Part shown: piece by piece, positions 1 through 64,000 of the stretch | Layout of the letters: every line of letters begins with the position of its first letter | Position numbering within the stretch: position 1 is the stretch's first letter | Source: Thermodesulfobacteriota bacterium | GTDB taxonomy: Bacteria; Desulfobacterota; Desulfobacteria; Desulfobacterales; SURF-7 | DNA: 64,000 nucleotides | Reading direction: 5' to 3' | NCBI GenBank assembly: GCA_049320885.1 | Contig: JBMORA010000028.1 | Span: 32,001 to 96,000, forward strand | Notes under the pieces: model-generated | What the model saw: the letters and a program-made list of their open reading frames with translations, nothing else | The model's database searches: none | Told to the model about the DNA's origin: nothing | Translations under genes and position numbers: made by a program

Positions 1-158
1 ATATTGAATTTCACCGTTATTCCCGTGGGGACTCCCGCCACCACGCCGATGCCGAATTGCTTTTGTGGCCCCGTTGTGTTCCGCGAAGACCGGGCCCATG
101 CGGTCGGCGGGGAGAAGCTGGCGGAAACGAGCAACAGAAGGAGAATCCATTGATACAT
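1..158 (-). CDS. Exported protein, 5' part only (runs off the window); DUF3996/outer-membrane beta-strand-like
   Basis: Not in the ORF track. ATG at 158 on the minus strand with AAGGAG upstream. Translates MYQWILLLLLVSASFSPPTAWARSSRNTTGPQKQFGIGVVAGVPTGITVKFN: a signal peptide followed by a GxGxxxGxPTGxxxK motif. Confidence 0.7.
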   Translation of the reverse strand, partial: MYQWILLLLLVSASFSPPTAWARSSRNTTGPQKQFGIGVVAGVPTGITVKFN

Positions 159-283
159 GCGGGGCTCCTTTTATCAGTGAGGTTGTATTGACTCTGCCAA
201 TAAATGAAACCGGATGAAGAATCAAGTGTTTTCAGCCGGAATTTGTCTTGCAATCCACTCCGGATGGGATACATTGCCCGGTC

Positions 284-1159
284 ATGAAGCGCGCCGTCTG
301 GTTTCCCGTCTATTGTCTGATCCTGGCCATGGTTCTCTGGGCCAGCTCTTTCATCGCCCTGAAACTGGCCTTTCGCGCCTATCACCCCATGGTGGTCATC
401 TTCGGGCGCATGCTGACGGCCAGTATCTTTTTTGCATTTCTATGGCCGCGGTTCCGGTCCATTCCCTTTAACCGAAGGGATGCGAAATTCATCCTGCTGA
501 TGGCCTTCTGCGAGCCCTGTCTGTATTTTCTGTTCGAGGCCAAGGCCATCCAGAACACAACGGCCTCCCAGGCCGGCATGATCACCGCCATACTGCCCCT
601 GATGGTGGCCGTCGCCGCGCATTTCGTCCTGAAAGAGCGCATCGGCGGGCGTACCCTGGCCGGTTTCTTCCTGGCCATTTTCGGGGCCTGCTGGCTCAGC
701 GTCGGCGGCCGGCCCTCGGCGGACGCCCCCAATCCCGTGTTGGGAAATTTTTTGGAATTCATGGCCATGGTATGCGCCACCGGCTATACCATTACCCTGA
801 AGCGGTTGACGCCGGTGTATCCCCCCCTTTTCCTCACCGGCATCCAGGCGTTTGTCGGCACTCTTTTTTTTCTGCCTTTTTTGTTCCTGCCCGCCACCAC
901 CCTTCCCGATTCCCTGGAACCCATCCCGGCAGCGGCGATCTTCTATCTGGGGGCCGTCATCACGCTGGGAGCCTACGGGCTCTATAACTTCGGCGTCAGC
1001 CGGATACCCGCCAGCCAGGCTTCGGCCTTTGTCAATCTGATTCCGGTATTTACGGTCTTACTGGGCTGGCTGATCCTGGGCGAAACCCTCACCATGAGCC
1101 AGTGCGCGGCGGCCGTGGTGGTGTTCATGGGCGTCATGATGAGTCAAAAATGGGGTTAG
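284..1159 (+). CDS. DMT/EamA family transporter
   Basis: About 10 hydrophobic helices in two EamA repeats (LWASSFIALK, TTASQAGMI, ASQASAFVNLIPVF, GWLILGE). Start moved to ATG 284. Confidence 0.9.
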   Translation: MKRAVWFPVYCLILAMVLWASSFIALKLAFRAYHPMVVIFGRMLTASIFFAFLWPRFRSIPFNRRDAKFILLMAFCEPCLYFLFEAKAIQNTTASQAGMITAILPLMVAVAAHFVLKERIGGRTLAGFFLAIFGACWLSVGGRPSADAPNPVLGNFLEFMAMVCATGYTITLKRLTPVYPPLFLTGIQAFVGTLFFLPFLFLPATTLPDSLEPIPAAAIFYLGAVITLGAYGLYNFGVSRIPASQASAFVNLIPVFTVLLGWLILGETLTMSQCAAAVVVFMGVMMSQKWG

Positions 1160-1824
1160 ATGCCGGGCAAATTCTCCACCAGCCAGTCGAAAAAAAGCAC
1201 GAACAGGCCGATGGGCGCCAGCAGCCCCAGCACGGAGCCGATGACGTAATCCCGGAAACGGATATTCGTCAGCGCCATGGCGTAATTGAGGGACGGATGC
1301 AGCAATAAGAAAGTCCGGAGGAAAATGATGCTGCGGACGGGCTGTTGATCCAGTCGGGACAGGATCCTGCGGATCCAGGGTTTTTCAATGTCGCTGAACG
1401 GACGGCCGCCGATGAGCCGCATCAATTGAAAGCTCACGCAGATGGCGACGGTCCCCCCGACCATGGCCAGGATAAAACCCGTGGTGCGACCGTACACATA
1501 GACCCCGGCGGCCACGAAAAGCAGACCAAAGACATGGCATATCTCACCGATGACGAACAGCAGGATGTACAGGAGGTATCCCCAGGCGCCGGCATCGGCG
1601 ATGGTTTTCCGGAGGGTCCGCAGGTTGAAGAACTCCTGTATTCCCAGATAATGGGCCAGGATCAACAGGAGGGCAACCGTCAGAACGACGGCGACCAGAC
1701 GGATATGCCGATACGAATCGGAAGAAAGACGGGATGTTCGATGGCCGCTCACGTTGAAACCGCTAACAGAAAAAGCGGAGAAAAGCAACTCTCCGCTTTC
1801 TGTCCGTCGGCCGTCGGCCGGCAT
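1156..1824 (-). CDS. TVP38/TMEM64 (VTT/DedA, SNARE-associated) membrane protein
   Basis: Hydrophobic protein with FLR...LNYAMALTNIRFRDYVIGSVLGLLAP motif. True start is uncertain and may lie downstream. Confidence 0.8.
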   Translation of the reverse strand: MPADGRRTESGELLFSAFSVSGFNVSGHRTSRLSSDSYRHIRLVAVVLTVALLLILAHYLGIQEFFNLRTLRKTIADAGAWGYLLYILLFVIGEICHVFGLLFVAAGVYVYGRTTGFILAMVGGTVAICVSFQLMRLIGGRPFSDIEKPWIRRILSRLDQQPVRSIIFLRTFLLLHPSLNYAMALTNIRFRDYVIGSVLGLLAPIGLFVLFFDWLVENLPGI

Positions 1825-1896
1825 GCGCGGGCCGGAACAACCTCGCTGATGTGGCCGGCATCCGCCGCGGGGATACGGGACGCCGGGGGGATGGGG

Positions 1897-2511
1897 TCAA
1901 CCCGCCTTTTTCATTTCGACGCTCTTGGGCACGCCTTCGAAAGGCGTCCATTTGCCGCTCTTCAGGCTCTTGGGATCCCGCATTTCCTTCAGAATTTCAA
2001 TGCTGGTCTTGTACCCTTTGTGGAGACGGCAGATATCGATGCTCAACCCCGCGATCTGCGCCAGGGCCTGGACCAGATTCACGTCGTTCAGCGTGAATTC
2101 CCAAGGATCGGCTGTATACACCCGCAATGCGCCGATCATGTTGCCGTGGATCACGATGGGGACGGACAGAATCGACTTGATGCCCTCTTTCTTGGCTGCT
2201 TCGGGATACTGAATCCGCGGGTCATCGCTGATGTCATAAATCGCCACGGGTCCCTCCTGCATGGACTGGGCAATGGATTTCAGCGCACTGACAGGGCCCT
2301 TATTGAGATATTCCTGGCTCAATCCGTGAGCAGCGACGATTTCCAGTTCATTGGTTTTGCTGTTCATCAGAAACATGGCGCATCCCTTTGCCTTGAGAGC
2401 GCTCCTCACGCCATCCACCGTCATCAGAGCCACCTCCTCCGGCTCCTTGCTCATGGTGATGGCCCTGCTCAGTCGCAACAATGTATCGTAATTCATGGCA
2501 TGGTGACTCAT
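1897..2511 (-). CDS. Stand-alone GAF domain protein
   Basis: LEIVAAHGLS...DDPRIQYPEAAKKEGIKSILSVPI...IGALRVY. GAGG RBS precedes ATG 2511. Confidence 0.85.
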   Translation of the reverse strand: MSHHAMNYDTLLRLSRAITMSKEPEEVALMTVDGVRSALKAKGCAMFLMNSKTNELEIVAAHGLSQEYLNKGPVSALKSIAQSMQEGPVAIYDISDDPRIQYPEAAKKEGIKSILSVPIVIHGNMIGALRVYTADPWEFTLNDVNLVQALAQIAGLSIDICRLHKGYKTSIEILKEMRDPKSLKSGKWTPFEGVPKSVEMKKAG

Positions 2512-2791
2512 ACGCACCTCCTTCTGGATAAAAAGGGTGAACCACGGATGCTGCCTGCGAAGGTCGGCCCTGAAATCAGGTAACCGCATGGCGGTTCATG
2601 GCCTCTGGATGAAACAGCAAAAGCGCTTCAACAAAACAAACCGGACATCGTTACAGACGGACCGGCGGCAAGGGAACAGGACACACCAGTTGCGATGGGA
2701 GAGCTGGCATTCACATGACAGCGAAAATGAGTGGATTACGAATGGAATACCTATATCGGATTATGGCGGGAGCTGTCAAGCAAAGAACCGT

Positions 2792-3190
2792 TCAGTGCAG
2801 CATGGACGGGGAATTGCCCATCATCTTGTGCAACACGTCCCGGACATCGGAAAAATCGCTGTCGGCATAGCCGACGTAACGGGGACGCAATGCATGCCCC
2901 TGGGCAATGGTCTGGCTTTCATGGTCCGGCAGGATGACGATTACATGAGTGCGCAGCAGCAAATCGCGGAAAGGCAGCAAATCCCGCAGTTCGCTTTCCG
3001 TGGACTCGAAAATCACCGTGGCCGCGACACCATGCTGGGGGTTCCGCAGGATCCGAACGAGGTTTTTCGCGCTCCGCACCACAATGATATTCTTGTTGAC
3101 GGCGACCCCTTCGACGATTTTCTGCAGCCGGGCTCCGTTGCGATGCTCCGGGTTCAAGAGCAAGAGGATGTTTTCGTTTTCCATTCCCAT
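2792..3190 (-). CDS. Hypothetical protein, degenerate receiver-like fold
   Basis: 132 aa with alternating beta/alpha pattern (ILLLLN, VIVILPD, LRPRYVGY) and no canonical phospho-Asp or Lys. Confidence 0.6.
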   Translation of the reverse strand: MGMENENILLLLNPEHRNGARLQKIVEGVAVNKNIIVVRSAKNLVRILRNPQHGVAATVIFESTESELRDLLPFRDLLLRTHVIVILPDHESQTIAQGHALRPRYVGYADSDFSDVRDVLHKMMGNSPSMLH

Positions 3191-3253
3191 GGCGATCCTT
3201 TTCAGTATTATGAATCATCAGGTTGACATACCCTGGCAACCTGTCTAAATATC

Positions 3254-3271
3254 ATTCAAAAAGCAGGCCAA
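3254..3271 (-). promoter_or_regulatory. Putative sigma-54 (-24/-12) promoter
   Basis: Minus strand reads TTGGCCTGCTTTTTGAAT versus consensus TGGCACG-N4-TTGC. Lies about 65 bp upstream of the 132-aa ORF. Confidence 0.45.
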
Positions 3272-3412
3272 GATCATGGAAAAACCGATAAATATATTTT
3301 TATTTCATTTCAGTATTTTATATAATAAGCTGCCTCTCCCGGCCAATGATTTCCCCGGTGCCGGCGGGAAATGTTCTGTGCAATTGGACAAAATTCCAAC
3401 AGAAATGGACGG

Positions 3413-4477
3413 TTACCCGCGGGCAATCGGTTTGTCGCTGCGTTGTCGGTGCAATTCCGCCACCCGCCGATCCATGATGGCCCGCCAGAGCGGGGGAACG
3501 GCCGCCAGCAGCACCATGCCGGCGTAGCCCGTGGGCAGCTGGGGGCTTTCCTCGAAATGCCGCAAGGCCTGATATCGTCTTCCCGGTTTGTAATGATGGT
3601 CGGAATGCCGCTGGAGATTAAACAGAAACCGATTGGTCAGCCAGTTGCTGGAATTCCAGGAATGCAGCGGCGTCACGGGCTCATGGCGGTTTCCCGGGAT
3701 TTCCCTTCTAAAAAGACCGTAATGTTCCACGTAATTCACTATTTCCAAGAGTGAAATCGCGATGAAAGCCTGTAAAATAAAAAATATCAACCCTTTCCAT
3801 CCGAACATGATCGCGACGAACAAGATCAAAACAGATTGCAGCAGAAGACCGGAGGCGACCCGATTCCGAAGATTCCAGGGGCCCAGGCCGTTCCGGCGAA
3901 GCCGCTCGGCTTCGAATCGAAAGGCGCTGCCGAACCCCCCGAAAACCGTTCGCGGCCAGAAGGCATAAAAAGATTCTCCGAAACGGGCGGTCGCCGGGTC
4001 GGCCTGGGTGGCCACACGGCGATGATGTCCCACCACATGCTCCAATCCCCAGTGCATGTAACAAACCGTGCACAGCATGATTTTGGAAAGGAGCGGCTCC
4101 ATTTTTTCATTGACCCGGTGGGCCAGTTCATGGGCGACATTGATCCCCATCACGCCCGAGGAAACACCGACGGAAGCCGCCATCCCGCAATATTCCAGAA
4201 CCGAAAAACCGCCGCCGGAAGCCAGGCGGCAGGCCCAGAACACCAGCAGGACCTGCAGCGGGGCGCATATCCAGGTGACTATCCGATATCCTACCCTTGT
4301 TTCCAGTTGCCGGAGTTCATCCCCACTCGGGTTGTTCGTTTCCCTTCCGATGATGACATCCAGGATCGGAACCACGCCGAACACCATCAGCGGTGTCAAA
4401 AAAGTATACCAGCCACCCAGGACGGTTCCGGCAATAACACTTATCGGCACAAGATAAACTAATGTAAACGACCACAT
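3413..4477 (-). CDS. alkB: Alkane 1-monooxygenase (AlkB family non-heme diiron membrane hydroxylase)
   Basis: All four AlkB motifs present: HELAH, EHVVGHH, NYVEHYG, LQRHSDHH. Also DPATARFGESFY and PQLPTGY, with N-terminal TM helices. Confidence 0.9.
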   Translation of the reverse strand: MWSFTLVYLVPISVIAGTVLGGWYTFLTPLMVFGVVPILDVIIGRETNNPSGDELRQLETRVGYRIVTWICAPLQVLLVFWACRLASGGGFSVLEYCGMAASVGVSSGVMGINVAHELAHRVNEKMEPLLSKIMLCTVCYMHWGLEHVVGHHRRVATQADPATARFGESFYAFWPRTVFGGFGSAFRFEAERLRRNGLGPWNLRNRVASGLLLQSVLILFVAIMFGWKGLIFFILQAFIAISLLEIVNYVEHYGLFRREIPGNRHEPVTPLHSWNSSNWLTNRFLFNLQRHSDHHYKPGRRYQALRHFEESPQLPTGYAGMVLLAAVPPLWRAIMDRRVAELHRQRSDKPIARG

Positions 4478-4503
4478 ATCAGTATTCTCCCCGCTATTTT
4501 TAA

Positions 4504-4538
4504 TAGTGTATAGTTTTACTTTTCACTATATAGTTCAA
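4504..4538. promoter_or_regulatory. Candidate operator in the alkB promoter (two TATAGTT cores 20 bp apart)
   Basis: TAGTGTATAGTT at 4504-4515 and TATAGTTCA at 4529-4537 both match the palindromic site at 51558-51578. Confidence 0.45.
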
Positions 4539-4618
4539 GCAGGTGGGGAATTCAAGCGGAATTCCGCAGAATCACTGTCCCCGGCGGAATGGAAAAAAGA
4601 GGAAGTCGGTCTTGGTTC

Positions 4619-6103
4619 TCAGCCGCAATGATCGGAGATGGAACTCTTTTCCGTTACCGTGACCGGAATCCGGATCAGAAAGACCACCCCCTGTTCCGGG
4701 GTGCTGGTGCACTCGATGCTGCCGCCCAATGAATGGCTCACCAGGTTGTACAGGATGGACATTCCCAACCCCGTGCCGCCGTAAGTCCGTTTGGTGGTGA
4801 AAAACGGATCGTATATTTTTTCCAGGGTCCCTTTGTCCATGCCCCTGCCGTTATCCGTGTAACAGAAAGAAATCCAGCCGCCCTCCGAACGGAAATCCAT
4901 GCGGATCTCCCCCTGCGCAACTCCGTCGAAACCATGGACCAGGGAATTCATGATCAGGTTGGTGACCATCTGGGAGATGGCCCCCGGGTAGCTTTCCATT
5001 TCAATATGTTCCGGACAATGCATCACGATCATATGCCGGGTGGTCCGGATCTTCGGCTGCAGACTGCACAGCAGCTGATCCATATAGGTCTTGAGGTTGA
5101 ATTTCCGAACGGTTTCGCTGGTCCGGTCGGCCGCCACCTGTTTGAAGCTTTTCACCAGCAGGGCCGCCCGATCCAGATTGCTCAGGATCATCGAAGACGT
5201 TTCCGTATTTTTATGAATATATTTTTCCAGATCCGTGCGGGTCATTTTCCCGGAAACGAACTGGGCCTGGAGCTTCCGGCTGATATCCTCCAGAAAAGAT
5301 GCGGCGGTGATGCCGATTCCCAGGGGTGTATTGATTTCATGGGCGACACCGGCCACCAGTCTTCCCAGCGAGGCCATTTTTTCCGTCTGGATCAATTGCT
5401 GCTGGGTCATCCTCAAGGTTTCCATCGAAGTCAGCAGGGCCTCGTTGGCTCTCTCGGCGCGGTTTTTGGCGGCGGCCAGTTTCCGCTGCTCCTCCTGCAG
5501 CTGCGAGTGCTCCCTGTTCAGGCGTTCCTGATAAATGAACCGGGTGGATTCAAAAATGAAGGCCATGCTGCTGAGAACCAGAAAACTGATAAGGTAGCGA
5601 ACGATAAATTCCGGATGATAATTCACTCCCCCCATCAGGGATGGCATGGGCGATAGAAACAGGATGATCAGCCCCAGAAACTGGCTCAGCACCCAGATCC
5701 CCCCTTCCCGTTTGCCCAGCAGGAAAAAAGCGACCATGGGGAAGGAGAAGGTCCACAGACTCATGGAGCCCTGCGGGCCGCCCCGGGCGGTGAAAATCAA
5801 TGTCAGGGCGCTGAACAGCCAGACACAGATCCGATAGAGCCATTTCGCATGACGGATGCGATGCAGGAAGGCCAGGGATACCCCCATGCCGGTGGCGACG
5901 GCGATGTCCACCAGGGCCAGACCGAACGTCCGGTTGTGGATGTGATAGATCCCGAAAGCATACAGGGTGGGTATGCCGATGAACAGAAACAGGGCCATCA
6001 GCACCCTTCTTCGCCGTTCCTCCAGCTGATGCTCCGTTCCGATCACTGCCGTCAAGAACCGCTGGAAGTGCTTTTCCGGGTTGTATAACCAATCACGCAT
6101 CAT
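4619..6103 (-). CDS. Membrane-bound sensor histidine kinase
   Basis: About 6 TM N-terminal region, H-box EKMASLGRLVAGVAHEINTPLG, N-box NLIMNS, DNGRG, FFTTK, GTGLGM. Start moved to ATG 6103 (approximate). Confidence 0.9.
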   Translation of the reverse strand: MMRDWLYNPEKHFQRFLTAVIGTEHQLEERRRRVLMALFLFIGIPTLYAFGIYHIHNRTFGLALVDIAVATGMGVSLAFLHRIRHAKWLYRICVWLFSALTLIFTARGGPQGSMSLWTFSFPMVAFFLLGKREGGIWVLSQFLGLIILFLSPMPSLMGGVNYHPEFIVRYLISFLVLSSMAFIFESTRFIYQERLNREHSQLQEEQRKLAAAKNRAERANEALLTSMETLRMTQQQLIQTEKMASLGRLVAGVAHEINTPLGIGITAASFLEDISRKLQAQFVSGKMTRTDLEKYIHKNTETSSMILSNLDRAALLVKSFKQVAADRTSETVRKFNLKTYMDQLLCSLQPKIRTTRHMIVMHCPEHIEMESYPGAISQMVTNLIMNSLVHGFDGVAQGEIRMDFRSEGGWISFCYTDNGRGMDKGTLEKIYDPFFTTKRTYGGTGLGMSILYNLVSHSLGGSIECTSTPEQGVVFLIRIPVTVTEKSSISDHCG

Positions 6104-6434
6104 ACCGGCATCCCATGAATCCTTCCAGGTGATGGTCCAATGAAACTCTTTTTGCGAAAACCCGCCCCCGAAAGGCGGTCCTGTCACATCCTCGGGCAGG
6201 TCCGGAAAGTATGACGCAACCGGGATATCAAAGTCAACCGTTTGTGATTCAAGCTCCCTGCGGAGCGATGGCGAACCGCTCAGCGAGGTGTCGCGCCTCC
6301 GCCTTGTCCGCAAATTTATCTTTTTCAGATGAGTTGGAATGTGATAGTGTTGCATTGAAATCAAATGAAGTCAAAACCGGCCGGGATTCTTTCGGTCCTC
6401 AACCGCAACCATCAATAATACGCCCGCAGAAACC

Positions 6435-7160
6435 ATGAGACTGGCGGTTCTTTCCGATATCCACGCCAATTTGGAAGCCCTGGAGAAGGTCCTGGAAGAC
6501 ATCGACCGGTGCAACGTGGATGACACGATCACCCTGGGGGACAACATCGGATACGGTCCTGATCCGGACGGAGTCATCGATATTCTTTGCCGCCGGCAAG
6601 TGGGGACCATCATGGGAAACCATGAACTGGCGCTGAGCCGCCCCAATTATCTGGCCTGGTTCAACCCGGTGGCGCAGAAAGCCCTCGTGCGAACCATGGA
6701 AATGCTGTCTTCCGGAGCCATGGAATGGATCGCCGGCCTGGATGTCTCGATGGTCCGCCATGGGTTCCGGTTCGTCCACGGGTTTCCACCCGATTCCGCC
6801 ACCAGGTATCTTTTCCAGGTGGCGGCGGCTGATATGCCCAAAGTGTTCCAGGAACTGAAGGAGCCCGTCTGCTATATCGGCCATACCCATGAAGTGGCCA
6901 TGATTTCGTTTGACGGTGACGTGGTGGACTACCCCCGTCTGACCCCGGGTATCCACCGGTTGCAGCCGGATCACCGGTACATCATCAACGTCGGCAGCGT
7001 CGGCCAGCCCCGGGACCGGGACCGTAATGCAAAATATGTCATCATGGACACGGAACTACGGAGCATAGAACTTCGCATTGTCGAATACGACCGGCTGAAG
7101 ACCGCGGCAAAAATCATCCGCGCCGGACTGCCCAAACTATATGCCGACCGGTTGCTCTAG
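6435..7160 (+). CDS. Metallophosphoesterase (calcineurin-like, PPP-type phosphatase)
   Basis: SDIHAN, LGDNIGYG, GNHE, FVHG, GHTH and NVGSVGQPRD motifs. Confidence 0.92.
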   Translation: MRLAVLSDIHANLEALEKVLEDIDRCNVDDTITLGDNIGYGPDPDGVIDILCRRQVGTIMGNHELALSRPNYLAWFNPVAQKALVRTMEMLSSGAMEWIAGLDVSMVRHGFRFVHGFPPDSATRYLFQVAAADMPKVFQELKEPVCYIGHTHEVAMISFDGDVVDYPRLTPGIHRLQPDHRYIINVGSVGQPRDRDRNAKYVIMDTELRSIELRIVEYDRLKTAAKIIRAGLPKLYADRLL

Positions 7161-7189
7161 CCGCCTTGCGGGTCATCCAGGATGGGAAT

Positions 7190-8614
7190 GTGAGAACAAT
7201 CGACAAATACATCATCCGCGGACTCCTGGGACGCGGCGGGATGGGCAAGGTTTATAAGGTCGAAATCCCGGTGATATCCAAAATCGCCGCCCTGAAACAC
7301 CTGGACCCGAATCCATTCCTGGTCCGCATGATGGGGCTGGAGGCGATCCGGGATCTGTTTGTTGCCGAAGCCGTGACCATCGCCGGCCTGAGACATCCGG
7401 CCGTCGTGGATATCTGGGATTACGGTGAAACCGACGGCCGCCCCTTTTATCTGTTCGACCTCTATTCCAACAACCTGGGCACCGTCATCGGAGAAACCTA
7501 CCGCACCGAGGAACCGTCCCGCAGACTCCCCGTTGAAAAGGCCTTTGCGTATACCCGTCAGATTCTTGCCGGTCTCGACTGCCTGCATTCCGCGGGAATC
7601 GTCCATCGCGACATCAAACCGTTCAATATCCTGCTGACCGACCAGGACGGGGTTAAAATCGGCGACTTCGGGGCGTCGAAACTGCGGGGGGAGGTCCGGG
7701 AAGATCCCGCTGGACTGAAAATCGGAACGCCCTGGTATGCGGCCCCGGAGCAGGAAGCGGACCCCCGGCGGGCTGACGAACGCGCCGATCTGTATTCCAC
7801 CGGGGTCATGCTGTACCGGATGATCACCGGCAACCTGCCGTCGCTCGCCCTTTCCGAGGCCCATCCGGTGTTTTCCATCCCCGGCGTCCCCTGGAAGGAC
7901 TTTTTTACCCAAGCCCTGTCGCCGGCCCCGAACCAGCGCTATGCAAGCGCCGATGCCATGAAGAATGCCCTGGACGAGCTGCAACAATCCTGGGAGCTTC
8001 ATAAGGAGCAGATCTGCCATTTGCCAGACGAAGACCGGCCCGAAACCCGGGCCTTGAATTCCCCCCGGCCCGCGTCTTCCCGGAAAAAACCCATTAAAAC
8101 GCCGCGAAAGGCGGCCCGGGCCCTTTTTGAACTGGACCAGCGGTGGCAACCGTCCCGCCGGATCCAGAACGATTTCAGCTCCCATCCGGCGGGCTGCATC
8201 ATGGACCGGAGCACCGGACTGATCTGGCAGCAAAAAGGCTCCGCCTATCCCTTGAACTGGCACCGGGCCCAGGAGTATATTGCCCGATTGAATCATGCCG
8301 GCTTTGCCGGATACAGAACCTGGCGCCTGCCCACCGTGCCGGAACTGACCACCCTGCTGATGGCCGATCCCCAGCGGAACGGCCTGTGTATCGAACCGGT
8401 GTTCAACCCGGAGCAGAAATGGCTGTGGAGCTGCGACCGACAATCCTTCATTTCCGCCTGGTATGTCAGCCTGGAAATGGGATATGTCGCCTGGAATGAT
8501 TTTTCAGCCCATTATCATGTCAAGGGCGTGTGCGATGCGCTTCCTGTGGAACCCCGGGCGTCCGCAGACAGGCAGACATCCCAAGATTCCTTGATGGAAA
8601 GAGGTCGCTCATGA
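7190..8614 (+). CDS. Hanks-type Ser/Thr protein kinase with C-terminal Lcl/DUF1566 domain
   Basis: Kinase motifs LGRGGMGKVY, AALK, HRDIKPFN, DFG, GTPWYAAPE, DLYSTG. C-terminal DRSTGLIWQQ...WRLPTVPEL...WLWS. GTG start at 7190 chosen. Confidence 0.9.
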   Translation: MRTIDKYIIRGLLGRGGMGKVYKVEIPVISKIAALKHLDPNPFLVRMMGLEAIRDLFVAEAVTIAGLRHPAVVDIWDYGETDGRPFYLFDLYSNNLGTVIGETYRTEEPSRRLPVEKAFAYTRQILAGLDCLHSAGIVHRDIKPFNILLTDQDGVKIGDFGASKLRGEVREDPAGLKIGTPWYAAPEQEADPRRADERADLYSTGVMLYRMITGNLPSLALSEAHPVFSIPGVPWKDFFTQALSPAPNQRYASADAMKNALDELQQSWELHKEQICHLPDEDRPETRALNSPRPASSRKKPIKTPRKAARALFELDQRWQPSRRIQNDFSSHPAGCIMDRSTGLIWQQKGSAYPLNWHRAQEYIARLNHAGFAGYRTWRLPTVPELTTLLMADPQRNGLCIEPVFNPEQKWLWSCDRQSFISAWYVSLEMGYVAWNDFSAHYHVKGVCDALPVEPRASADRQTSQDSLMERGRS

Positions 8615-10107
8615 ACAAATTGCCACAAAAACCGGAAGGATCTGCACCAGAACGGGAAAACCACCTCAAGCGGCTGCACGCAGCGGAAGCGCGCTGCGAA
8701 CAGGCCGAAAAACTGGTCCAGGAAATCGAGAAGCGCAACCGCTTGCTGGGAGACAGCGCCCCCTTCGGTATTTTCACCATGGACATAACGGGTCACATCA
8801 CGGGCATGAACCGCAAAATGGAAGAAATGTTTCCCCGGACCGCCGGCGAAGGAACCGTGCTGGTCAACCTCTTTGAATTCCCACCCCTCCGGGAAGCCGG
8901 CATTGTTCAGGATGTTGAGCGCTGCATCGAACAGCGGCAAACCGTCATCAACAGCCATCCCTGCGTGAACGCCAACGGGAATTGCCTTCAGCTGCGCTAC
9001 ACGGTCAGTCCCGTATTGGACGACACGGGAACGGTGACAGGGGTTTTGGCCTTTGTGGAAGACATCACCAACCTGAAACTGGCGGAAGTGGCGATCCGGG
9101 AAAGCGAGGACCGCTACCGCTTGCTGTTTCAATCAGCGCCGGTGGCCCTGATCGAAAGGGACGCGTCCCTGCTCAAAATCCATCTGGAGACCCTGCGGAA
9201 GAACGGCGTTCAAGACTTCCACGCATACCTCACCGACAACCCCGAAGCCATCACCGCCTGCATGGGCATGATCCGGACGGTGGATTACAACGAAGCCTTC
9301 CTGAAGTTGATGGAGGCCCGGGACAGGGAAGAACTGGCCCAAGGTTTCCTGCCCGTTGATCCCGAGGAATACATTCGCATGGCCAGGGAGATCATCGTGA
9401 TGTGCGCCGACGGGAACCTTGCCCGCGAACGGGAGGAAACCGTTCGAACCATCAGGGGCAACGTCAAAAACGTGATCATCAAGTCCCTGCTGGTCACCGG
9501 CCATGAAGACACCTACGCCCGGATCGTCATTTCCCTGGTGGACATCAGCATGCGCAAACAGGCGGAGGAGGCCCTCCGCGCCAGCGAGCAGCATTTCCGG
9601 GAACAGGCCATGCGCGACATTTTGACCGGGCTTTACAACCGCCGCTATCTCTACCATTCCCTCGACGAATTGATCTCGGCGGCCAGACGGCTCCAATCCA
9701 CCGTTTCCGTTGTTTTCATGGACCTGGACGATTTCAAGAAGGTGGTGGACACCCACGGTCATCTGAACGGCAGCCGGGCCATTCAGGAAGTGGCCGCGAC
9801 CATCAACGCGACCATGGAGAAACCGGCCTATGCCGTGGCCTACGCCGGCGATGAATTCGTGCTGGTGCTTCCGGGTTACGAACAGGCCCGGGCCGAGGAA
9901 AAAGCGCGCCAGGTCCGCTCCCGGATCCGGGCAACAACATATCTTCGGGAACTCGGTATCTCCCTGCAGCTTCAGGCAAGTTTCGGCATCGCCACCTTTC
10001 CTTATCATGCCGCCGACATGAACGGGTTGCTGGCGTCGGCCGACAAGGCCTTGTTTTCCATCAAAGCCAAGGGCAAAAACGCCATCGGCTGGGCGGAGCC
10101 GGCCTAA
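8611..10107 (+). CDS. PAS-domain diguanylate cyclase (AGDEF variant)
   Basis: Two PAS/PAC regions, DILTGLYNRR, DLDDFKKVVDTHGHLNGS, YAGDEF. ATGA overlap with the kinase stop at 8611-8614. Confidence 0.88.
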   Translation: MNKLPQKPEGSAPERENHLKRLHAAEARCEQAEKLVQEIEKRNRLLGDSAPFGIFTMDITGHITGMNRKMEEMFPRTAGEGTVLVNLFEFPPLREAGIVQDVERCIEQRQTVINSHPCVNANGNCLQLRYTVSPVLDDTGTVTGVLAFVEDITNLKLAEVAIRESEDRYRLLFQSAPVALIERDASLLKIHLETLRKNGVQDFHAYLTDNPEAITACMGMIRTVDYNEAFLKLMEARDREELAQGFLPVDPEEYIRMAREIIVMCADGNLAREREETVRTIRGNVKNVIIKSLLVTGHEDTYARIVISLVDISMRKQAEEALRASEQHFREQAMRDILTGLYNRRYLYHSLDELISAARRLQSTVSVVFMDLDDFKKVVDTHGHLNGSRAIQEVAATINATMEKPAYAVAYAGDEFVLVLPGYEQARAEEKARQVRSRIRATTYLRELGISLQLQASFGIATFPYHAADMNGLLASADKALFSIKAKGKNAIGWAEPA

Positions 10108-10148
10108 ACCCGGTCCGATTCAATGGCTGGAAGCATGAACGAAAGGGA

Positions 10149-11060
10149 TTACCATTTTTTATACCGCCAGAAGGCGAAAAAACCGGCAACCGAAATAGCG
10201 GCCAGCAATAGAATCCCGTAAAAGGCATAGCCGAGTCCGGAAAAAGGAATCGGCACATTCATCGAGAAGGCGCTGACCACGAAGGTGGGAACCATGATGG
10301 CGATGGTGATGATGTTCAATGTCTTCATCAGGATGTTCAAGTTGTTGCTGACAATGGAAGCCCTCGCATCCATCATGCTGGATAGAATATTGGAATAAAT
10401 CTCGGCGATGCGGTAACACTGGCTGTTATCGATGGACAGGTCCTCCACCATTTCCTTTTCCAGCTCGTTGAGCTGGATCTTCTGGGTGTTGGTGAGTCGC
10501 TGCAGCAACATGCCATTGGAATTAATGGCATTCAGGTAGTACACGAGCCCCTTGCTGAGAGAAAACATGAAAATCAGGTATTTGTTTTCCATGGACTGGT
10601 TGATCTTGTTTTCCAGGTCGTCGGAAATCTGATTGATGATACGCAGATGTTCCATAAAATGATAGATGCAGTACCCCAACAGTTTGAGAAGCAGGGATTT
10701 CAGGCTGGTGATCTTGGCGAACCGTTTTTCGGCCGCAAAGGGGATATCGGTATCCGAAACAATGAGGATTTTGTTGTCAAACAGAAAAATTCCCATGGAA
10801 GAAACCTGGAACTTGAACATGTCGTCACTGGAATAGCTTTTCGGTTTCTTCACGATCAAGGCGACATGATCGGTCTCGAACTCGATGCGGGAGATCTCAT
10901 CCGGATCCAAGGCCGACTGCAGGGTGTGCTCGTCCAGATGCTCCCTGCCGATCAGGGTTTTCCTTTCCTCTTCGGTGGGGTTCAGAATCAAAAAGACAAC
11001 CGCCCGTTCCGGCTCGGAAACGACAATTTTTCGGTCTTCGATGGTATAATATTGAATCAT
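10149..11060 (-). CDS. corA: CorA-family divalent cation (Mg2+) transporter
   Basis: SALDPDEISRIE, SIVSNNLNILMKTLNIIT and two C-terminal TM helices. Signature reads SMN instead of GMN. Confidence 0.85.
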   Translation of the reverse strand: MIQYYTIEDRKIVVSEPERAVVFLILNPTEEERKTLIGREHLDEHTLQSALDPDEISRIEFETDHVALIVKKPKSYSSDDMFKFQVSSMGIFLFDNKILIVSDTDIPFAAEKRFAKITSLKSLLLKLLGYCIYHFMEHLRIINQISDDLENKINQSMENKYLIFMFSLSKGLVYYLNAINSNGMLLQRLTNTQKIQLNELEKEMVEDLSIDNSQCYRIAEIYSNILSSMMDARASIVSNNLNILMKTLNIITIAIMVPTFVVSAFSMNVPIPFSGLGYAFYGILLLAAISVAGFFAFWRYKKW

Positions 11061-11295
11061 GTTGAATGCCTCATGTATCGCACGCCGATAGACCCGACCG
11101 GACAAACCCGCACTTCCCGATCCTTTTCTCACAGACCCGGAAAAATCGCAAGATTTCTGATGGGTTCATGACGGAACCGGCGACATTATGGATTCCCATC
11201 CGTGTCCGGCTGTGGTATTATCCTGAAAATTTTCCTTGTGGGAAAGGTGAAAAAATACGGATCATTATCCCCCCCCCAAAAAACAGGAGGAGCCC

Positions 11296-12138
11296 ATGGG
11301 CAACAACCCCTTTACCCATCGAATTGTCTTGGTCGGCATGCTGATGACCCTCGCCGGTACATGGGCGTACGGTCTGGAAACCACAGCCGGATTGCGGGAA
11401 GTCTCCACCGGAGATGAGCATTATTTCGTCCGCGAAATCAACGGCAAAGAACAGAAGAACGGACCGTACACGAAATTTCACGAGAACGGACAAAAACTCA
11501 TGGAGGGAAATTACAGCGAAGGACGCAAAGAGGGCAAATGGTCCTACTGGAGCGATGACGGAAAATGTATCAAGGAGGAATCCTATCTGGACGGTAAAAA
11601 GCACGGCCAATGGAGCGAATGGTATTTCAACGGGAAAAAGCGCTTTGAAATGGAATATCGGGACGACAAGCCGGTGGGAACCCGGCAGGAATGGCACATG
11701 GACGGCAGCAGGAAATCCGAAACCGTCTACACGCACAATGGGAACGATTTGTCGGCGGTTCAAACCGGCTGGTACACCAACGGCAAGCAGGAGTCCAGGG
11801 CGGAATACGTCAACGGCCGATTGAACGGTGTGGAGACCCGCTGGTATCCCAACGGACAAAAGAAAAGCGAGTTTCACTATCAAAACGGGCAACGCAACGG
11901 TCGGTGTGAAGAATGGCATGACAACGGCAAACCGAAATCCGCCGACACGTTTGTCCTGGGGAAAAAAACCGGACGGTCAACGGAATGGTTCGAAAACGGT
12001 CAAAAAAAATCCGAAGGCTCTTATGACAGCGGCAAGCAGGGTCTATGGACCTTCTATGACCAGACCGGGAAAATTGAGAGGCAGATCCGCTATCGGAACG
12101 GCCTGGTCATGCCGGACGATGATAAAACCGATGAATAG
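11296..12138 (+). CDS. Exported MORN-variant repeat protein (YwqK-like)
   Basis: Signal peptide, then about nine ~24-aa repeats of the type G-x-W-x-x-W-Y-x-N-G-Q-K-K-S-E. GGAGG RBS. Confidence 0.85.
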   Translation: MGNNPFTHRIVLVGMLMTLAGTWAYGLETTAGLREVSTGDEHYFVREINGKEQKNGPYTKFHENGQKLMEGNYSEGRKEGKWSYWSDDGKCIKEESYLDGKKHGQWSEWYFNGKKRFEMEYRDDKPVGTRQEWHMDGSRKSETVYTHNGNDLSAVQTGWYTNGKQESRAEYVNGRLNGVETRWYPNGQKKSEFHYQNGQRNGRCEEWHDNGKPKSADTFVLGKKTGRSTEWFENGQKKSEGSYDSGKQGLWTFYDQTGKIERQIRYRNGLVMPDDDKTDE

Positions 12139-12175
12139 ACACCGCATGCCGGTCGGCGAAAACCGAATTGGGAAG

Positions 12176-14593
12176 ATGATGGGCAAGGGGAAGCAGAAAA
12201 TAAGCATTCAAAGACTTTTCCGGCGGGGCATGATGGTTTCGGTCCTGTTTTCCATCGGGCTCCTGAACCTGATCTGGCTGGAAAATGAATATTCGGCTTT
12301 TGTTTCCGAATCCGAATCCGTCCGCGCCGATTATCTGAGCAGGCAGCAGAACCAGCTCCGAAAAGAGGTGCGGGATGTGGTGGCGTATATCCAGTACATG
12401 AAAGCCCAGACGGAAACCCGGTTGAAAACCTCCATTCGGAACAGGGTTTACGAGGCTTGCCAGGTGGCCCAATACCTGCATGAACAACATTCGGCCGGCA
12501 AATCGCCGGACGAAATCAAAAAGATGATCAAGGACGCCCTGCGTCCGGTGCGCTTCAACAACGGCCGCGGTTATTATTTCGCCTTTACCCTGGACGGCAT
12601 CGAGGAATTGTTCGCCGACCGCCCGGAAATGGAAGGCAGGGACATGCTCGAGGTCCAGGGCGCAAGCGGGGAATATGTTGTCAGGGACATGATAGCCCTC
12701 ATCCGCGACCAGGGGGAAGGCTTCTACCAGTATACCTGGTCCAAGCCCAATCAGGCCCGGGGGCATTACCCGAAAATCGCTTTCGTCAAATTGTTCGAGC
12801 CTTTTGGCTGGGGAATCGGCACGGGCGAATACCTGGATGACGTGGAAGCCGAAATCCAGGACGAAGCCCTGGAACGCATCGTCACCCTGCGATTCGGCGA
12901 GGAGGGCTATTTCTTCGGCAGCGTATACGGCGGCGCGCCCCTGTTCACCAACGGCAGGATCACCAGAGGAAGCGCCTCCATCTGGGAACTGACGGATCCG
13001 GACGGCGTCAAAATCATCCAGGAGCAGCAGAAAGCGGCGGGCAAGCCGGAAGGAGGGTTCGTCTTCTACAGCTGGAATAAACTGAACTCCGCCTCCCCCT
13101 CCCCCAAAATGTCTTTTGTCATGGGGGTTCCGGAATGGAAATGGATCATCGGCGCCGGTCTGTATATCGACACCGTGGAAGCCAAGATCGCCGCCAATGA
13201 AACCCTGCTCCGGAAAAAACTTCTGGAATCCATCCTCAAGAGCGGAATCATTCTTGTCCTGCTGTTACTCGTCATCTTTGTCTGGGTCCATCACCAGGCC
13301 AATCGAATTCGAAGCGGATTGCGGATCTTTTCCGATTTCTTCCAGAAAGCCGCCACCGAACTCAGCCCCATGAATCCGACGGTCCTCCCCTTTCAGGAAT
13401 TCGATGAAATCGCCGTTTCCGTGAACCGGATGCTTCAGGACCGCGGGGAAGTGGAAGCCCATCTGAAAGCAAGTGAGGAACGCTTCCGCACCCTGGTGGA
13501 ACAGGCCGGGGATGCCATCTATTTCGCCGATTTTTCAACCGGCGCGCTGCTGGACGTGAACCAGGCGGCGGTCCGGGAGCTGGGATATTCCCGGGAGGAG
13601 CTCCTCGGCATGCACGTCATGAATATTGACGGGGAGTTCACGAAATATGAAAGCGTGAAAACGCTGTGGGAAAAATTGACCCCCGGCCAGCCGGTCACCT
13701 TTGAAAGCAAGCACACCCGTAGGGACGGCTCGGTTTTTCCGGTGGAAATCCGCATCGGCCTCATCGAAATCCAGGGCAGGCATGGCGTCCTGGGCATCGC
13801 CCGCAACATAACGGAGCGCAACCATCTCCTGCAGCAGGTCCAGCAGGCCCACAAAATGGAGGCCATCGGAACCCTGGCGGGCGGGATCGCGCATGATTTC
13901 AACAATATTCTGGGAATCATCATCGGCAATGCGGAACTGGCCGTCGACGATGTTCCGGACTGGAACCCGGCCCGCTCGTTTTTGGAGGAAATCCGCAAGG
14001 CGAGCCTGAGAGCCAAGGAGGTGGTCCGCCAGATCCTCAGTTTCAGCCGCATGAACGAGGAACGGCGGGAGCCGCTCGACATCCTTCCGATCATCCAGGA
14101 ATCCATCCAGATGTTGCGCTCCATCATTCCGGCCGATATCGAATTCCGCGCCCACCTGCCCGCGGAATGTCCGGCCGTGATGGCGGATGCCACTCAAATC
14201 CACCAGATCATGATCAACCTCTGCACCAACGCCGCCCATGCCATGGAAACAAGCGGCGGGGTTCTGGATATCATCCTGGCGGAAATCCAGGTGACAGGGG
14301 AGGACCTGAGACCGGGGGACGAAACCCTGCCGGGGGCCTATCTGCGCCTGACCATCCGCGATACCGGCCCGGGCATCGCCCCGGAACATCTGCCGCGGAT
14401 CTTCGATCCCTATTTCACCACCAAGGAGATCGGAAAAGGATCGGGCATGGGGCTGGCAGTGGTTCATGGGATCGTCAAACGCCACAACGGATTTATCCGG
14501 GTGAACAGCCAAGTGGATCAGGGAACCGCCATGGATGTATACCTGCCGGTGATTTCAGACAAGAGTTGTCCGTTGCCGCAAGGGAGCCACTGA
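12176..14593 (+). CDS. Cache-domain/PAS sensor histidine kinase
   Basis: TM, two Cache-like domains (LRPVRFNNGRGYYF, PFGWGIGTGEY, WKWIIGAGLY), TM, PAS, then LAGGIAHDFNNIL and FTTKEIGKGSGMGL. Start approximate. Confidence 0.9.
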   Translation: MMGKGKQKISIQRLFRRGMMVSVLFSIGLLNLIWLENEYSAFVSESESVRADYLSRQQNQLRKEVRDVVAYIQYMKAQTETRLKTSIRNRVYEACQVAQYLHEQHSAGKSPDEIKKMIKDALRPVRFNNGRGYYFAFTLDGIEELFADRPEMEGRDMLEVQGASGEYVVRDMIALIRDQGEGFYQYTWSKPNQARGHYPKIAFVKLFEPFGWGIGTGEYLDDVEAEIQDEALERIVTLRFGEEGYFFGSVYGGAPLFTNGRITRGSASIWELTDPDGVKIIQEQQKAAGKPEGGFVFYSWNKLNSASPSPKMSFVMGVPEWKWIIGAGLYIDTVEAKIAANETLLRKKLLESILKSGIILVLLLLVIFVWVHHQANRIRSGLRIFSDFFQKAATELSPMNPTVLPFQEFDEIAVSVNRMLQDRGEVEAHLKASEERFRTLVEQAGDAIYFADFSTGALLDVNQAAVRELGYSREELLGMHVMNIDGEFTKYESVKTLWEKLTPGQPVTFESKHTRRDGSVFPVEIRIGLIEIQGRHGVLGIARNITERNHLLQQVQQAHKMEAIGTLAGGIAHDFNNILGIIIGNAELAVDDVPDWNPARSFLEEIRKASLRAKEVVRQILSFSRMNEERREPLDILPIIQESIQMLRSIIPADIEFRAHLPAECPAVMADATQIHQIMINLCTNAAHAMETSGGVLDIILAEIQVTGEDLRPGDETLPGAYLRLTIRDTGPGIAPEHLPRIFDPYFTTKEIGKGSGMGLAVVHGIVKRHNGFIRVNSQVDQGTAMDVYLPVISDKSCPLPQGSH

Positions 14594-14602
14594 AAGGATA
14601 AC

Positions 14603-16747
14603 ATGACAAAACAGAGACTCACCCGCTTGGTCGTGATCGCCCTGATCGCGCTGCTGACCTACTGCTTTCTGGCCTACGACCTGGGCCGTTTTCTGACCCT
14701 GGCGTATCTGAAAAACCGTCAGCAGGCTTTTCTGGATGTTTATGCCAGCCATCCGGTGATGACCCCGGCGGTCTATATGGGGATCTACATCCTGACCACC
14801 GCCCTCTCCCTTCCGGGAGCGGTCGTGCTCACCCTGGCGGGGGGCGCCCTGTTCGGTCTGTTCACCGGAGTCGTCCTGGTTTCCTTCGCCAGCACCATCG
14901 GCGCCACCCTGGCATTCCTGGCTTCCCGCCTTTTATTGCGCGATTTCGTCCAGAAACGATTCGGGGACAAACTTGCCGCGGTCAATAAAGGCATCGACCG
15001 GGACGGCGAACTCTATCTGTTTACCCTGCGCCTGGTGCCGCTGTTCCCATTTTTCGTGATCAACCTGGTCATGGGCCTGACGTCCATCCGCGTCGCCCGG
15101 TTTTATGCGGTCAGTCAACTGGGCATGCTGGCCGGCACCATCGTTTATGTCAACGCCGGGACCCAGCTGGCCGGAATCGATTCCCTGCAGGGGATTCTGT
15201 CTCCCGGCCTGTTGCTGTCGTTTGCCCTGCTGGGAATCTTTCCCATCGGCGCCAAAAAGCTGGCGGCTCTGCTCAAGACCCGCCGGACCCTTGGACGGTA
15301 TTCAAAACCCCCGCGCTTCGATTACAACCTGGTGGTGATCGGCGCCGGCTCCGCCGGTCTGGTGACCGCCTACATCGCCGCAGCCGTCCGCGCCGAGGTC
15401 GCTCTCATTGAGAAGCACCGGATGGGCGGCGATTGCCTCCATACCGGCTGCGTACCGAGCAAAGCGCTGATCCGTTCGGCGAGGATCCTGTCGCTGGGCC
15501 GCCGCGCCCGGGAATTCGGCCTGGAATCCATCCAATTGGAATTTGATTTCGCAAAGGTCATGGAACGGGTGCGGGAGGTGATCCGAAAGATCGAACCCCA
15601 TGATTCGGTGGAACGCTACACCGGGCTGGGGGTCCGGGTCTTCGAAGGAGAAGCCCGGGTGCTCACCCCCTATGAGGTGGAAGTAGACGGACGGCGGTTG
15701 ACCACCCGCAACATCGTCATCGCAACCGGCGCCCGGCCCGTGGTGCCGCCCATCAAGGGAATCGAACAAATCCCCTACCTGACCTCGGATAATCTCTGGG
15801 AAATCCGCGAACTGCCCCGGCGCCTGATCGTGCTGGGCGGCGGACCCATCGGCTGTGAACTGACCCAGGCCTTCGCCCGCTTCGGCTCCCGGGTGACCCA
15901 GGTGGAGATGACCCCGCGCATCCTTCCCCGGGAAGATCCGGAAATCAGTGACCTGATGCTACAGCGCTTTGCATCCGAAGACATCCGGGTGTTGACCGGG
16001 CACCGGGCCCTGGAAGTGCTGGTGGACAAGGGTCGGAAAATCCTGGTGTGTGACCACCGGGGAGGGCTCGTCCGGTTGGAATTCGACGAAATATTGATTG
16101 CCGTGGGGCGCATCGCCAACACCAGCGGGTTCGGCCTGGAGGAACTCGGTATAACCGTCGCCCGGAATGGCGCGCTGGAAACGGATCCCTTCCTGCGAAC
16201 CAATTTCCCGAACATCTATTGCGCCGGTGACGTGACCGGCCCCTATCAATTCACCCACGCCGCGGCCCATCAGGCCTGGTATGCGGCGGTGAATTCCCTG
16301 TTCGGCGGGCTGAAACGCTTTCCGGTGGATTATCGGGTGATTCCCTGGTGCACCTTTACGGACCCGGAAGTGGCCCGGGTGGGAATCAATGAAACCGAAG
16401 CCCGGGAAAAGGGCATTCCCCATGAAGTCACCCGTTACGGCCTGGAGGATCTGGACCGGGCCATCGCCGATGCCGAGGATCGCGGCCTGGTGAAAGTACT
16501 GACCCCGCCGGGCAAGGACAAGATTGTAGGCGTAACCATCGTCGGCCCCCATGCCGGCGACCTTCTCGCCGAGTATGTCCTGGCCATGAAACACGGTCTT
16601 GGGCTCAACAAAATTCTGGGAACCATCCATATTTATCCGACCCTGGCGGAAGCCAACAAATACGCGGCCGGCGCCTGGAAAAAAGCCCATGCGCCGGAAA
16701 AACTGCTCCGCTGGGTGGAAAAATACCATGCCTGGAGGAGAACATGA
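14603..16747 (+). CDS. VTT/TVP38 domain fused to a pyridine nucleotide-disulfide oxidoreductase (Lpd/MerA-like)
   Basis: N-terminal LRLVPLFPFFVINL. GAGSAG, redox-active GGDCLHTGCVPSK, GGGPIGCE and HIYPTLAE. Confidence 0.9.
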   Translation: MTKQRLTRLVVIALIALLTYCFLAYDLGRFLTLAYLKNRQQAFLDVYASHPVMTPAVYMGIYILTTALSLPGAVVLTLAGGALFGLFTGVVLVSFASTIGATLAFLASRLLLRDFVQKRFGDKLAAVNKGIDRDGELYLFTLRLVPLFPFFVINLVMGLTSIRVARFYAVSQLGMLAGTIVYVNAGTQLAGIDSLQGILSPGLLLSFALLGIFPIGAKKLAALLKTRRTLGRYSKPPRFDYNLVVIGAGSAGLVTAYIAAAVRAEVALIEKHRMGGDCLHTGCVPSKALIRSARILSLGRRAREFGLESIQLEFDFAKVMERVREVIRKIEPHDSVERYTGLGVRVFEGEARVLTPYEVEVDGRRLTTRNIVIATGARPVVPPIKGIEQIPYLTSDNLWEIRELPRRLIVLGGGPIGCELTQAFARFGSRVTQVEMTPRILPREDPEISDLMLQRFASEDIRVLTGHRALEVLVDKGRKILVCDHRGGLVRLEFDEILIAVGRIANTSGFGLEELGITVARNGALETDPFLRTNFPNIYCAGDVTGPYQFTHAAAHQAWYAAVNSLFGGLKRFPVDYRVIPWCTFTDPEVARVGINETEAREKGIPHEVTRYGLEDLDRAIADAEDRGLVKVLTPPGKDKIVGVTIVGPHAGDLLAEYVLAMKHGLGLNKILGTIHIYPTLAEANKYAAGAWKKAHAPEKLLRWVEKYHAWRRT

Positions 16748-17499
16748 ACATATTTGCAACAAGAAGTTTCGCTTTACTGGCCTTGGCCTCGGTTTTCTCC
16801 GTCACCGGCCGGGCGATTCCCGCGGAAATCGCCTCCCATGACATCCTGGACGGATTGCTGCAACGCCATGTCCGGGACGGCCTTGTCAATTATTCCGGCT
16901 TCCAGCGGGAAGAGGCCCTTCTTGACCGGTATCTCGCCATCCTGGAAACGGCGGCGCCGGACAAGATGACGCGCAACGACCGCTACGCGTTTTACATCAA
17001 CGCCTACAATGCCTGGACCATCAAGCTGATCCTGTCAAAATACCCGGACATCCGCTCCATCAAGGATCTCGGCGGCCTGTTTTCCAGCCCCTGGAAAAAG
17101 AAAATCTGCCGGCTCAATGGAAAGCTCCTCACCCTGGATGACATCGAGCATGGTATTTTACGTCCCCAATTCCAGGATCCCCGGGTCCATTTCGCCGTCA
17201 TCTGCGCATCCAAAGGCTGTCCGGCGATTCGAGCCGAAGCCTACCGCGGCGAAATTCTGGACCGGCAGCTGGATTCGGCGACAGAGGATTTTCTGAACGA
17301 TCCCCGCAAAAACCATCTCAAAGGCGACACGCTCTATGTCAGCAAAATTTTCGACTGGTTTGAAGAAGATTTCCAGGGCGATGTGCCGGGGTTCTTTCTG
17401 AAATACGCCGGAAAGGAGCTGAAAGCAGCCATCCGGCAGACCGGCAGCCGCCTCCGGATCGCCTATCTGGACTACGATTGGAGTTTGAACAAGAACTGA
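16744..17499 (+). CDS. DUF547 domain exported protein
   Basis: Signal peptide, AFYINAYNAWT, LDDIEHGILR, DPRVHFAVICASKGCP, SKIFDWF, YDWSLN. ATGA overlap with the upstream gene. Confidence 0.9.
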   Translation: MNIFATRSFALLALASVFSVTGRAIPAEIASHDILDGLLQRHVRDGLVNYSGFQREEALLDRYLAILETAAPDKMTRNDRYAFYINAYNAWTIKLILSKYPDIRSIKDLGGLFSSPWKKKICRLNGKLLTLDDIEHGILRPQFQDPRVHFAVICASKGCPAIRAEAYRGEILDRQLDSATEDFLNDPRKNHLKGDTLYVSKIFDWFEEDFQGDVPGFFLKYAGKELKAAIRQTGSRLRIAYLDYDWSLNKN

Positions 17500-17505
17500 C
17501 CTTTT

Positions 17506-18762
17506 TTACTGTCGGCGTTTTTTCGCCCGAGCGGCCCGCCGGAGGGAACTGGTGCGCTGAAAACCGAAAAAAAGCCGTACCACCCAGGCCATGATTTTCA
17601 TGCCGCTTCCTTCGAATGTCCGGGCCACATCCTCCAGCAGGGACTGGATGGGCAATCCCTGGGGGCAGGCCTTTTCGCATTGCCCGCATTTTTCGCACAG
17701 CGACGCATGGGCCGGATTGGTGCCGAAGGCCCCGGACAGTCGGCTCAGGTAAAACAGGCGGGCGGTCTTCTGGTCGTCAAACATGTGAAAACTGTTATAG
17801 ATCTCGAAGCAACCGGGGATATCCACACCCGCGGGACAGGGCATGCAGTACCGGCAGCCGGTGCAACCGGCTTTCATCAGCCGGCGATAGGTTTCCTCGA
17901 CGCGGTCCACCAATGACAGTTCCTGATCCGACAGGGAATGGGGCCGTCCTTCCGCGGCGATGCGGATATTTTCAGCGATGTGTTGCTCCTCGTTCATGCC
18001 GGAAAGCACCATGGTGATTTCCGGATGATTCCAGAGCCATCGGAACGCCCATTCCGCCGGAGTGCGCTTGACAGGGGCTTCGTTCCAGACGGCCGCCACC
18101 TCCCGGGGCACCCTCCCCGCCAGATTCCCGCCGCGCAACGGCTCCATGATGACGATACCCAGTTGTTTCCCGGCCGCATATTCCAGTCCGGCTTTCCCGG
18201 CCTGGGAAAAACGGTCCAGAAAATTATACTGGATCTGACAGAGTTGCCAATCATAGGCATCCACAATTTCCGTGAATGTATCGGGGGCGCCGTGAAACGA
18301 AAACCCTGCATGGAGAATGCGGCCATCCTGTCTGGCCCGGTCCAGAAATGTCAGGACATCCATCTGCAGCAGTTTGTTCCAGTTTTTCTTCTCCAGGGCG
18401 TGCAGCAGATAATAGTCGATGTGATCCGTCCGCAACCGGTCCAATTGGGCGTTCAGAATGCGATCCAAATCCTCGGCTTTTTTCACCGACCAGGGCGGCA
18501 GTTTGGTGGCGATCCGGACTTTCGCCCGCAGGCCGTCGGCCAATGCGTTTCCCAGAAAGGGTTCGCTGTCGCCCATGTGGTAGGGCATGGCCGTATCCAG
18601 ATAATTGACCCCCTGATCCACCGCCTGATGGAGCTGACGAAGCGCCCTCTTTTGATCGATTTTTCCGTCCCCGGCTTTTCCCTTTGTCTGGGGCAGCCGC
18701 ATGCAGCCGAATCCGAGGATGGATAGCCTGTCGCCTGTTTTCGGAACATCGCGGTACAGCAT
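17506..18762 (-). CDS. Aldo/keto reductase with C-terminal 4Fe-4S domain
   Basis: SILGFGCMRLP, GVNYLDTA, IATKLP, IMEPLRGG, CTGCRYCMPCP, CEKCGQCEKACPQ. Start moved to ATG 18762. Confidence 0.92.
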   Translation of the reverse strand: MLYRDVPKTGDRLSILGFGCMRLPQTKGKAGDGKIDQKRALRQLHQAVDQGVNYLDTAMPYHMGDSEPFLGNALADGLRAKVRIATKLPPWSVKKAEDLDRILNAQLDRLRTDHIDYYLLHALEKKNWNKLLQMDVLTFLDRARQDGRILHAGFSFHGAPDTFTEIVDAYDWQLCQIQYNFLDRFSQAGKAGLEYAAGKQLGIVIMEPLRGGNLAGRVPREVAAVWNEAPVKRTPAEWAFRWLWNHPEITMVLSGMNEEQHIAENIRIAAEGRPHSLSDQELSLVDRVEETYRRLMKAGCTGCRYCMPCPAGVDIPGCFEIYNSFHMFDDQKTARLFYLSRLSGAFGTNPAHASLCEKCGQCEKACPQGLPIQSLLEDVARTFEGSGMKIMAWVVRLFFGFQRTSSLRRAARAKKRRQ

Positions 18763-18794
18763 GGTGGTTGTCTCCTGTCGGGAAAAATCCGCTA

Positions 18795-18814
18795 CGGAAT
18801 GAATATTCATTCCG
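18795..18814. promoter_or_regulatory. Perfect 20-bp palindrome, candidate TetR-type operator
   Basis: CGGAATGAATATTCATTCCG lies between a minus-strand TTGACA (18838-18843) and the aldo/keto reductase start. Confidence 0.6.
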
Positions 18815-18920
18815 AATTAGGCAAGCTGGATCGATTTGTCAATAAAAAAAAGACCGCTACCCGCCCCGGCTGCGGGAGAGCGGCGCCCGATATCCAGAAA
18901 ATACCATGTATTATAATGAC

Positions 18921-18950
18921 TTGACACTATTTTTGACTTCAGTGTATATT
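18921..18950 (+). promoter_or_regulatory. Putative sigma-70 promoter
   Basis: TTGACA-N18-TATATT upstream of the hybrid kinase. Confidence 0.5.
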
Positions 18951-19120
18951 GCCATTACATACAGTTCTCATCAGCTGCCTTGAAGCCGGATGTCCCTTGT
19001 TATTTCTCTCCTCTTTCCCTGCACCGGCTGACAACGATTTCCGGGCTCATGTCGGTTTGCCGGAGTGGTGAATCCGTTCCAAATCCAGCTGGAACAATGA
19101 CCTTCTCAAGGGATCATGTC

Positions 19121-20635
19121 ATGACAAAAGAAAAAATGATCGTCTTTCTGATCGGAGGCGACGAAACGGAACAACAAATCATCTCCCGGCAACTTCATCA
19201 GGATTCCCTATACGACACCATCACCGCCACCTCGGTGGAAGAAATCCACCATCAAATGGGAAAACATCCCGTGGACGTTATTCTTCTGAATCATGGCGAT
19301 CCGGGGGTCCCCGACCCGCCTTTTCTTCCGACGATCGCGGAACGCCCCGTCATCCATCTCATTCCTGCTGACAGGAAATATCTGGAAAGCCGGATCATGA
19401 AAGACGGAGCCATCGATTACCTGCTCAAAGATTCCGAAGGCCATTATCTGTCGCTGCTGCCGCTGGCAATCCGAAATACGTTGATGCGCCGGCAGCAATT
19501 TTTGAGCCTGGTCAACGACAAGAAAATGAAGGCCATCACATCCCTGGCCGGAGGCATCGCGCACCAGTTCAACAACAAACTGGTCGGCATATCCGGCAAT
19601 CTGGAGTTGTTGGAAATAGCTCTTCCCGATAATCCCGCTGTCAAGAAATACGGTGAACGGATCAAAAGCGCCGTGAAGCAGATTTCCTATTTTACCGAAC
19701 AACTCCTGGCGTATTCCCGTCAGGGTAAACACCATCCCCAGAAAACACCCTTGAACGCTTTTATCCGCAGCGTTTTGCCGGCCCTCGATTCCGTCAAGAC
19801 AAAGCATATCCACCTGGAACTGACTTTTTGCGACAGGGACGTATTGGTGGATATCGACTACTCCCAAATGCGATTAGTCCTTGCAGCGGTCATCAACAAC
19901 GCCGTGGAGGCGGTTGCGGATAACGGATGGATACAGTTGTCCACCGGCAGCAGCCAAGTGAAGCTCCCCCGGAATCCGGGCAAGCCTTCAGCGAGGAACG
20001 GACTCCATGCCTGCATCACCGTTACGGACCATGGAAAGGGCATGGAGGCGGAAACCGCAGATCGCATTTTTGAACCGTTTTTCACCACGAATTTCCAGGG
20101 TCGCGGCTTGGAAATGGCGGCGGCACACGGCATTGTCAGTAATCACAACGGCTGGATCACCGTCGCTTCGGAACCGGGCTCCGGCACCACGGTGGCCATA
20201 TTTCTTCCGGCGGAGCCCCTTCATGAGGAAACAAGCACGCCTGAAATGCCGGTCCGGAATCATCGGTCAAAGGGAGCCGTCCTGTTGATCGATGATGAGG
20301 AGCTGGTGATCGAGGTCGGAACGGAGATGCTGAAAAAAATGGGCTTCGACGTGATCATCGCCAGAACCGGCGAGCAGGCGCTCCGGATTGCCGAAACCTG
20401 CCGCGACCCCATCGATATTGTCCTGTTGGATATCGGTCTGCCGGATATGAGCGGGAATGAGATCTATCCCCTCTTGACGGAAGTACTGCCGAACATCAAG
20501 GTGATTGTCTGCAGCGGATATTCAATTGACGGAAAAGCGGAGGAAATTCTGAAAGCCGGCGCCCATGGCTATATTCAAAAACCATTTGCATTCGGTGAAT
20601 TCTCCGCAAAGCTGACATCCGTCCACCAATCCTGA
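19121..20635 (+). CDS. Hybrid histidine kinase (degenerate REC - HK - REC)
   Basis: LAGGIAHQFNN, FEPFFTT, C-terminal receiver LLIDDE...LLDIGLPD...KPF. N-terminal receiver has Asn (ILLNH) at the usual phospho-Asp position. Confidence 0.85.
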   Translation: MTKEKMIVFLIGGDETEQQIISRQLHQDSLYDTITATSVEEIHHQMGKHPVDVILLNHGDPGVPDPPFLPTIAERPVIHLIPADRKYLESRIMKDGAIDYLLKDSEGHYLSLLPLAIRNTLMRRQQFLSLVNDKKMKAITSLAGGIAHQFNNKLVGISGNLELLEIALPDNPAVKKYGERIKSAVKQISYFTEQLLAYSRQGKHHPQKTPLNAFIRSVLPALDSVKTKHIHLELTFCDRDVLVDIDYSQMRLVLAAVINNAVEAVADNGWIQLSTGSSQVKLPRNPGKPSARNGLHACITVTDHGKGMEAETADRIFEPFFTTNFQGRGLEMAAAHGIVSNHNGWITVASEPGSGTTVAIFLPAEPLHEETSTPEMPVRNHRSKGAVLLIDDEELVIEVGTEMLKKMGFDVIIARTGEQALRIAETCRDPIDIVLLDIGLPDMSGNEIYPLLTEVLPNIKVIVCSGYSIDGKAEEILKAGAHGYIQKPFAFGEFSAKLTSVHQS

Positions 20636-20699
20636 CCAGCGGATTTTCCGCCCAGGGGCCGACTGACCGCCATTTCACCCGGACGCCTTCCTTTCCGGT

Positions 20700-21596
20700 T
20701 CAAGCGGAACCGTCCGCATGAGGGAAATACATCTCGATGCCGGTGCCCTCCGCACCGGTTCTGATCTCGATATGGCCGTGATGGGCCAGAACCACATGCC
20801 GGACGATGGTCATTTCCAGGCCGGTCCCGTTTCTCCCCATGACCTTGCGGGTATAAAAGGGATTGAAGATGCCGGCTCGATCCGACTCGGAGAGGGCGGC
20901 CCCATTGTCGGAAACTTCCAAAACCACATACCTCCCCGGACGCCAGTCCGCAAATCCGCGCAGGGTTTGATCCAGATCCACCCGCCGGGTCCGGATCAGG
21001 ATCAGGCCGTTTTCTTCCAGGGGATTCCGCGATAAATCCGCGGCCGCATTGACAATGAGATTCGTCAGCGCCTTGCAGATAAGCCCGAACGATCCTTTCA
21101 GCCGCAGGGGCTCATCCGCCAGTTCGGTCCTCATCCGGAAAAGTGGATTGGTTTTTTGAATACCCTTGAATTCCGGCGACATCAGGCAATTTTTCACCAG
21201 GGTGTTCATATCCAGCGTTTCCGTTTCATCGTCGCGCCCCCTGGCCAGGATCGCCAGCTCGGCCACCAGTTCCACGGCGCGCCGGCCGGATTGCCTGATC
21301 ATTTCCACGGCCCGTTTCTGCCGTTCATTCAGATCAAGGGAGAACAAGAGCAAATCGGGAAGAGTCGCGATTCCGGAAAGGATGTTGTTTAAATCATGGG
21401 CGGTTCCGGCGGCAATGGCCCCCAGATTTTCCATGATCCTTACCCGATCCAGTTTTTTTTCCAGGAGTTGTTTTTCGGTTTCCGCGATCCCAAGCCGCTC
21501 TTTCAAGGATTGGACGGTTTCCTCCTGGAGCTGAAGCTGACGCCCCATTTCACGGATTTGTTCTTCCATGGTCATTCCGCTCGTCATCGGCTTCAT
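20700..21596 (-). CDS. Cytoplasmic histidine kinase
   Basis: Coiled coil, then AAGTAHDLNNILSG, NLIVNA, FNPFYTRK, GTGL. Start moved to ATG 21596. Confidence 0.85.
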   Translation of the reverse strand: MKPMTSGMTMEEQIREMGRQLQLQEETVQSLKERLGIAETEKQLLEKKLDRVRIMENLGAIAAGTAHDLNNILSGIATLPDLLLFSLDLNERQKRAVEMIRQSGRRAVELVAELAILARGRDDETETLDMNTLVKNCLMSPEFKGIQKTNPLFRMRTELADEPLRLKGSFGLICKALTNLIVNAAADLSRNPLEENGLILIRTRRVDLDQTLRGFADWRPGRYVVLEVSDNGAALSESDRAGIFNPFYTRKVMGRNGTGLEMTIVRHVVLAHHGHIEIRTGAEGTGIEMYFPHADGSA

Positions 21597-21870
21597 ACTC
21601 CTTCCCCGGATATCCTGAATTGATATCGAATATTGGCGAGAGTCGAGACGTTCCGCATGCATCATAAAGATATGCCGCATAGTATACCGAAGTCGAAAAA
21701 GCCTGTCAATTTCCCCATCGGAACCGCGACGAGACCGGAATGTGTTCCTTTACACGCCATGACGGAACGTGATATGCGTTCTCCTGGAAACGGTGGATGT
21801 TGTATTCATGTTTCATTATCGTACGGTGACTTCTTGACTCCGCGGAAGCCCTCCCGGCAAAGGAACGAAC

Positions 21871-22722
21871 TTGGATTTACGCGAAGCCTTCAAGCATGCG
21901 ATCGCCATTAATCAGAGCAACTGGAACCGTTTCGCCGGGTTGTTCCAATGGATCAACCGGCTGGCGCCCTATTCCCAATCACCCCTGGCGGGTCCCTTTC
22001 TGAAACACATCCTGAAATTCGACCGACCCGACAGAAATTTCACCCAGGGGTTCACCCTCGCCATCAACCGGTCCATAAAAAACAACTGCCGCAACGCCAT
22101 CCTTCCCGTCCAGATCGTCCGCAACACGCTGCTCCATTCTTCCTACCGGGCCATCATGCATAAATGCCTCTGCCGTGACGGCGGCCGCTGTTCCCGTTAC
22201 CCGTTGGATTTCGGATGCATTTTCATCGGCGAAGGATCACGGGTGACGGAAGCAAGGGGGATTTCCCGATCGGTGAGCGTGACGGAGGCTTTGGCGCACC
22301 TGGAACAAGCCGCGGATCTGGGACTGGTCTGTCAGTGCATCTGGGTGGAAGCCGAGGAGTTCGTCTGGGGCATCCGGCGGAAAAACCTGCACCGTTTCCT
22401 GGAAATCTGTTTTTGCTGTCCCTGCTGTTGCATCGCCCTGAAAAATCTCAAACACGTGGGACCCGACATCCGCGAGCGGTTTCGTTCCGTCGGTTGGCAG
22501 GCGAGGTCGACAATCCCCTGCAGCGGCTGCGGGAAATGCGCGAAAACCTGCCCCGTGGGCGCCATCCGCATTCAAGCCAACGCCGCAGTGGTTTCCGGAC
22601 AATGCATCGGTTGCGGCATCTGCCTGCATCGTTGTCCCGAAAAGGCGCTTGAACTGACCCCCACCGGGGAAACAAAATCCCGGATTCATGATTATTTCCG
22701 AGGATTTTCACTGGATGTATGA
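21871..22722 (+). CDS. Cys-rich 4Fe-4S dicluster protein
   Basis: CLCR...C...C, ICFCCPCCC, CSGCGKCAKTCP and CIGCGICLHRCP. TTG start. Confidence 0.85.
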   Translation: MDLREAFKHAIAINQSNWNRFAGLFQWINRLAPYSQSPLAGPFLKHILKFDRPDRNFTQGFTLAINRSIKNNCRNAILPVQIVRNTLLHSSYRAIMHKCLCRDGGRCSRYPLDFGCIFIGEGSRVTEARGISRSVSVTEALAHLEQAADLGLVCQCIWVEAEEFVWGIRRKNLHRFLEICFCCPCCCIALKNLKHVGPDIRERFRSVGWQARSTIPCSGCGKCAKTCPVGAIRIQANAAVVSGQCIGCGICLHRCPEKALELTPTGETKSRIHDYFRGFSLDV

Positions 22723-22864
22723 GCAACGGAACGTCTGCTGGCGGACCCCAGTGGATTTATCGTCGAATTCCGCCAGTATGGCCTGAACATTTTTGAAAGC
22801 GACCTGATCCGAAACAAATACCGCTTCCATATGCAACCGGGGAAAAATGACCGGTAAAAATCGC

Positions 22865-22922
22865 TTGACAGATAATATATACTTTCTATATATGCTTTTT
22901 ATATATTCATCGTATATAAAAA
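22865..22922 (+). promoter_or_regulatory. Promoter with two candidate PadR operators
   Basis: TTGACA at 22865. ATATAT-N7-ATATA at 22875-22892 and 22901-22918. Perfect TTTTTATATA-N7-TATATAAAAA at 22896-22922. Confidence 0.65.
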
Positions 22923-22943
22923 CCTGTTTCAGAAAAGGGCGTC

Positions 22944-23495
22944 ATGGCCATCAAATATTCCATTCTCGGATTGCTGCATTACAAGGACATGCACGGATAC
23001 CGGATCAAGGAGCATATCGAGCGCAATTTCGGCCATATGTGGTCCATCAATTACGGTCAGATCTATCCCAACCTGAAAAAGCTCTGCGATGACGGACTCA
23101 TCCGGATGCATGAGAAGACCCGGAACGGCGACAAAGGCGGCCCGCCCCGCAAGCTCTACTCCATCACCGAAAAAGGCCGGGAGGAGTTCGTCCGCTGGCT
23201 GCATGATTCTCCGGAACGGACCATGATCATGCGCGACCCGTTTCTGATGCGCTTTGTCTTTTTCGGTTTCGGGGACCGGGACAAGGCCCTGGAGCTGATC
23301 GACGAGCAGATCCGGGAATACGAGCTTCAACTGAAGCGGCGCGGGCTGAACAAGACACGCTGGTCGGAATTGGGCGACTACGTCCGCATGGTGGCCGACC
23401 TGGGCATCACGTTCAATGAAATGTACCTGGACTGGCTGAAGCGGGCGCGGGACGAGATCGCCCAAAAGCCACCAAGTCAAAGGGGTAACCCATGA
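22944..23495 (+). CDS. PadR-family transcriptional regulator (AphA-like C-terminus)
   Basis: ILGLL...HGYRIK...GQIYPNLKKL...RKLYSITEKGREEF...RDPF. Confidence 0.92.
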   Translation: MAIKYSILGLLHYKDMHGYRIKEHIERNFGHMWSINYGQIYPNLKKLCDDGLIRMHEKTRNGDKGGPPRKLYSITEKGREEFVRWLHDSPERTMIMRDPFLMRFVFFGFGDRDKALELIDEQIREYELQLKRRGLNKTRWSELGDYVRMVADLGITFNEMYLDWLKRARDEIAQKPPSQRGNP

Positions 23496-24487
23496 AAACC
23501 TCAGACATTTGCCTGGTAACCGGCGCTGCCGGATTCATGGGCAGTCATGTGGTGGAAGAGCTGGTCCGGACCGGCGCCCGGGTGATCGCCACCAGCCGTC
23601 CGCGCAGGGACACCTCCTTTTTCGACGCCCTGGGGGTCCGGTACATTCCGGCGGACCTGACCCGTCCCGATACGTTGATCCCGCTGTTTGCGGAAAAGGT
23701 GGAGCGCGTTTTTCATCTGGGCGCCGTCTGCAATTTTTCCACCCCCTATGCGAAGCTGCACCCGACCAACGTCGCCGGCGTCGATTGCCTTACGGATCTG
23801 GCCCGACAGCATGCGGTGGGTTGCTTTGTGCATGTCACCTCCACCAGCGTATACGGCTATTATCAGGGGACACCCTTCACGGAGGAATCGCCGCGAAGCC
23901 CCATGGACGATTACGGCCGCAGCAAGCGTGACGGTGAGGACATCGTCTTCCGCAAAATGCAACTCGGTCTGCCAGCAATCGTGGTCAGACCCTGCACGGT
24001 CTATGGCCCGCGATGCAATGACGGGGCCGGCAAGGTATTCTCGCGGCCCGGAGCCATCAAGGCGATACCCGGCAGCGGGAATCAAAAACTCTCCAACATC
24101 CGTGCCGAGGATGTGGCTGCCGCCGTGGTGTATCTCTCGGAAAGGGAAGACGCCAGGGGTCGGGTCTACAACCTGGCCGACGACTCCCATCCCACCGTCG
24201 GCGAAGCGCTGCGGACGGCCGCGCTCACATTCGGAACTCCGGTGCCTTCCCTGCATTTGCCTTTGTGGCTGGTCCGTTTCGTGGCCCGCCTGGAGGGCTT
24301 GGTCTGCCGATTCCGCAACCGCATACCGGAGCTGGAATACGATGCCGCCAGATATCTCGCGGCGGATTATATCGTGGACAACAGCCGCTTGAAGCAGACC
24401 GGATTCCGTTTCCGTTATCCGGACTTCGCAGCCTCCATGGAGCAATTGGGCGCCGCCTTCCGGTCGGATCGTCCATCGAAACCGTGA
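23492..24487 (+). CDS. NAD-dependent epimerase/dehydratase (extended SDR)
   Basis: TGAAGFMG, VFHLGA, STSVYG, YGRSK, RPCTVYGP. ATGA overlap with padR. Confidence 0.9.
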   Translation: MKTSDICLVTGAAGFMGSHVVEELVRTGARVIATSRPRRDTSFFDALGVRYIPADLTRPDTLIPLFAEKVERVFHLGAVCNFSTPYAKLHPTNVAGVDCLTDLARQHAVGCFVHVTSTSVYGYYQGTPFTEESPRSPMDDYGRSKRDGEDIVFRKMQLGLPAIVVRPCTVYGPRCNDGAGKVFSRPGAIKAIPGSGNQKLSNIRAEDVAAAVVYLSEREDARGRVYNLADDSHPTVGEALRTAALTFGTPVPSLHLPLWLVRFVARLEGLVCRFRNRIPELEYDAARYLAADYIVDNSRLKQTGFRFRYPDFAASMEQLGAAFRSDRPSKP

Positions 24488-24501
24488 ATAAAGGGGGGAA
24501 T

Positions 24502-25332
24502 ATGGGCAACGTGATCGTCATTACAGGACTGGCGGAAGGAATGGGGCGGGAAGTGGCCGTGATGTTGGCCCGGTCTGGAGACACCATCGCCGGATTCGAC
24601 ATGAATTCCGCGGGTATCGCCGCATTGGAGCAGGAGCTGAAATCCCATGGGAATCCGTTTTACCTGGAAACCATGAACATAACGGACCGCGGTGGTATTC
24701 AGCGGTTCCGGGATACGGTGCTGGATCGATTCGGCCAGGTGGACACCGTCGTTTCCAATGTGGGGATCGGTTTTTTCGGCCCCTTTGAGGAAACTGATCT
24801 CGAAAAGGCCATGAAATGCCTGGAAATCAACGTGATCGGAGCCGCGGCCATATTTCAGGCCTTTCTTCCGTCCATGCGCCTGAAGCGTCGCGGCAAACTG
24901 GTGGCCATGTCCTCCCTGGTGGGCCGGATCCCCTTTCCCTTCGAGTCCATTTATACGGCCTCCAAATTCGCCCTCCAGGGAATGATGGAGGCCATCCAAT
25001 ACGAGGTCAAACCTTTCGGTATTGACGTGGCCTTGGTGGAACCGGCCCAGGTTTCCACCAATTTCGCGGCCAAAATCCATCAGCTGCCGCCGGAAGGAAG
25101 CCCCTATCGCGATCGGGCGCGGCGTTTCATCGAGAGAGACAATGCCCTCATCAAGACCGCCACCACGCCCCGGACGGCGGCGGAAAAAATTGTCCGGGTG
25201 ATCCGCGACCATCGTCCCCGGCTGCATAACCAGGTGGATTTCATGAGTACCGTTTTTCTGGCCCTGAACCGGATTCTTCCCAAATTCGCGCGGGACATGA
25301 TTCTCGTGAACTACATGGATATTCGTGCATAA
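24502..25332 (+). CDS. Classical short-chain dehydrogenase/reductase
   Basis: ITGLAEGMG, VSNVGIG, MSS, YTASKFAL, VEP. ATG 24502 follows GGGGGG RBS. Confidence 0.9.
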   Translation: MGNVIVITGLAEGMGREVAVMLARSGDTIAGFDMNSAGIAALEQELKSHGNPFYLETMNITDRGGIQRFRDTVLDRFGQVDTVVSNVGIGFFGPFEETDLEKAMKCLEINVIGAAAIFQAFLPSMRLKRRGKLVAMSSLVGRIPFPFESIYTASKFALQGMMEAIQYEVKPFGIDVALVEPAQVSTNFAAKIHQLPPEGSPYRDRARRFIERDNALIKTATTPRTAAEKIVRVIRDHRPRLHNQVDFMSTVFLALNRILPKFARDMILVNYMDIRA

Positions 25333-25342
25333 AGGAGGCCCC

Positions 25343-27724
25343 ATGGAAACAGCCCGGGCATTGTCGACGATTCCCGCCGAAACACGGGTGGGCCGGCTCC
25401 GGCGCCGCATTATCGAGGCTCCCCAGGAAATCTGCGTGGAGCGGGCCCGGTATCTCACCCAGGCCATGGCGTGGCACTGGGACAAGGATCCCCTAACCCG
25501 CATGAGCCTGGCCCTCGAACATATCCTTTCCCGGATACGCGTCATTATCCGGCCGGATGAACTGATCGTGGGCTGCCGGACCAGCAAGCTCAAGGGCGCC
25601 CCCTTGTTTCCGGAGAACAAGATCCGCTGGATCGAAGGCGACGTGGAGAATTTCGACCGGCGGGTGGTCCAGCGCGCCTTGATCACCGAGGAGGAGAAAG
25701 CCGAAGTTCTGCGGGACATCGTGCCCTTCTGGAAAGGCCGGTCCGTCGAGGAGCATTTCGAATCGCTGCTGCCGGCGGACGTGGCCGAGGACATGGACAA
25801 ATATATCTTCACCATGATGCTGGAGATCACTTACGGCATCGGACATTTCACCATGGACCATCCCCGGGTGCTCCGGGAAGGGCTGTCCGGAGTCATCCAC
25901 CAATCCCGGGAGGCTTTCGCGGCGCTGTCCCCTTCCGAGCAATCATCGGAAAAAGGCCGCTTCCACCTGGCGGTGATGCGCAGCCTGAAGGCCGCCATTC
26001 ATTTCGCGGGACGCCATGCGGATCATGCTGAAACATTGGCCGCCGCCGAACCGGACCCTGTGCGCAGGCAGGAACTCCAAATGATCGCCGCGGTCTGCCG
26101 GCAGGTTCCCGAACATCCGGCCCGGACCTTTCACGAGGCGGTCCAGGGGCTCTATTTCATCCATCTCATCGCCCAGATCGAGTCCGGCGGCAACTCGGTT
26201 TCGTTGGGCCGCATCGACCAGATTCTCCAGCCCTACTATAAAAAGGATTTGGAAGCAGGCCGCATCACGCCGGATCAGGCCCGGGAACTCATGGCCTTGC
26301 TGTTCCTCAAAACCAACGAAATCTGGAATGTTCTGGAGGAAGCCTACATTCCGGGAGGGGAAGGAACGGAAGGCAAAACCACCCAGAACGTCACCGTGGG
26401 CGGCGTGGATGCCGCAGGCAGGGACGCCACCAACGAACTCAGCTTCATCGGCCTGGACGCCTATTCCCAAATCCGTACGGTCCAACCCAATTTCGGCGTG
26501 CGCATCAGCGCCGGGACGCCGGAGTTGTTTTTCATGAAAGCCGCGGCCTGCGCCAAAGACGGCGTATTGCTGCATTTTTTCAACGACGACGCCATCGTGC
26601 CCTCCCTGATCCTGGCGGGACATTCGGAAGCGGACGCCCGGGATTACGGCGTCGTGGGCTGCCTGGAGCCCAACGCCCAAGGTAAATCCTTCGGTTCCAC
26701 GTTCGCGGCCCAATTCAATCTCATCAAATGCGTGGAGTTGGCCCTGAGCAACGGCATCGACAACATTTTCGGGTATCGCACCGGACTCGAAACCGGCGCG
26801 CCGGAAACATTCCGCTCCTTTGAGGACGTCTTTCGGGCTTACGACCGTCAGGTTTCCCATTTCATCGGCCAGCTCACCAGGGGCATGGAATGTCTGGACC
26901 GCGCCATAGCGGAACGGCTGCCCTCGCCCTTCGCTTCCGCCATGATCCAGGGAACCCTTGAAACAAGCCGCGACCTCACCCGGGGAGGAGCGCGCTACAA
27001 TTCCACCGGTATCCAGTTCATGGGTTTTTCCAACACCGCGGACAGTTTGTATGCCGTGAAAACAGCCGTCTATGATGAAAAATCCGTCCGCCTGGAGGAA
27101 TTGGCCGCCTGGCTGGGCGACGACTGGACGGACGCGGAAGACAAAAGAACGTATTTTCAGAACAAAATCCCCAAGTACGGCAACGACTGCGATCCCGTGG
27201 ACCGCATGGCCGCAATGGTGGCCAACCATTTTTGCGATCTGCTGCAACGCCACCGGAATTTCCGCGGCGGTCATTACTGGCCGGGGATTTTCTCCGTGGG
27301 GTTCCACGTATCCATGGGGGCTTTCACGGGCGCGACGCCGGACGGGCGGTATGCCGGAGAAGTCCTGGGCAACGGGGTCACCCCGAGCAACAGCGCGGCG
27401 CTCAAAGGCCCCACCGCCATCATGAACTCCGTCACCCGACTTCCCCTCCGGCGGGTGTATAACGGCATGAACCTGAACATGCGCTTCCAGGGAAAACAGG
27501 TCAAGGCGGCCAACCTCATGAACCTGATCCGCGCTTATTTTGAAAAAGGCGGATTTCAGGTGCAGTTCAACATGGTGGACAGCGCCACCTTGCGCAAGGC
27601 CCAGCAGCATCCGGAACAGTATCGCGATCTCATCGTGCGCATCAGCGGCTATTCCGGCATTTTCATCAATCTGAGTGATATCGCCCAGGACGAGATCATC
27701 AGCAGAACCGAACAGACCCTGTAG
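25343..27724 (+). CDS. Glycyl radical enzyme (PFL superfamily), uncharacterised class
   Basis: ERAR, DELIVG, FPE, GRIDQ, Cys loop VGCLEP, PKYGND, ATPDGR, GPTA, QFN and Gly loop LIVRISGYS. AGGAGG RBS precedes ATG 25343. Confidence 0.93.
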   Translation: METARALSTIPAETRVGRLRRRIIEAPQEICVERARYLTQAMAWHWDKDPLTRMSLALEHILSRIRVIIRPDELIVGCRTSKLKGAPLFPENKIRWIEGDVENFDRRVVQRALITEEEKAEVLRDIVPFWKGRSVEEHFESLLPADVAEDMDKYIFTMMLEITYGIGHFTMDHPRVLREGLSGVIHQSREAFAALSPSEQSSEKGRFHLAVMRSLKAAIHFAGRHADHAETLAAAEPDPVRRQELQMIAAVCRQVPEHPARTFHEAVQGLYFIHLIAQIESGGNSVSLGRIDQILQPYYKKDLEAGRITPDQARELMALLFLKTNEIWNVLEEAYIPGGEGTEGKTTQNVTVGGVDAAGRDATNELSFIGLDAYSQIRTVQPNFGVRISAGTPELFFMKAAACAKDGVLLHFFNDDAIVPSLILAGHSEADARDYGVVGCLEPNAQGKSFGSTFAAQFNLIKCVELALSNGIDNIFGYRTGLETGAPETFRSFEDVFRAYDRQVSHFIGQLTRGMECLDRAIAERLPSPFASAMIQGTLETSRDLTRGGARYNSTGIQFMGFSNTADSLYAVKTAVYDEKSVRLEELAAWLGDDWTDAEDKRTYFQNKIPKYGNDCDPVDRMAAMVANHFCDLLQRHRNFRGGHYWPGIFSVGFHVSMGAFTGATPDGRYAGEVLGNGVTPSNSAALKGPTAIMNSVTRLPLRRVYNGMNLNMRFQGKQVKAANLMNLIRAYFEKGGFQVQFNMVDSATLRKAQQHPEQYRDLIVRISGYSGIFINLSDIAQDEIISRTEQTL

Positions 27725-27740
27725 GATACGGAGGAATTCA

Positions 27741-28676
27741 ATGAGCAAGGTCATGAGCACCAAGGAGGCGGTTTCCCGGTTTATCGGCAACGGCGCCTTC
27801 CTGTATATCGGCGGCTACGTATGCCGCCCGCCTTTTGCCGTCATCCATGAGATCATCCGTCAGGGGATCAGGGACCTGACCATCACCCGCAGCAATGCCG
27901 CGGATGATTTCGATCTGCTCATCGGCGCGGGCGCGGTGAGGCGTTTCATCGGCACCTTTCTGTCCCTGGGACTGTACGGGCTCGGAAGGTGTTATCGCCG
28001 CGCCATGGAAAAAGGCATCCCCCACCCTCTTGAAGTCGAGGAATACACCAATCTTTCCCTGCCCATGATGCTCATGGCCGGCGCTCTCGGCATGCCCTTC
28101 GTGCCGGTGAAAGACATGCTGGGGTCCGATTTGCTCAACGTGCGGTCATTCCTGGGCGACAATAAATACAAGCTGATCTCCTCTCCCTTTGACGGCAGTC
28201 CGGTGCTGCTGGTGCCGGCGCTGAAACCGGACGTGGCCGTCATTCATGTCCAGCAGGCGGACGAGGACGGCAACGCCCAGATGTGGGGCATCGGCGGGGA
28301 CTGCCAGCAGGGCGCCAACGCGGCCGGAAAGGTGATCGTGAGCTGCGAGCGCATCGTATCCCGCGAGACCATCGGCAAGGATCCGTCACGGACCATCGTG
28401 CCGGCCATGAAAGTCGCCGCCGTGGTGGAAGAGCCCTTCGGAGCCCATCCCGGTTACACGCCGGGTTTCTATGATGTGGATTTTTCATTCGGATACGTCT
28501 ATCAGCAGGCCTCCAACACCGTGGAAGGCGTCAACGCTTTTTTGCAGGAATGGGTCCACGGCGTTCCGGACCGGACGGCCTATGTCCAGCATTACATCCA
28601 GAAATTCGGCTTCGGCGCTTTTCGGAAACTCCAGGCTGACTTCGATTACGCCTTTCCGGTGAGTTATGCCTATTGA
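27741..28676 (+). CDS. Family-I CoA-transferase alpha subunit (glutaconate CoA-transferase A-like)
   Basis: HEIIRQG, DLLIGAG, AGALGMPF, PALKPDVAVIHVQQADEDGNAQ, PFGAHP. Confidence 0.9.
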   Translation: MSKVMSTKEAVSRFIGNGAFLYIGGYVCRPPFAVIHEIIRQGIRDLTITRSNAADDFDLLIGAGAVRRFIGTFLSLGLYGLGRCYRRAMEKGIPHPLEVEEYTNLSLPMMLMAGALGMPFVPVKDMLGSDLLNVRSFLGDNKYKLISSPFDGSPVLLVPALKPDVAVIHVQQADEDGNAQMWGIGGDCQQGANAAGKVIVSCERIVSRETIGKDPSRTIVPAMKVAAVVEEPFGAHPGYTPGFYDVDFSFGYVYQQASNTVEGVNAFLQEWVHGVPDRTAYVQHYIQKFGFGAFRKLQADFDYAFPVSYAY

Positions 28677-28736
28677 TGTGTTGACGCGGCAACACCTTTT
28701 GAAAATGCACCCATTGACCAACAGGGAGACGAATCT

Positions 28737-29537
28737 ATGACAACCCATCCGGCCGGTTACATCAAACCGGAACTCATGGCTTGTTGCGGCGCCCGGGAAA
28801 TCCAGGATCACGACGTGGTCATCGTCGGCACCGGCTTTCCCACCATGAGCGCCAATATCGCCAAACACCTGCATGCCGTCCATGCGGTCATGATGCAGGA
28901 ATCCGGCGTCATCGATGCAAGACCCAGGCGCCCCGCCCTTTCCGTGGGCGATCCCTGCCTGAATCCGGGAGCCGCCATGATCGGCGGCCTGGTCGACATC
29001 ATGGGCATGTGCCTCCAGGCCGGCATGGTGGACGTGGGATTTTTGTCCGGCAGTCAGGTGGACCAATTCGGCAATATCAACACCACCGCCATCGGCAGGT
29101 ACAACCAGCCCAAAAGCCGCCTTCCCGGCAGCGGCGGCGCCAACCCCATCGGCTCCCTGGCGAAACGCACCCTCATCATCACCCTGCACGACAAGCGCCG
29201 GCTGGCAAACAAAGTGGATTTCATCACCACCCCGGGCTATATCGACGGTCCCGGTGCCCGGGAAAAATGGGGCCTGCCCAAGGGGACCGGACCCCATTGC
29301 ATCATCACCAACAAGGCGATTTTGCGTTTCGACCCTTCCACCGGCACGGCTTACCTGGCTTCCTACCATCCCGGATGCTCGGTGAAGGAAATTCAGGATA
29401 ATACCCCCTGGGATCTGAAGGTGGCCGATGATGTTCATGAGACCGAACCGCCCCGGACGGAGGAACTGAGAGTGATCCGGGAAGTGCTCGACCCCCATCG
29501 CATGATCCGGATTTATGAACAGCGCGGATACGTATAA
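28737..29537 (+). CDS. Family-I CoA-transferase beta subunit (GctB-like)
   Basis: VIVGTGFP, catalytic-position QESG, GFLSGSQVDQFGNINTT, RLPGSGGA, VDFITTPG. Confidence 0.9.
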   Translation: MTTHPAGYIKPELMACCGAREIQDHDVVIVGTGFPTMSANIAKHLHAVHAVMMQESGVIDARPRRPALSVGDPCLNPGAAMIGGLVDIMGMCLQAGMVDVGFLSGSQVDQFGNINTTAIGRYNQPKSRLPGSGGANPIGSLAKRTLIITLHDKRRLANKVDFITTPGYIDGPGAREKWGLPKGTGPHCIITNKAILRFDPSTGTAYLASYHPGCSVKEIQDNTPWDLKVADDVHETEPPRTEELRVIREVLDPHRMIRIYEQRGYV

Positions 29538-29573
29538 ACGGATACATATAAACAGAATATCGCGGAGGAACGC

Positions 29574-30941
29574 ATGGAACATACCCGCAACCTGGCAACA
29601 TTTTGCGCGGAACTTACCTTTTCGAGCCTGCCGGCCGATGTCGTCCACAAGGCCAAACTGTGCCTGCTGGATTATGTGGCCAACATTTACGGCTCCCTGG
29701 AATTGTCGGCGGTGAGTCAGGTGATCGACCACGTCCGCTCCCTGGGGGACGGCAACGCCGCCACCGCCCTCGGTTGCGGCTTCAAGACCAACCTGCTGCA
29801 AGCGGCGTTCATCAACGGCACCCTGGCCGAAGCCATCGAGGCCCAGGACGGGGTCCGGTTCGGCGGGAATCATCCGGGAGCGGCGGTGATCCCCGCCGCC
29901 ATGGGCATCGCCGAGCAGCTGCATCTGGACGGCAAGGCCATGATCGGCGCCATCGTGGCGGGTTATGAAGCCGCCAACCGGCCGGCGGCCGCCATGCACC
30001 CCTGGCACACCCTCTCCGGATTTCTTCCCACCGGCACCTGCGGGGCCTTCGGCGCGGCGGCGGCGGCCGGATATTTATATGGATTCGGCCCGGAAAAAAT
30101 GCTGCATGCCATCGGCAACGCCGGCTATCTGCTGCCCTTGTCCATGGCGGAACATCTGATGGCCGGCTGCACCATCAAAATCGTTCAAGGCGGTCAGGCG
30201 GCCTCCGCCGGTATCCTGGCCGCCGGTCTGGCCGGCAACGGCCTGACCGGCTCGACCCAGGTATTGGAGGGATCGGCCCTGAAAGGCGGATTCACCCAGA
30301 TCACCACCCGGGCCGAACCCAAGGTTGAAAAAATCAGCGACAACCTCGGAAAGTCCTTCTCCATCATGGACGTGTATTTCAAACCCTATACCGCCTGCCG
30401 CCATACCCACGGCGCAGCCCAGGCTGTCCTGGGGCTTTTGGAGGAAACGCCCATCGCTGCGGACATGGTGGAGCGGATCGATGTATATACTTACGGCATC
30501 GCCCAGCTGGCGGTGGGCAAAAGCGTGGACGCAGGCAGCTCTTTCGTTTCCGCCCAGTTCTCCATTCCCTATGTGGTGGCCGCCTGTCTTCTGGACCGCG
30601 CCCTGGGTCCCGGGCAGCTTACCGAAAAGCGCATGACGGACCCGGCGATCATGGACCTTTCGAAAACCGTCCGGGTCCATACGGACGACGAGCTGAACCG
30701 GCGCTACCCGGATGTTACCGCCTCGCGGGTGGCCGTGACGATGAAAGACGGCCGCTGTTGTGAACGGCAGATCGACATCCCCAAGGGCGATCCGCGGGAT
30801 CCCATGACGGCCGGCGATATTGCGGAAAAGGTCCGTTTTTTCGCCGGGAATCGAAATCCGGATACGATCGATGAAGTCATCCGGATGATTTTGAAACTGG
30901 AAACCGTGACGGATATGGCCGACATCGCCACCCGGATTTAA
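29574..30941 (+). CDS. MmgE/PrpD family protein
   Basis: AAFINGT, HPGAAVIPAA, GYE, KPYTACRHTH, AQFSIPY, PKGDPRDPM. Confidence 0.9.
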   Translation: MEHTRNLATFCAELTFSSLPADVVHKAKLCLLDYVANIYGSLELSAVSQVIDHVRSLGDGNAATALGCGFKTNLLQAAFINGTLAEAIEAQDGVRFGGNHPGAAVIPAAMGIAEQLHLDGKAMIGAIVAGYEAANRPAAAMHPWHTLSGFLPTGTCGAFGAAAAAGYLYGFGPEKMLHAIGNAGYLLPLSMAEHLMAGCTIKIVQGGQAASAGILAAGLAGNGLTGSTQVLEGSALKGGFTQITTRAEPKVEKISDNLGKSFSIMDVYFKPYTACRHTHGAAQAVLGLLEETPIAADMVERIDVYTYGIAQLAVGKSVDAGSSFVSAQFSIPYVVAACLLDRALGPGQLTEKRMTDPAIMDLSKTVRVHTDDELNRRYPDVTASRVAVTMKDGRCCERQIDIPKGDPRDPMTAGDIAEKVRFFAGNRNPDTIDEVIRMILKLETVTDMADIATRI

Positions 30942-31041
30942 CGGCGTCTTCTTCCCTCCGCCGGATTCGCACAGAGGCATACCGGACGAAGGCACATCGG
31001 ACGGCAAAAGCATTGCTTAATTATCAAGGTAAGGAGGATTT

Positions 31042-32202
31042 GTGGATTTTAGCCTGAGCAAAGAGCAGACCATGCTGATCCAATCCCTGCGGGACATGGG
31101 GAAACGGGAAAAATTCGATGAACTGGCCGCCCGGATCGACGCCACCGCGGAATTTCCCCATCACCTACTAGGAAAATACGCGGACCTGGGCCTTCTGGGC
31201 ATGGTGTTGCCCACCGAATTCGGCGGCGAAGGGGAAACCTCCCTCACCGCCATCCTGGCCATCGAGGAACTGGCCAAATTCAGCCCCATGATCGCGGCAC
31301 CGGTGTTCGAATCCAATGTGGGGCCGGTGCGGGTGATCGCCATGTTCGGCACGGACGAGCAGAAACGCCGGATTCTTCCGGGTGTCTGCAAGGGCGAACA
31401 CAGCGTTTCGGTCTGCATGACCGAGCCGGAATCGGGTTCGGACTTGACCGCCCTGTCCACCCATTTGAAAGAGGACGGGGATGGATATGTGCTGAACGGC
31501 AGAAAGGTGTTTATCACCGGCGGCGGCGAGGCCAGTCATTATATGGTCTACGCCCGCTTCGGGGACATCTCCGGCTACAAAGGCATCGGAGCGGTGATCG
31601 TGGAGAAGGGCGCACCCGGCTTCACCTTCGGCAAGCAGGAAACTTATATGGGGTTGCGCGGCATGCCGTCCTGCGATCTGTTTTTCGACGACGTCCGGAT
31701 ACCCCGGGAAAATGTGGTGATCCGCAGCGGTGAATTCGGCAATCTGATGCTGACCTTCGATATCGAACGATGCGGCAATGCGGCCATGTGCCTGGGCGTT
31801 GCCGGCGGCGCCATGGAGGCCGCCAGAAAATACGCCCTGGAAAGGACCGCGTTCAACCGCCCGATCTGCGAATTCCAGGATATCCAGTTCATGCTGGCGG
31901 ACATGGCCATGAAGCTCGATGCGGCCCGTCTCCTGGTCTATCGCGCGGCCAGCAACGCCGGCCAGGGTCTCCCGTCCGTCTACGAAGCTTCGATGGCCAA
32001 ATGTTTCGCCAATGAAATGGTCAAGGAGGTCACGGACAACGCCATGCAGATATTCGGCGGTTACGGGTACAGCACCGAATTCCCGATAGAACGGATGCTG
32101 CGGGACAGCCGGGCCTGGGGGATCGCCGGCGGCAGCCTGCAGATGCTGCGGATCACCATGGCCAGCGTCCTTTTCGGCCGTCGCTTCGATCAACGCAAAT
32201 AG
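31042..32202 (+). CDS. Acyl-CoA dehydrogenase family protein
   Basis: TEPESGSD, LNGRKVFIT, GLRG, QIFGGYGY, RDSR. GTG start follows AAGGAGG. Confidence 0.92.
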   Translation: MDFSLSKEQTMLIQSLRDMGKREKFDELAARIDATAEFPHHLLGKYADLGLLGMVLPTEFGGEGETSLTAILAIEELAKFSPMIAAPVFESNVGPVRVIAMFGTDEQKRRILPGVCKGEHSVSVCMTEPESGSDLTALSTHLKEDGDGYVLNGRKVFITGGGEASHYMVYARFGDISGYKGIGAVIVEKGAPGFTFGKQETYMGLRGMPSCDLFFDDVRIPRENVVIRSGEFGNLMLTFDIERCGNAAMCLGVAGGAMEAARKYALERTAFNRPICEFQDIQFMLADMAMKLDAARLLVYRAASNAGQGLPSVYEASMAKCFANEMVKEVTDNAMQIFGGYGYSTEFPIERMLRDSRAWGIAGGSLQMLRITMASVLFGRRFDQRK

Positions 32203-32276
32203 CGCGGGAAGCGCAACGGAAAGGGAACAATCCACCAAAAAACACCGCCCGTCCGAAAAACGGGGAGGAGGAAAAG

Positions 32277-32714
32277 ATGAGCGAATACTACCGGGATGCG
32301 GATCATTTGTATGAAATTTACGGGTATTTCATGGACAAGGTGCTGCGGGACGAAAAGATCGGCCCCAAAATGGCCAAATCCAACATCATCATCCGTTTCA
32401 TCTACACGGATCCGGACTCGGAAATCACCATCGATTTCCGCAACAAGCCCGTCAAGGATGGGTATTACGGCAATTTCTACCTAGGCCCGACGGAATTGAA
32501 GGAGGATGTGTGGTCCAAGCAGAGCGCCGATCATTCCCACCGCTTCTGGCATGGCTATGAAAACCCCATCGCCGCCGTGGCCAAGGGGAAGGTGAAACAG
32601 GGAGGCAAGGTGACGGCCATGCTGAAATTGCTGCCGGTGGTCAAGCCGACCTTTCAGAAATTTCCGGAAGTCCTGCGGGAAATGGGGTACGAAAACCTGG
32701 TGGTGCAGAGATAA
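32277..32714 (+). CDS. SCP2 (sterol carrier protein-2)-like protein
   Basis: 145 aa. IRFIYTDPDSEITID...SADHSHRFWHG...AVAKGKVKQGG...MLKL resembles the SCP2 fold C-terminus. GGAGG RBS. Confidence 0.65.
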   Translation: MSEYYRDADHLYEIYGYFMDKVLRDEKIGPKMAKSNIIIRFIYTDPDSEITIDFRNKPVKDGYYGNFYLGPTELKEDVWSKQSADHSHRFWHGYENPIAAVAKGKVKQGGKVTAMLKLLPVVKPTFQKFPEVLREMGYENLVVQR

Positions 32715-32731
32715 CGCAACGGGAGAACAGG

Positions 32732-34159
32732 ATGAACATACGGGACAGCGTTTACATGGACGGAAAATGGAGAAAACCGTCGGGGAACGAATGGCTGGAG
32801 GTGGAAAATCCCTGCACGGAAACGGTCGTCGGCCGGGTGGCCATGGGAAACACCGCGGATGTGGACACGGCCGTAACGGCTGCGGGAAGGGCTTTTGAAT
32901 CCTGGTCGACCACCTCCGTCGAGGAACGGGAAGACTTTCTACTCAGGATCGCCGAAGCCCTTGCCGAAAGGCAGGACGAGATCGGCGATACCATCGCCGG
33001 GGAAATGGGCATGCCGGTGACATGGGCCCGCATGCTCCAGGCGGGATTGCCCATTGCCGCATTCAACAGTTTCGCCCGCATCATCAAGGACTACCCCTTC
33101 GCATACGGCGCCGACAGCACCCACATCCGCCGGGAGCCCATCGGTGTATGCGGCTTCATCACGCCCTGGAATTACCCGCTGCACCAGATCGCCGGGAAAG
33201 TGGCCCCGGCCATCGCCGCCGGCTGCACCATGGTGCTGAAACCCAGCCAGCTGGCGCCGCTGAATGCCTTCCTGCTGGCGGAAATCATGGAGGCGGTGGG
33301 CCTGCCGCCGGGTGTCTTCAACCTGGTCTGCGGCAGCGGGAACGAAGTCGGCCAGGCCCTGGCGGCCCATGCCGGCGTCGACATGATCTCCCTCACCGGC
33401 TCCACCGCCTCCGGTGTCAAAGTGGCCCGGACGGCAGCCGGAACCGTCAAGCGGGTCACCCTGGAACTGGGCGGGAAATCGGCCAATATCCTCCTTCCGG
33501 ACGCCGACTTCGAAGTGGCGGTGCCCGAAGGCATCAACGCCTGCTTTCTGAATTCCGGCCAGACCTGTTCCGCCCTCACACGCATGCTGGTTCCCCGGGA
33601 TCGCCAGGCGGAGGCGATTGAAATGGCCGTGGCGGAAACCGAAACCCTGGTCATGGGGGACTCGTCCGACGAAGACGCCTTTCTCGGTCCCCTGGTGAGC
33701 CGGGATCAACGGGAATCCGTGCGGGAATACATCCGCAGGGGCATCGAGGAAGGCGCCAGGCTGGTCCTGGGCGGACCCGAGCCGCCCGCGGGATTCGTCA
33801 CGGGCTATTATGTCCGTCCAACCATCTTTGCGGACGTGAGGCCGGAAATGACCATCGCCCGGGAGGAAATATTCGGCCCCGTGCTGGCGATTATACCCTA
33901 CGATACCGAAGAGCAAGCCGTCCGGATCGCCAATGACAGCATCTATGGGCTATCCGGAGCCGTCTGGTCCACGGATCTCGACAAGGCCAGAAGCGTCGCC
34001 GCGAAATTGCGAACCGGCCAGGTCTTTCTCAACGGCGCGGGTTTCGACGTATATGCCCCCTTCGGCGGATACAGGCAATCCGGCAACGGGCGGGAGAGAA
34101 GCCGGTACGGCTTGGAGGAATTCCTGGAAATCAAGGCGATCATGGGATACAATCCCTAG
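32732..34159 (+). CDS. NAD(P)-dependent aldehyde dehydrogenase
   Basis: ITPWNYP, KPS, LTGST, LELGGKS, NSGQTC, EEIFGP, PFGGYRQSG. Confidence 0.95.
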   Translation: MNIRDSVYMDGKWRKPSGNEWLEVENPCTETVVGRVAMGNTADVDTAVTAAGRAFESWSTTSVEEREDFLLRIAEALAERQDEIGDTIAGEMGMPVTWARMLQAGLPIAAFNSFARIIKDYPFAYGADSTHIRREPIGVCGFITPWNYPLHQIAGKVAPAIAAGCTMVLKPSQLAPLNAFLLAEIMEAVGLPPGVFNLVCGSGNEVGQALAAHAGVDMISLTGSTASGVKVARTAAGTVKRVTLELGGKSANILLPDADFEVAVPEGINACFLNSGQTCSALTRMLVPRDRQAEAIEMAVAETETLVMGDSSDEDAFLGPLVSRDQRESVREYIRRGIEEGARLVLGGPEPPAGFVTGYYVRPTIFADVRPEMTIAREEIFGPVLAIIPYDTEEQAVRIANDSIYGLSGAVWSTDLDKARSVAAKLRTGQVFLNGAGFDVYAPFGGYRQSGNGRERSRYGLEEFLEIKAIMGYNP

Positions 34160-34413
34160 CGCCGGTCCGCCATGAGGAAACGGCTGCCCGGCATTTCGCC
34201 GGTTTCAGCCGTTTTCCCCATCATGCGCGACGCTGGTTTTTACCGGTGCTCGTTTTCGCCCTGACTTTCCGTTTTGGAATCAGGACTTTCCCTATGGACA
34301 AATATTTTCCGATCGGATAGAAATACCGGCACACATTCACTCGATCCTTTCGCAATAGACGTTCGTTTGACGTGCGATGAGCGCACTTCCCCAAAACCGA
34401 TGGAGGTGACCCT

Positions 34414-36303
34414 ATGGATGGGTTTGCCAAGGAGATCGTCGAGACGATTCAGAGCGCACTCCTGGTCCTGGACGCAGAGTTGCGGGTGCGCTATGCCAAC
34501 CGCTCCTTCTACCGGACCTTCCGATCGGCGCCGGAAACCACGATCGGGCGACCGCTTCCCGATCTCGAAGGCCGGCAATGGGATATCCCTGAACTGCACC
34601 GCCGGTTGGCTGATCTTTTCGGCCATGGGGAAACCTTTTCCGGGTTCACCGTGGAGTGCGACCTTCCGGAAGCCGGAAAACGGCTCATGCGTCTGGACGC
34701 CCGAAGGCTGGAACCGTCCAGGGATGCCTCCCGGCTCGTTTTGCTCGTCATCGATGATATCGGCGCGCTGATTGGCCTGGAGGGGGCATCGGGAAGCTAC
34801 CGCAACCAGAAGGCGGAATCCATGGGCGCCCTCGCCAGCGGCATCGCCCATGATTTCAACAATATCCTCACCGGTATCATGGGATATACCGAACTGGCCA
34901 TGTTAAACGCCGCCAACGAAGCCAAAGTGACGAAATACCTGAAAAACATCTACCAATCCAGCGAACGCGCAAAAAATTTGATCCGCCAGATCCTGACCTT
35001 CAGCCGCCATGGCGAAAAAGTCATTGAACCGGTAAGTATCGCGCCGCTGGTAAAGGAAGCGCTGAAACTGTTGCGGGCCTCCCTGCCGACCACCATCTCG
35101 CTTCAGCCCATGATCCGATCCCATTCCAGCGTCTTGGCGGATCTGGGTCAACTCCACCAGGTGATCATCAATCTGTGCACCAATGCGGTTCAGGCCATGC
35201 CGGAAGGTCGCGGCGTCCTGCGCGTGAGCGTGACGGATGTGGCCATCGGCGAGTCCGGAAACCATATTGCCGATCTGGCTCCGGGCAGCTATGTAAGGCT
35301 GTCCGTGGAAGACACCGGGCACGGGATTCCGGAAGAAATCCGGGACAGAATCTTCGAACCCTATTTCTCCACCAAACTGCGCCGGGAGGGAACCGGCCTG
35401 GGACTCTCCGTCGTGCACGGAATTGTGAAAAGTCACGGCGGCGCCATTTTCGTATCCAGCGAACCGGGCAAGGGCACCGTCTTCGATGTCTACCTGCCGA
35501 CGGTTTCGGTTCAAGCCGCCGCCGAGGAACGCGCCCTGCCCTTTGAGGGGATTCCCAGGGGAACGGAGAATATTCTGTTTGTGGATGATGAGCCCCAGAT
35601 CGTCCAGATGGTGAAAACCCTATTGAAACGGATGGGTTACCATGTGACGGCCCATACCGGCAGCATCGGGGCCTTGGAGGCGTTTCAAGCCAGCCCCGAC
35701 AAATTCGATCTGGTGATCACCGACATGACCATGCCCGGGCTCACCGGAGATCAACTCGCCAAGAAGATCCGGGAGCTCCGGCCCGACATCCCCATCGTCC
35801 TCTGCACCGGGTATAGTTCCCAAGCACTGGAAGACAATCTGGCGGAACTGGGCATTCGCGGGCTGATTCTGAAACCCATCACCATGCGGGCCCTGTCCAG
35901 AACCATCCGGCAGGTGCTGGATGAAAACCTGGAGGAACGCAGGCGCATCCGGCGATACAAAATCACCGAAGATGTGGTCGCCGTTTCCGCGGAGGACCCG
36001 TCGCTGCCCTACAAGGTTGTCGATATCAGCTGGGAGGGCCTCGGCCTGGTTTACAATGCCTCCCGGAAAAAACATCCGCGGGAACCCATTCATGAGTTCT
36101 CCCGGATCGCCATCAGCGCCGCCGGTGAGCAGCGACCCATGGAACCTTTTCCGTGCACCATTCTGTCCGATATGGAATGGATCGACGCTTCCTGTGCCTG
36201 GCCGGAAAAACGGAACCGCCGCAGCATCCGATTCGGGGACCTGACGGAAAGCCAGGCCGCTCGGCTGGAATATCTCATTCAACATTGCGCAACGCCCCTG
36301 TAG
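34414..36303 (+). CDS. PAS hybrid histidine kinase with receiver and C-terminal PilZ domain
   Basis: PAS, ASGIAHDFNN, GTGLGL, REC (FVDDE, ITDMTMP, KP), then ERRRIRRY...DISWEG (RxxxR and DxSxxG). Confidence 0.88.
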   Translation: MDGFAKEIVETIQSALLVLDAELRVRYANRSFYRTFRSAPETTIGRPLPDLEGRQWDIPELHRRLADLFGHGETFSGFTVECDLPEAGKRLMRLDARRLEPSRDASRLVLLVIDDIGALIGLEGASGSYRNQKAESMGALASGIAHDFNNILTGIMGYTELAMLNAANEAKVTKYLKNIYQSSERAKNLIRQILTFSRHGEKVIEPVSIAPLVKEALKLLRASLPTTISLQPMIRSHSSVLADLGQLHQVIINLCTNAVQAMPEGRGVLRVSVTDVAIGESGNHIADLAPGSYVRLSVEDTGHGIPEEIRDRIFEPYFSTKLRREGTGLGLSVVHGIVKSHGGAIFVSSEPGKGTVFDVYLPTVSVQAAAEERALPFEGIPRGTENILFVDDEPQIVQMVKTLLKRMGYHVTAHTGSIGALEAFQASPDKFDLVITDMTMPGLTGDQLAKKIRELRPDIPIVLCTGYSSQALEDNLAELGIRGLILKPITMRALSRTIRQVLDENLEERRRIRRYKITEDVVAVSAEDPSLPYKVVDISWEGLGLVYNASRKKHPREPIHEFSRIAISAAGEQRPMEPFPCTILSDMEWIDASCAWPEKRNRRSIRFGDLTESQAARLEYLIQHCATPL

Positions 36304-36496
36304 CCCTTCGGCTGGAATAACCTTGCCCGCCGGGCATATCGGAGGCCCCCTTGTTCCCGCCGCCCTGTTTCCTCGCCCCATTCTGCTTTCAGCCGCCGCC
36401 GGCGCCTTGATTCCGACCCGCAATCGTGGTATTCATATCCCGTTCTGTGGTTTTGTATCTTTTCCCCTCCACAACCGGTATATCAGAAAGCTGGCA

Positions 36497-38413
36497 ATGC
36501 CCCTGCGCCGAAAAATCGTCTTGATTGTCGTCTGCATCTTCCTCATGATGATGGGGGCGATTTACACCATTACCCGGATGATTCTGATCAGCGGTTATAC
36601 GGAATTGGAAGAACGGGACATCATCCACGGGCTGCGACAGCTCAGCCATATCATCGAAAATGAAATGGACCAGATCAAAAGTGTCGCCCTCGATTGGGGA
36701 CCCTGGGACGACACCTATGAATTCGTCGTGAATCCGCATCAGGCTTACATCGACAACAACCTGATCGCTGAAACTTTCCGCAATTACCGTTTATCGTATA
36801 GCATTTATTTCGATGCCGAAGGACGATTCGTTTACGGCAAGGCCTATGACCTGGAGAAACAGCGCCCCCTGCCCCTCCCGGAAAACCTGATTCACCGGCT
36901 CCGGGATCATCCGAACCTGATCCGTCATCAGCGAACCCGGGATGTGACCAAGGGCATTCTGATGCTGCCGGATCAAACAGTACTGGTGGCTTCCGCGCCG
37001 ATCCTGAACAGCCGGTTCGAAGGGCCGATCCGCGGCGCCCTGATCATGGGACGGATCCTGAACCAAACGGAAATCCGCCAAATCGGTGAAAAAGCCCAAC
37101 TGAAGGTGGCAGTGCGGCGGTGGGACGATCCACACCTGCCGGTTGACTTCAGTTCCGCCAAATCCGCCCTGCTCGGGAAAAACTCGGCTTTTATCCGGCG
37201 AAACGGGCCCAACCGGATTTCCGCCTACGTCATGCTGCGGGATGTCCAGGGCCGGCCGGGGCTCATCGCCGGGATCGAAAAAGAACGGGACATTTTCCTT
37301 CAGGGACGCGAAAGCCTCCACTATTTCATCCTGTCCCTGCTGGCCATCAGCCTGCTGTTCACGCTGGCTGCCTTCGTTTTTCTGGAAAAAAGCGTTCTGT
37401 CCAAACTCGCCTATCTCAGCCAAACGGTGCGGAAGATCGGCCTGTCCAGATCGTTTACCTCCCGGATCCACCTGAAGGGCCGGGATGAGCTCGCGGATCT
37501 CGCCCGGGACATCAATGAAATGCTGGAAGCGTTGCGTCAAAGCGAGGAACGGGACAAGGCCCTGCTGGACAATATCGAAGACGGGTATTTTGAAGTGGAT
37601 TTGATGGGAGATTTCACCTTTTTCAACGATTCCCTCTGCCGGATCACCGGCTACGACCGCGAGGCAACCGTGGGCATGAATTTCTCCCGTTTCACCAGCC
37701 CCGACACCGTGGACCGCCTGACCACCGAATTCCGGCTGGCGTTTCGGAGCGGCAAATCCATTCAGGCCGTGGAAGGAGAACTGATCCGCAAGGATGGCGA
37801 GCACCGTTACCTGGAGACCTCGGTATCCCTGATCCGGGATATAGGGGGAAAACCCATCGGATTCAGGGGGATTGTCAGGGATATCACCGAACGCCGACGC
37901 CTGGAGGAACAATTGAAGACCCAGGCCGCCACGGACCCGCTCACCGGTGTGGAAAACCGTCGTCGCTTTCTGGAGCGCTCCGCTGTTGAGTTCCAGCGTT
38001 TTCAACGGTACGGTGGATCTTTTTGTGCGGCAATCCTGGATATCGATCACTTCAAGCGCATCAACGACTCATACGGCCATGCGGCCGGCGACGACGTGTT
38101 GAGGAACCTGGCGGAAAAATGCAAAGAAATTCTGCGCCAGACCGACTTTTTCGGACGACTGGGCGGCGAGGAGTTCGCCTTTGTTTTCGTCGGCGCGGAC
38201 ATGGCTGTGGCGGAGGCCATCGCCGAAAGATTGCGGCTGGCCATGGAGAGCTGCTTCCTCACCATCGACGACCGGGAAATCCGCTGTACGGTGAGCATCG
38301 GTATAACGGAAATCAGACCGGCGGACGAGTCCTTTGAAACGGTCCTGAAACGGGCGGATGCCGCTCTGTACGAAGCCAAACGCCAGGGTCGCAACCGCAC
38401 CGTGAAGGATTGA
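36497..38413 (+). CDS. CHASE4-HAMP-PAS diguanylate cyclase
   Basis: DWGPWDDTYEFV (CHASE4), DELADLARDINEML (HAMP), PAS, DPLTG, RQTD I-site, GGEEF. Start moved to ATG 36497. Confidence 0.92.
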   Translation: MPLRRKIVLIVVCIFLMMMGAIYTITRMILISGYTELEERDIIHGLRQLSHIIENEMDQIKSVALDWGPWDDTYEFVVNPHQAYIDNNLIAETFRNYRLSYSIYFDAEGRFVYGKAYDLEKQRPLPLPENLIHRLRDHPNLIRHQRTRDVTKGILMLPDQTVLVASAPILNSRFEGPIRGALIMGRILNQTEIRQIGEKAQLKVAVRRWDDPHLPVDFSSAKSALLGKNSAFIRRNGPNRISAYVMLRDVQGRPGLIAGIEKERDIFLQGRESLHYFILSLLAISLLFTLAAFVFLEKSVLSKLAYLSQTVRKIGLSRSFTSRIHLKGRDELADLARDINEMLEALRQSEERDKALLDNIEDGYFEVDLMGDFTFFNDSLCRITGYDREATVGMNFSRFTSPDTVDRLTTEFRLAFRSGKSIQAVEGELIRKDGEHRYLETSVSLIRDIGGKPIGFRGIVRDITERRRLEEQLKTQAATDPLTGVENRRRFLERSAVEFQRFQRYGGSFCAAILDIDHFKRINDSYGHAAGDDVLRNLAEKCKEILRQTDFFGRLGGEEFAFVFVGADMAVAEAIAERLRLAMESCFLTIDDREIRCTVSIGITEIRPADESFETVLKRADAALYEAKRQGRNRTVKD

Positions 38414-38573
38414 TCGCCACCCCGGGCTGCGATTTCTGCCCTTCGCTTCCGCCCGGGGACTGGGTTGTTTTCGCCTCGACGGGAGAGGCATTTCCCGGCT
38501 TTTTGCTTATTTCCCTTGACGCTGGCCGCCAAAAATCGTAGGTTTCAGAAAACTGAATAGGATTCATATTATT

Positions 38574-39218
38574 ATGGGTATTCAGGAAAGAAAAGGCCGG
38601 GAACGGGAAAGAAGGCGCCAGCAGATCATGGTGGCGGCCAAAACCGTCTTCCACCGGAACGGGTTCAACAAGGCCACCATGGAGGACATCGCCCGGGAAG
38701 CGGAGCTGAGCCCCGGAACCCTCTATCTGTATTTTAAAAACAAGAACGAGCTGTATGCCTCCCTGTCGCTCCGGATTCTGCAATACCTGCTCATCCGCCT
38801 GGAGGAAGTCAGATCCAAGGAAAAAGTGACGGCAAGGAAACGCTTCGGACTGTTGAAGGAAGCGATATATGATGTCTATGAATTCGATCCGCCCATGTTC
38901 ATCAAGATGTTTCATTTTCAATCCAGCGAGATCTACGAAAGCCTGACAACCGAATTGAAAAACGATATCCGGGAGCTTTCAACACAAGCCCGCGACGCCA
39001 TCGCCGCCCTGTTTCAGGAAGGAATCGACGCCCATGTCTTCATCAATGAAAAATCCAGCGTTCTCGCAGAAATGATCTGGGCTTTCTTTTCCGGCATCGT
39101 ATTGCTGGAAGAAAATAAAAAAGCCCTTGACGGTCGCAACAACGATTTGAAAAGGAACTTGAAAAGCGCCTTCGAAATTTTTTTCCGCGGTATCTCCAAG
39201 GACAATCAGTCCCCCTGA
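38574..39218 (+). CDS. TetR/AcrR family transcriptional regulator
   Basis: ATMEDIAREAELSPGTLYLYFKNKNEL helix-turn-helix. Confidence 0.93.
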   Translation: MGIQERKGRERERRRQQIMVAAKTVFHRNGFNKATMEDIAREAELSPGTLYLYFKNKNELYASLSLRILQYLLIRLEEVRSKEKVTARKRFGLLKEAIYDVYEFDPPMFIKMFHFQSSEIYESLTTELKNDIRELSTQARDAIAALFQEGIDAHVFINEKSSVLAEMIWAFFSGIVLLEENKKALDGRNNDLKRNLKSAFEIFFRGISKDNQSP

Positions 39219-39251
39219 CATCTTCCGCCGTCAATCATCGTCAGTCAATAG

Positions 39252-39323
39252 ATGAATACAATTTATATTGACAAATTTTGCTAAAAATTTTTATTATGTT
39301 ATAAAAAATGAATCCCAATCATT
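39252..39323 (+). promoter_or_regulatory. acs promoter flanked by two TGAAT-N3-A(T/A)T(C/T)A sites
   Basis: TTGACA(39268)-N18-TATTAT. Sites at 39253-39265 and 39309-39321 resemble TGAATAGGATTCA at 38554-38566. Confidence 0.55.
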
Positions 39324-39491
39324 ATTTTGCGCCGGTCTGGATGCAGCGGCGGAAGCATGGTTTCCATGGAGAACGAAGGATGCCCCTTTTGAAATGGCTT
39401 CCGCAAGCGGGTCTTCCGCGGCACGCCGAGCAGTCATCTACTCGTTATCGCAAGTCCCTGACGAACCAAACAAGGAAACAAGGAGGCAGTC

Positions 39492-41525
39492 ATGTCGGAA
39501 AAAGAGCTTGTTGCAACCTCGGAAGCCCAGATCGCCGTTCACTGGCAGGAAGAAGCCTATTTCTACCCTTCCGCCCAGTTCATCGCCCAGGCCAATATGA
39601 CGGACGAAACGATTTACGAACGGTTCAGTCTGGATAATTTCCCCAATTGCTTCAAGGAATACGCGGATCTACTGACATGGGACGAATACTGGCACACCAT
39701 CCTGGACACCAGTGACGCCCCCTGCTGGAAATGGTTCGTCGGCGGCAGGCTGAATGCCAGCTATAACTGCATCGACCGGCATCTTGCCAAGAACAGAAAC
39801 AAAACCGCCATTCATTTCGTGCCTGAACTGGAGGAAGAAAAAGTCGATCACATCACATATCAGGAACTCTATGTGCGGGTGAATGAATTCGCGGCGCTCT
39901 TGCGCGATTTCGCGGGCTTGAAGGCCGGCGATCGGGTAACCCTGCACATGCCCATGTCGGTGGAGCTGCCCATCACCATGCTGGCCTGCGCCCGTCTGGG
40001 CGTCATCCACTCCGAAGTGTTCGGCGGCTTCAGCGGCCGGGCCTGCGCGGACCGTATCGTGGATTCCAGAAGCAGCGTCCTGATCACCATGGACGCCTAT
40101 TACCGGGGGGGCAAGCTGCTGGACCACAAGCAGAACGCGGATATCGCCGCGGATCTGGCCGGAAAGGACGGCCAGCCGGTGGAAAAAGTGCTGGTCTGGC
40201 AGCGGTATCCGGGCAAAAACTCCAGCCCCACTCCCATGGTGACAGGCCGGGATTATGTTATCAACGACCTGCTCAAACAATTCTACGGGAAACGGGTCAA
40301 ACCCGTCTCCATGCCGGCGGAAGCCCCCCTGTTCCTGATGTACACCAGCGGCACCACCGGAAAACCAAAGGGCTGCCAGCACAGCACCGGCGGGTATCTG
40401 GCCTATGTCGCCGGAACTTCCAAATATGTTCAGGACATCCATCCCGAGGACGTCTATTGGTGCATGGCCGATATCGGCTGGATCACGGGGCACTCCTACA
40501 TTGTTTACGGTCCGTTGACCCTTTGCGCCTCGACGGTGATCTATGAAGGCATCCCCAATTATCCGGACGCGGGCCGACCATGGCGCATCGCCCAGGACCT
40601 GGGGGTCAACATCTTTCATACGGCGCCCACCACCATCCGTTCGCTGCGCAAGATCGGCCCGGACGAGCCCGCGAAATACTCCTATCAGTTCAAGCATATG
40701 ACCACCGTGGGCGAACCCATCGAACCCGAAGTATGGAAATGGTATCACAAGGAAGTGGGCAAGGGCAAAGCCATCATCGTGGATACCTGGTGGCAGACCG
40801 AAACCGGCGGCTTTCTGTGCAGCACCCTGCCGGCCATCACGCCCATGAAGCCCGGCAGCGCCGGACCGGCGATGCCCGGCATCCATCCCGTCATCTACGA
40901 TGAAGAAGGCAATGTATTGGAGGCCGGATGCGGCAAAGCCGGCAACATCTGCATCCAAAACCCCTGGCCCGGGGCTTTTCAGACCATCTGGGGGGATCGG
41001 GACCGCTTTGTCAGCAATTACTACGCCCGCTATTGCAAAAACCCGAAAAGCAAGGACTGGCGGGACTGGCCCTATCTCACCGGCGACGCCGCAGTCCAGG
41101 CGCCGGACGGATATTATCGCATTCTGGGCCGGATCGATGATGTCATCAATGTTTCCGGTCATCGTCTGGGCACCAAGGAAATCGAATCCGCATCCCTGGT
41201 GGTTCCCGAGGTGGCGGAGGCGGCGGTGGTTCCCGTGGCGCATGATATCAAAGGCAAGGAACCGGATCTGTATATTTCCCTGAAACCGGGTTTTGACGGC
41301 GACGAGGAAATCGCCAGGCGCGTTTCCGACGCCATCTGCAACGAAATCGGGAAAATCGCCAAACCGCGGAAAGTCTGGATCGTCAAGGATATGCCCAAAA
41401 CCCGTTCCGGTAAAATCATGCGGCGGGTGTTGGCCGCCATTTCCAATAACCGGGACGTGGGCGACGTCACCACCCTGGCCAATCCCAATATCGTCTCGGA
41501 AATTCAGGAAATGGTGCGGAAGTAA
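39492..41525 (+). CDS. acs: Acetate--CoA ligase (AMP-forming acetyl-CoA synthetase)
   Basis: YTSGTTGKPKG, ADIGWITGHSY, VGEPI, DTWWQTETGG, GRIDDVINVSGHRLG, PKTRSGKIMRR. Confidence 0.93.
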   Translation: MSEKELVATSEAQIAVHWQEEAYFYPSAQFIAQANMTDETIYERFSLDNFPNCFKEYADLLTWDEYWHTILDTSDAPCWKWFVGGRLNASYNCIDRHLAKNRNKTAIHFVPELEEEKVDHITYQELYVRVNEFAALLRDFAGLKAGDRVTLHMPMSVELPITMLACARLGVIHSEVFGGFSGRACADRIVDSRSSVLITMDAYYRGGKLLDHKQNADIAADLAGKDGQPVEKVLVWQRYPGKNSSPTPMVTGRDYVINDLLKQFYGKRVKPVSMPAEAPLFLMYTSGTTGKPKGCQHSTGGYLAYVAGTSKYVQDIHPEDVYWCMADIGWITGHSYIVYGPLTLCASTVIYEGIPNYPDAGRPWRIAQDLGVNIFHTAPTTIRSLRKIGPDEPAKYSYQFKHMTTVGEPIEPEVWKWYHKEVGKGKAIIVDTWWQTETGGFLCSTLPAITPMKPGSAGPAMPGIHPVIYDEEGNVLEAGCGKAGNICIQNPWPGAFQTIWGDRDRFVSNYYARYCKNPKSKDWRDWPYLTGDAAVQAPDGYYRILGRIDDVINVSGHRLGTKEIESASLVVPEVAEAAVVPVAHDIKGKEPDLYISLKPGFDGDEEIARRVSDAICNEIGKIAKPRKVWIVKDMPKTRSGKIMRRVLAAISNNRDVGDVTTLANPNIVSEIQEMVRK

Positions 41526-41542
41526 CCGCAAGGAGGACGGCC

Positions 41543-43447
41543 ATGCAAAGCCAGTACGAACCATATTACCGGCAATCCATTGAAAACCCGGAGGGATTCT
41601 GGCGGACGCCGGCGGAGGATTGCCGCTGGTACAAGAAATGGGACAAGGTCCTGGACGATGCGAACAGCCCCTTCTATCGATGGTTCACCGGCGGGGTGCT
41701 CAACACCTGCTACAACGCCCTGGATTGGCATATCGAAAAGGGGCTCGGCGACCGGGCCGCCCTGATCTACGACAGCCCCGTCACCGGCGTCATCCGGACC
41801 TACACCTATGCGCGTCTGCGGGAGGAAACCGCCCGATTCGCCGGCGTGCTGGCCGCAAAGAGGGTTCAAAAAGGCGACCGGGTCCTGATCTATATGCCCA
41901 TGATTCCCGAGGCGGTGATCGCCATGCTCGCCTGCGCCAGAATCGGGGCCGTTCACTCCGTGGTTTTCGGCGGATTCGCCGCCAAGGAACTCGCCACCCG
42001 GATCAACGACGCCACCCCCAGCATCATCGTTTCCGCCTCCTGCGGCATTGAAGCGGGAAAAATCATCCCCTATAAACCCCTTCTCGACCAGGCGGTGGAA
42101 ATGGCCGTCGCCAAACCCGGCTGCCGCATCATTTATCAGCGACCGGAAAAAGCCGCCGACATGCTGCCGGGAGTCGATTGCGACTGGAATGCGGAGATGG
42201 CCATAGCCCGGCCCCATGACTGCGTCCCGGTGGCGGCCACGGATCCGCTTTACATTCTGTATACGTCCGGGACCACCGGTGTGCCCAAGGGTGTCGTCCG
42301 GGACAACGGCGGTCACATGGTGGCCCTGAAATGGTCCATGAAAGCCATTTACAACATGGATCCGGGCGATGTTTTCTGGGCCGCCTCGGACGTCGGCTGG
42401 GTGGTGGGGCATTCCTACATCGTCTACGGCCCGCTGCTGAAAGGCTGCACCACCATCCTGTTCGAGGGAAAACCCGTGGGCACCCCGGATGCCGGCGTTT
42501 TCTGGCGGGTGATCTCCCAGCACAAGGTCAAAGCCCTGTTCACGGCGCCCACCGCCTTCCGCGCCATCAAGCGCGAGGACCCCACGGGCCGCCTGATCGG
42601 CGGTTACGATCTTTCCGGCTTCAAGGCCTTGTTTCTCGCCGGCGAAAGGACCGACCCGGACACCCTGCACTGGGCCGAGGACAAACTGAAGGTGCCGGTG
42701 ATCGATCATTGGTGGCAGACCGAAACCGGCTGGGCCATCGCGGCCAACTGCCTCGGCATCGAGCATCTTCCGGTGAAGCAGGGCTCGCCCACCAAGGCGG
42801 CGCCGGGATGGAACGTCCAGGTGCTGGACAGCAACAACCATCCCGTCAAGGCCGGGGAAATCGGGGCCCTGGTGGTGAAACTGCCGCTGCCGCCCGGCAC
42901 CCTTCCCACCCTTTGGAACAATGACGCCGGTTATTTGCAATCCTATTTGAAGGATTTTCCGGGATACTATAAAACGGCCGACGCCGGATACATCGACGAG
43001 GACGGTTACATTTTCGTCATGTCCCGCACCGACGACATCATCAACGTGGCCGGTCACCGCCTGTCCACGGGGGGCATGGAAGAAGTCCTTTCGGACCATC
43101 CGGATGTGGCCGAATGCGCCGTGCTTGGTGTCCAGGACCAGCTGAAAGGTCAAGTCCCCATCGGCTTCATTGTGCTGAAATCCGGTGTCACCCGCGACGT
43201 AGCCGAAATCGAAACGGAAATCGTGCGAATGGTCCGGGACCGGATCGGTCCGGTGGCCTCCTTCAAACTGGTTACCACCGTGAAGCGTCTGCCCAAGACC
43301 CGGTCCGGAAAGATTCTGCGGGGCACCATCCGCAAAATCGCCGATAGCGAGGAGTACAAAATTCCGGCCACCATCGATGACCCGGCGATCCTGGAGGAAA
43401 TGGAAGCGGCCCTGCAAAAAATGGGATATGCGGGCGGACGCAAATGA
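41543..43447 (+). CDS. prpE: Propionyl-CoA synthetase
   Basis: YTSGTTGVPKGVVRDNGGH, SDVGWVVGHSY, EGKPVGTPDAG, DHWWQTETGW, PKTRSGKILR. Confidence 0.88.
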   Translation: MQSQYEPYYRQSIENPEGFWRTPAEDCRWYKKWDKVLDDANSPFYRWFTGGVLNTCYNALDWHIEKGLGDRAALIYDSPVTGVIRTYTYARLREETARFAGVLAAKRVQKGDRVLIYMPMIPEAVIAMLACARIGAVHSVVFGGFAAKELATRINDATPSIIVSASCGIEAGKIIPYKPLLDQAVEMAVAKPGCRIIYQRPEKAADMLPGVDCDWNAEMAIARPHDCVPVAATDPLYILYTSGTTGVPKGVVRDNGGHMVALKWSMKAIYNMDPGDVFWAASDVGWVVGHSYIVYGPLLKGCTTILFEGKPVGTPDAGVFWRVISQHKVKALFTAPTAFRAIKREDPTGRLIGGYDLSGFKALFLAGERTDPDTLHWAEDKLKVPVIDHWWQTETGWAIAANCLGIEHLPVKQGSPTKAAPGWNVQVLDSNNHPVKAGEIGALVVKLPLPPGTLPTLWNNDAGYLQSYLKDFPGYYKTADAGYIDEDGYIFVMSRTDDIINVAGHRLSTGGMEEVLSDHPDVAECAVLGVQDQLKGQVPIGFIVLKSGVTRDVAEIETEIVRMVRDRIGPVASFKLVTTVKRLPKTRSGKILRGTIRKIADSEEYKIPATIDDPAILEEMEAALQKMGYAGGRK

Positions 43448-43558
43448 ATCCCTGAATCGACGGATTCCTGTCAATGCATGGCCTGATGATGCGACTTCTT
43501 CGTGGCGCGGTTCCCAAACCATCGGATCGCACCAATCGGTTCACGCGAGGTGATTCTC

Positions 43559-43933
43559 ATGACCGGAAAAATACTGATTGTCGATGATGAGCCGGCCGTC
43601 GTATTGCCGCTTCAGTTCCTCATGGAACAGCACCAGTACCGGGTCGCCGTCGCTTCCAGCGGAGAGGAAGCCCTTGAAAAGATCATGCAATTCGAACCGG
43701 ACCTGATCCTGCTGGACATCATGCTTCCCGGCATCGACGGCTATGAGGTGTGCGAGATCGTGCGCCTGAACCCCAAATGGAAACAGACCAGGATCATCTT
43801 CCTGACCGCCAGGGGGCGTGACGTGGATGTGGCCAAGGGCCTGGTGCTGGGAGCCGACGACTATATCCTCAAGCCCTTCACCGGCTCCGAGGTGGTGAAT
43901 AAAGTCAAACAACTCCTGGATGTCGGTTCGTGA
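43559..43933 (+). CDS. Single-domain response regulator
   Basis: ILIVDDE, LLDIMLP, FLTA, KPF. ATG 43559. Confidence 0.9.
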   Translation: MTGKILIVDDEPAVVLPLQFLMEQHQYRVAVASSGEEALEKIMQFEPDLILLDIMLPGIDGYEVCEIVRLNPKWKQTRIIFLTARGRDVDVAKGLVLGADDYILKPFTGSEVVNKVKQLLDVGS

Positions 43934-43953
43934 AGCTTCGGATCCCTTCCTCA

Positions 43954-44331
43954 TCATGTTTTTTTCTTATTTTTCAGTAAGTCCGCCAGCCCCGCGAAAG
44001 GATTATGGGTAAAGCTGTTATCCGGGGATTCATCACCGGCCCCGGGGGCATAGGCATCGGCAACCTGATCACGGCTATGCTCATTTTCGTGACAATAGAT
44101 GCAGAGCAATTCCCAGTTGCTTCCATCCGGCGGATTGTTGTCATGATTGTGATCTTTGTGGTGGACCGTGAGTTCGCGCAATCGCTTTCCACTGAACTCT
44201 CTCCCGCAATGCCCGCAAATCTTGGGAAAAAGCTTGAGGGCGCGTTCCCGGTAGCTTTTTTCCCGCTCTTGCCGCATACGCAGCGCCTCCGCAACGCTCC
44301 CCTTGATATCGCCGCTCTTGTTTGAAGCCAT
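43954..44331 (-). CDS. yajD: YajD-family HNH nuclease
   Basis: YRERALKLFP, CGHCGREF, LTVHHKDHNHDNNPPDGSNWELLCIYCHENEH. Confidence 0.9.
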   Translation of the reverse strand: MASNKSGDIKGSVAEALRMRQEREKSYRERALKLFPKICGHCGREFSGKRLRELTVHHKDHNHDNNPPDGSNWELLCIYCHENEHSRDQVADAYAPGAGDESPDNSFTHNPFAGLADLLKNKKKT

Positions 44332-44390
44332 GTGGCACCCTTTCTTTTCGCGATTGTGGTTCCAACTGTATTGTATCACCGCATAAAAAA

Positions 44391-45458
44391 TCAACCTAAC
44401 TGAATGGCTTTTTCCGGACACATTTCCTGGCAGCAGAAACAGGTGATACAGGTTCCGGGATTCACTTCGGGGAAGTCGCCCGCCATTTCAAGGGCCGCTA
44501 CCGGGCATTGGGCGACACAGGTGCCGCAGCCGGTGCACCGGCTTTGATCCACTTTGGGACGGAAGTTGTTCTTGCTGGCAAGCATCTCCTGTATGGATGG
44601 GTTGGACAGGATGGCCTCCCCGCCGAGTGGCGGCAGTTTGAAATCCGGTATTGTTTGGAGTTTCCCGACTATTGTGACGGCATTCAGGTCATAATCCCCC
44701 AGTCCGTCTTCCTTGGCCTTTTGAAGCGCCCGGAGCCGCGCCGGGTCGCAGCCCATCATGGTGGCGATGACCGCATCCAGGGCAACGGCGTTGTCCGCTG
44801 CCAGAATCAATCCGACTTCCCGCAAATCCGGGGATGCCGGTCCGTTTCCTTCCATTCCCACCACCGCGTCCACGATAAACAGGTCGGGTATTCGGATCTT
44901 GAACACATCCACCAGCAGCTCGTGAAAGCGGACCGGGCTGCCGGCGGCTTTATGCAGTTTCGATTTCTGGGCGCCGGGAAGTATCCCGTAACTGTTTTTG
45001 ATGGCGCCGGAGATCACGGTCAGGCCATGGGTTTTAAACCGCGGCAGGCTGATGAAGATGTCCGCGTCCATGACGGCCTTTGAAACGGTGACCGACGCCA
45101 TGAAGTTGGGGTTGAAGTCGATTTTGACCGACTCGGTGCCGATATTCCGGTAGTATCCCCTGGCGGCGTTCATGAGGCCTGTTCTTTCGAAACATTCCTC
45201 ATTGGCGCCGTAACTGACCACACCGGGGTTGTCGCCCACGATGATTTCCGCCGGATTCAGCCGTTCCACTTTTTCCACGACGGCCCGGAGCACGGCGGGA
45301 TGGGTCACGATCGCCTCATCGGCCGAAGATGTCCTCAACGCATTGGGTTTTATCAGGACTTTCTTTCCGGCGACATTTCGGGGAAAAAGTTCAAAGGCCC
45401 GCTCCACGGCGGGTTGAACGTTTTCATACGTTGCGGGATGAATCAATACCGTCGGCAT
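44391..45458 (-). CDS. DUF362 domain protein with 4Fe-4S dicluster
   Basis: VLIKPN, THP, FKTHGLT, KNSYG, MEGNGP. CTGCGTCVAQCP and CITCFCCQEMCP. Confidence 0.9.
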   Translation of the reverse strand: MPTVLIHPATYENVQPAVERAFELFPRNVAGKKVLIKPNALRTSSADEAIVTHPAVLRAVVEKVERLNPAEIIVGDNPGVVSYGANEECFERTGLMNAARGYYRNIGTESVKIDFNPNFMASVTVSKAVMDADIFISLPRFKTHGLTVISGAIKNSYGILPGAQKSKLHKAAGSPVRFHELLVDVFKIRIPDLFIVDAVVGMEGNGPASPDLREVGLILAADNAVALDAVIATMMGCDPARLRALQKAKEDGLGDYDLNAVTIVGKLQTIPDFKLPPLGGEAILSNPSIQEMLASKNNFRPKVDQSRCTGCGTCVAQCPVAALEMAGDFPEVNPGTCITCFCCQEMCPEKAIQLG

Positions 45459-45476
45459 GTTGTATCCTTATGAATT

Positions 45477-46694
45477 TTATTCCTTACCTTGGTCAATGAC
45501 CATTGCCTCTCGATCAATCGCCAGTTGCACCTGCTTGTAAAAGGCGGACCGTTTCTTATCCTGATCGCCGCCCTGGAGATCAGTGGCATACGGCCAGTTA
45601 CCGTTCATGGCGATGACCAGTTTCCGTCGGGGATCCATAAAAATGCCCTGCCCGAAAATTCCCCGCGCCATATAGGCGCCGTCATCCCAAATCCACCATT
45701 GATAGCCGTAACCGTAACCAGGCCTGGTCGAATCCACCTGCTTCCTGGTGGCCTCCGCGATCCAGCCGTCGGGCAGCACCGGCTTGCCATCGGCGATACC
45801 GCCGCCCAGCATGAACAGACCAAAACGCGCAAAGTCACGCGTCGACGCCTGCAAGCAGCAACCGCTGATTTCATGACCAGTGGAGCCCAGCAGCCAGCTC
45901 GCATCCTGCTCCATGCCAAAAGGCCGCCAGATCTTCTCCGCCAGATAGTCGGACAAGTACTTCCCGGTCGCCGAACTGATCAGCACCCCGATCAGATTGG
46001 TTTCACCGGTCTTGTAAACCCACCGGGTGCCGGGCGGCGCCTCACGCTTCAATCGGCGCATATAGCTCACCGTCACATCAACGCCCGGTTCGGCCTTGTG
46101 CGCGTTAAACAAGGCCACGTCTGATGTGGGGTCAGCGTAATCCTCGTTCCATTTGACCCCCGATGTCATGGTCAGCAATTGCCGGATGGTGACTTCATCG
46201 TAGACCGAACCCTTTAGGTCAGGAATGTAATCCGATACCTTGTCATCGATGCTCTTGATATGGCCGTCTTTAATAGCGGCCCCGACCAATGTCGATGTGA
46301 TGGATTTCGCAACCGAGAAACTGGTCCAACGCTTGCCAGGCTGGAAGTCGAGCCCGTATTTTTCAAAGCGGACCTTGCCGTCGTGAACGATCACCAGTGC
46401 GGCGGCACGCTGGTCCTTCATAAAGGCATCCATATCGGTACCGACATCGAGCGGCGCCCCCATCGGCAAGGGATGGATTTTCTTGCCGCAGGAGATGGTC
46501 CGGGATTTGGAAATGATCGGCGCCCGGTCCATGGCGCGGAAGGCGGCATCACGCTGCGGAATTGACCAAAAAAGGACATCCTTGTTGGTCGGCATATGCT
46601 GGATCAGCCTGCGCATGTCCCTGTCCGCCGTGGCCCAGAATATGCCGACGGCGAGCACCGTCACGCCCAGTATTGCAATGATCGCTTTCCGCAT
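45477..46694 (-). CDS. Serine hydrolase, beta-lactamase class C / NylB-like, exported
   Basis: SFSVAKS (SxxK), LLTMTSG, YKTGETN, ARGIFGQ and an N-terminal signal or anchor. Confidence 0.88.
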   Translation of the reverse strand: MRKAIIAILGVTVLAVGIFWATADRDMRRLIQHMPTNKDVLFWSIPQRDAAFRAMDRAPIISKSRTISCGKKIHPLPMGAPLDVGTDMDAFMKDQRAAALVIVHDGKVRFEKYGLDFQPGKRWTSFSVAKSITSTLVGAAIKDGHIKSIDDKVSDYIPDLKGSVYDEVTIRQLLTMTSGVKWNEDYADPTSDVALFNAHKAEPGVDVTVSYMRRLKREAPPGTRWVYKTGETNLIGVLISSATGKYLSDYLAEKIWRPFGMEQDASWLLGSTGHEISGCCLQASTRDFARFGLFMLGGGIADGKPVLPDGWIAEATRKQVDSTRPGYGYGYQWWIWDDGAYMARGIFGQGIFMDPRRKLVIAMNGNWPYATDLQGGDQDKKRSAFYKQVQLAIDREAMVIDQGKE

Positions 46695-46728
46695 GGATAC
46701 CCCCTTTAGTTTGGTAAATCGAAGCTGA

Positions 46729-47898
46729 TCACGGTCGGGCCTGCGTCAGTCCCCCGGTGAAGACCCCGCCGCGGCGACGGATCAGAGCCGCCAACTCGGG
46801 TCGCCGGGCGGCCACCGCCAGATCCCCTACGGTAAACGTCGTGCCGCCCTGCGTATAGAGGCGTTTGATATCGCATCCCGACTCGACAAGAACCCGGGCG
46901 ATCTCGTCACGACCGTTCATGATGGCTTTAAATATGGGCGGAGACTCGTCATTATCCGCGTCAGGAAGCGCACCCTTCGCGAGCAGCAACCGGACCATCT
47001 CCAGATCACCCGAGTAGGCCGCTATCTCTATCGGCGTTTTCAGGATCATTTTGTTTTTGCTGTTGAGATCGACACCGGCTTCAACGAGCAGACGCGCCAA
47101 ATCCGTTCGTCCCTTCTCCAGCGCCAGATGAAGTGGGGTCCGATTGTATTCATCGGTTTTGTTGATCCCCTTTTTTTCGAGAATCAATTGCCGGGCTTCG
47201 TCAAAACGTTCCTCCTGCAGGGCCTTCATCAAGCCCCAGCCAAAACCCAAATGCAGTTGTTCAACGAAGGGGTTCAACGCCTTAACCAGAGAAATAAAAA
47301 GCACGAGCGCCACGAAGATGCCGGTTCCCTTCAGAATGGTGCTGACACGGATGGGACCGACTTGCGAAGAAAAAATCTCCTTAACCTCTTCGGTCATCCG
47401 ATCGGATATCATTCTTCCCTGGGGCGTTGCCAAGGACGGAATAACGAACTTCCCGATCAGCAAGGGAATCAGTATGAAGCCTACTCCGAGAGCCAAAATG
47501 AGGATATCCAGCAGGTAGAGGGAATGGAATCCCGCGATACGGTGGTTACCGGAGGGAGATACAATGACCTCGATCTCCTGATCCGGCTTGAACCATTCGA
47601 CAAAATGATGTTTCGTCTCGGTCACCTGGTATCGTTTGCCGTCCTTCGAGGTAAATTCAAAATGAGGATAGCTCATGACAGACGTGTGGTAACCGGAATC
47701 CGTATTCCCGAATACATCGGTCGTTGTGCTGTGCGACTGGACCTCTTCAGTGACATAATATCTGAAGAAACCCTTCGCACGTTCCGGGGTATTCCTGACA
47801 AACCGCAGCGTGCCGAGAATCTCCAAGCCGCCGTAAAGAGAGATGGCTATGCCGACAAGCACAAAGCCGGCCAGCATGTATTTCAGAAAGGTGACCAC
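46729..47898 (-). CDS. Membrane protein with DUF3592-like N-terminus and ankyrin repeats
   Basis: Three TM segments, YPHFEFTSKDGKRY, ankyrin motifs TPLHLALEKG, TPIEIAAYSG, PPIFKAIMNG. Confidence 0.8.
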   Translation of the reverse strand: MVTFLKYMLAGFVLVGIAISLYGGLEILGTLRFVRNTPERAKGFFRYYVTEEVQSHSTTTDVFGNTDSGYHTSVMSYPHFEFTSKDGKRYQVTETKHHFVEWFKPDQEIEVIVSPSGNHRIAGFHSLYLLDILILALGVGFILIPLLIGKFVIPSLATPQGRMISDRMTEEVKEIFSSQVGPIRVSTILKGTGIFVALVLFISLVKALNPFVEQLHLGFGWGLMKALQEERFDEARQLILEKKGINKTDEYNRTPLHLALEKGRTDLARLLVEAGVDLNSKNKMILKTPIEIAAYSGDLEMVRLLLAKGALPDADNDESPPIFKAIMNGRDEIARVLVESGCDIKRLYTQGGTTFTVGDLAVAARRPELAALIRRRGGVFTGGLTQARP

Positions 47899-48180
47899 AT
47901 ATCCCCTTTATTCCTGCATGATGGCTTTTGGATTGGTGAGACTTGCTGTTATCGCCTGCCGGGATTTGACTCCTTTTGATTTCTCTTAAAAGCCGTTTTT
48001 AGCCCAGAAAAACTAGTTCCAAAGGCTAAATTGACCATACATTAACCACCTTTTTTGCTGTTTTTCAAGTTTTTATCTCGACATACAGGGCATTTGACGG
48101 GAGTTAAAAAAATACGTACGAAAAGGAAAAGCTGATTTCATCGATCCCGCCTCCGCCCACTCTATCAAAAGAGGAAACAC

Positions 48181-48345
48181 TGGACATGGAATCCAGTTCA
48201 ACTGCAGGCCTTGGAAGTAACCAACTCCAAAGGGCCGGGTAATATTCTGGCCCTTGAAATGGAAAGCGGAGACCTGAGCGAGGTGTTTACCGGCTTCGGT
48301 GAACGGGGCGTCAGTGCCGTAAAAGTAACCGAATTATTTGGTTAA
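48181..48345 (+). pseudogene. rtcA: Internal fragment of RNA 3'-terminal phosphate cyclase
   Basis: Not in the ORF track. Frame from 48181 reads WTWNPVQLQALEVTNSKGPGNILALEMESGDLSEVFTGFGERGVSAVKVTELFG*, matching the RtcA segment GPGN...E.F...GE..VSA. No N- or C-terminus present. Confidence 0.7.
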
Positions 48346-48361
48346 AAGCTCCAGAAGGAAC

Positions 48362-48385
48362 CGGCGGAGCCAAACGGCTCCGCCG
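48362..48385. terminator. GC-rich hairpin, possible terminator for the minus-strand acyl-CoA dehydrogenase operon
   Basis: Perfect 10-bp stem CGGCGGAGCC-AAAC-GGCTCCGCCG about 100 bp past the stop. U-tract is weak. Confidence 0.45.
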
Positions 48386-48487
48386 CGTAGGTGAAAAAGC
48401 GGAAGACGAACCAGTTGCCGGATTCAGCGCAGAGGGAAAACAGGACGCCGAACACGGACGGAAAAACATTCGTAATTCGTAATTCTT

Positions 48488-50305
48488 TTACACTCCCCCA
48501 AATCCCTCATCATCAATATCAATGGCAGCCCCGCATTTCCCGTTGATGGCCTCCATTTTGCCCATGGTCACCGGAAGCACGGTGCTGATGAAGAATTCAG
48601 CGGTCTTGATCTGGCCTTTATAAAAAATTTCGTCTTTTTTCTTGGTCCCGTTTTGCAGCTGCCGGGAAGCGGTCACCGCCCGCCACAGAAGCATCCACGC
48701 CATGATGACATCGCCCATGGCGTCCAGGAATGGCCAGGAATGGGCGAACGCTGTCTTGAATTCCAGCGACATGGCGGTTTTTCCCAGTTTCATGGCGGTC
48801 TCCCCCAGGCGGTTCACCGCGGCCTCGACCTTGCCGGCCAGTGGTTCCAGTTCCGGTTGTTGCTTGGCAAGGGTCGTGATCTTTTGAATTTCCCCCAGGA
48901 AGGAGACAAACACCTGGCCTTTTTTCATGCCCAGTTTGCGGCCCAGCAGATCCATGGCCTGGACCCCGCTGGTGCCTTCGAAAATCGATGTGATTTTGCA
49001 GTCCCGGGCATACTGCTCCACCGGGTAGTCCCGGCAGTAACCGGCTCCGCCGAACACCTGGATGGCCTGGACGCAGACCTCGTGGCCGTGGACGGACAGA
49101 TAATCCTTGATGAGGGGGGTCATGAGTTCGAACATGTCGTTATAGAGTCCGCGCTCCGCTTCCGATGCCGCCAGAATCGCCCGTGTCCGGCAGGAAGCCA
49201 TATAATAGAAGAAACTGCGCATACCGTCCACATGGGCTTTCATCCACAACAGATTCCGGCGCACATCCGGATGGTTGATGATGGCCACGGACGGGGCTTC
49301 CGGATTCGCGAAATCCTTCAGGTCCCGGCCCTGGATTCGTTCCCGGGCATAGTTGACCGCCAGCATATAGGCGGCGGATGCATAGGCCAGGGCCTGGAGG
49401 CCGGTGGCCATGCGCGCGCCGTTCATCATGTTGAACATGATCTTCATCCCCTGGCGCTCCTCGCCCAGCAGATATCCGATACATCGCCCCCTGGTTCCCA
49501 GGGCCATGGAGCAGGTGGCGCTGCCGTGAATGCCCATCTTTTCCTCTACTCCGGTGCAGACGATATCGTTGCGCTCCCCCGGGCTGCCGTCGGCATTCAC
49601 CAGAAACTTGGGCACGATAAAGATGGAGATACCTTTGGTGCCGGCCGGATCGCCTTCGATCCGGGCCAGCACCGGGTGAATGATGTTGTCGCACAGGTCG
49701 AACTCGCCGTCGGTGATGAAAATTTTATTGCCGGTGAGCGTGTACGTACCGTCCGCGTTTCGCTGCGCCGATGTGGTCAGGGCGCCCACATCGGTTCCGG
49801 CATTGGCCTCGGTGAGCAGCATGGTGCCGCCCCATTCGCCCGACACCAGGCGCTGGACATAGGTCTTTTTTTGCTCCTCGGTGCCGTATTTTTCAATCAT
49901 GTCCGCGGTGCCGTTGCCCATGGAGGCATATACGTACAAGGGCCAGTTGGCGCCCATGAAATATTCGATGGCCGCGGTGGCAACCAGCCCCGGGGCGCCC
50001 TGACCGCCCATTTCGGTGGGCACCTGCAGGTTGCCCCAGTCGCCCTCCAGAAGCAATCGATGCACCCGGTGAAAGCTCTCCGGCACCTTCACCACGCCGT
50101 TGTCAAAACGGACCCCCACATGGTCGCCGTCCTGAAGGGTGGGCAACATTTCGGTAATGGCGAGCTTCCGCGCCTCGGTGATGATCATCTCGCATGTTTT
50201 TCTGTTGAAATCCTTATAAACATCGTATTGAAGCAGTTCTTCCCCCTGCATCTGTTCCCAGATGACAAAATCAATATCCCTTCTGTCGGCTATTTGCTGC
50301 GCCAT
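48488..50305 (-). CDS. Long (~600 aa) acyl-CoA dehydrogenase with C-terminal extension
   Basis: GTMLLTEANAGTDVG, GNKIFIT, EEKMGIHGSAT, MFNMMNGAR, FGGAGY, IFEGTSGVQAMDL. Confidence 0.93.
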   Translation of the reverse strand: MAQQIADRRDIDFVIWEQMQGEELLQYDVYKDFNRKTCEMIITEARKLAITEMLPTLQDGDHVGVRFDNGVVKVPESFHRVHRLLLEGDWGNLQVPTEMGGQGAPGLVATAAIEYFMGANWPLYVYASMGNGTADMIEKYGTEEQKKTYVQRLVSGEWGGTMLLTEANAGTDVGALTTSAQRNADGTYTLTGNKIFITDGEFDLCDNIIHPVLARIEGDPAGTKGISIFIVPKFLVNADGSPGERNDIVCTGVEEKMGIHGSATCSMALGTRGRCIGYLLGEERQGMKIMFNMMNGARMATGLQALAYASAAYMLAVNYARERIQGRDLKDFANPEAPSVAIINHPDVRRNLLWMKAHVDGMRSFFYYMASCRTRAILAASEAERGLYNDMFELMTPLIKDYLSVHGHEVCVQAIQVFGGAGYCRDYPVEQYARDCKITSIFEGTSGVQAMDLLGRKLGMKKGQVFVSFLGEIQKITTLAKQQPELEPLAGKVEAAVNRLGETAMKLGKTAMSLEFKTAFAHSWPFLDAMGDVIMAWMLLWRAVTASRQLQNGTKKKDEIFYKGQIKTAEFFISTVLPVTMGKMEAINGKCGAAIDIDDEGFGGV

Positions 50306-50336
50306 GATGCCTTACTCCTTTTGGATTGAAATTGGG

Positions 50337-51488
50337 TTAACGGTATTTGCCCTCTTTGATGATTCGGGTGGGCTTAAAAATTTCCTTGTGAAATTTGGAT
50401 GCCAGGCCTTCCAGCCGCCGGGTCAGATCTTCCGGTGGAATTGCCTTGATCAGACGGATCAGCCCCATGGGATTGCCCGTGGCGTTGATGATGGCCGTAT
50501 CCACATCCTCAAAGGAGCAAACCCCCATTTCAACGATTTTCGTGGCTTCATTGGCATTCACCGCCACCAGGTCCATGGGATCGAATTTGTCCGTGGCTTT
50601 GGCGAGATCGATTGTCGGCCGGCCCCGGGACCAGTCAAACAGCCCTTTTCCGGTTTTCTTGCCCAGCTCGCCCGCCTTATACTTGGCTGACAGTGTTTCC
50701 CCCATGCCGAAATCCGGATGAATCGCCTCGGCGAAGTAGCTGCTGGCATGATAATTGATGTCAATTCCGGTATAATCTATGGTTTCATATGGTCCCATGG
50801 GCATTCCCAGTTTGCGCATCACCGCGTCAACCTCTTCCGGTCCGGCGATTTTCTCATCCAGAATGCAATTGAGGAGCACTCCGGCAGGGGCCTGAACGCG
50901 ATTGACGATAAAACCGGGCGTGTCCTTGTTGACCCGCACCGGAATTTTGTTGGTTTTCACCACAAAGTCATAGGCAACCGTCATGGTTTCCTCGGATGTG
51001 TTGTCACTGCGGATGACCTCCACCAGTTTCATCAGGATGGCGGGATTGAAATAGTGCAGGCCCACCACTTTTTCCGGCCGGGTTGTGGCGGCACCGAGTT
51101 GGGTGATGCTCATGGTGGAGGTGTTGGATGCGAAAACAGTGTGGGCCGGAGCGGATTTGTCCATGATCCGGAAGGTCTCTTTTTTCAATTCCATGATTTC
51201 CGGGATCGCTTCGATGACCAGATCCGCCTCCCGCACCGCCTCTTCGAGGCTGACCACCGGAACCAGGAGGGCGGTCTTGATGGATGCGAAATGAGACGCG
51301 GAAACCTTCCCCTTGGCGGATAGCTTCTCCAGGCTTGCCATGATCCTTACCACCCCGCGGTCGACGAATTCCGGTTTGATATCCCGTAAAAACACGCGGT
51401 ATCCGGCAATCAGCGCGACTTCCGCAATGCCGTGCCCCATGTCGCCGGCGCCGATCACCGCGACGGTCCTGATGTCGTCAGCTTTCAT
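50337..51488 (-). CDS. 3-hydroxyacyl-CoA dehydrogenase (duplicated C-terminal domain)
   Basis: VIGAGDMGHGIA, EAIPE, ASNTST, GLHYFNP, PGFIVNR, PMGP. GGAGG RBS precedes ATG 51488. Confidence 0.93.
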   Translation of the reverse strand: MKADDIRTVAVIGAGDMGHGIAEVALIAGYRVFLRDIKPEFVDRGVVRIMASLEKLSAKGKVSASHFASIKTALLVPVVSLEEAVREADLVIEAIPEIMELKKETFRIMDKSAPAHTVFASNTSTMSITQLGAATTRPEKVVGLHYFNPAILMKLVEVIRSDNTSEETMTVAYDFVVKTNKIPVRVNKDTPGFIVNRVQAPAGVLLNCILDEKIAGPEEVDAVMRKLGMPMGPYETIDYTGIDINYHASSYFAEAIHPDFGMGETLSAKYKAGELGKKTGKGLFDWSRGRPTIDLAKATDKFDPMDLVAVNANEATKIVEMGVCSFEDVDTAIINATGNPMGLIRLIKAIPPEDLTRRLEGLASKFHKEIFKPTRIIKEGKYR

Positions 51489-51557
51489 AACCCCTCCTGT
51501 ATATAAGTAAGTTAAACCGCAGAAGTAACAGAACGTGTTTCCCATTGACTTAAATTA

Positions 51558-51578
51558 TGTAGTGAACTATACACTACA
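51558..51578. promoter_or_regulatory. Palindromic operator between the divergent beta-oxidation genes and the MerR regulator
   Basis: TGTAGTG-N7-CACTACA overlapping TTGACT(51545)-N17-TATACA / N19-TACACT. Confidence 0.6.
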
Positions 51579-51668
51579 CGTAAATCTGATTAATATCGCT
51601 GTGGATATTTGTCAAGCCATTATTTACATGGGAGATCCCTCAACCCCCATCATGCGAGCTGGAATAAC

Positions 51669-52397
51669 ATGAAAATCAGTGAATTGATCCGGCAGACCGG
51701 CGTTTCCAAAGAAACCATCCATTATTACATCCGGGAAGGCGTCCTGCCCAAACCCCGCAAAACGGGTAAAAACACGGCGGAATACAACGAATCCCACGTG
51801 GAGCAGATCCGCACCGTCAAGGCCCTGCGGGAAAATTATTACCTGCCCATCCCGGTGATCAAAAAGCTCATTAAAAAACACAACAAACAAACCCATCCGG
51901 AAAAATCCTCATTTCAATTTTTGATTGAAAAATTCAAACCCCTGGAACAGCTTCTTTCCAGCGAGGGAGTGACGGGACGGGAAGCATTCAAGGACATCAC
52001 GGGTCTTTCCGAAAAATGGCTGCTGAAAATGGAGGAATGGAGAATTCTTACGCCCCTGGAGCAGGACGGGGAGGTTTTTTATTCCGCGGACAACGTCATC
52101 ATCGGGAAACTGCTGGTGGAAATGGACCGCACCGGCATCGGACCAAGGGACGGGTTTGATCCGGCCGAGCTGACGAATTTTACCGATCTCTTCCGCGAAT
52201 TGGTGTCGAAAAATTTAAACCGCTTCATGCAGGCCGGATGGAACCGAATGAATCCGGACCAGTTGCGGAAAAAAGGGAGCCAGTCCACGGAGCTCATGAG
52301 CCTGTTCTTTTATCACCTGTACCGCAAGCTGGTGAAGGAGGAATACAAACGCTACCTGGCCGCCCAGGAATCGCAAGATCATGGAAAGGACCAATGA
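51669..52397 (+). CDS. MerR-family transcriptional regulator
   Basis: MKISELIRQTGVSKETIHYYIREGVLPKP helix-turn-helix. Confidence 0.9.
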   Translation: MKISELIRQTGVSKETIHYYIREGVLPKPRKTGKNTAEYNESHVEQIRTVKALRENYYLPIPVIKKLIKKHNKQTHPEKSSFQFLIEKFKPLEQLLSSEGVTGREAFKDITGLSEKWLLKMEEWRILTPLEQDGEVFYSADNVIIGKLLVEMDRTGIGPRDGFDPAELTNFTDLFRELVSKNLNRFMQAGWNRMNPDQLRKKGSQSTELMSLFFYHLYRKLVKEEYKRYLAAQESQDHGKDQ

Positions 52398-52516
52398 CCT
52401 GGCAAACGGAGTTCCCGTGTTGTTGTAACGAGGCAGTCGGCACCGGTCCAGGCTTGGATTTTTCCCCGACTGTCGGTGCTTTCCTTTTCCGGGTAGGGAT
52501 GATCTGTGGTAATGGG

Positions 52517-53293
52517 TTACGGATTGTCAGCCAGCCGGAAAGATTCCATCCAGGCCAACAGGTTGGGCAGATGGGAGCCTTCCCAGTATATTTGGCCGCA
52601 ATCCCGGCAACGGTAGAAAATCTCATAGTACATGCGGGTCTTGGGTTCCAGCAGGTATAGGACCGCGGCCTTGTCCACGGGCGCGATCATGCCGTTGCAG
52701 CGGCTGCAGCGGGTGAAGGGCCGGATTTGGCAGCGGAGGTCGAAACGGTCGAGTACTTCCCGCACCTGGGTGTCAGCGTGGGCGGAGCGGACCCAATAGC
52801 CGTGGGTCACGGATTTGGCGTGCAGCAGGCGCCGGTCCCGGGTCAGGATGATCCGGTTTTCGGCCGCGGCCAGGGCCACGATCTCGGGGTCCGCGTAATC
52901 GTTGCGGTAGAGGCAGTCGAACCCCAGCAGGCGCAGGCGGCGGACCAGCTTTCCCAGATGCACATCCAGCACGAAAGCCGGCCGGCGGAGCGGTTCGGGC
53001 CGCAACCGGACCAGGGGCGTGATGTCCAGGCTCTCGAAGACCGGATACACGCTGACCCGGTCGCCGTCAACAAGCCGGTGATCAAAGGCGACGGATACCC
53101 CGTTGACCAGGATCAGGTCCACTTCGGTATGGGGGACGCCCAGGGCCTCGATGGCGAATTTCACGCTGGGTTTGCCGTCAAAGCGAAACGGAATCGGCTG
53201 TTTCCGTTGAAACGGTTTCAGGAAATCGTTCAGTTCCTCGTAAAACCGCAATTCGGCCTGAAACTCATGGGGATTGGCTATTTCCGGCGCCAT
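52517..53293 (-). CDS. Mut7-C RNase domain protein with N-terminal ubiquitin-like domain
   Basis: RFYEELNDFL, LGVPHTEV, DVHLGKL, LTRDR, RCSRCN, CRDCGQIYWEGSH. Confidence 0.9.
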   Translation of the reverse strand: MAPEIANPHEFQAELRFYEELNDFLKPFQRKQPIPFRFDGKPSVKFAIEALGVPHTEVDLILVNGVSVAFDHRLVDGDRVSVYPVFESLDITPLVRLRPEPLRRPAFVLDVHLGKLVRRLRLLGFDCLYRNDYADPEIVALAAAENRIILTRDRRLLHAKSVTHGYWVRSAHADTQVREVLDRFDLRCQIRPFTRCSRCNGMIAPVDKAAVLYLLEPKTRMYYEIFYRCRDCGQIYWEGSHLPNLLAWMESFRLADNP

Positions 53294-53312
53294 GGTGAAT
53301 TCCAGGATAGTT

Positions 53313-53792
53313 TCACTCGTCCTGCTCCGGGGAGGTTTCCGGCAACCGCACGGCGATCATGCTGCCGGTGGCGCAGACCGTCCCGCCCGCCGCAACCGAT
53401 AAGTCCACCGTGACCTTCCGGCCTTTGATTTCGCGGATCTCGCCGCGGATTTCCAATTCCTTGCCAAGGGGCGTGGGCCGCAGGTAATTGACGGTCAGGG
53501 AGGCGGTGACAAAGCGCATGGGCGGCCCGTTGCCCATCTCCCGGCCTTCGGCCCGGTAGGCTGCCGCGAACGCCGAACCGGCGCCATGGCAGTCCATGAG
53601 CGAGGCGATCAGGCCGCCGTAGACATTGCCCGGAAACCCGCCGGAATGATACGGCCGGGGCGTGAAATAGGCCACGGTGGTGTCACCGTCCCAATGACTT
53701 TTCAGACCGTACCCGTCGGCATTGTGCTTGCCGCACCCGTAACAGTGACTGTACTGATCCGCATAGTAATCCTGAAAGGCTGTATCGTTCAT
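53313..53792 (-). CDS. PaaI-family (hotdog) thioesterase
   Basis: CYGCG, GNVYGGLIASLMDCHG, VTASLTVNYLRPTP. Start moved to ATG 53792. Confidence 0.88.
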   Translation of the reverse strand: MNDTAFQDYYADQYSHCYGCGKHNADGYGLKSHWDGDTTVAYFTPRPYHSGGFPGNVYGGLIASLMDCHGAGSAFAAAYRAEGREMGNGPPMRFVTASLTVNYLRPTPLGKELEIRGEIREIKGRKVTVDLSVAAGGTVCATGSMIAVRLPETSPEQDE

Positions 53793-53967
53793 GTGATCGC
53801 CCTGACGTATCCAAAGAAAAGTTCCGTGGTTCCGTTTCAACGATCTGATTACAACAAAACGGGAAAACAGGCAACCGAAGGCTAATGGATGATAAACGGA
53901 AACAATCACCATGTTTGAAAATTCGGATTGATATTCCGGATTTTCAATGATAATTTTTCGCTTTGAT

Positions 53968-54729
53968 ATGCGCCCTAAAACCAGCAAACAGACGCCGCCC
54001 CACGACCGCATCATCCGCGACCTGCTGAAAGCGCTCCGGCCCCTCGCCTTTCCGCTGCCGGTCACCCATGTGTACAACCCCCTGGAATACGCCGCGGCCC
54101 CCCATCGTCTCTATCTGGAACGCTACGGCCGGCCGGTCAAAGAGGTGGTGCTGCTGGGCATGAATCCGGGCCCCTGGGGCATGGCCCAGACCGGCGTGCC
54201 CTTCGGCGAAGTCGGTCTGGTGACATCCTGGCTGGGAATACAGGCGCCCGTGAATCAGCCGTTGAAGGTTCATCCCAAACGCCCCGTCCATGGATTTTCC
54301 TGCCCCAGGAGCGAAGTCAGCGGGAAACGGCTGTGGGGCTGGGCCAAAAGCCGCTTCGGCTCGCCGGAACGGTTTTTTGACCGCTTTTTCGTGGCCAATT
54401 ACTGCCCGCTGGTCTTCATGGAAGCCTCGGGAAAGAACCGGACCCCGGACAACCTGCCGCCGGAAGCACGCACCCCCCTGCTGGCCGCCTGCGACGAGGC
54501 CCTGCGCCAGACCATTGATCTGTTGCGACCCCGATTCGTGGTGGGGATCGGTCGCTTTGCCGCGGACCGGGCCCGCCAGGCCTTGACCGGTTTCACGGAC
54601 GTCATCGGCCAGGCCACCCACCCCAGTCCGGCCAATCCCAAAGCCAACCGGGGATGGGAGGCGCTCTTCGAACATGAACTGGAAGCCCTGGGCATCCGGC
54701 TGCCCGGATCCGGCGAAAACCGCACATAA
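53968..54729 (+). CDS. SMUG1-type (family 3) uracil-DNA glycosylase
   Basis: VYNPLEYA, GMNPGPWGMAQTGVPFG, EVSGKRLW, NYCPL, HPSPANP. Confidence 0.92.
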   Translation: MRPKTSKQTPPHDRIIRDLLKALRPLAFPLPVTHVYNPLEYAAAPHRLYLERYGRPVKEVVLLGMNPGPWGMAQTGVPFGEVGLVTSWLGIQAPVNQPLKVHPKRPVHGFSCPRSEVSGKRLWGWAKSRFGSPERFFDRFFVANYCPLVFMEASGKNRTPDNLPPEARTPLLAACDEALRQTIDLLRPRFVVGIGRFAADRARQALTGFTDVIGQATHPSPANPKANRGWEALFEHELEALGIRLPGSGENRT

Positions 54730-54767
54730 TACCCATTCGATATAATGTTAAAACGATATTTGTTCTT

Positions 54768-54837
54768 CGGCGCTTGTCCGGAAGCCGGAGTCCACTGCCA
54801 TTCAACCTACTGGATGCCGGACCGAGTCCGGCGCGAA
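54768..54837. repeat. Degenerate REP-like palindromic element
   Basis: GCCGGAGTCCA...CTGGATGCCGGACCGAGTCCGGC; internal hairpin GCCGGAC-CGA-GTCCGGC. Resembles the intergenic CTGGATGCCGGATCAAGTCCGGCATGAC repeat type as I recall it. Single copy in the window. Confidence 0.5.
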
Positions 54838-54888
54838 AGAGACCGGGAACTCCGGCTTTTCCATGTATTTTTATTCCGATTCATGATA

Positions 54889-54921
54889 TTCTAACCGCTT
54901 CCTAACCAAATCCTAACAAAA
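54889..54921 (+). promoter_or_regulatory. Pho-box-like array of three 11-bp direct repeats
   Basis: TTCTAACCGCT / TCCTAACCAAA / TCCTAACAAAA about 60 bp upstream of pstC. Confidence 0.7.
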
Positions 54922-54983
54922 ATAAGTTTAGATGTCGGTGTGTTCGGATTGCGCCAGTACCTCATGGGGATGGGAGTTGTTGG

Positions 54984-55877
54984 ATGAAACACCGCCGCCA
55001 ATTGATGGAGAAAGGCATTCATTGGGCTTTTTTCCTGATCGCCTTCGCCTCCATATCGGTTTTGCTGATGATCGCCTTTTTTCTGTTCCTGGAAGGCCTG
55101 CCGATATTCCAGCGGGTGAGCGTCCGGGAATTCCTTTTCGGACAATACTGGTACCCCACCGCCGATCCCGCGGACTTCGGTATTTTCCCCCTGATAGTCG
55201 GTTCCCTGGCCGTAACCTTGGCCTCCTCCCTCATCGCCATCCCCCTGGGGGTCATGACCGCGGTATATCTGGCGGAAATCGCTTCCTTCCGGCTGCGGGA
55301 AATCGTCAAACCCCTGGTGGAAATCCTGGCGGCCCTGCCCTCGGTGGTAATCGGTTTTTTCGGCATGGTGGTGGTGGCGCCGTTCCTGCAGAGGCATTTC
55401 GACATCGTGACGGGCCTCAACCTGGTCAATGCGGCGATCATGCTGGCGTTCATGTCCGTGCCGACCATCTGCAGCATATCGGAGGACGCCATTTACAGCG
55501 TGCCGAACAACCTGAGGGAGGGTTCCCTGGCCCTGGGCGCCACCCATTGGGAAACCATTGTCCGGGTGGTGATTCCGGCCTCCGTTTCCGGGATCAGCAC
55601 GGCCGTCATCCTGGGTATGTCCCGCTCCATCGGGGAAACCATGGTGGTGCTGATGATCGCCGGCGGAGCCGCCATGGTTCCGGAATCGCTCTTTGATCCG
55701 GTGAGGCCCATGACGGCCAGCATCGCGGCGGAAATGGCCGAAGCGCCTTTCCGGGGCGATCACTACTACGCCCTCTTCGCCACCGGCATCGTTTTGTTTG
55801 TCTTCACCCTTGTATTCAATATCATAGCCGATACCATCGCGCATAAATCCAGACAGGTAGGCGAGGCCACCCTGTAA
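54984..55877 (+). CDS. pstC: Phosphate ABC transporter permease PstC
   Basis: FGIFPLIVGS, ILAALPSVVIG, SEDAI, ALGATHWETI, RSIGETMVV. Confidence 0.95.
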   Translation: MKHRRQLMEKGIHWAFFLIAFASISVLLMIAFFLFLEGLPIFQRVSVREFLFGQYWYPTADPADFGIFPLIVGSLAVTLASSLIAIPLGVMTAVYLAEIASFRLREIVKPLVEILAALPSVVIGFFGMVVVAPFLQRHFDIVTGLNLVNAAIMLAFMSVPTICSISEDAIYSVPNNLREGSLALGATHWETIVRVVIPASVSGISTAVILGMSRSIGETMVVLMIAGGAAMVPESLFDPVRPMTASIAAEMAEAPFRGDHYYALFATGIVLFVFTLVFNIIADTIAHKSRQVGEATL

Positions 55878-55881
55878 TATC

Positions 55882-56862
55882 ATGACTTCACAGAGACGCG
55901 GACATATGAAACCATCTTCTGCAACCCCACGGGCGGTTTTGGAAGCCCCCCGGCCGGAAACAGTCCGGGCGGCTTCCGCAGCCGGCAGGCTGGCGGCTGA
56001 TCCGGAGCTTTGGCGCAAACGCAACCGCCGCCAGAAAATCATTTTCAGCCTGTTCCAAGCAGCGGCGGTCATCAACGGATCGGCCCTGGTTCTGGTGGTG
56101 GGATTCATTTTTTTGCGGGGCTGGCGCGCCGTCACCTGGACATTCCTGATCCAGCCGCCCCTGGATTCCATGACCCGGGGGGGAATTCTTCCCTGTATTG
56201 TCGGCACCCTGCTGCTGAGCCTGGGCGCCATCGCGGTGGCCATGCCCATCGGGGTGGCCTCGGCCATCTATCTGAACGAATACGCCGCCAGCGGCCGCCT
56301 GCTCCGGATCATCCGCCTGGGGATCAACAACCTTGCCGGCGTGCCATCCATCGTTTTCGGCTTGTTCGGTCTGTCCTTTTTCGTGATCTATCTGAAAATG
56401 GGCGTGAGCATCCTGGCCGGCGCATTGACCCTGGGGGTCATGACCCTTCCGGTGATGATCGGCGCCACCGAGGAAGCCCTGAAGGCCGTACCGAATACTT
56501 TCCGGGAAGCCTCGCTGGGGCTGGGCGCCACCAAGTTTCAGACCATCCTGCGGGTGGTCCTGCCCTCGGCCCTCCCCGGCATCCTCACCGGCGGCATTCT
56601 GGGAATCAGCCGGGCCGCCGGGGAGACGGCGCCCATCATGTTCACCGCCGCCGTCTATTATACGCCGGATCTGCCGGAATCCATCTTTGATGAAATCATG
56701 GCCCTGCCCTATCACATCTATGTGCTGGCCACCGCCGGAACGGAAATCGAAAAAACGCGCCCCCTGCAATACGGAACCTCCCTGGTGCTGATCGTGCTGG
56801 TCCTGGGCATGACCCTGGCGGCGGTCCTGTATCGCTCCCGGTTGCGGCGCCGCATGCGTTGA
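55882..56862 (+). CDS. pstA: Phosphate ABC transporter permease PstA
   Basis: GGILPCIVGT, NLAGVPSIVFGLFG, TEEALKAVP, RAAGETAP. Alternative start at 55906. Confidence 0.95.
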   Translation: MTSQRRGHMKPSSATPRAVLEAPRPETVRAASAAGRLAADPELWRKRNRRQKIIFSLFQAAAVINGSALVLVVGFIFLRGWRAVTWTFLIQPPLDSMTRGGILPCIVGTLLLSLGAIAVAMPIGVASAIYLNEYAASGRLLRIIRLGINNLAGVPSIVFGLFGLSFFVIYLKMGVSILAGALTLGVMTLPVMIGATEEALKAVPNTFREASLGLGATKFQTILRVVLPSALPGILTGGILGISRAAGETAPIMFTAAVYYTPDLPESIFDEIMALPYHIYVLATAGTEIEKTRPLQYGTSLVLIVLVLGMTLAAVLYRSRLRRRMR

Positions 56863-56916
56863 GGCAGGAGACTTCTTCGTGCAAGGAACAGTGAAACACG
56901 GAACGGAACGATCGAC

Positions 56917-57693
56917 ATGACCCATCCCGAAACGGAACGACCGTACAAAATGCAGTCCAGGGGCCTGAACTTCTTTTATGGCGGCTCCCAGGCCCTTCAT
57001 GATATTCATCTGGATTTTCTTTCCCATCAGGTCACGGCCCTCATCGGACCCTCGGGATGCGGCAAAAGCACCTTCCTGAGATGTCTGAACCGGATGAACG
57101 ACCTGATTCCGAAAACCCGGGTCACCGGAGAGCTGCTGCTGGACGGTCGCAATATCTACGCCCCGGATATCGACGTGGTCGCCCTGCGCAGCCGCATCGG
57201 CATGGTATTCCAGAAACCGAACCCCTTTCCCAAAACCATTTTCGAAAACGTCGCCTATGGGTTGCGGGTAAAGGGAATCAAGGACAAGCGGTTCATCACC
57301 GAGCAGGTTGAAAAGACCCTCAAACAGGGTGCGCTCTGGGAAGAAGTGAAGGATCGGCTGCACGATTCGGCCCTGGGGCTGTCCGGGGGCCAGCAGCAGC
57401 GCCTCTGCATCGCCCGGGCCCTGGCCGTGGAACCGGAAATCCTGCTGATGGACGAGCCCTGCTCGGCCCTGGATCCCATCGCGACCCAGAAAATCGAGGA
57501 CCTGATCCACGAATTAAAGGAAAACTACACCATCATCGTGGTCACCCACAACATGCAGCAGGCGGCCAGGGTCTCGGACATAACCGCGTTCTTCTATCTG
57601 GGAAAACTGATCGAGGTTGGCGAGACCGACACCCTGTTCACCAGACCGCGGCTGAAGCAGACCGAGGATTATATCACCGGGCGGTTTGGGTAG
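56917..57693 (+). CDS. pstB: Phosphate ABC transporter ATP-binding protein PstB
   Basis: [47 protein letters not shown]. Confidence 0.97.
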
Positions 57694-57737
57694 GAAGAAG
57701 ATAGAATTATCTCAATATGCGGAGAGGAAAACAGCCG

Positions 57738-58400
57738 ATGCCAAAACATCTGCAACGCGAGCTGGATAAAATCAAAAAAACCATCCTCACCCTGGGCGCC
57801 ATGGTGGAAGAGCGGGTACGCATGGCGGTCCAGTCCATTGAAAGCCGGGATGAGGCCCTGGCCCAACGGGTGATTCAGGCGGATCACGATATTGACGAGA
57901 TGGAAGTCGAAATTGAGGAGGAATGCCTCAAAATCCTGGCCCTGCATCAGCCGGTGGCCGTGGATCTGCGGTTTATCGTGGCGGTGATCAAAATCAACAA
58001 CGAACTGGAAAGCATCGCCGATCAGACCGTCAATATCGCCCAGCGCGTCATGACCATTGCCAGACGGCCGGCTTTCGAAACGGTTTTCGATTTTTCCCTG
58101 ATGGCGGAAAAGGCCCAGGCCATGCTCAAGAAAAGCCTGGACGCCCTGGTCAATCTGGATGTAGATTTGGCTTTCAAGGTATTGTTGATGGATGATGAGG
58201 TGGACCGCCTGCGCAACGAGGCCTATGATCAAATCAAGAAAGCCATGGCGGCCAACCCGGATCGCCTGGGGCTGTTGATCAACATGCTGCTGATTTCGCG
58301 GCATCTGGAACGACTGGCGGATTACACCACCAATATAGCGGAAGAAGTCATTTATCTCATTGAAGGTGAAATCATTCGTCACGGAAGATCGAACCTATGA
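57738..58400 (+). CDS. phoU: Phosphate signalling protein PhoU
   Basis: LALHQPVAVDLR, ELESIAD, HLERLADY, NIAEEVIY. Confidence 0.95.
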   Translation: MPKHLQRELDKIKKTILTLGAMVEERVRMAVQSIESRDEALAQRVIQADHDIDEMEVEIEEECLKILALHQPVAVDLRFIVAVIKINNELESIADQTVNIAQRVMTIARRPAFETVFDFSLMAEKAQAMLKKSLDALVNLDVDLAFKVLLMDDEVDRLRNEAYDQIKKAMAANPDRLGLLINMLLISRHLERLADYTTNIAEEVIYLIEGEIIRHGRSNL

Positions 58401-59089
58401 TATCCAAAACCATTCTCGTAGTGGACGATGAGGAAGACATCCTCGAACTGGTCCGGTACAACCTGACCCGGGAAGGATACCGGATCATCACCGCCGAGAC
58501 CGGTGAAACCGCCGTTAGCCTGGTGGGGAAAGAGGACATCGACCTGATCGTGCTGGATTTGATGTTGCCGGGCATGGATGGGCTGGAGGTCACCCGGTAC
58601 CTGAAAAACAACTCCCGGACCCGTTCCATCCCCATCATCATGCTCACCGCCAAGGGCGAGGAACCCGATATCGTGGCCGGCCTGGAACTCGGCGCCGACG
58701 ATTACATCACCAAACCGTTTTCACCCCGGGTATTGATGGCCCGGGTGAAAGCGGTGGTCCGCCGCCGTGATCACCAGGAACCGAAAGCGGATGAACTGAT
58801 CCGCATGGGCGAATTGACCATTCATCCCGGACGCCACGAAGTCGCCATCGCGGGACAAGCCGTGGAGTTGACCCTCACGGAATTTCAAATCCTGCAGTAT
58901 CTGTCCAAACGACCCGGCTGGGTGGCCACCCGCTCCCAGATCGTGGACGCCGTCCGGGGCGTTGGCTACGCCGTCACCGATCGCAGCGTCGATGTGCAAA
59001 TCGTCGGCTTGAGGAAAAAAATGGGCCAATACAGTCATTGGATTCAAACCGTGCGCGGTGTCGGCTACAAATTCAGGGAAAAACCATGA
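58397..59089 (+). CDS. phoB: Phosphate regulon response regulator (OmpR family)
   Basis: REC plus winged helix (DRSVDVQI, IQTVRGVGY). ATGA overlap with phoU. Confidence 0.88.
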   Translation: MISKTILVVDDEEDILELVRYNLTREGYRIITAETGETAVSLVGKEDIDLIVLDLMLPGMDGLEVTRYLKNNSRTRSIPIIMLTAKGEEPDIVAGLELGADDYITKPFSPRVLMARVKAVVRRRDHQEPKADELIRMGELTIHPGRHEVAIAGQAVELTLTEFQILQYLSKRPGWVATRSQIVDAVRGVGYAVTDRSVDVQIVGLRKKMGQYSHWIQTVRGVGYKFREKP

Positions 59090-60873
59090 CAAAACGGCGG
59101 CGTCTCATCTGGCAGCTCTATCCTTCCTATCTGTTGATCACGCTTTTTTCCCTGCTTGCGGTCAGCTGGTACACCTCCGCCTCCATGAAGCGGTTTCTGC
59201 TGGAGCGCACGGCAGCCGAACTCACCACCCAGGGCAATCTGCTGAAGGAAATGTTTCAGCAACATGTCATGCCGCTGGAAGAAGAACGGATCGACCGGGC
59301 CTGCAAAAGGGCGGCCGCGTCGACGGTGACCCGCCTCACCGTGATTCTGCCCGACGGCAAGGTCGCGGGCGATTCGGAAGCGGAACCCGCATCCATGGAA
59401 AATCACGGCGACCGTCCGGAGGTGCGCAAGGCGCTGGCCGGCAAGACATCTTCCGCCGTTCGCTACAGCACCACCCTGGAAAAAAACCTGATGTACGTTG
59501 CGATTCCGATTGTTGCGGAAGACAGCGTGGCGGCCATTCTGCGCGTCTCCAGTCCCATCGAAGCCATGGAGAAACAACTGAATTCCATCCGCCTGAGGAT
59601 CGCCCTCGGCGGGCTGTTCATGGCCGGCCTGGCCGCCGGCATCTGCCTGCTGGTCTCCCGCCGGATCGTCCGCCCCATTGAATACATGAAACAGGGGGTG
59701 GAGCAGTTCGCCAGGGGGGATCTGAAGCGCCCCCTGCTGGTGCCCGACACCCTGGAACTGGCCGGCCTGGCGGAGTCCATGAACGCGGTGGCCGTGCAGC
59801 TGGAAAACCGCATCGAAACCGTCATCAATCAGAAAAACGAATACGAATCGGTTCTGGCCAGCATGATGGAGGGCGTCATCGCCCTGGACATGAACGAATG
59901 CATCATCAGCATCAACCAGGCGGCCATGACGATTCTCGGGCAAACGACCGGGAATCTGAAAGGCCGGCGGATTCAGGAGTTGACCCGCAGCAGCGAACTC
60001 TATCAGTTCGTGTCCGACGCCATCTCCACGGGAAAACTGACGGAAGGCGACATCGTTTTCCATGCCGACGAGGAACGCATCGTTCATACCCAGAGCATCC
60101 CCCTGCGCAATGCCGTTGAAAAATGTATCGGCACCCTGCTGGTCCTGAACGACGTCACCCAGCTTCGCCAGTTGGAGACGATCCGGCGGGACTTTGTGGC
60201 CAACGTCTCCCACGAGATCAAAACTCCCCTCACCGCCATCAAGGGGTTCGTGGAGACCCTTCTCCAGGACAGGGTCGACAGCCAGGCGGAAGCCCATCGC
60301 TTCCTCACCATCATCGACAAGCACGTGGACCGGCTCAGCTCCATTGTCGAGGATCTGCTCTCCCTGGCCAGGATAGAGCAGAAAGGCGGCCCACAGGAAA
60401 TCAACCTGGAAAGCAAGCGGCTGAAGACGATCATGGAAACCGCCATCCAGGTGATTCAGCCCAAGGCGGAAGAAAAACACATCGCCATCCAGCTGGATTG
60501 CGACGACAGCCTTTGCGCCCGACTCGATGCCACCCTCATGGACCAGGCCCTGGTGAACCTCATCGACAACGCCGTCAAATACAGCCCCGAAGGCGGCAGC
60601 ATCCATCTCCGGGCCGGCATCAGGGGCATGGACATCGCCATCATGGTGACGGACAATGGTCCGGGCATCCCCCAGAAGCACCTTCCCCGGCTCTTCGAGC
60701 GTTTCTACCGCGTGGACAAGGCCAGAAGCCGGAAACTCGGCGGCACCGGCCTGGGACTGGCCATCGTCAAACACGCGGTCCAGTCCCATGGCGGCCAGGT
60801 CAGCGTGGAAAGCGCAGTGGGCAAAGGCACCACCTTCGAGATCCGTCTGCCCCAGTCTCTTCTGGAGAAATGA
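59086..60873 (+). CDS. phoR: Phosphate regulon sensor kinase
   Basis: TM, ENHGDRPEV, HAMP, PAS, FVANVSHEIKTPLT, FERFYRVDKARSRKLGGTGLGL. Confidence 0.9.
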   Translation: MTKRRRLIWQLYPSYLLITLFSLLAVSWYTSASMKRFLLERTAAELTTQGNLLKEMFQQHVMPLEEERIDRACKRAAASTVTRLTVILPDGKVAGDSEAEPASMENHGDRPEVRKALAGKTSSAVRYSTTLEKNLMYVAIPIVAEDSVAAILRVSSPIEAMEKQLNSIRLRIALGGLFMAGLAAGICLLVSRRIVRPIEYMKQGVEQFARGDLKRPLLVPDTLELAGLAESMNAVAVQLENRIETVINQKNEYESVLASMMEGVIALDMNECIISINQAAMTILGQTTGNLKGRRIQELTRSSELYQFVSDAISTGKLTEGDIVFHADEERIVHTQSIPLRNAVEKCIGTLLVLNDVTQLRQLETIRRDFVANVSHEIKTPLTAIKGFVETLLQDRVDSQAEAHRFLTIIDKHVDRLSSIVEDLLSLARIEQKGGPQEINLESKRLKTIMETAIQVIQPKAEEKHIAIQLDCDDSLCARLDATLMDQALVNLIDNAVKYSPEGGSIHLRAGIRGMDIAIMVTDNGPGIPQKHLPRLFERFYRVDKARSRKLGGTGLGLAIVKHAVQSHGGQVSVESAVGKGTTFEIRLPQSLLEK

Positions 60874-60922
60874 ACCATTATGTATGCAGGCTGCGCTTCC
60901 CCATTAGGATTTCAACGGTTTT

Positions 60923-62833
60923 TCAGCGCGACTGCCCGGCCAGCCGGCGGTAGGCTTCCCGGCTCACGGACCGCTCCTCGTGAATCATCCGGTCCCAGAT
61001 CCGCTGCTCCTTTTCCCAGGCGTCGCGGAAGGCGGCGCTCTCCTCGATTTCCTTCCACCGGCGATGGCAGCCGGCTGTTTTCCCGGCCTTGGGCTTGAGG
61101 CGGATGCGGCGGAAGACATCCCTGCCGCCGTGTTCGTACCAGAGCAGGGTATGAGCCGTGGACAGGGAGCCGGCCCAGGGATAGGAATGCAGCCACCAGC
61201 CCGAGGAAAGTTTCTCTATGGCCGCATCCAGTTTTTCCTGGTCCCGGTGGCTCTTGGAAGCCCTGGCCTCCGTGTAAAACAAAGCGGTCTGGAACACATC
61301 GCCTTTCACCCCCCACACTTCCCGGACGCCGTATTCCTCCGGATGACGGGCGATATGGGAGCCATGGCTCAGATCGAAACGGCCGCAGATGAACAGGGCC
61401 ACATCTTCTTGCAGGTCCTCGATCATCCGGAGCGTGGCGCGGGCCTCACCGTAAGTTTCCGTGGGAAATCCCAGGAAGCACATGGCTTCGGCGGCAATGC
61501 CGGCCGCCGACAGATTGCGGATGGCGGCCACGGCATTCTCCGTCGTGAGACCCTTGCGGATCAATTTCAGCACGCGTTCCGCCCCGCTCTCGATCCCCAG
61601 GGCGACGCTCAAGGCTCCGCCCTTTGCCAGCTCCCGACAGAATCCGGCCGTCAGGGCCGGCTCCGGCCGCATGTCCGTTCCCCAGCGGCAGTCGATACCG
61701 GCCGCCTGTATGCCCCTGGCCAGGGCAAGGGCGGTTTTCGGCGCCAGGGCGTCCTGGGAAAAGTAGATCATCCGGCAATCGAAACCGTCGACAAGAAGAC
61801 GGATATCCTCGATCATCCGCTCCACCGGCCGTTCCCGGTACGGCGCCACGCCGGATTCGCACAAGCCGTAATGACAGAAGGCGCATTTGCCCCAATAACA
61901 ACCGCGGGTGGGATCATAGGACAATACCGGCCGGGGACTGAAATAGGAAGCCAGGGGGAACCCACTGTAGTCTGGCACGGGAAGTTCCTCCATACTGCGA
62001 ACCGGCCGGCCGTAAAGGATAGGTTCCGGCTTCCGGCCGTTCCGCAACGCGACGATCAATTCTTCCAAAGCCGTCTCGCCCTCGAAGAGCACCGCGGAAT
62101 GAAAAGGCCCGAGCAAGTTCTTCCGTTGTTCCGGCGCCGCCCGGAGGAGCAGCTGGGTCATGGCCGGTCCTCCGGCGGTTACGTGCACATGGGGCAGCTG
62201 TCCGCGGACGGCATGGGCCAGGGAGTATGCTGGCTGAATCTGTCCGGGAAACGCCACCGAAATGCCCACAATCGGAATGGCCGCTTCCCGCAGTCTGGCC
62301 GTCAGTTCCCGGAAATATCCGCCAAACGGATCGTTGTCCGGACCGGCGTCCCGTTCGATCTCCGCGAGATTCAACAGGGAAAACGGCGTGCGGTAGGATT
62401 TGAAATCCATTTGCAGCGGTGTATAGGCGGCGCTCACCAGCCGGAGCGACTTTTCTACGGTTTCAACCGCCTCCTGATAGCGCGCCGGATCAAAAAACAG
62501 GCGGCCGGAACGATCCCGCAACACCGTCAAACTAGCCTGGATCCTGCCCGGGACCTCCTGCGCGAAGCAGGCCCCCCGGACAAGTTCATAATGCGCCAAT
62601 TGCTCTCCATGACTGCGCGCCGCCTTTTTTTCAAGGCGGCGGAGGCGTTTGTGGATCCGCTCCCCCAGTTTCCCAAGGTGCTCCGGCCGCAGCAGCCACT
62701 CAAAGGCTTCCACGTTGGCGTCGATGGCCAGCACCCGGATTCCCCGGGTTCTCAGGTATCCGGCCAGGGAAGGAACGGAAATATAGGGCGCCGTGGGATC
62801 GCAGGACGGGGGAAAAATCAGGGCTATGCTCAT
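60923..62833 (-). CDS. B12-binding-domain radical SAM protein
   Basis: N-terminal LIFPP...PYISVPSLAGYL, VGISVAFPGQ, AGGP, then RGCYWGKCAFC, GIESG, GFPTET. Start moved to ATG 62833. Confidence 0.88.
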   Translation of the reverse strand: MSIALIFPPSCDPTAPYISVPSLAGYLRTRGIRVLAIDANVEAFEWLLRPEHLGKLGERIHKRLRRLEKKAARSHGEQLAHYELVRGACFAQEVPGRIQASLTVLRDRSGRLFFDPARYQEAVETVEKSLRLVSAAYTPLQMDFKSYRTPFSLLNLAEIERDAGPDNDPFGGYFRELTARLREAAIPIVGISVAFPGQIQPAYSLAHAVRGQLPHVHVTAGGPAMTQLLLRAAPEQRKNLLGPFHSAVLFEGETALEELIVALRNGRKPEPILYGRPVRSMEELPVPDYSGFPLASYFSPRPVLSYDPTRGCYWGKCAFCHYGLCESGVAPYRERPVERMIEDIRLLVDGFDCRMIYFSQDALAPKTALALARGIQAAGIDCRWGTDMRPEPALTAGFCRELAKGGALSVALGIESGAERVLKLIRKGLTTENAVAAIRNLSAAGIAAEAMCFLGFPTETYGEARATLRMIEDLQEDVALFICGRFDLSHGSHIARHPEEYGVREVWGVKGDVFQTALFYTEARASKSHRDQEKLDAAIEKLSSGWWLHSYPWAGSLSTAHTLLWYEHGGRDVFRRIRLKPKAGKTAGCHRRWKEIEESAAFRDAWEKEQRIWDRMIHEERSVSREAYRRLAGQSR

Positions 62834-63078
62834 TAAAGACTCCAGGCTGTTCATGAACCGGTTTTTTCGCCGATCCATACCAGAAATTCCTCTTTTTTGA
62901 AAAAAGTCCATGCATTTCCGCATGGCCGATGGAAATCCGGCAGAAAAAACAGTTGCAATACGTTCCCGGTTCCGGTATGGAATGGCAGCTTACCGTTAAT
63001 AAAAATATAAACAATTTCATTTAGTTGCAATACAGACAGGCCGACGCGGCCATTACCGGACGGAAACGAGGAAGGGTT

Positions 63079-64000
63079 TTGAGAAAAATTCTGATCATCA
63101 AGCTGTCGTCGCTGGGAGATATTTTCATGGCGCTGCCCCATATCGAGGCGGTGGTCAACCATCATCCCGGCGACACCGTTTACCTGCTGACGACACCGCC
63201 CTTCGCGGATCTGTTCGCTCATCATCCCCGGTTGAAAACCGTCATTCTGGACCGCTCCAAATGGTTGGCTCCGGATAGCTCCCTGGGCAGGCGGAACTGG
63301 ATCCGGCAGGGGCGCTTCGACGTTGTCTACGATCTTCAAGGCAACCGTATCAGCCGCATGCTGGTGCGCGCCTCGAAAGCGCCCGTGCGGGTCGGGAAAA
63401 AAGGCGGTTCGGTGTATACCTGCCACCCGCCGTCCGACGACGAAGACCGGCATGTGTTCGAGCGCCTGACATCCTTTGTCGCCGCCGCCGGCGTGCCGGA
63501 GGTCCCTTCCCGGAGTACCCTGTATCCGTCTCTGGCCGACACGGAGCGGGTGGCCAGATGGAAGACGGATCATGGTATCCTGGACGGCCGGTATGTGATT
63601 TTTCACGCCGGTTCCAGTCCCGAATGGCCGTCCAAAAGATGGCCGGCCGATTACTACGAAAAGCTGGCCCTCCTGCTGGAGCAGGCGGGATTTCAGTGCA
63701 TCTGGGTGGGCGGCAGGGCGGACGAGGGACTGAACCACCGGCTGGCGTCCCGGGCGGGAGTCGACGCCACCGGCAAATTCAACACCATGCAACTGTATCT
63801 GCTGGGTGAAAACGCCGCCATGGCCGTCACCAATGATTCCGGCCCCATGCATATTCTGGCGGCGGCGGGCATTCCGGTGTTCACTTTTTTCGGCCCCACC
63901 AACTGGTTCAAGCACCATGCGGTGGGACAGAAGCAGCGGGTGATGTACCACCCCGTGGATTGCGGTCCCTGCTACCGCAAAAAATGCCCGCCCCGGTTCG
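63079..64000 (+). CDS. Glycosyltransferase family 9 (LPS heptosyltransferase-like), 3' truncated by the window edge
   Basis: Not in the ORF track. TTG start: MRKILIIKLSSLGDIFMALP...DLQG...HAGSS..KRWP...NDSGPMHILAAAG...FFGPT. Confidence 0.9.
   Translation, partial: MRKILIIKLSSLGDIFMALPHIEAVVNHHPGDTVYLLTTPPFADLFAHHPRLKTVILDRSKWLAPDSSLGRRNWIRQGRFDVVYDLQGNRISRMLVRASKAPVRVGKKGGSVYTCHPPSDDEDRHVFERLTSFVAAAGVPEVPSRSTLYPSLADTERVARWKTDHGILDGRYVIFHAGSSPEWPSKRWPADYYEKLALLLEQAGFQCIWVGGRADEGLNHRLASRAGVDATGKFNTMQLYLLGENAAMAVTNDSGPMHILAAAGIPVFTFFGPTNWFKHHAVGQKQRVMYHPVDCGPCYRKKCPPRF

Follow-up and report, generated by a model that had tools for sequence, protein, structure and literature searches.

A conserved gene set around an uncharacterised glycyl radical enzyme and its proposed role in the anaerobic catabolism of a lipophilic compound

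Gene content and organization

The gene set occupies positions 22944..34159 of the window, by which the whole analysed stretch of 64,000 nucleotides is meant. All ten open reading frames were confirmed there on the + strand, and the Pfam profile matches (PadR, extended SDR, classical SDR, PFL-like plus Gly_radical, two CoA_trans subunits, MmgE/PrpD, acyl-CoA dehydrogenase and Aldedh) bore out the families named in the first-pass annotation for ten co-directional, closely spaced genes. Counts in the following list are loci carrying the gene among those with room for it, out of 80.

22867..22918, + strand: candidate PadR operator/promoter region; four TATATA hexamers 5-7 nt apart (array 22876-22918), with a -35-like hexamer at 22867 just ahead
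22944..23495, + strand: padR, PadR-family repressor of the two-domain type with Vir_act_alpha_C at the C-terminus; 59/63 loci
23492..24487, + strand: extended SDR with NAD-dependent epimerase / 3-beta-HSD-like fold, core gene; 66/69 loci
24502..25332, + strand: classical SDR, core gene; 71/72 loci
25343..27724, + strand: glycyl radical enzyme (GRE), eliminase-type by domain profiles and conserved residues, 793 aa, uncharacterised family
27741..28676, + strand: family I CoA-transferase, alpha subunit (profile match); 60/67 loci
28737..29537, + strand: family I CoA-transferase, beta subunit (profile match); 54/61 loci
29574..30941, + strand: MmgE/PrpD-family protein (PrpD) with altered active site; 50/54 loci
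31042..32202, + strand: acyl-CoA dehydrogenase with changed C-terminal catalytic motif; 50/52 loci
32277..32714, + strand: SCP2-fold lipid-carrier protein by predicted structure, 145 aa; 44/47 loci
32732..34159, + strand: aldehyde dehydrogenase (ALDH; Aldedh match), accessory, exchangeable with aldehyde:ferredoxin oxidoreductase (AOR)

The intergenic gaps are, in order, -4, 14, 10, 16, 60, 36, 100, 74 and 17 nt, and the next gene follows after 254 nt. ATG 25343 is the likely start of the GRE, giving 793 aa as in the database call, and ATG 27741 that of the CoA-transferase alpha subunit.

The TATATA-array pattern, which was picked after the repeats had been noticed, had 3 matches in the window and 0 in 100 shuffles. 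In 54 of the 65 related loci having padR the array lies upstream of that gene, at a distance of at most 150 nt, and it was found in 0 of the 15 loci without padR. This conserved array is a candidate PadR operator, and the gene set is proposed to be a self-regulated, PadR-repressed catabolic operon.

Conservation and hosts

Conservation of the gene neighbourhood, a check suggested with the first-pass annotation, was confirmed: eight companion genes recur with the GRE in 80 genome loci, and the set is kept together across several phyla of uncultured bacteria from oxygen-free sediment and digesters. The GRE family was present in 23 of 401 sampled genomes of the host phylum (~6%) and in several other phyla. 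No description of this gene set was found in the literature searched. Accessory genes encode an MFS transporter (8/80 loci), an arylesterase/lactonase-like protein (6/80) and an Fe-ADH (7/80); locus L088 carries a symporter-like membrane protein, and esterase-like genes lie near some loci.

Glycyl radical enzyme

The GRE was matched by PF02901 (635 bits), PF01228 (97 bits) and TIGR01774 (697, above the cut-off of 678). The enzyme has both domains of the PFL-like GRE superfamily; the active-site Cys (C440) and the glycyl Gly (G769) were present in 53 of 53 aligned members, and E442, H168, N284, E340, F454, F650 and H655 were equally invariant. C440 and E442 form the Cys-X-Glu loop motif common to GRE eliminases and isomerases (PMC13450708, sections 5.6 and 5.7). 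As the first-pass annotation had supposed, the enzyme is not close to any characterised GRE tested. Scores fell below all NCBIfam equivalog cut-offs compared: HpfG 554/1000, HpsG 466/1000, HypD 525/1100, PflD (PRK09983) 511/1109, CutC 433/1050, IAD 380/1100, HPAD 287/1150 and PFL 160/994. The family forms a single isolated 50% cluster, with the nearest other cluster at 43%.

The characterised enzymes scoring closest are terminal-diol dehydratases, and the best solved match is B12-independent glycerol dehydratase (PDB 1r8w/1r9d; 542 bits, against 1248-1522 bits within the own family). Fold, Cys-X-Glu loop, glycyl Gly and acid His are common to the GRE, this enzyme, the propanediol dehydratases (5i2a, 9rco) and the DHPS dehydratase HpfG. 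H168 aligns with H164 of glycerol dehydratase, the proposed acid (PMC13450708). Of the ligand set H164-H281-D447 of the glycerol/propanediol dehydratases only the first is kept; H281, D447 and Y640 are replaced by N284, F454 and F650, and the pocket is thus probably less polar and more hydrophobic. H281 and D447 have ligand roles in these dehydratases. The aligned pocket positions showed no conserved basic residue, and the conserved acidic residues E161, E332, E333 and E340 could bind an amine. Aldehyde oxidation occurs downstream of HpfG as well; in contrast to these dehydratases, however, the present GRE is accompanied by SCP2, PrpD, CoA-transferase and acyl-CoA dehydrogenase genes and has no adjacent activase.

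The GRE isomerases PflD and YbiW, which cleave the C-O ether bond in anhydrosugar phosphates and thus provide a precedent for ether cleavage by a GRE (PMC13450708), share Cys-X-Glu. PflD also has a His at the place of H655, but keeps Asp where F454 stands, and the present loci contain no PTS, kinase or aldolase genes. Archaeoglobus fulgidus PFL2/PflD (PDB 2f3o), the fourth solved match (468 bits), retains Asp where F454 stands here and has no counterpart of H655; its own function is debated. It is the first solved match (599 bits) of the related GRE P0151, which, like P0157, bears an N-terminal SCP2 domain.

SCP2-fold protein and aldehyde oxidation

The 145-aa gene by itself had no Pfam or NCBIfam match. 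An AlphaFold model built on a 46-sequence alignment (mean pLDDT 94.7) superimposed on human SCP2 with Z 13.6 and rmsd 1.9 over 109 aligned residues; the ten best matches were all SCP2-fold chains, and Atlas neighbours gave PF02036 at 0.94-0.95. The protein thus has the modelled SCP2 sterol-carrier fold, and lipid carriage is predicted. Its orthologs are 63-90% identical, as conserved as the enzymes of the locus. In four sequences (L017 and P0297-P0299, 67-74% identical to one another) SCP2 orthologs, 78-81% identical, are fused to the ALDH ortholog, which suggests a lipophilic aldehyde intermediate. The SCP2-like protein of the first-pass annotation is therefore real in its fold and is tied to the aldehyde step by this fusion.

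ALDH was found in 14 of the 80 loci, AOR in 20 and either one in 30; AOR follows directly after SCP2 in 18. The aldehyde step proposed earlier is upheld by this non-orthologous replacement, but ALDH, with 14 loci only, is not a core gene. Neither enzyme is encoded nearby in 13 of the 34 loci with long flanks, so the product may instead be a ketone, or the oxidase may be unlinked.

CoA activation and acyl-CoA oxidation

E55 of the CoA-transferase beta subunit is the predicted catalytic Glu, at what we take to be the catalytic position of GctB. The usual substrates of family I CoA-transferases are short acids. In L023, L069, G004 and L132 a fatty-acyl-CoA-type ligase replaces CoA-transferase and PrpD. 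The ligases are 68% identical across two phyla, with a long-chain-fatty-acid-CoA ligase as best match, below cut-off, and no PrpD ortholog was found in five ligase-type genomes. CoA-transferase and PrpD are kept or lost together, as a single exchangeable module. The acyl-CoA step of the earlier proposal is thereby retained, but a fixed set of CoA-transferase and PrpD is not, as both are absent from ligase-type loci.

In PrpD the catalytic His H100, E89 and both Lys (K202, K270) are kept; acidic residues are E86, E89 and D92. Compared with the residue roles of IDS epimerase in the MmgE/PrpD family (PMC12290011), the second-base Tyr is replaced by T146 and two carboxylate-binding His by E86 and L151, so that the two-base epimerase pattern (His and Tyr bases, five carboxylate ligands) lacks the Tyr and two ligands. 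The methylsuccinate module of Pseudomonas/Cupriavidus, in which a PrpD epimerase serves a stereoselective CoA-transferase and an acyl-CoA dehydrogenase (PMC12290011), comprises the same three enzyme kinds. The present module differs from it in this PrpD and in its family I transferase, and its enzymes would follow radical and aldehyde steps.

In the acyl-CoA dehydrogenase the usual C-terminal catalytic Glu is replaced by Gly363 and the preceding Tyr by Ala362 (for the motif see PMC8360864). The 3-sulfinopropionyl-CoA desulfinase branch has the same two replacements, and the top NCBIfam match was 3-sulfinopropanoyl-CoA desulfinase (NF042439), with 351 bits below its cut-off of 600; the desulfinase ranks 7th-8th among the solved-structure matches. 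The invariant E242 is a candidate alternative base and suggests a true dehydrogenase. For the extended SDR all named families scored far below cut-off; the best solved relatives of the classical SDR were 17-beta-HSD1 chains (only E 1e-27). An SDR resembles 3-ketodihydrosphingosine reductase weakly (148 of 400 bits), and all lipid or steroid labels of companion enzymes were below family cut-offs.

Activase

No activating enzyme (radical SAM activase) was found in the window; neither this nor the operator-like array is mentioned in the first-pass annotation. Four activases are encoded elsewhere in the host genome, and 60 of 63 hosts have at least one. A second, unstudied GRE-activase operon, whose GRE is ~34% identical to that of the present locus, was present in 21 of 23 sampled hosts, and in nine its activase was the only one found, which makes activation in trans likely. 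In this genome the activase is most likely that on contig C25. The few known cases of GRE cross-activation are between close homologues; activation by the activase of so distant a GRE would contradict this pattern.

Proposed pathway and substrate

From the genes, their conservation, residues, swaps and fusions, the operator array and co-occurrence, we infer a chemistry, an order of steps, a role of the SDRs, an activase and a substrate type. The favoured reading, with a probability of about 0.58, is that PadR represses an operon for the catabolism of a lipophilic compound whose terminal CH2OH adjoins a carbon bearing oxygen, and that the GRE forms from this compound a lipophilic aldehyde destined for acyl-CoA oxidation. 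Candidates would be glycerol ethers and long or bulky lipids that end in a 1,2-diol or polyol. C440 of the activated GRE would abstract H from the CH2OH carbon, E442 would deprotonate the hydroxyl, and H168 would protonate the adjacent leaving group (water or alcohol). The resulting aldehyde would be ferried by the SCP2 protein to ALDH or AOR and oxidised to the acid. PrpD would act on the alpha-carbon of the acid (epimerisation or beta-elimination) before activation by the CoA-transferase; in the variant without PrpD the ligase would activate the acid directly. The acyl-CoA dehydrogenase would begin oxidation of a branched or beta-substituted acyl-CoA, and the two SDRs may tune the redox state or stereochemistry of hydroxyls. 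It is the natural swaps (ALDH for AOR, CoA-transferase plus PrpD for ligase) and the SCP2-ALDH fusion that outline this route.

The best reading of the substrate is a lipid bearing a terminal diol or a glycerol ether; sphingoid and aromatic-ether readings lost ground. Expectation is split about evenly among three kinds of compound: a glycerol ether lipid (such as 1-O-alkylglycerol, giving 3-alkoxypropanal), a triterpenoid or steroid that bears a polyol side chain (as in bacteriohopanetetrol or bile alcohols), and a 1,2-diol of the acyclic long-chain or isoprenoid type. Against the favoured reading stand the short acids usual for family I CoA-transferases, which suit a long-chain acid poorly, the MFS, lactonase-like and symporter-like accessories, which are compatible with a polar substrate, the potentially amine-binding acidic residues of the GRE and the long-flank loci without ALDH or AOR. 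Characterised PrpD substrates, moreover, are all small 1,4-dicarboxylates (PMC12290011).

A bolder version, tentative and on balance unlikely, has recalcitrant membrane lipids as the substrate: without oxygen, the GRE would cleave or dehydrate either their glycerol-ether end (in alkylglycerol and archaeal ethers) or their polyol end (in the side chains of hopanoids), with SCP2 handing the aldehyde on and the activase of the second GRE working in trans. It would be the first GRE to act on the remains of membrane lipids, and its gene would mark the anaerobic turnover of these lipids in sediments and digesters. In a June 2026 review the listed eliminases and isomerases have small, polar substrates, and the words sterol, SCP2, PrpD and ether are absent from its text (PMC13450708). 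If the favoured lipid reading is true, a GRE family linked to a lipid carrier would bring lipids within the range of radical eliminase chemistry. It could also account for the way in which uncultured bacteria of sediments and digesters open lipids that are hard to degrade anaerobically. The question can be put to a direct test through the operator, the PadR sensor, the SCP2-ALDH fusion and the named candidate activase.

Alternative explanations

It is doubtful that the GRE acts as a C-N lyase on an amino alcohol of lipophilic character (sphinganine, phytosphingosine or 35-amino-hopanepolyol), where loss of NH3 would give a 3-hydroxy aldehyde and then an acid to be dehydrated by PrpD. The invariant E332, E333 and E340, the acidic residues of PrpD, the weak SDR likeness and a neutral ceramidase in the host genome are consistent with it. 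However, a ceramidase was detected in no more than 6 of the 41 host genomes and in none of the 22 other hosts of the same phylum, so that the sphingoid substrate suggested earlier gained no support; position 168 is His here and Asp in CutC, and after a 3-hydroxy acid a dedicated acyl-CoA dehydrogenase would be unneeded.

Likewise doubtful is a small polar polyhydroxy acid or lactone, converted by the GRE to a semialdehyde and by ALDH to a substituted dicarboxylate that enters methylsuccinate-like steps, SCP2 merely shielding the reactive aldehyde. The PrpD, family I transferase and dehydrogenase module and the polar-type accessory genes fit this, whereas the two lost carboxylate ligands, the GRE pocket without a seen basic residue, the enzyme-like conservation of SCP2 and its fusion to ALDH, and the fatty-acyl type of the alternative ligase argue against it.

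It is improbable that the GRE makes a ketone from an internal vicinal diol, for instance a diol on a steroid ring or the 9,10-dihydroxy fatty acids of cutin; the SCP2-ALDH aldehyde would then arise when an SDR or ADH oxidises a different, primary alcohol. Hydrophobic replacements on at least two sides of the GRE pocket, Fe-ADH and esterase-like genes, the long loci without aldehyde oxidase and ketone formation by other GREs (PMC13450708) agree with it, but the nearest characterised enzymes by score act on terminal diols, and ADH genes are rare accessories.

The nearest plasmid relatives of the acyl-CoA dehydrogenase (~50%) adjoin Rieske ring-hydroxylating genes. The PadR family includes sensors of phenolic acids. 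Both would suit a GRE that cleaves aromatic ethers, such as the beta-aryl ethers of lignin type, while the SDRs serve as C-alpha dehydrogenases. This is very unlikely: BamA/Oah, the hydrolase that opens the ring anaerobically, turned up in only 4 of 60 host genomes, this one not among them.

PrpD-like, CoA-activating and dehydrogenase genes also accompany alkylsuccinate synthase loci, and P0151 matches the debated PFL2 best, but a fumarate-adding GRE whose X-succinate is processed by PrpD, CoA-transferase and acyl-CoA dehydrogenase is extremely unlikely: MasD (242 bits) and BssA (240) score under half of glycerol dehydratase, the GRE has Cys-X-Glu, ALDH/AOR would be left unexplained, and, among ORFs of at least 90 aa, the loci have no small Fe-S subunit genes, the sole recurrent small gene being that for SCP2.

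Organization and conservation of the operon

The ten genes reported by the first-pass annotation as closely packed and co-directional were all located as claimed, on the same strand and with tight gaps. The features in the window are:

22876-22918: TATATA array upstream of padR, four hexamers with 5-7 nt spacing (sequence pattern)
22944-34159, + strand: padR, extended SDR, SDR, glycyl radical enzyme (GRE), CoA-transferase alpha and beta, PrpD, acyl-CoA dehydrogenase, SCP2-fold protein, aldehyde dehydrogenase (ALDH)

The most likely start of the GRE gene was 25343, which gives a protein of 793 aa. A 4Fe-4S ferredoxin-domain gene just upstream (21871-22722) was rejected as an operon member because an ortholog was present in only 1 of 80 loci. 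A possible terminator-like site (34231-34248) was recorded as a lead only. In the host genome (G000), which is 5.6 Mb in size and 98% complete, there are genes for six PFL-like GREs.

A genome scan yielded 158 relatives of the window GRE, and 80 loci were kept, every one titled as a metagenome-assembled genome. The host lineages were Desulfobacterota-type, Spirochaetota, Chloroflexota, Actinomycetota, SAR324 and others. Among 401 evenly sampled genomes of the window's phylum, 23 carried the window-type GRE. That the genes form a set was borne out elsewhere: in loci with sufficient flank, gene order was mostly the same, and orthologs were counted for padR (59/63), extended SDR (66/69), SDR (71/72), CoA-transferase alpha (60/67) and beta (54/61), PrpD (50/54), acyl-CoA dehydrogenase (50/52) and SCP2 (44/47). 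The GRE class and its pathway are real, widespread and uncharacterised. No description of the operon was found in the literature listings searched; the cluster could be listed in GRE network tables of supplements or subscription papers.

Family and active site of the GRE

Among the NCBIfam profiles, the window GRE exceeded only the cut-off of the broad TIGR01774. It fell below the cut-off for all eight named enzyme families, in agreement with its earlier description as uncharacterised. The best solved match was glycerol dehydratase (542 bits); relatives scored 1248-1522 bits at 67-82% identity among the 120 matches listed. The search for relatives gave 841 proteins below E 1e-100 among 7999 scored. 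The family formed a single cluster in a 50%-clustered set of 1.84 billion representatives, and the nearest other cluster was 43% identical. The representative of the latter, P0148, has Gly where the catalytic Cys is expected and is possibly an inactive sister GRE.

A FastTree phylogeny of 157 rows, none of them a characterised sequence (local supports only, midpoint root, 120 of 150 representatives scanned), placed P0148 together with the seven rows of the family. They were placed within a 51-row group with two SCP2-fused GREs and four G000 paralogs; the representatives best-scoring for CutC, HpfG, PflD and HypD were outside this group. PMC8163825 deals with Asgard GREs near Archaeoglobus PflD and uses "MmgE" as a software name.

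C440, E442 and G769 were invariant in all 53 aligned family members, as were H168, N284, E332, E333, E340, F454, F650 and H655. Compared to glycerol dehydratase, H164 is kept, and H281, D447 and Y640, which presumably have ligand roles there, are replaced by Asn, Phe and Phe, respectively. According to a 2026 review (PMC13450708), Cys-X-Glu marks eliminases and isomerases, and His164 is the acid protonating the leaving hydroxyl. Judged by this residue pattern, the window GRE would most likely catalyze a 1,2-elimination within a less polar pocket.

Proposed route from aldehyde to acyl-CoA

An ALDH was present in 14 of the 80 loci and an aldehyde:ferredoxin oxidoreductase (AOR) in 20, with both together in four. 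Among loci with long flanks (n=34), 21 had ALDH or AOR and 13 had neither. In four cases (L023, L069, G004 and L132), an AMP-forming ligase replaced CoA-transferase and PrpD. Two such ligases from different phyla were 68% identical; their top score was to long-chain-fatty-acid-CoA ligase, below cut-off. In five genomes without PrpD and CoA-transferase at the locus, no PrpD ortholog or close CoA-transferase was found genome-wide, with the reservation that these genomes may be incomplete.

For the SCP2-fold protein, the alignment-based model was used, the single-sequence model being poor (pLDDT 49). This protein was fused to an ALDH ortholog in one locus (L017) and in three database proteins, and AOR directly followed the SCP2 gene in 18 loci. 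A role of SCP2 as a subunit of the GRE was initially suggested by SCP2 fusions in distant GREs, in which the domain was detected with Pfam E values of 1e-7 to 1e-6. The SCP2 family profile matched these GREs with E 1e-5 (P0157) and 0.09 (P0151), and profile comparison gave a probability of 4%; a metagenome scan with P0157 revealed three distant loci. The subunit role was ranked below a link to ALDH because close SCP2 orthologs are fused to ALDH. Taken together, both swaps and the SCP2-ALDH fusion point to the order aldehyde, acid, acyl-CoA with a lipophilic aldehyde, as inferred from gene context.

Other SCP2 arrangements were recorded. Preceding the window by about 1.4 kb, G000:C28:28047-30575 (L127:6048-8576) encodes an 842-aa protein in which an SCP2-like domain is joined to a complete E1 alpha-beta TPP dehydrogenase, a fusion also found in several other genomes. 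An Fe-ADH-SCP2 fusion was present in G177 (L121). A second SCP2-ALDH pairing in G000 (C9:210539-218190, L128) consists of ALDH, SCP2, a small unknown gene, two FAD oxidoreductases and acyl-CoA ligase. Seven related loci had a DUF362 Fe-S gene between the CoA-transferase genes; a relative (56-62% identical) at G000:C18:107932-109389 (L099:7933-9390) lies beside genes for MarR and an extended SDR, and beside the dsrAB region.

PrpD and acyl-CoA dehydrogenase

In PMC12290011, a PrpD-family isomerase acts on a free acid before it passes to a stereoselective CoA-transferase and then to an acyl-CoA dehydrogenase; the paper also gives residues common to the PrpD family. Compared to that family, the operon PrpD has kept the catalytic His and both Lys; the Tyr base and two carboxylate-binding His are replaced. 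These replacements suggest that its substrate would be a monocarboxylate, possibly converted by one-base beta-elimination.

In the acyl-CoA dehydrogenase of the operon, the C-terminal Glu and Tyr that are usual for such enzymes are missing, a trait shared with the desulfinase branch. Desulfinase was its top NCBIfam match, far below cut-off, and ranked 7th-8th among structures. E242 was invariant (24/24) and is a candidate for the alternative Glu used by isovaleryl-CoA dehydrogenase. PMC8360864 states that isovaleryl-CoA dehydrogenase uses another Glu, and ties loss of the Tyr to alpha-substituted or bulky substrates.

Substrate

The favored substrate, with a probability of roughly 0.58, would be a lipophilic compound with a terminal diol, a polyol or a glycerol ether. 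Among hosts of the window-type GRE, 4 of 60 were found to have BamA/Oah and 6 of 41 a neutral ceramidase; owing to this rarity, aromatic-ether and sphingolipid readings are less likely. Steroid-like matches were weak and below cut-off: the SDR resembled 17-beta-HSD1, an accessory transporter a bile-salt MFS protein, and the third match of the swap ligase was steroid-24-oyl-CoA synthetase. Matches to C3 enzymes (glycerol and DHPS dehydratases, desulfinase branch) were likewise weak and below cut-off. Neither set of likenesses decides anything about the substrate.

Probable PadR operator

Of the 65 loci with padR, 54 had the hexamer-pair pattern no more than 150 nt from the start of that gene and 10 lacked it; in L088 it was one gene further upstream. 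None of the 15 loci that lack padR had the pair; in 10 of these, little upstream DNA was available. Genome-wide, G000 had five matches, three of which belong to this array. The TATATA array is probably the PadR operator. Scanning for promoters and terminators did not pick up the array, and the counts obtained (3 vs 4.6; 16 vs 12.9) were at chance level. In a triple-array regulon search of 46 host genomes, 24 had a match, mostly the operon itself. Nine other sites were examined (two being spaced pairs of G000); one was a split-off ALDH-padR piece in G442, and the remaining sites revealed no consistent gene. In the SAR324 genome of L088, a symporter-like membrane gene (5976-7361) is located between array and padR.

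Activase

Four activases above the TIGR02494 cut-off are encoded in G000, none of them on the window's contig. An activase was present within 10 kb in only 8 of 80 loci, two of these adjoining another GRE, and the locus-linked activases (35-73% identity) did not form one clade. The following cassette in G000 was examined as a candidate activase donor:

G000:C25:61700-66830 (L103:7697-12827): GntR, uncharacterised GRE (837 aa), activase, PNPOx-like gene

This C25-type GRE was present in 46 of 401 phylum genomes, namely in 21 of 23 window-GRE hosts and 25 of 378 others (Fisher p 3e-20, overstated as kin are not independent; 2-5 candidates scored per genome). The C25-type activase was present in 45 of 62 host handles. 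In nine hosts it was the only activase found, at up to 31 candidates scored per genome and in assemblies that may miss genes; four of these, including one genome rated 100% complete, had just two GREs, the window type and the C25 type. The C25-type activase, encoded in G000 at C25:62559-63566, is the best candidate donor for the window GRE. Three genomes in which no C25-type GRE was found have an activase inside the operon (G410, 56% identical to the C25-type activase; G413; G439), and the C25 GRE is therefore unnecessary for the pathway.

GREs of the C53 and C46 types were rejected as regular activase donors because the former was found in 7 and the latter in 6 of 22 hosts; five of the six C46-type proteins were at 44-46% identity. 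The C53 locus of G000 (L102:6632-11129) comprises TetR, a GRE of 983 aa whose N-terminal extension is SCP2-like in its predicted structure, and an activase. A 50% relative in G442 (L135) is back to back with the operator-led ALDH-padR piece. A second GRE without adjoining activase is located at G000:C9:13699-16170 (L097:9700-12171); L055 has a 76% ortholog of it plus an activase directly upstream of the operon. The GRE at G000:C17:65424-67940 (L100:11425-13941) scored 992 against the cut-off of 1000 of NF048011 (HpsG type) and is followed by aconitase X subunits, a PFK-like gene and an activase. P0191 is a natural activase-GRE fusion in one protein of 1095 aa.
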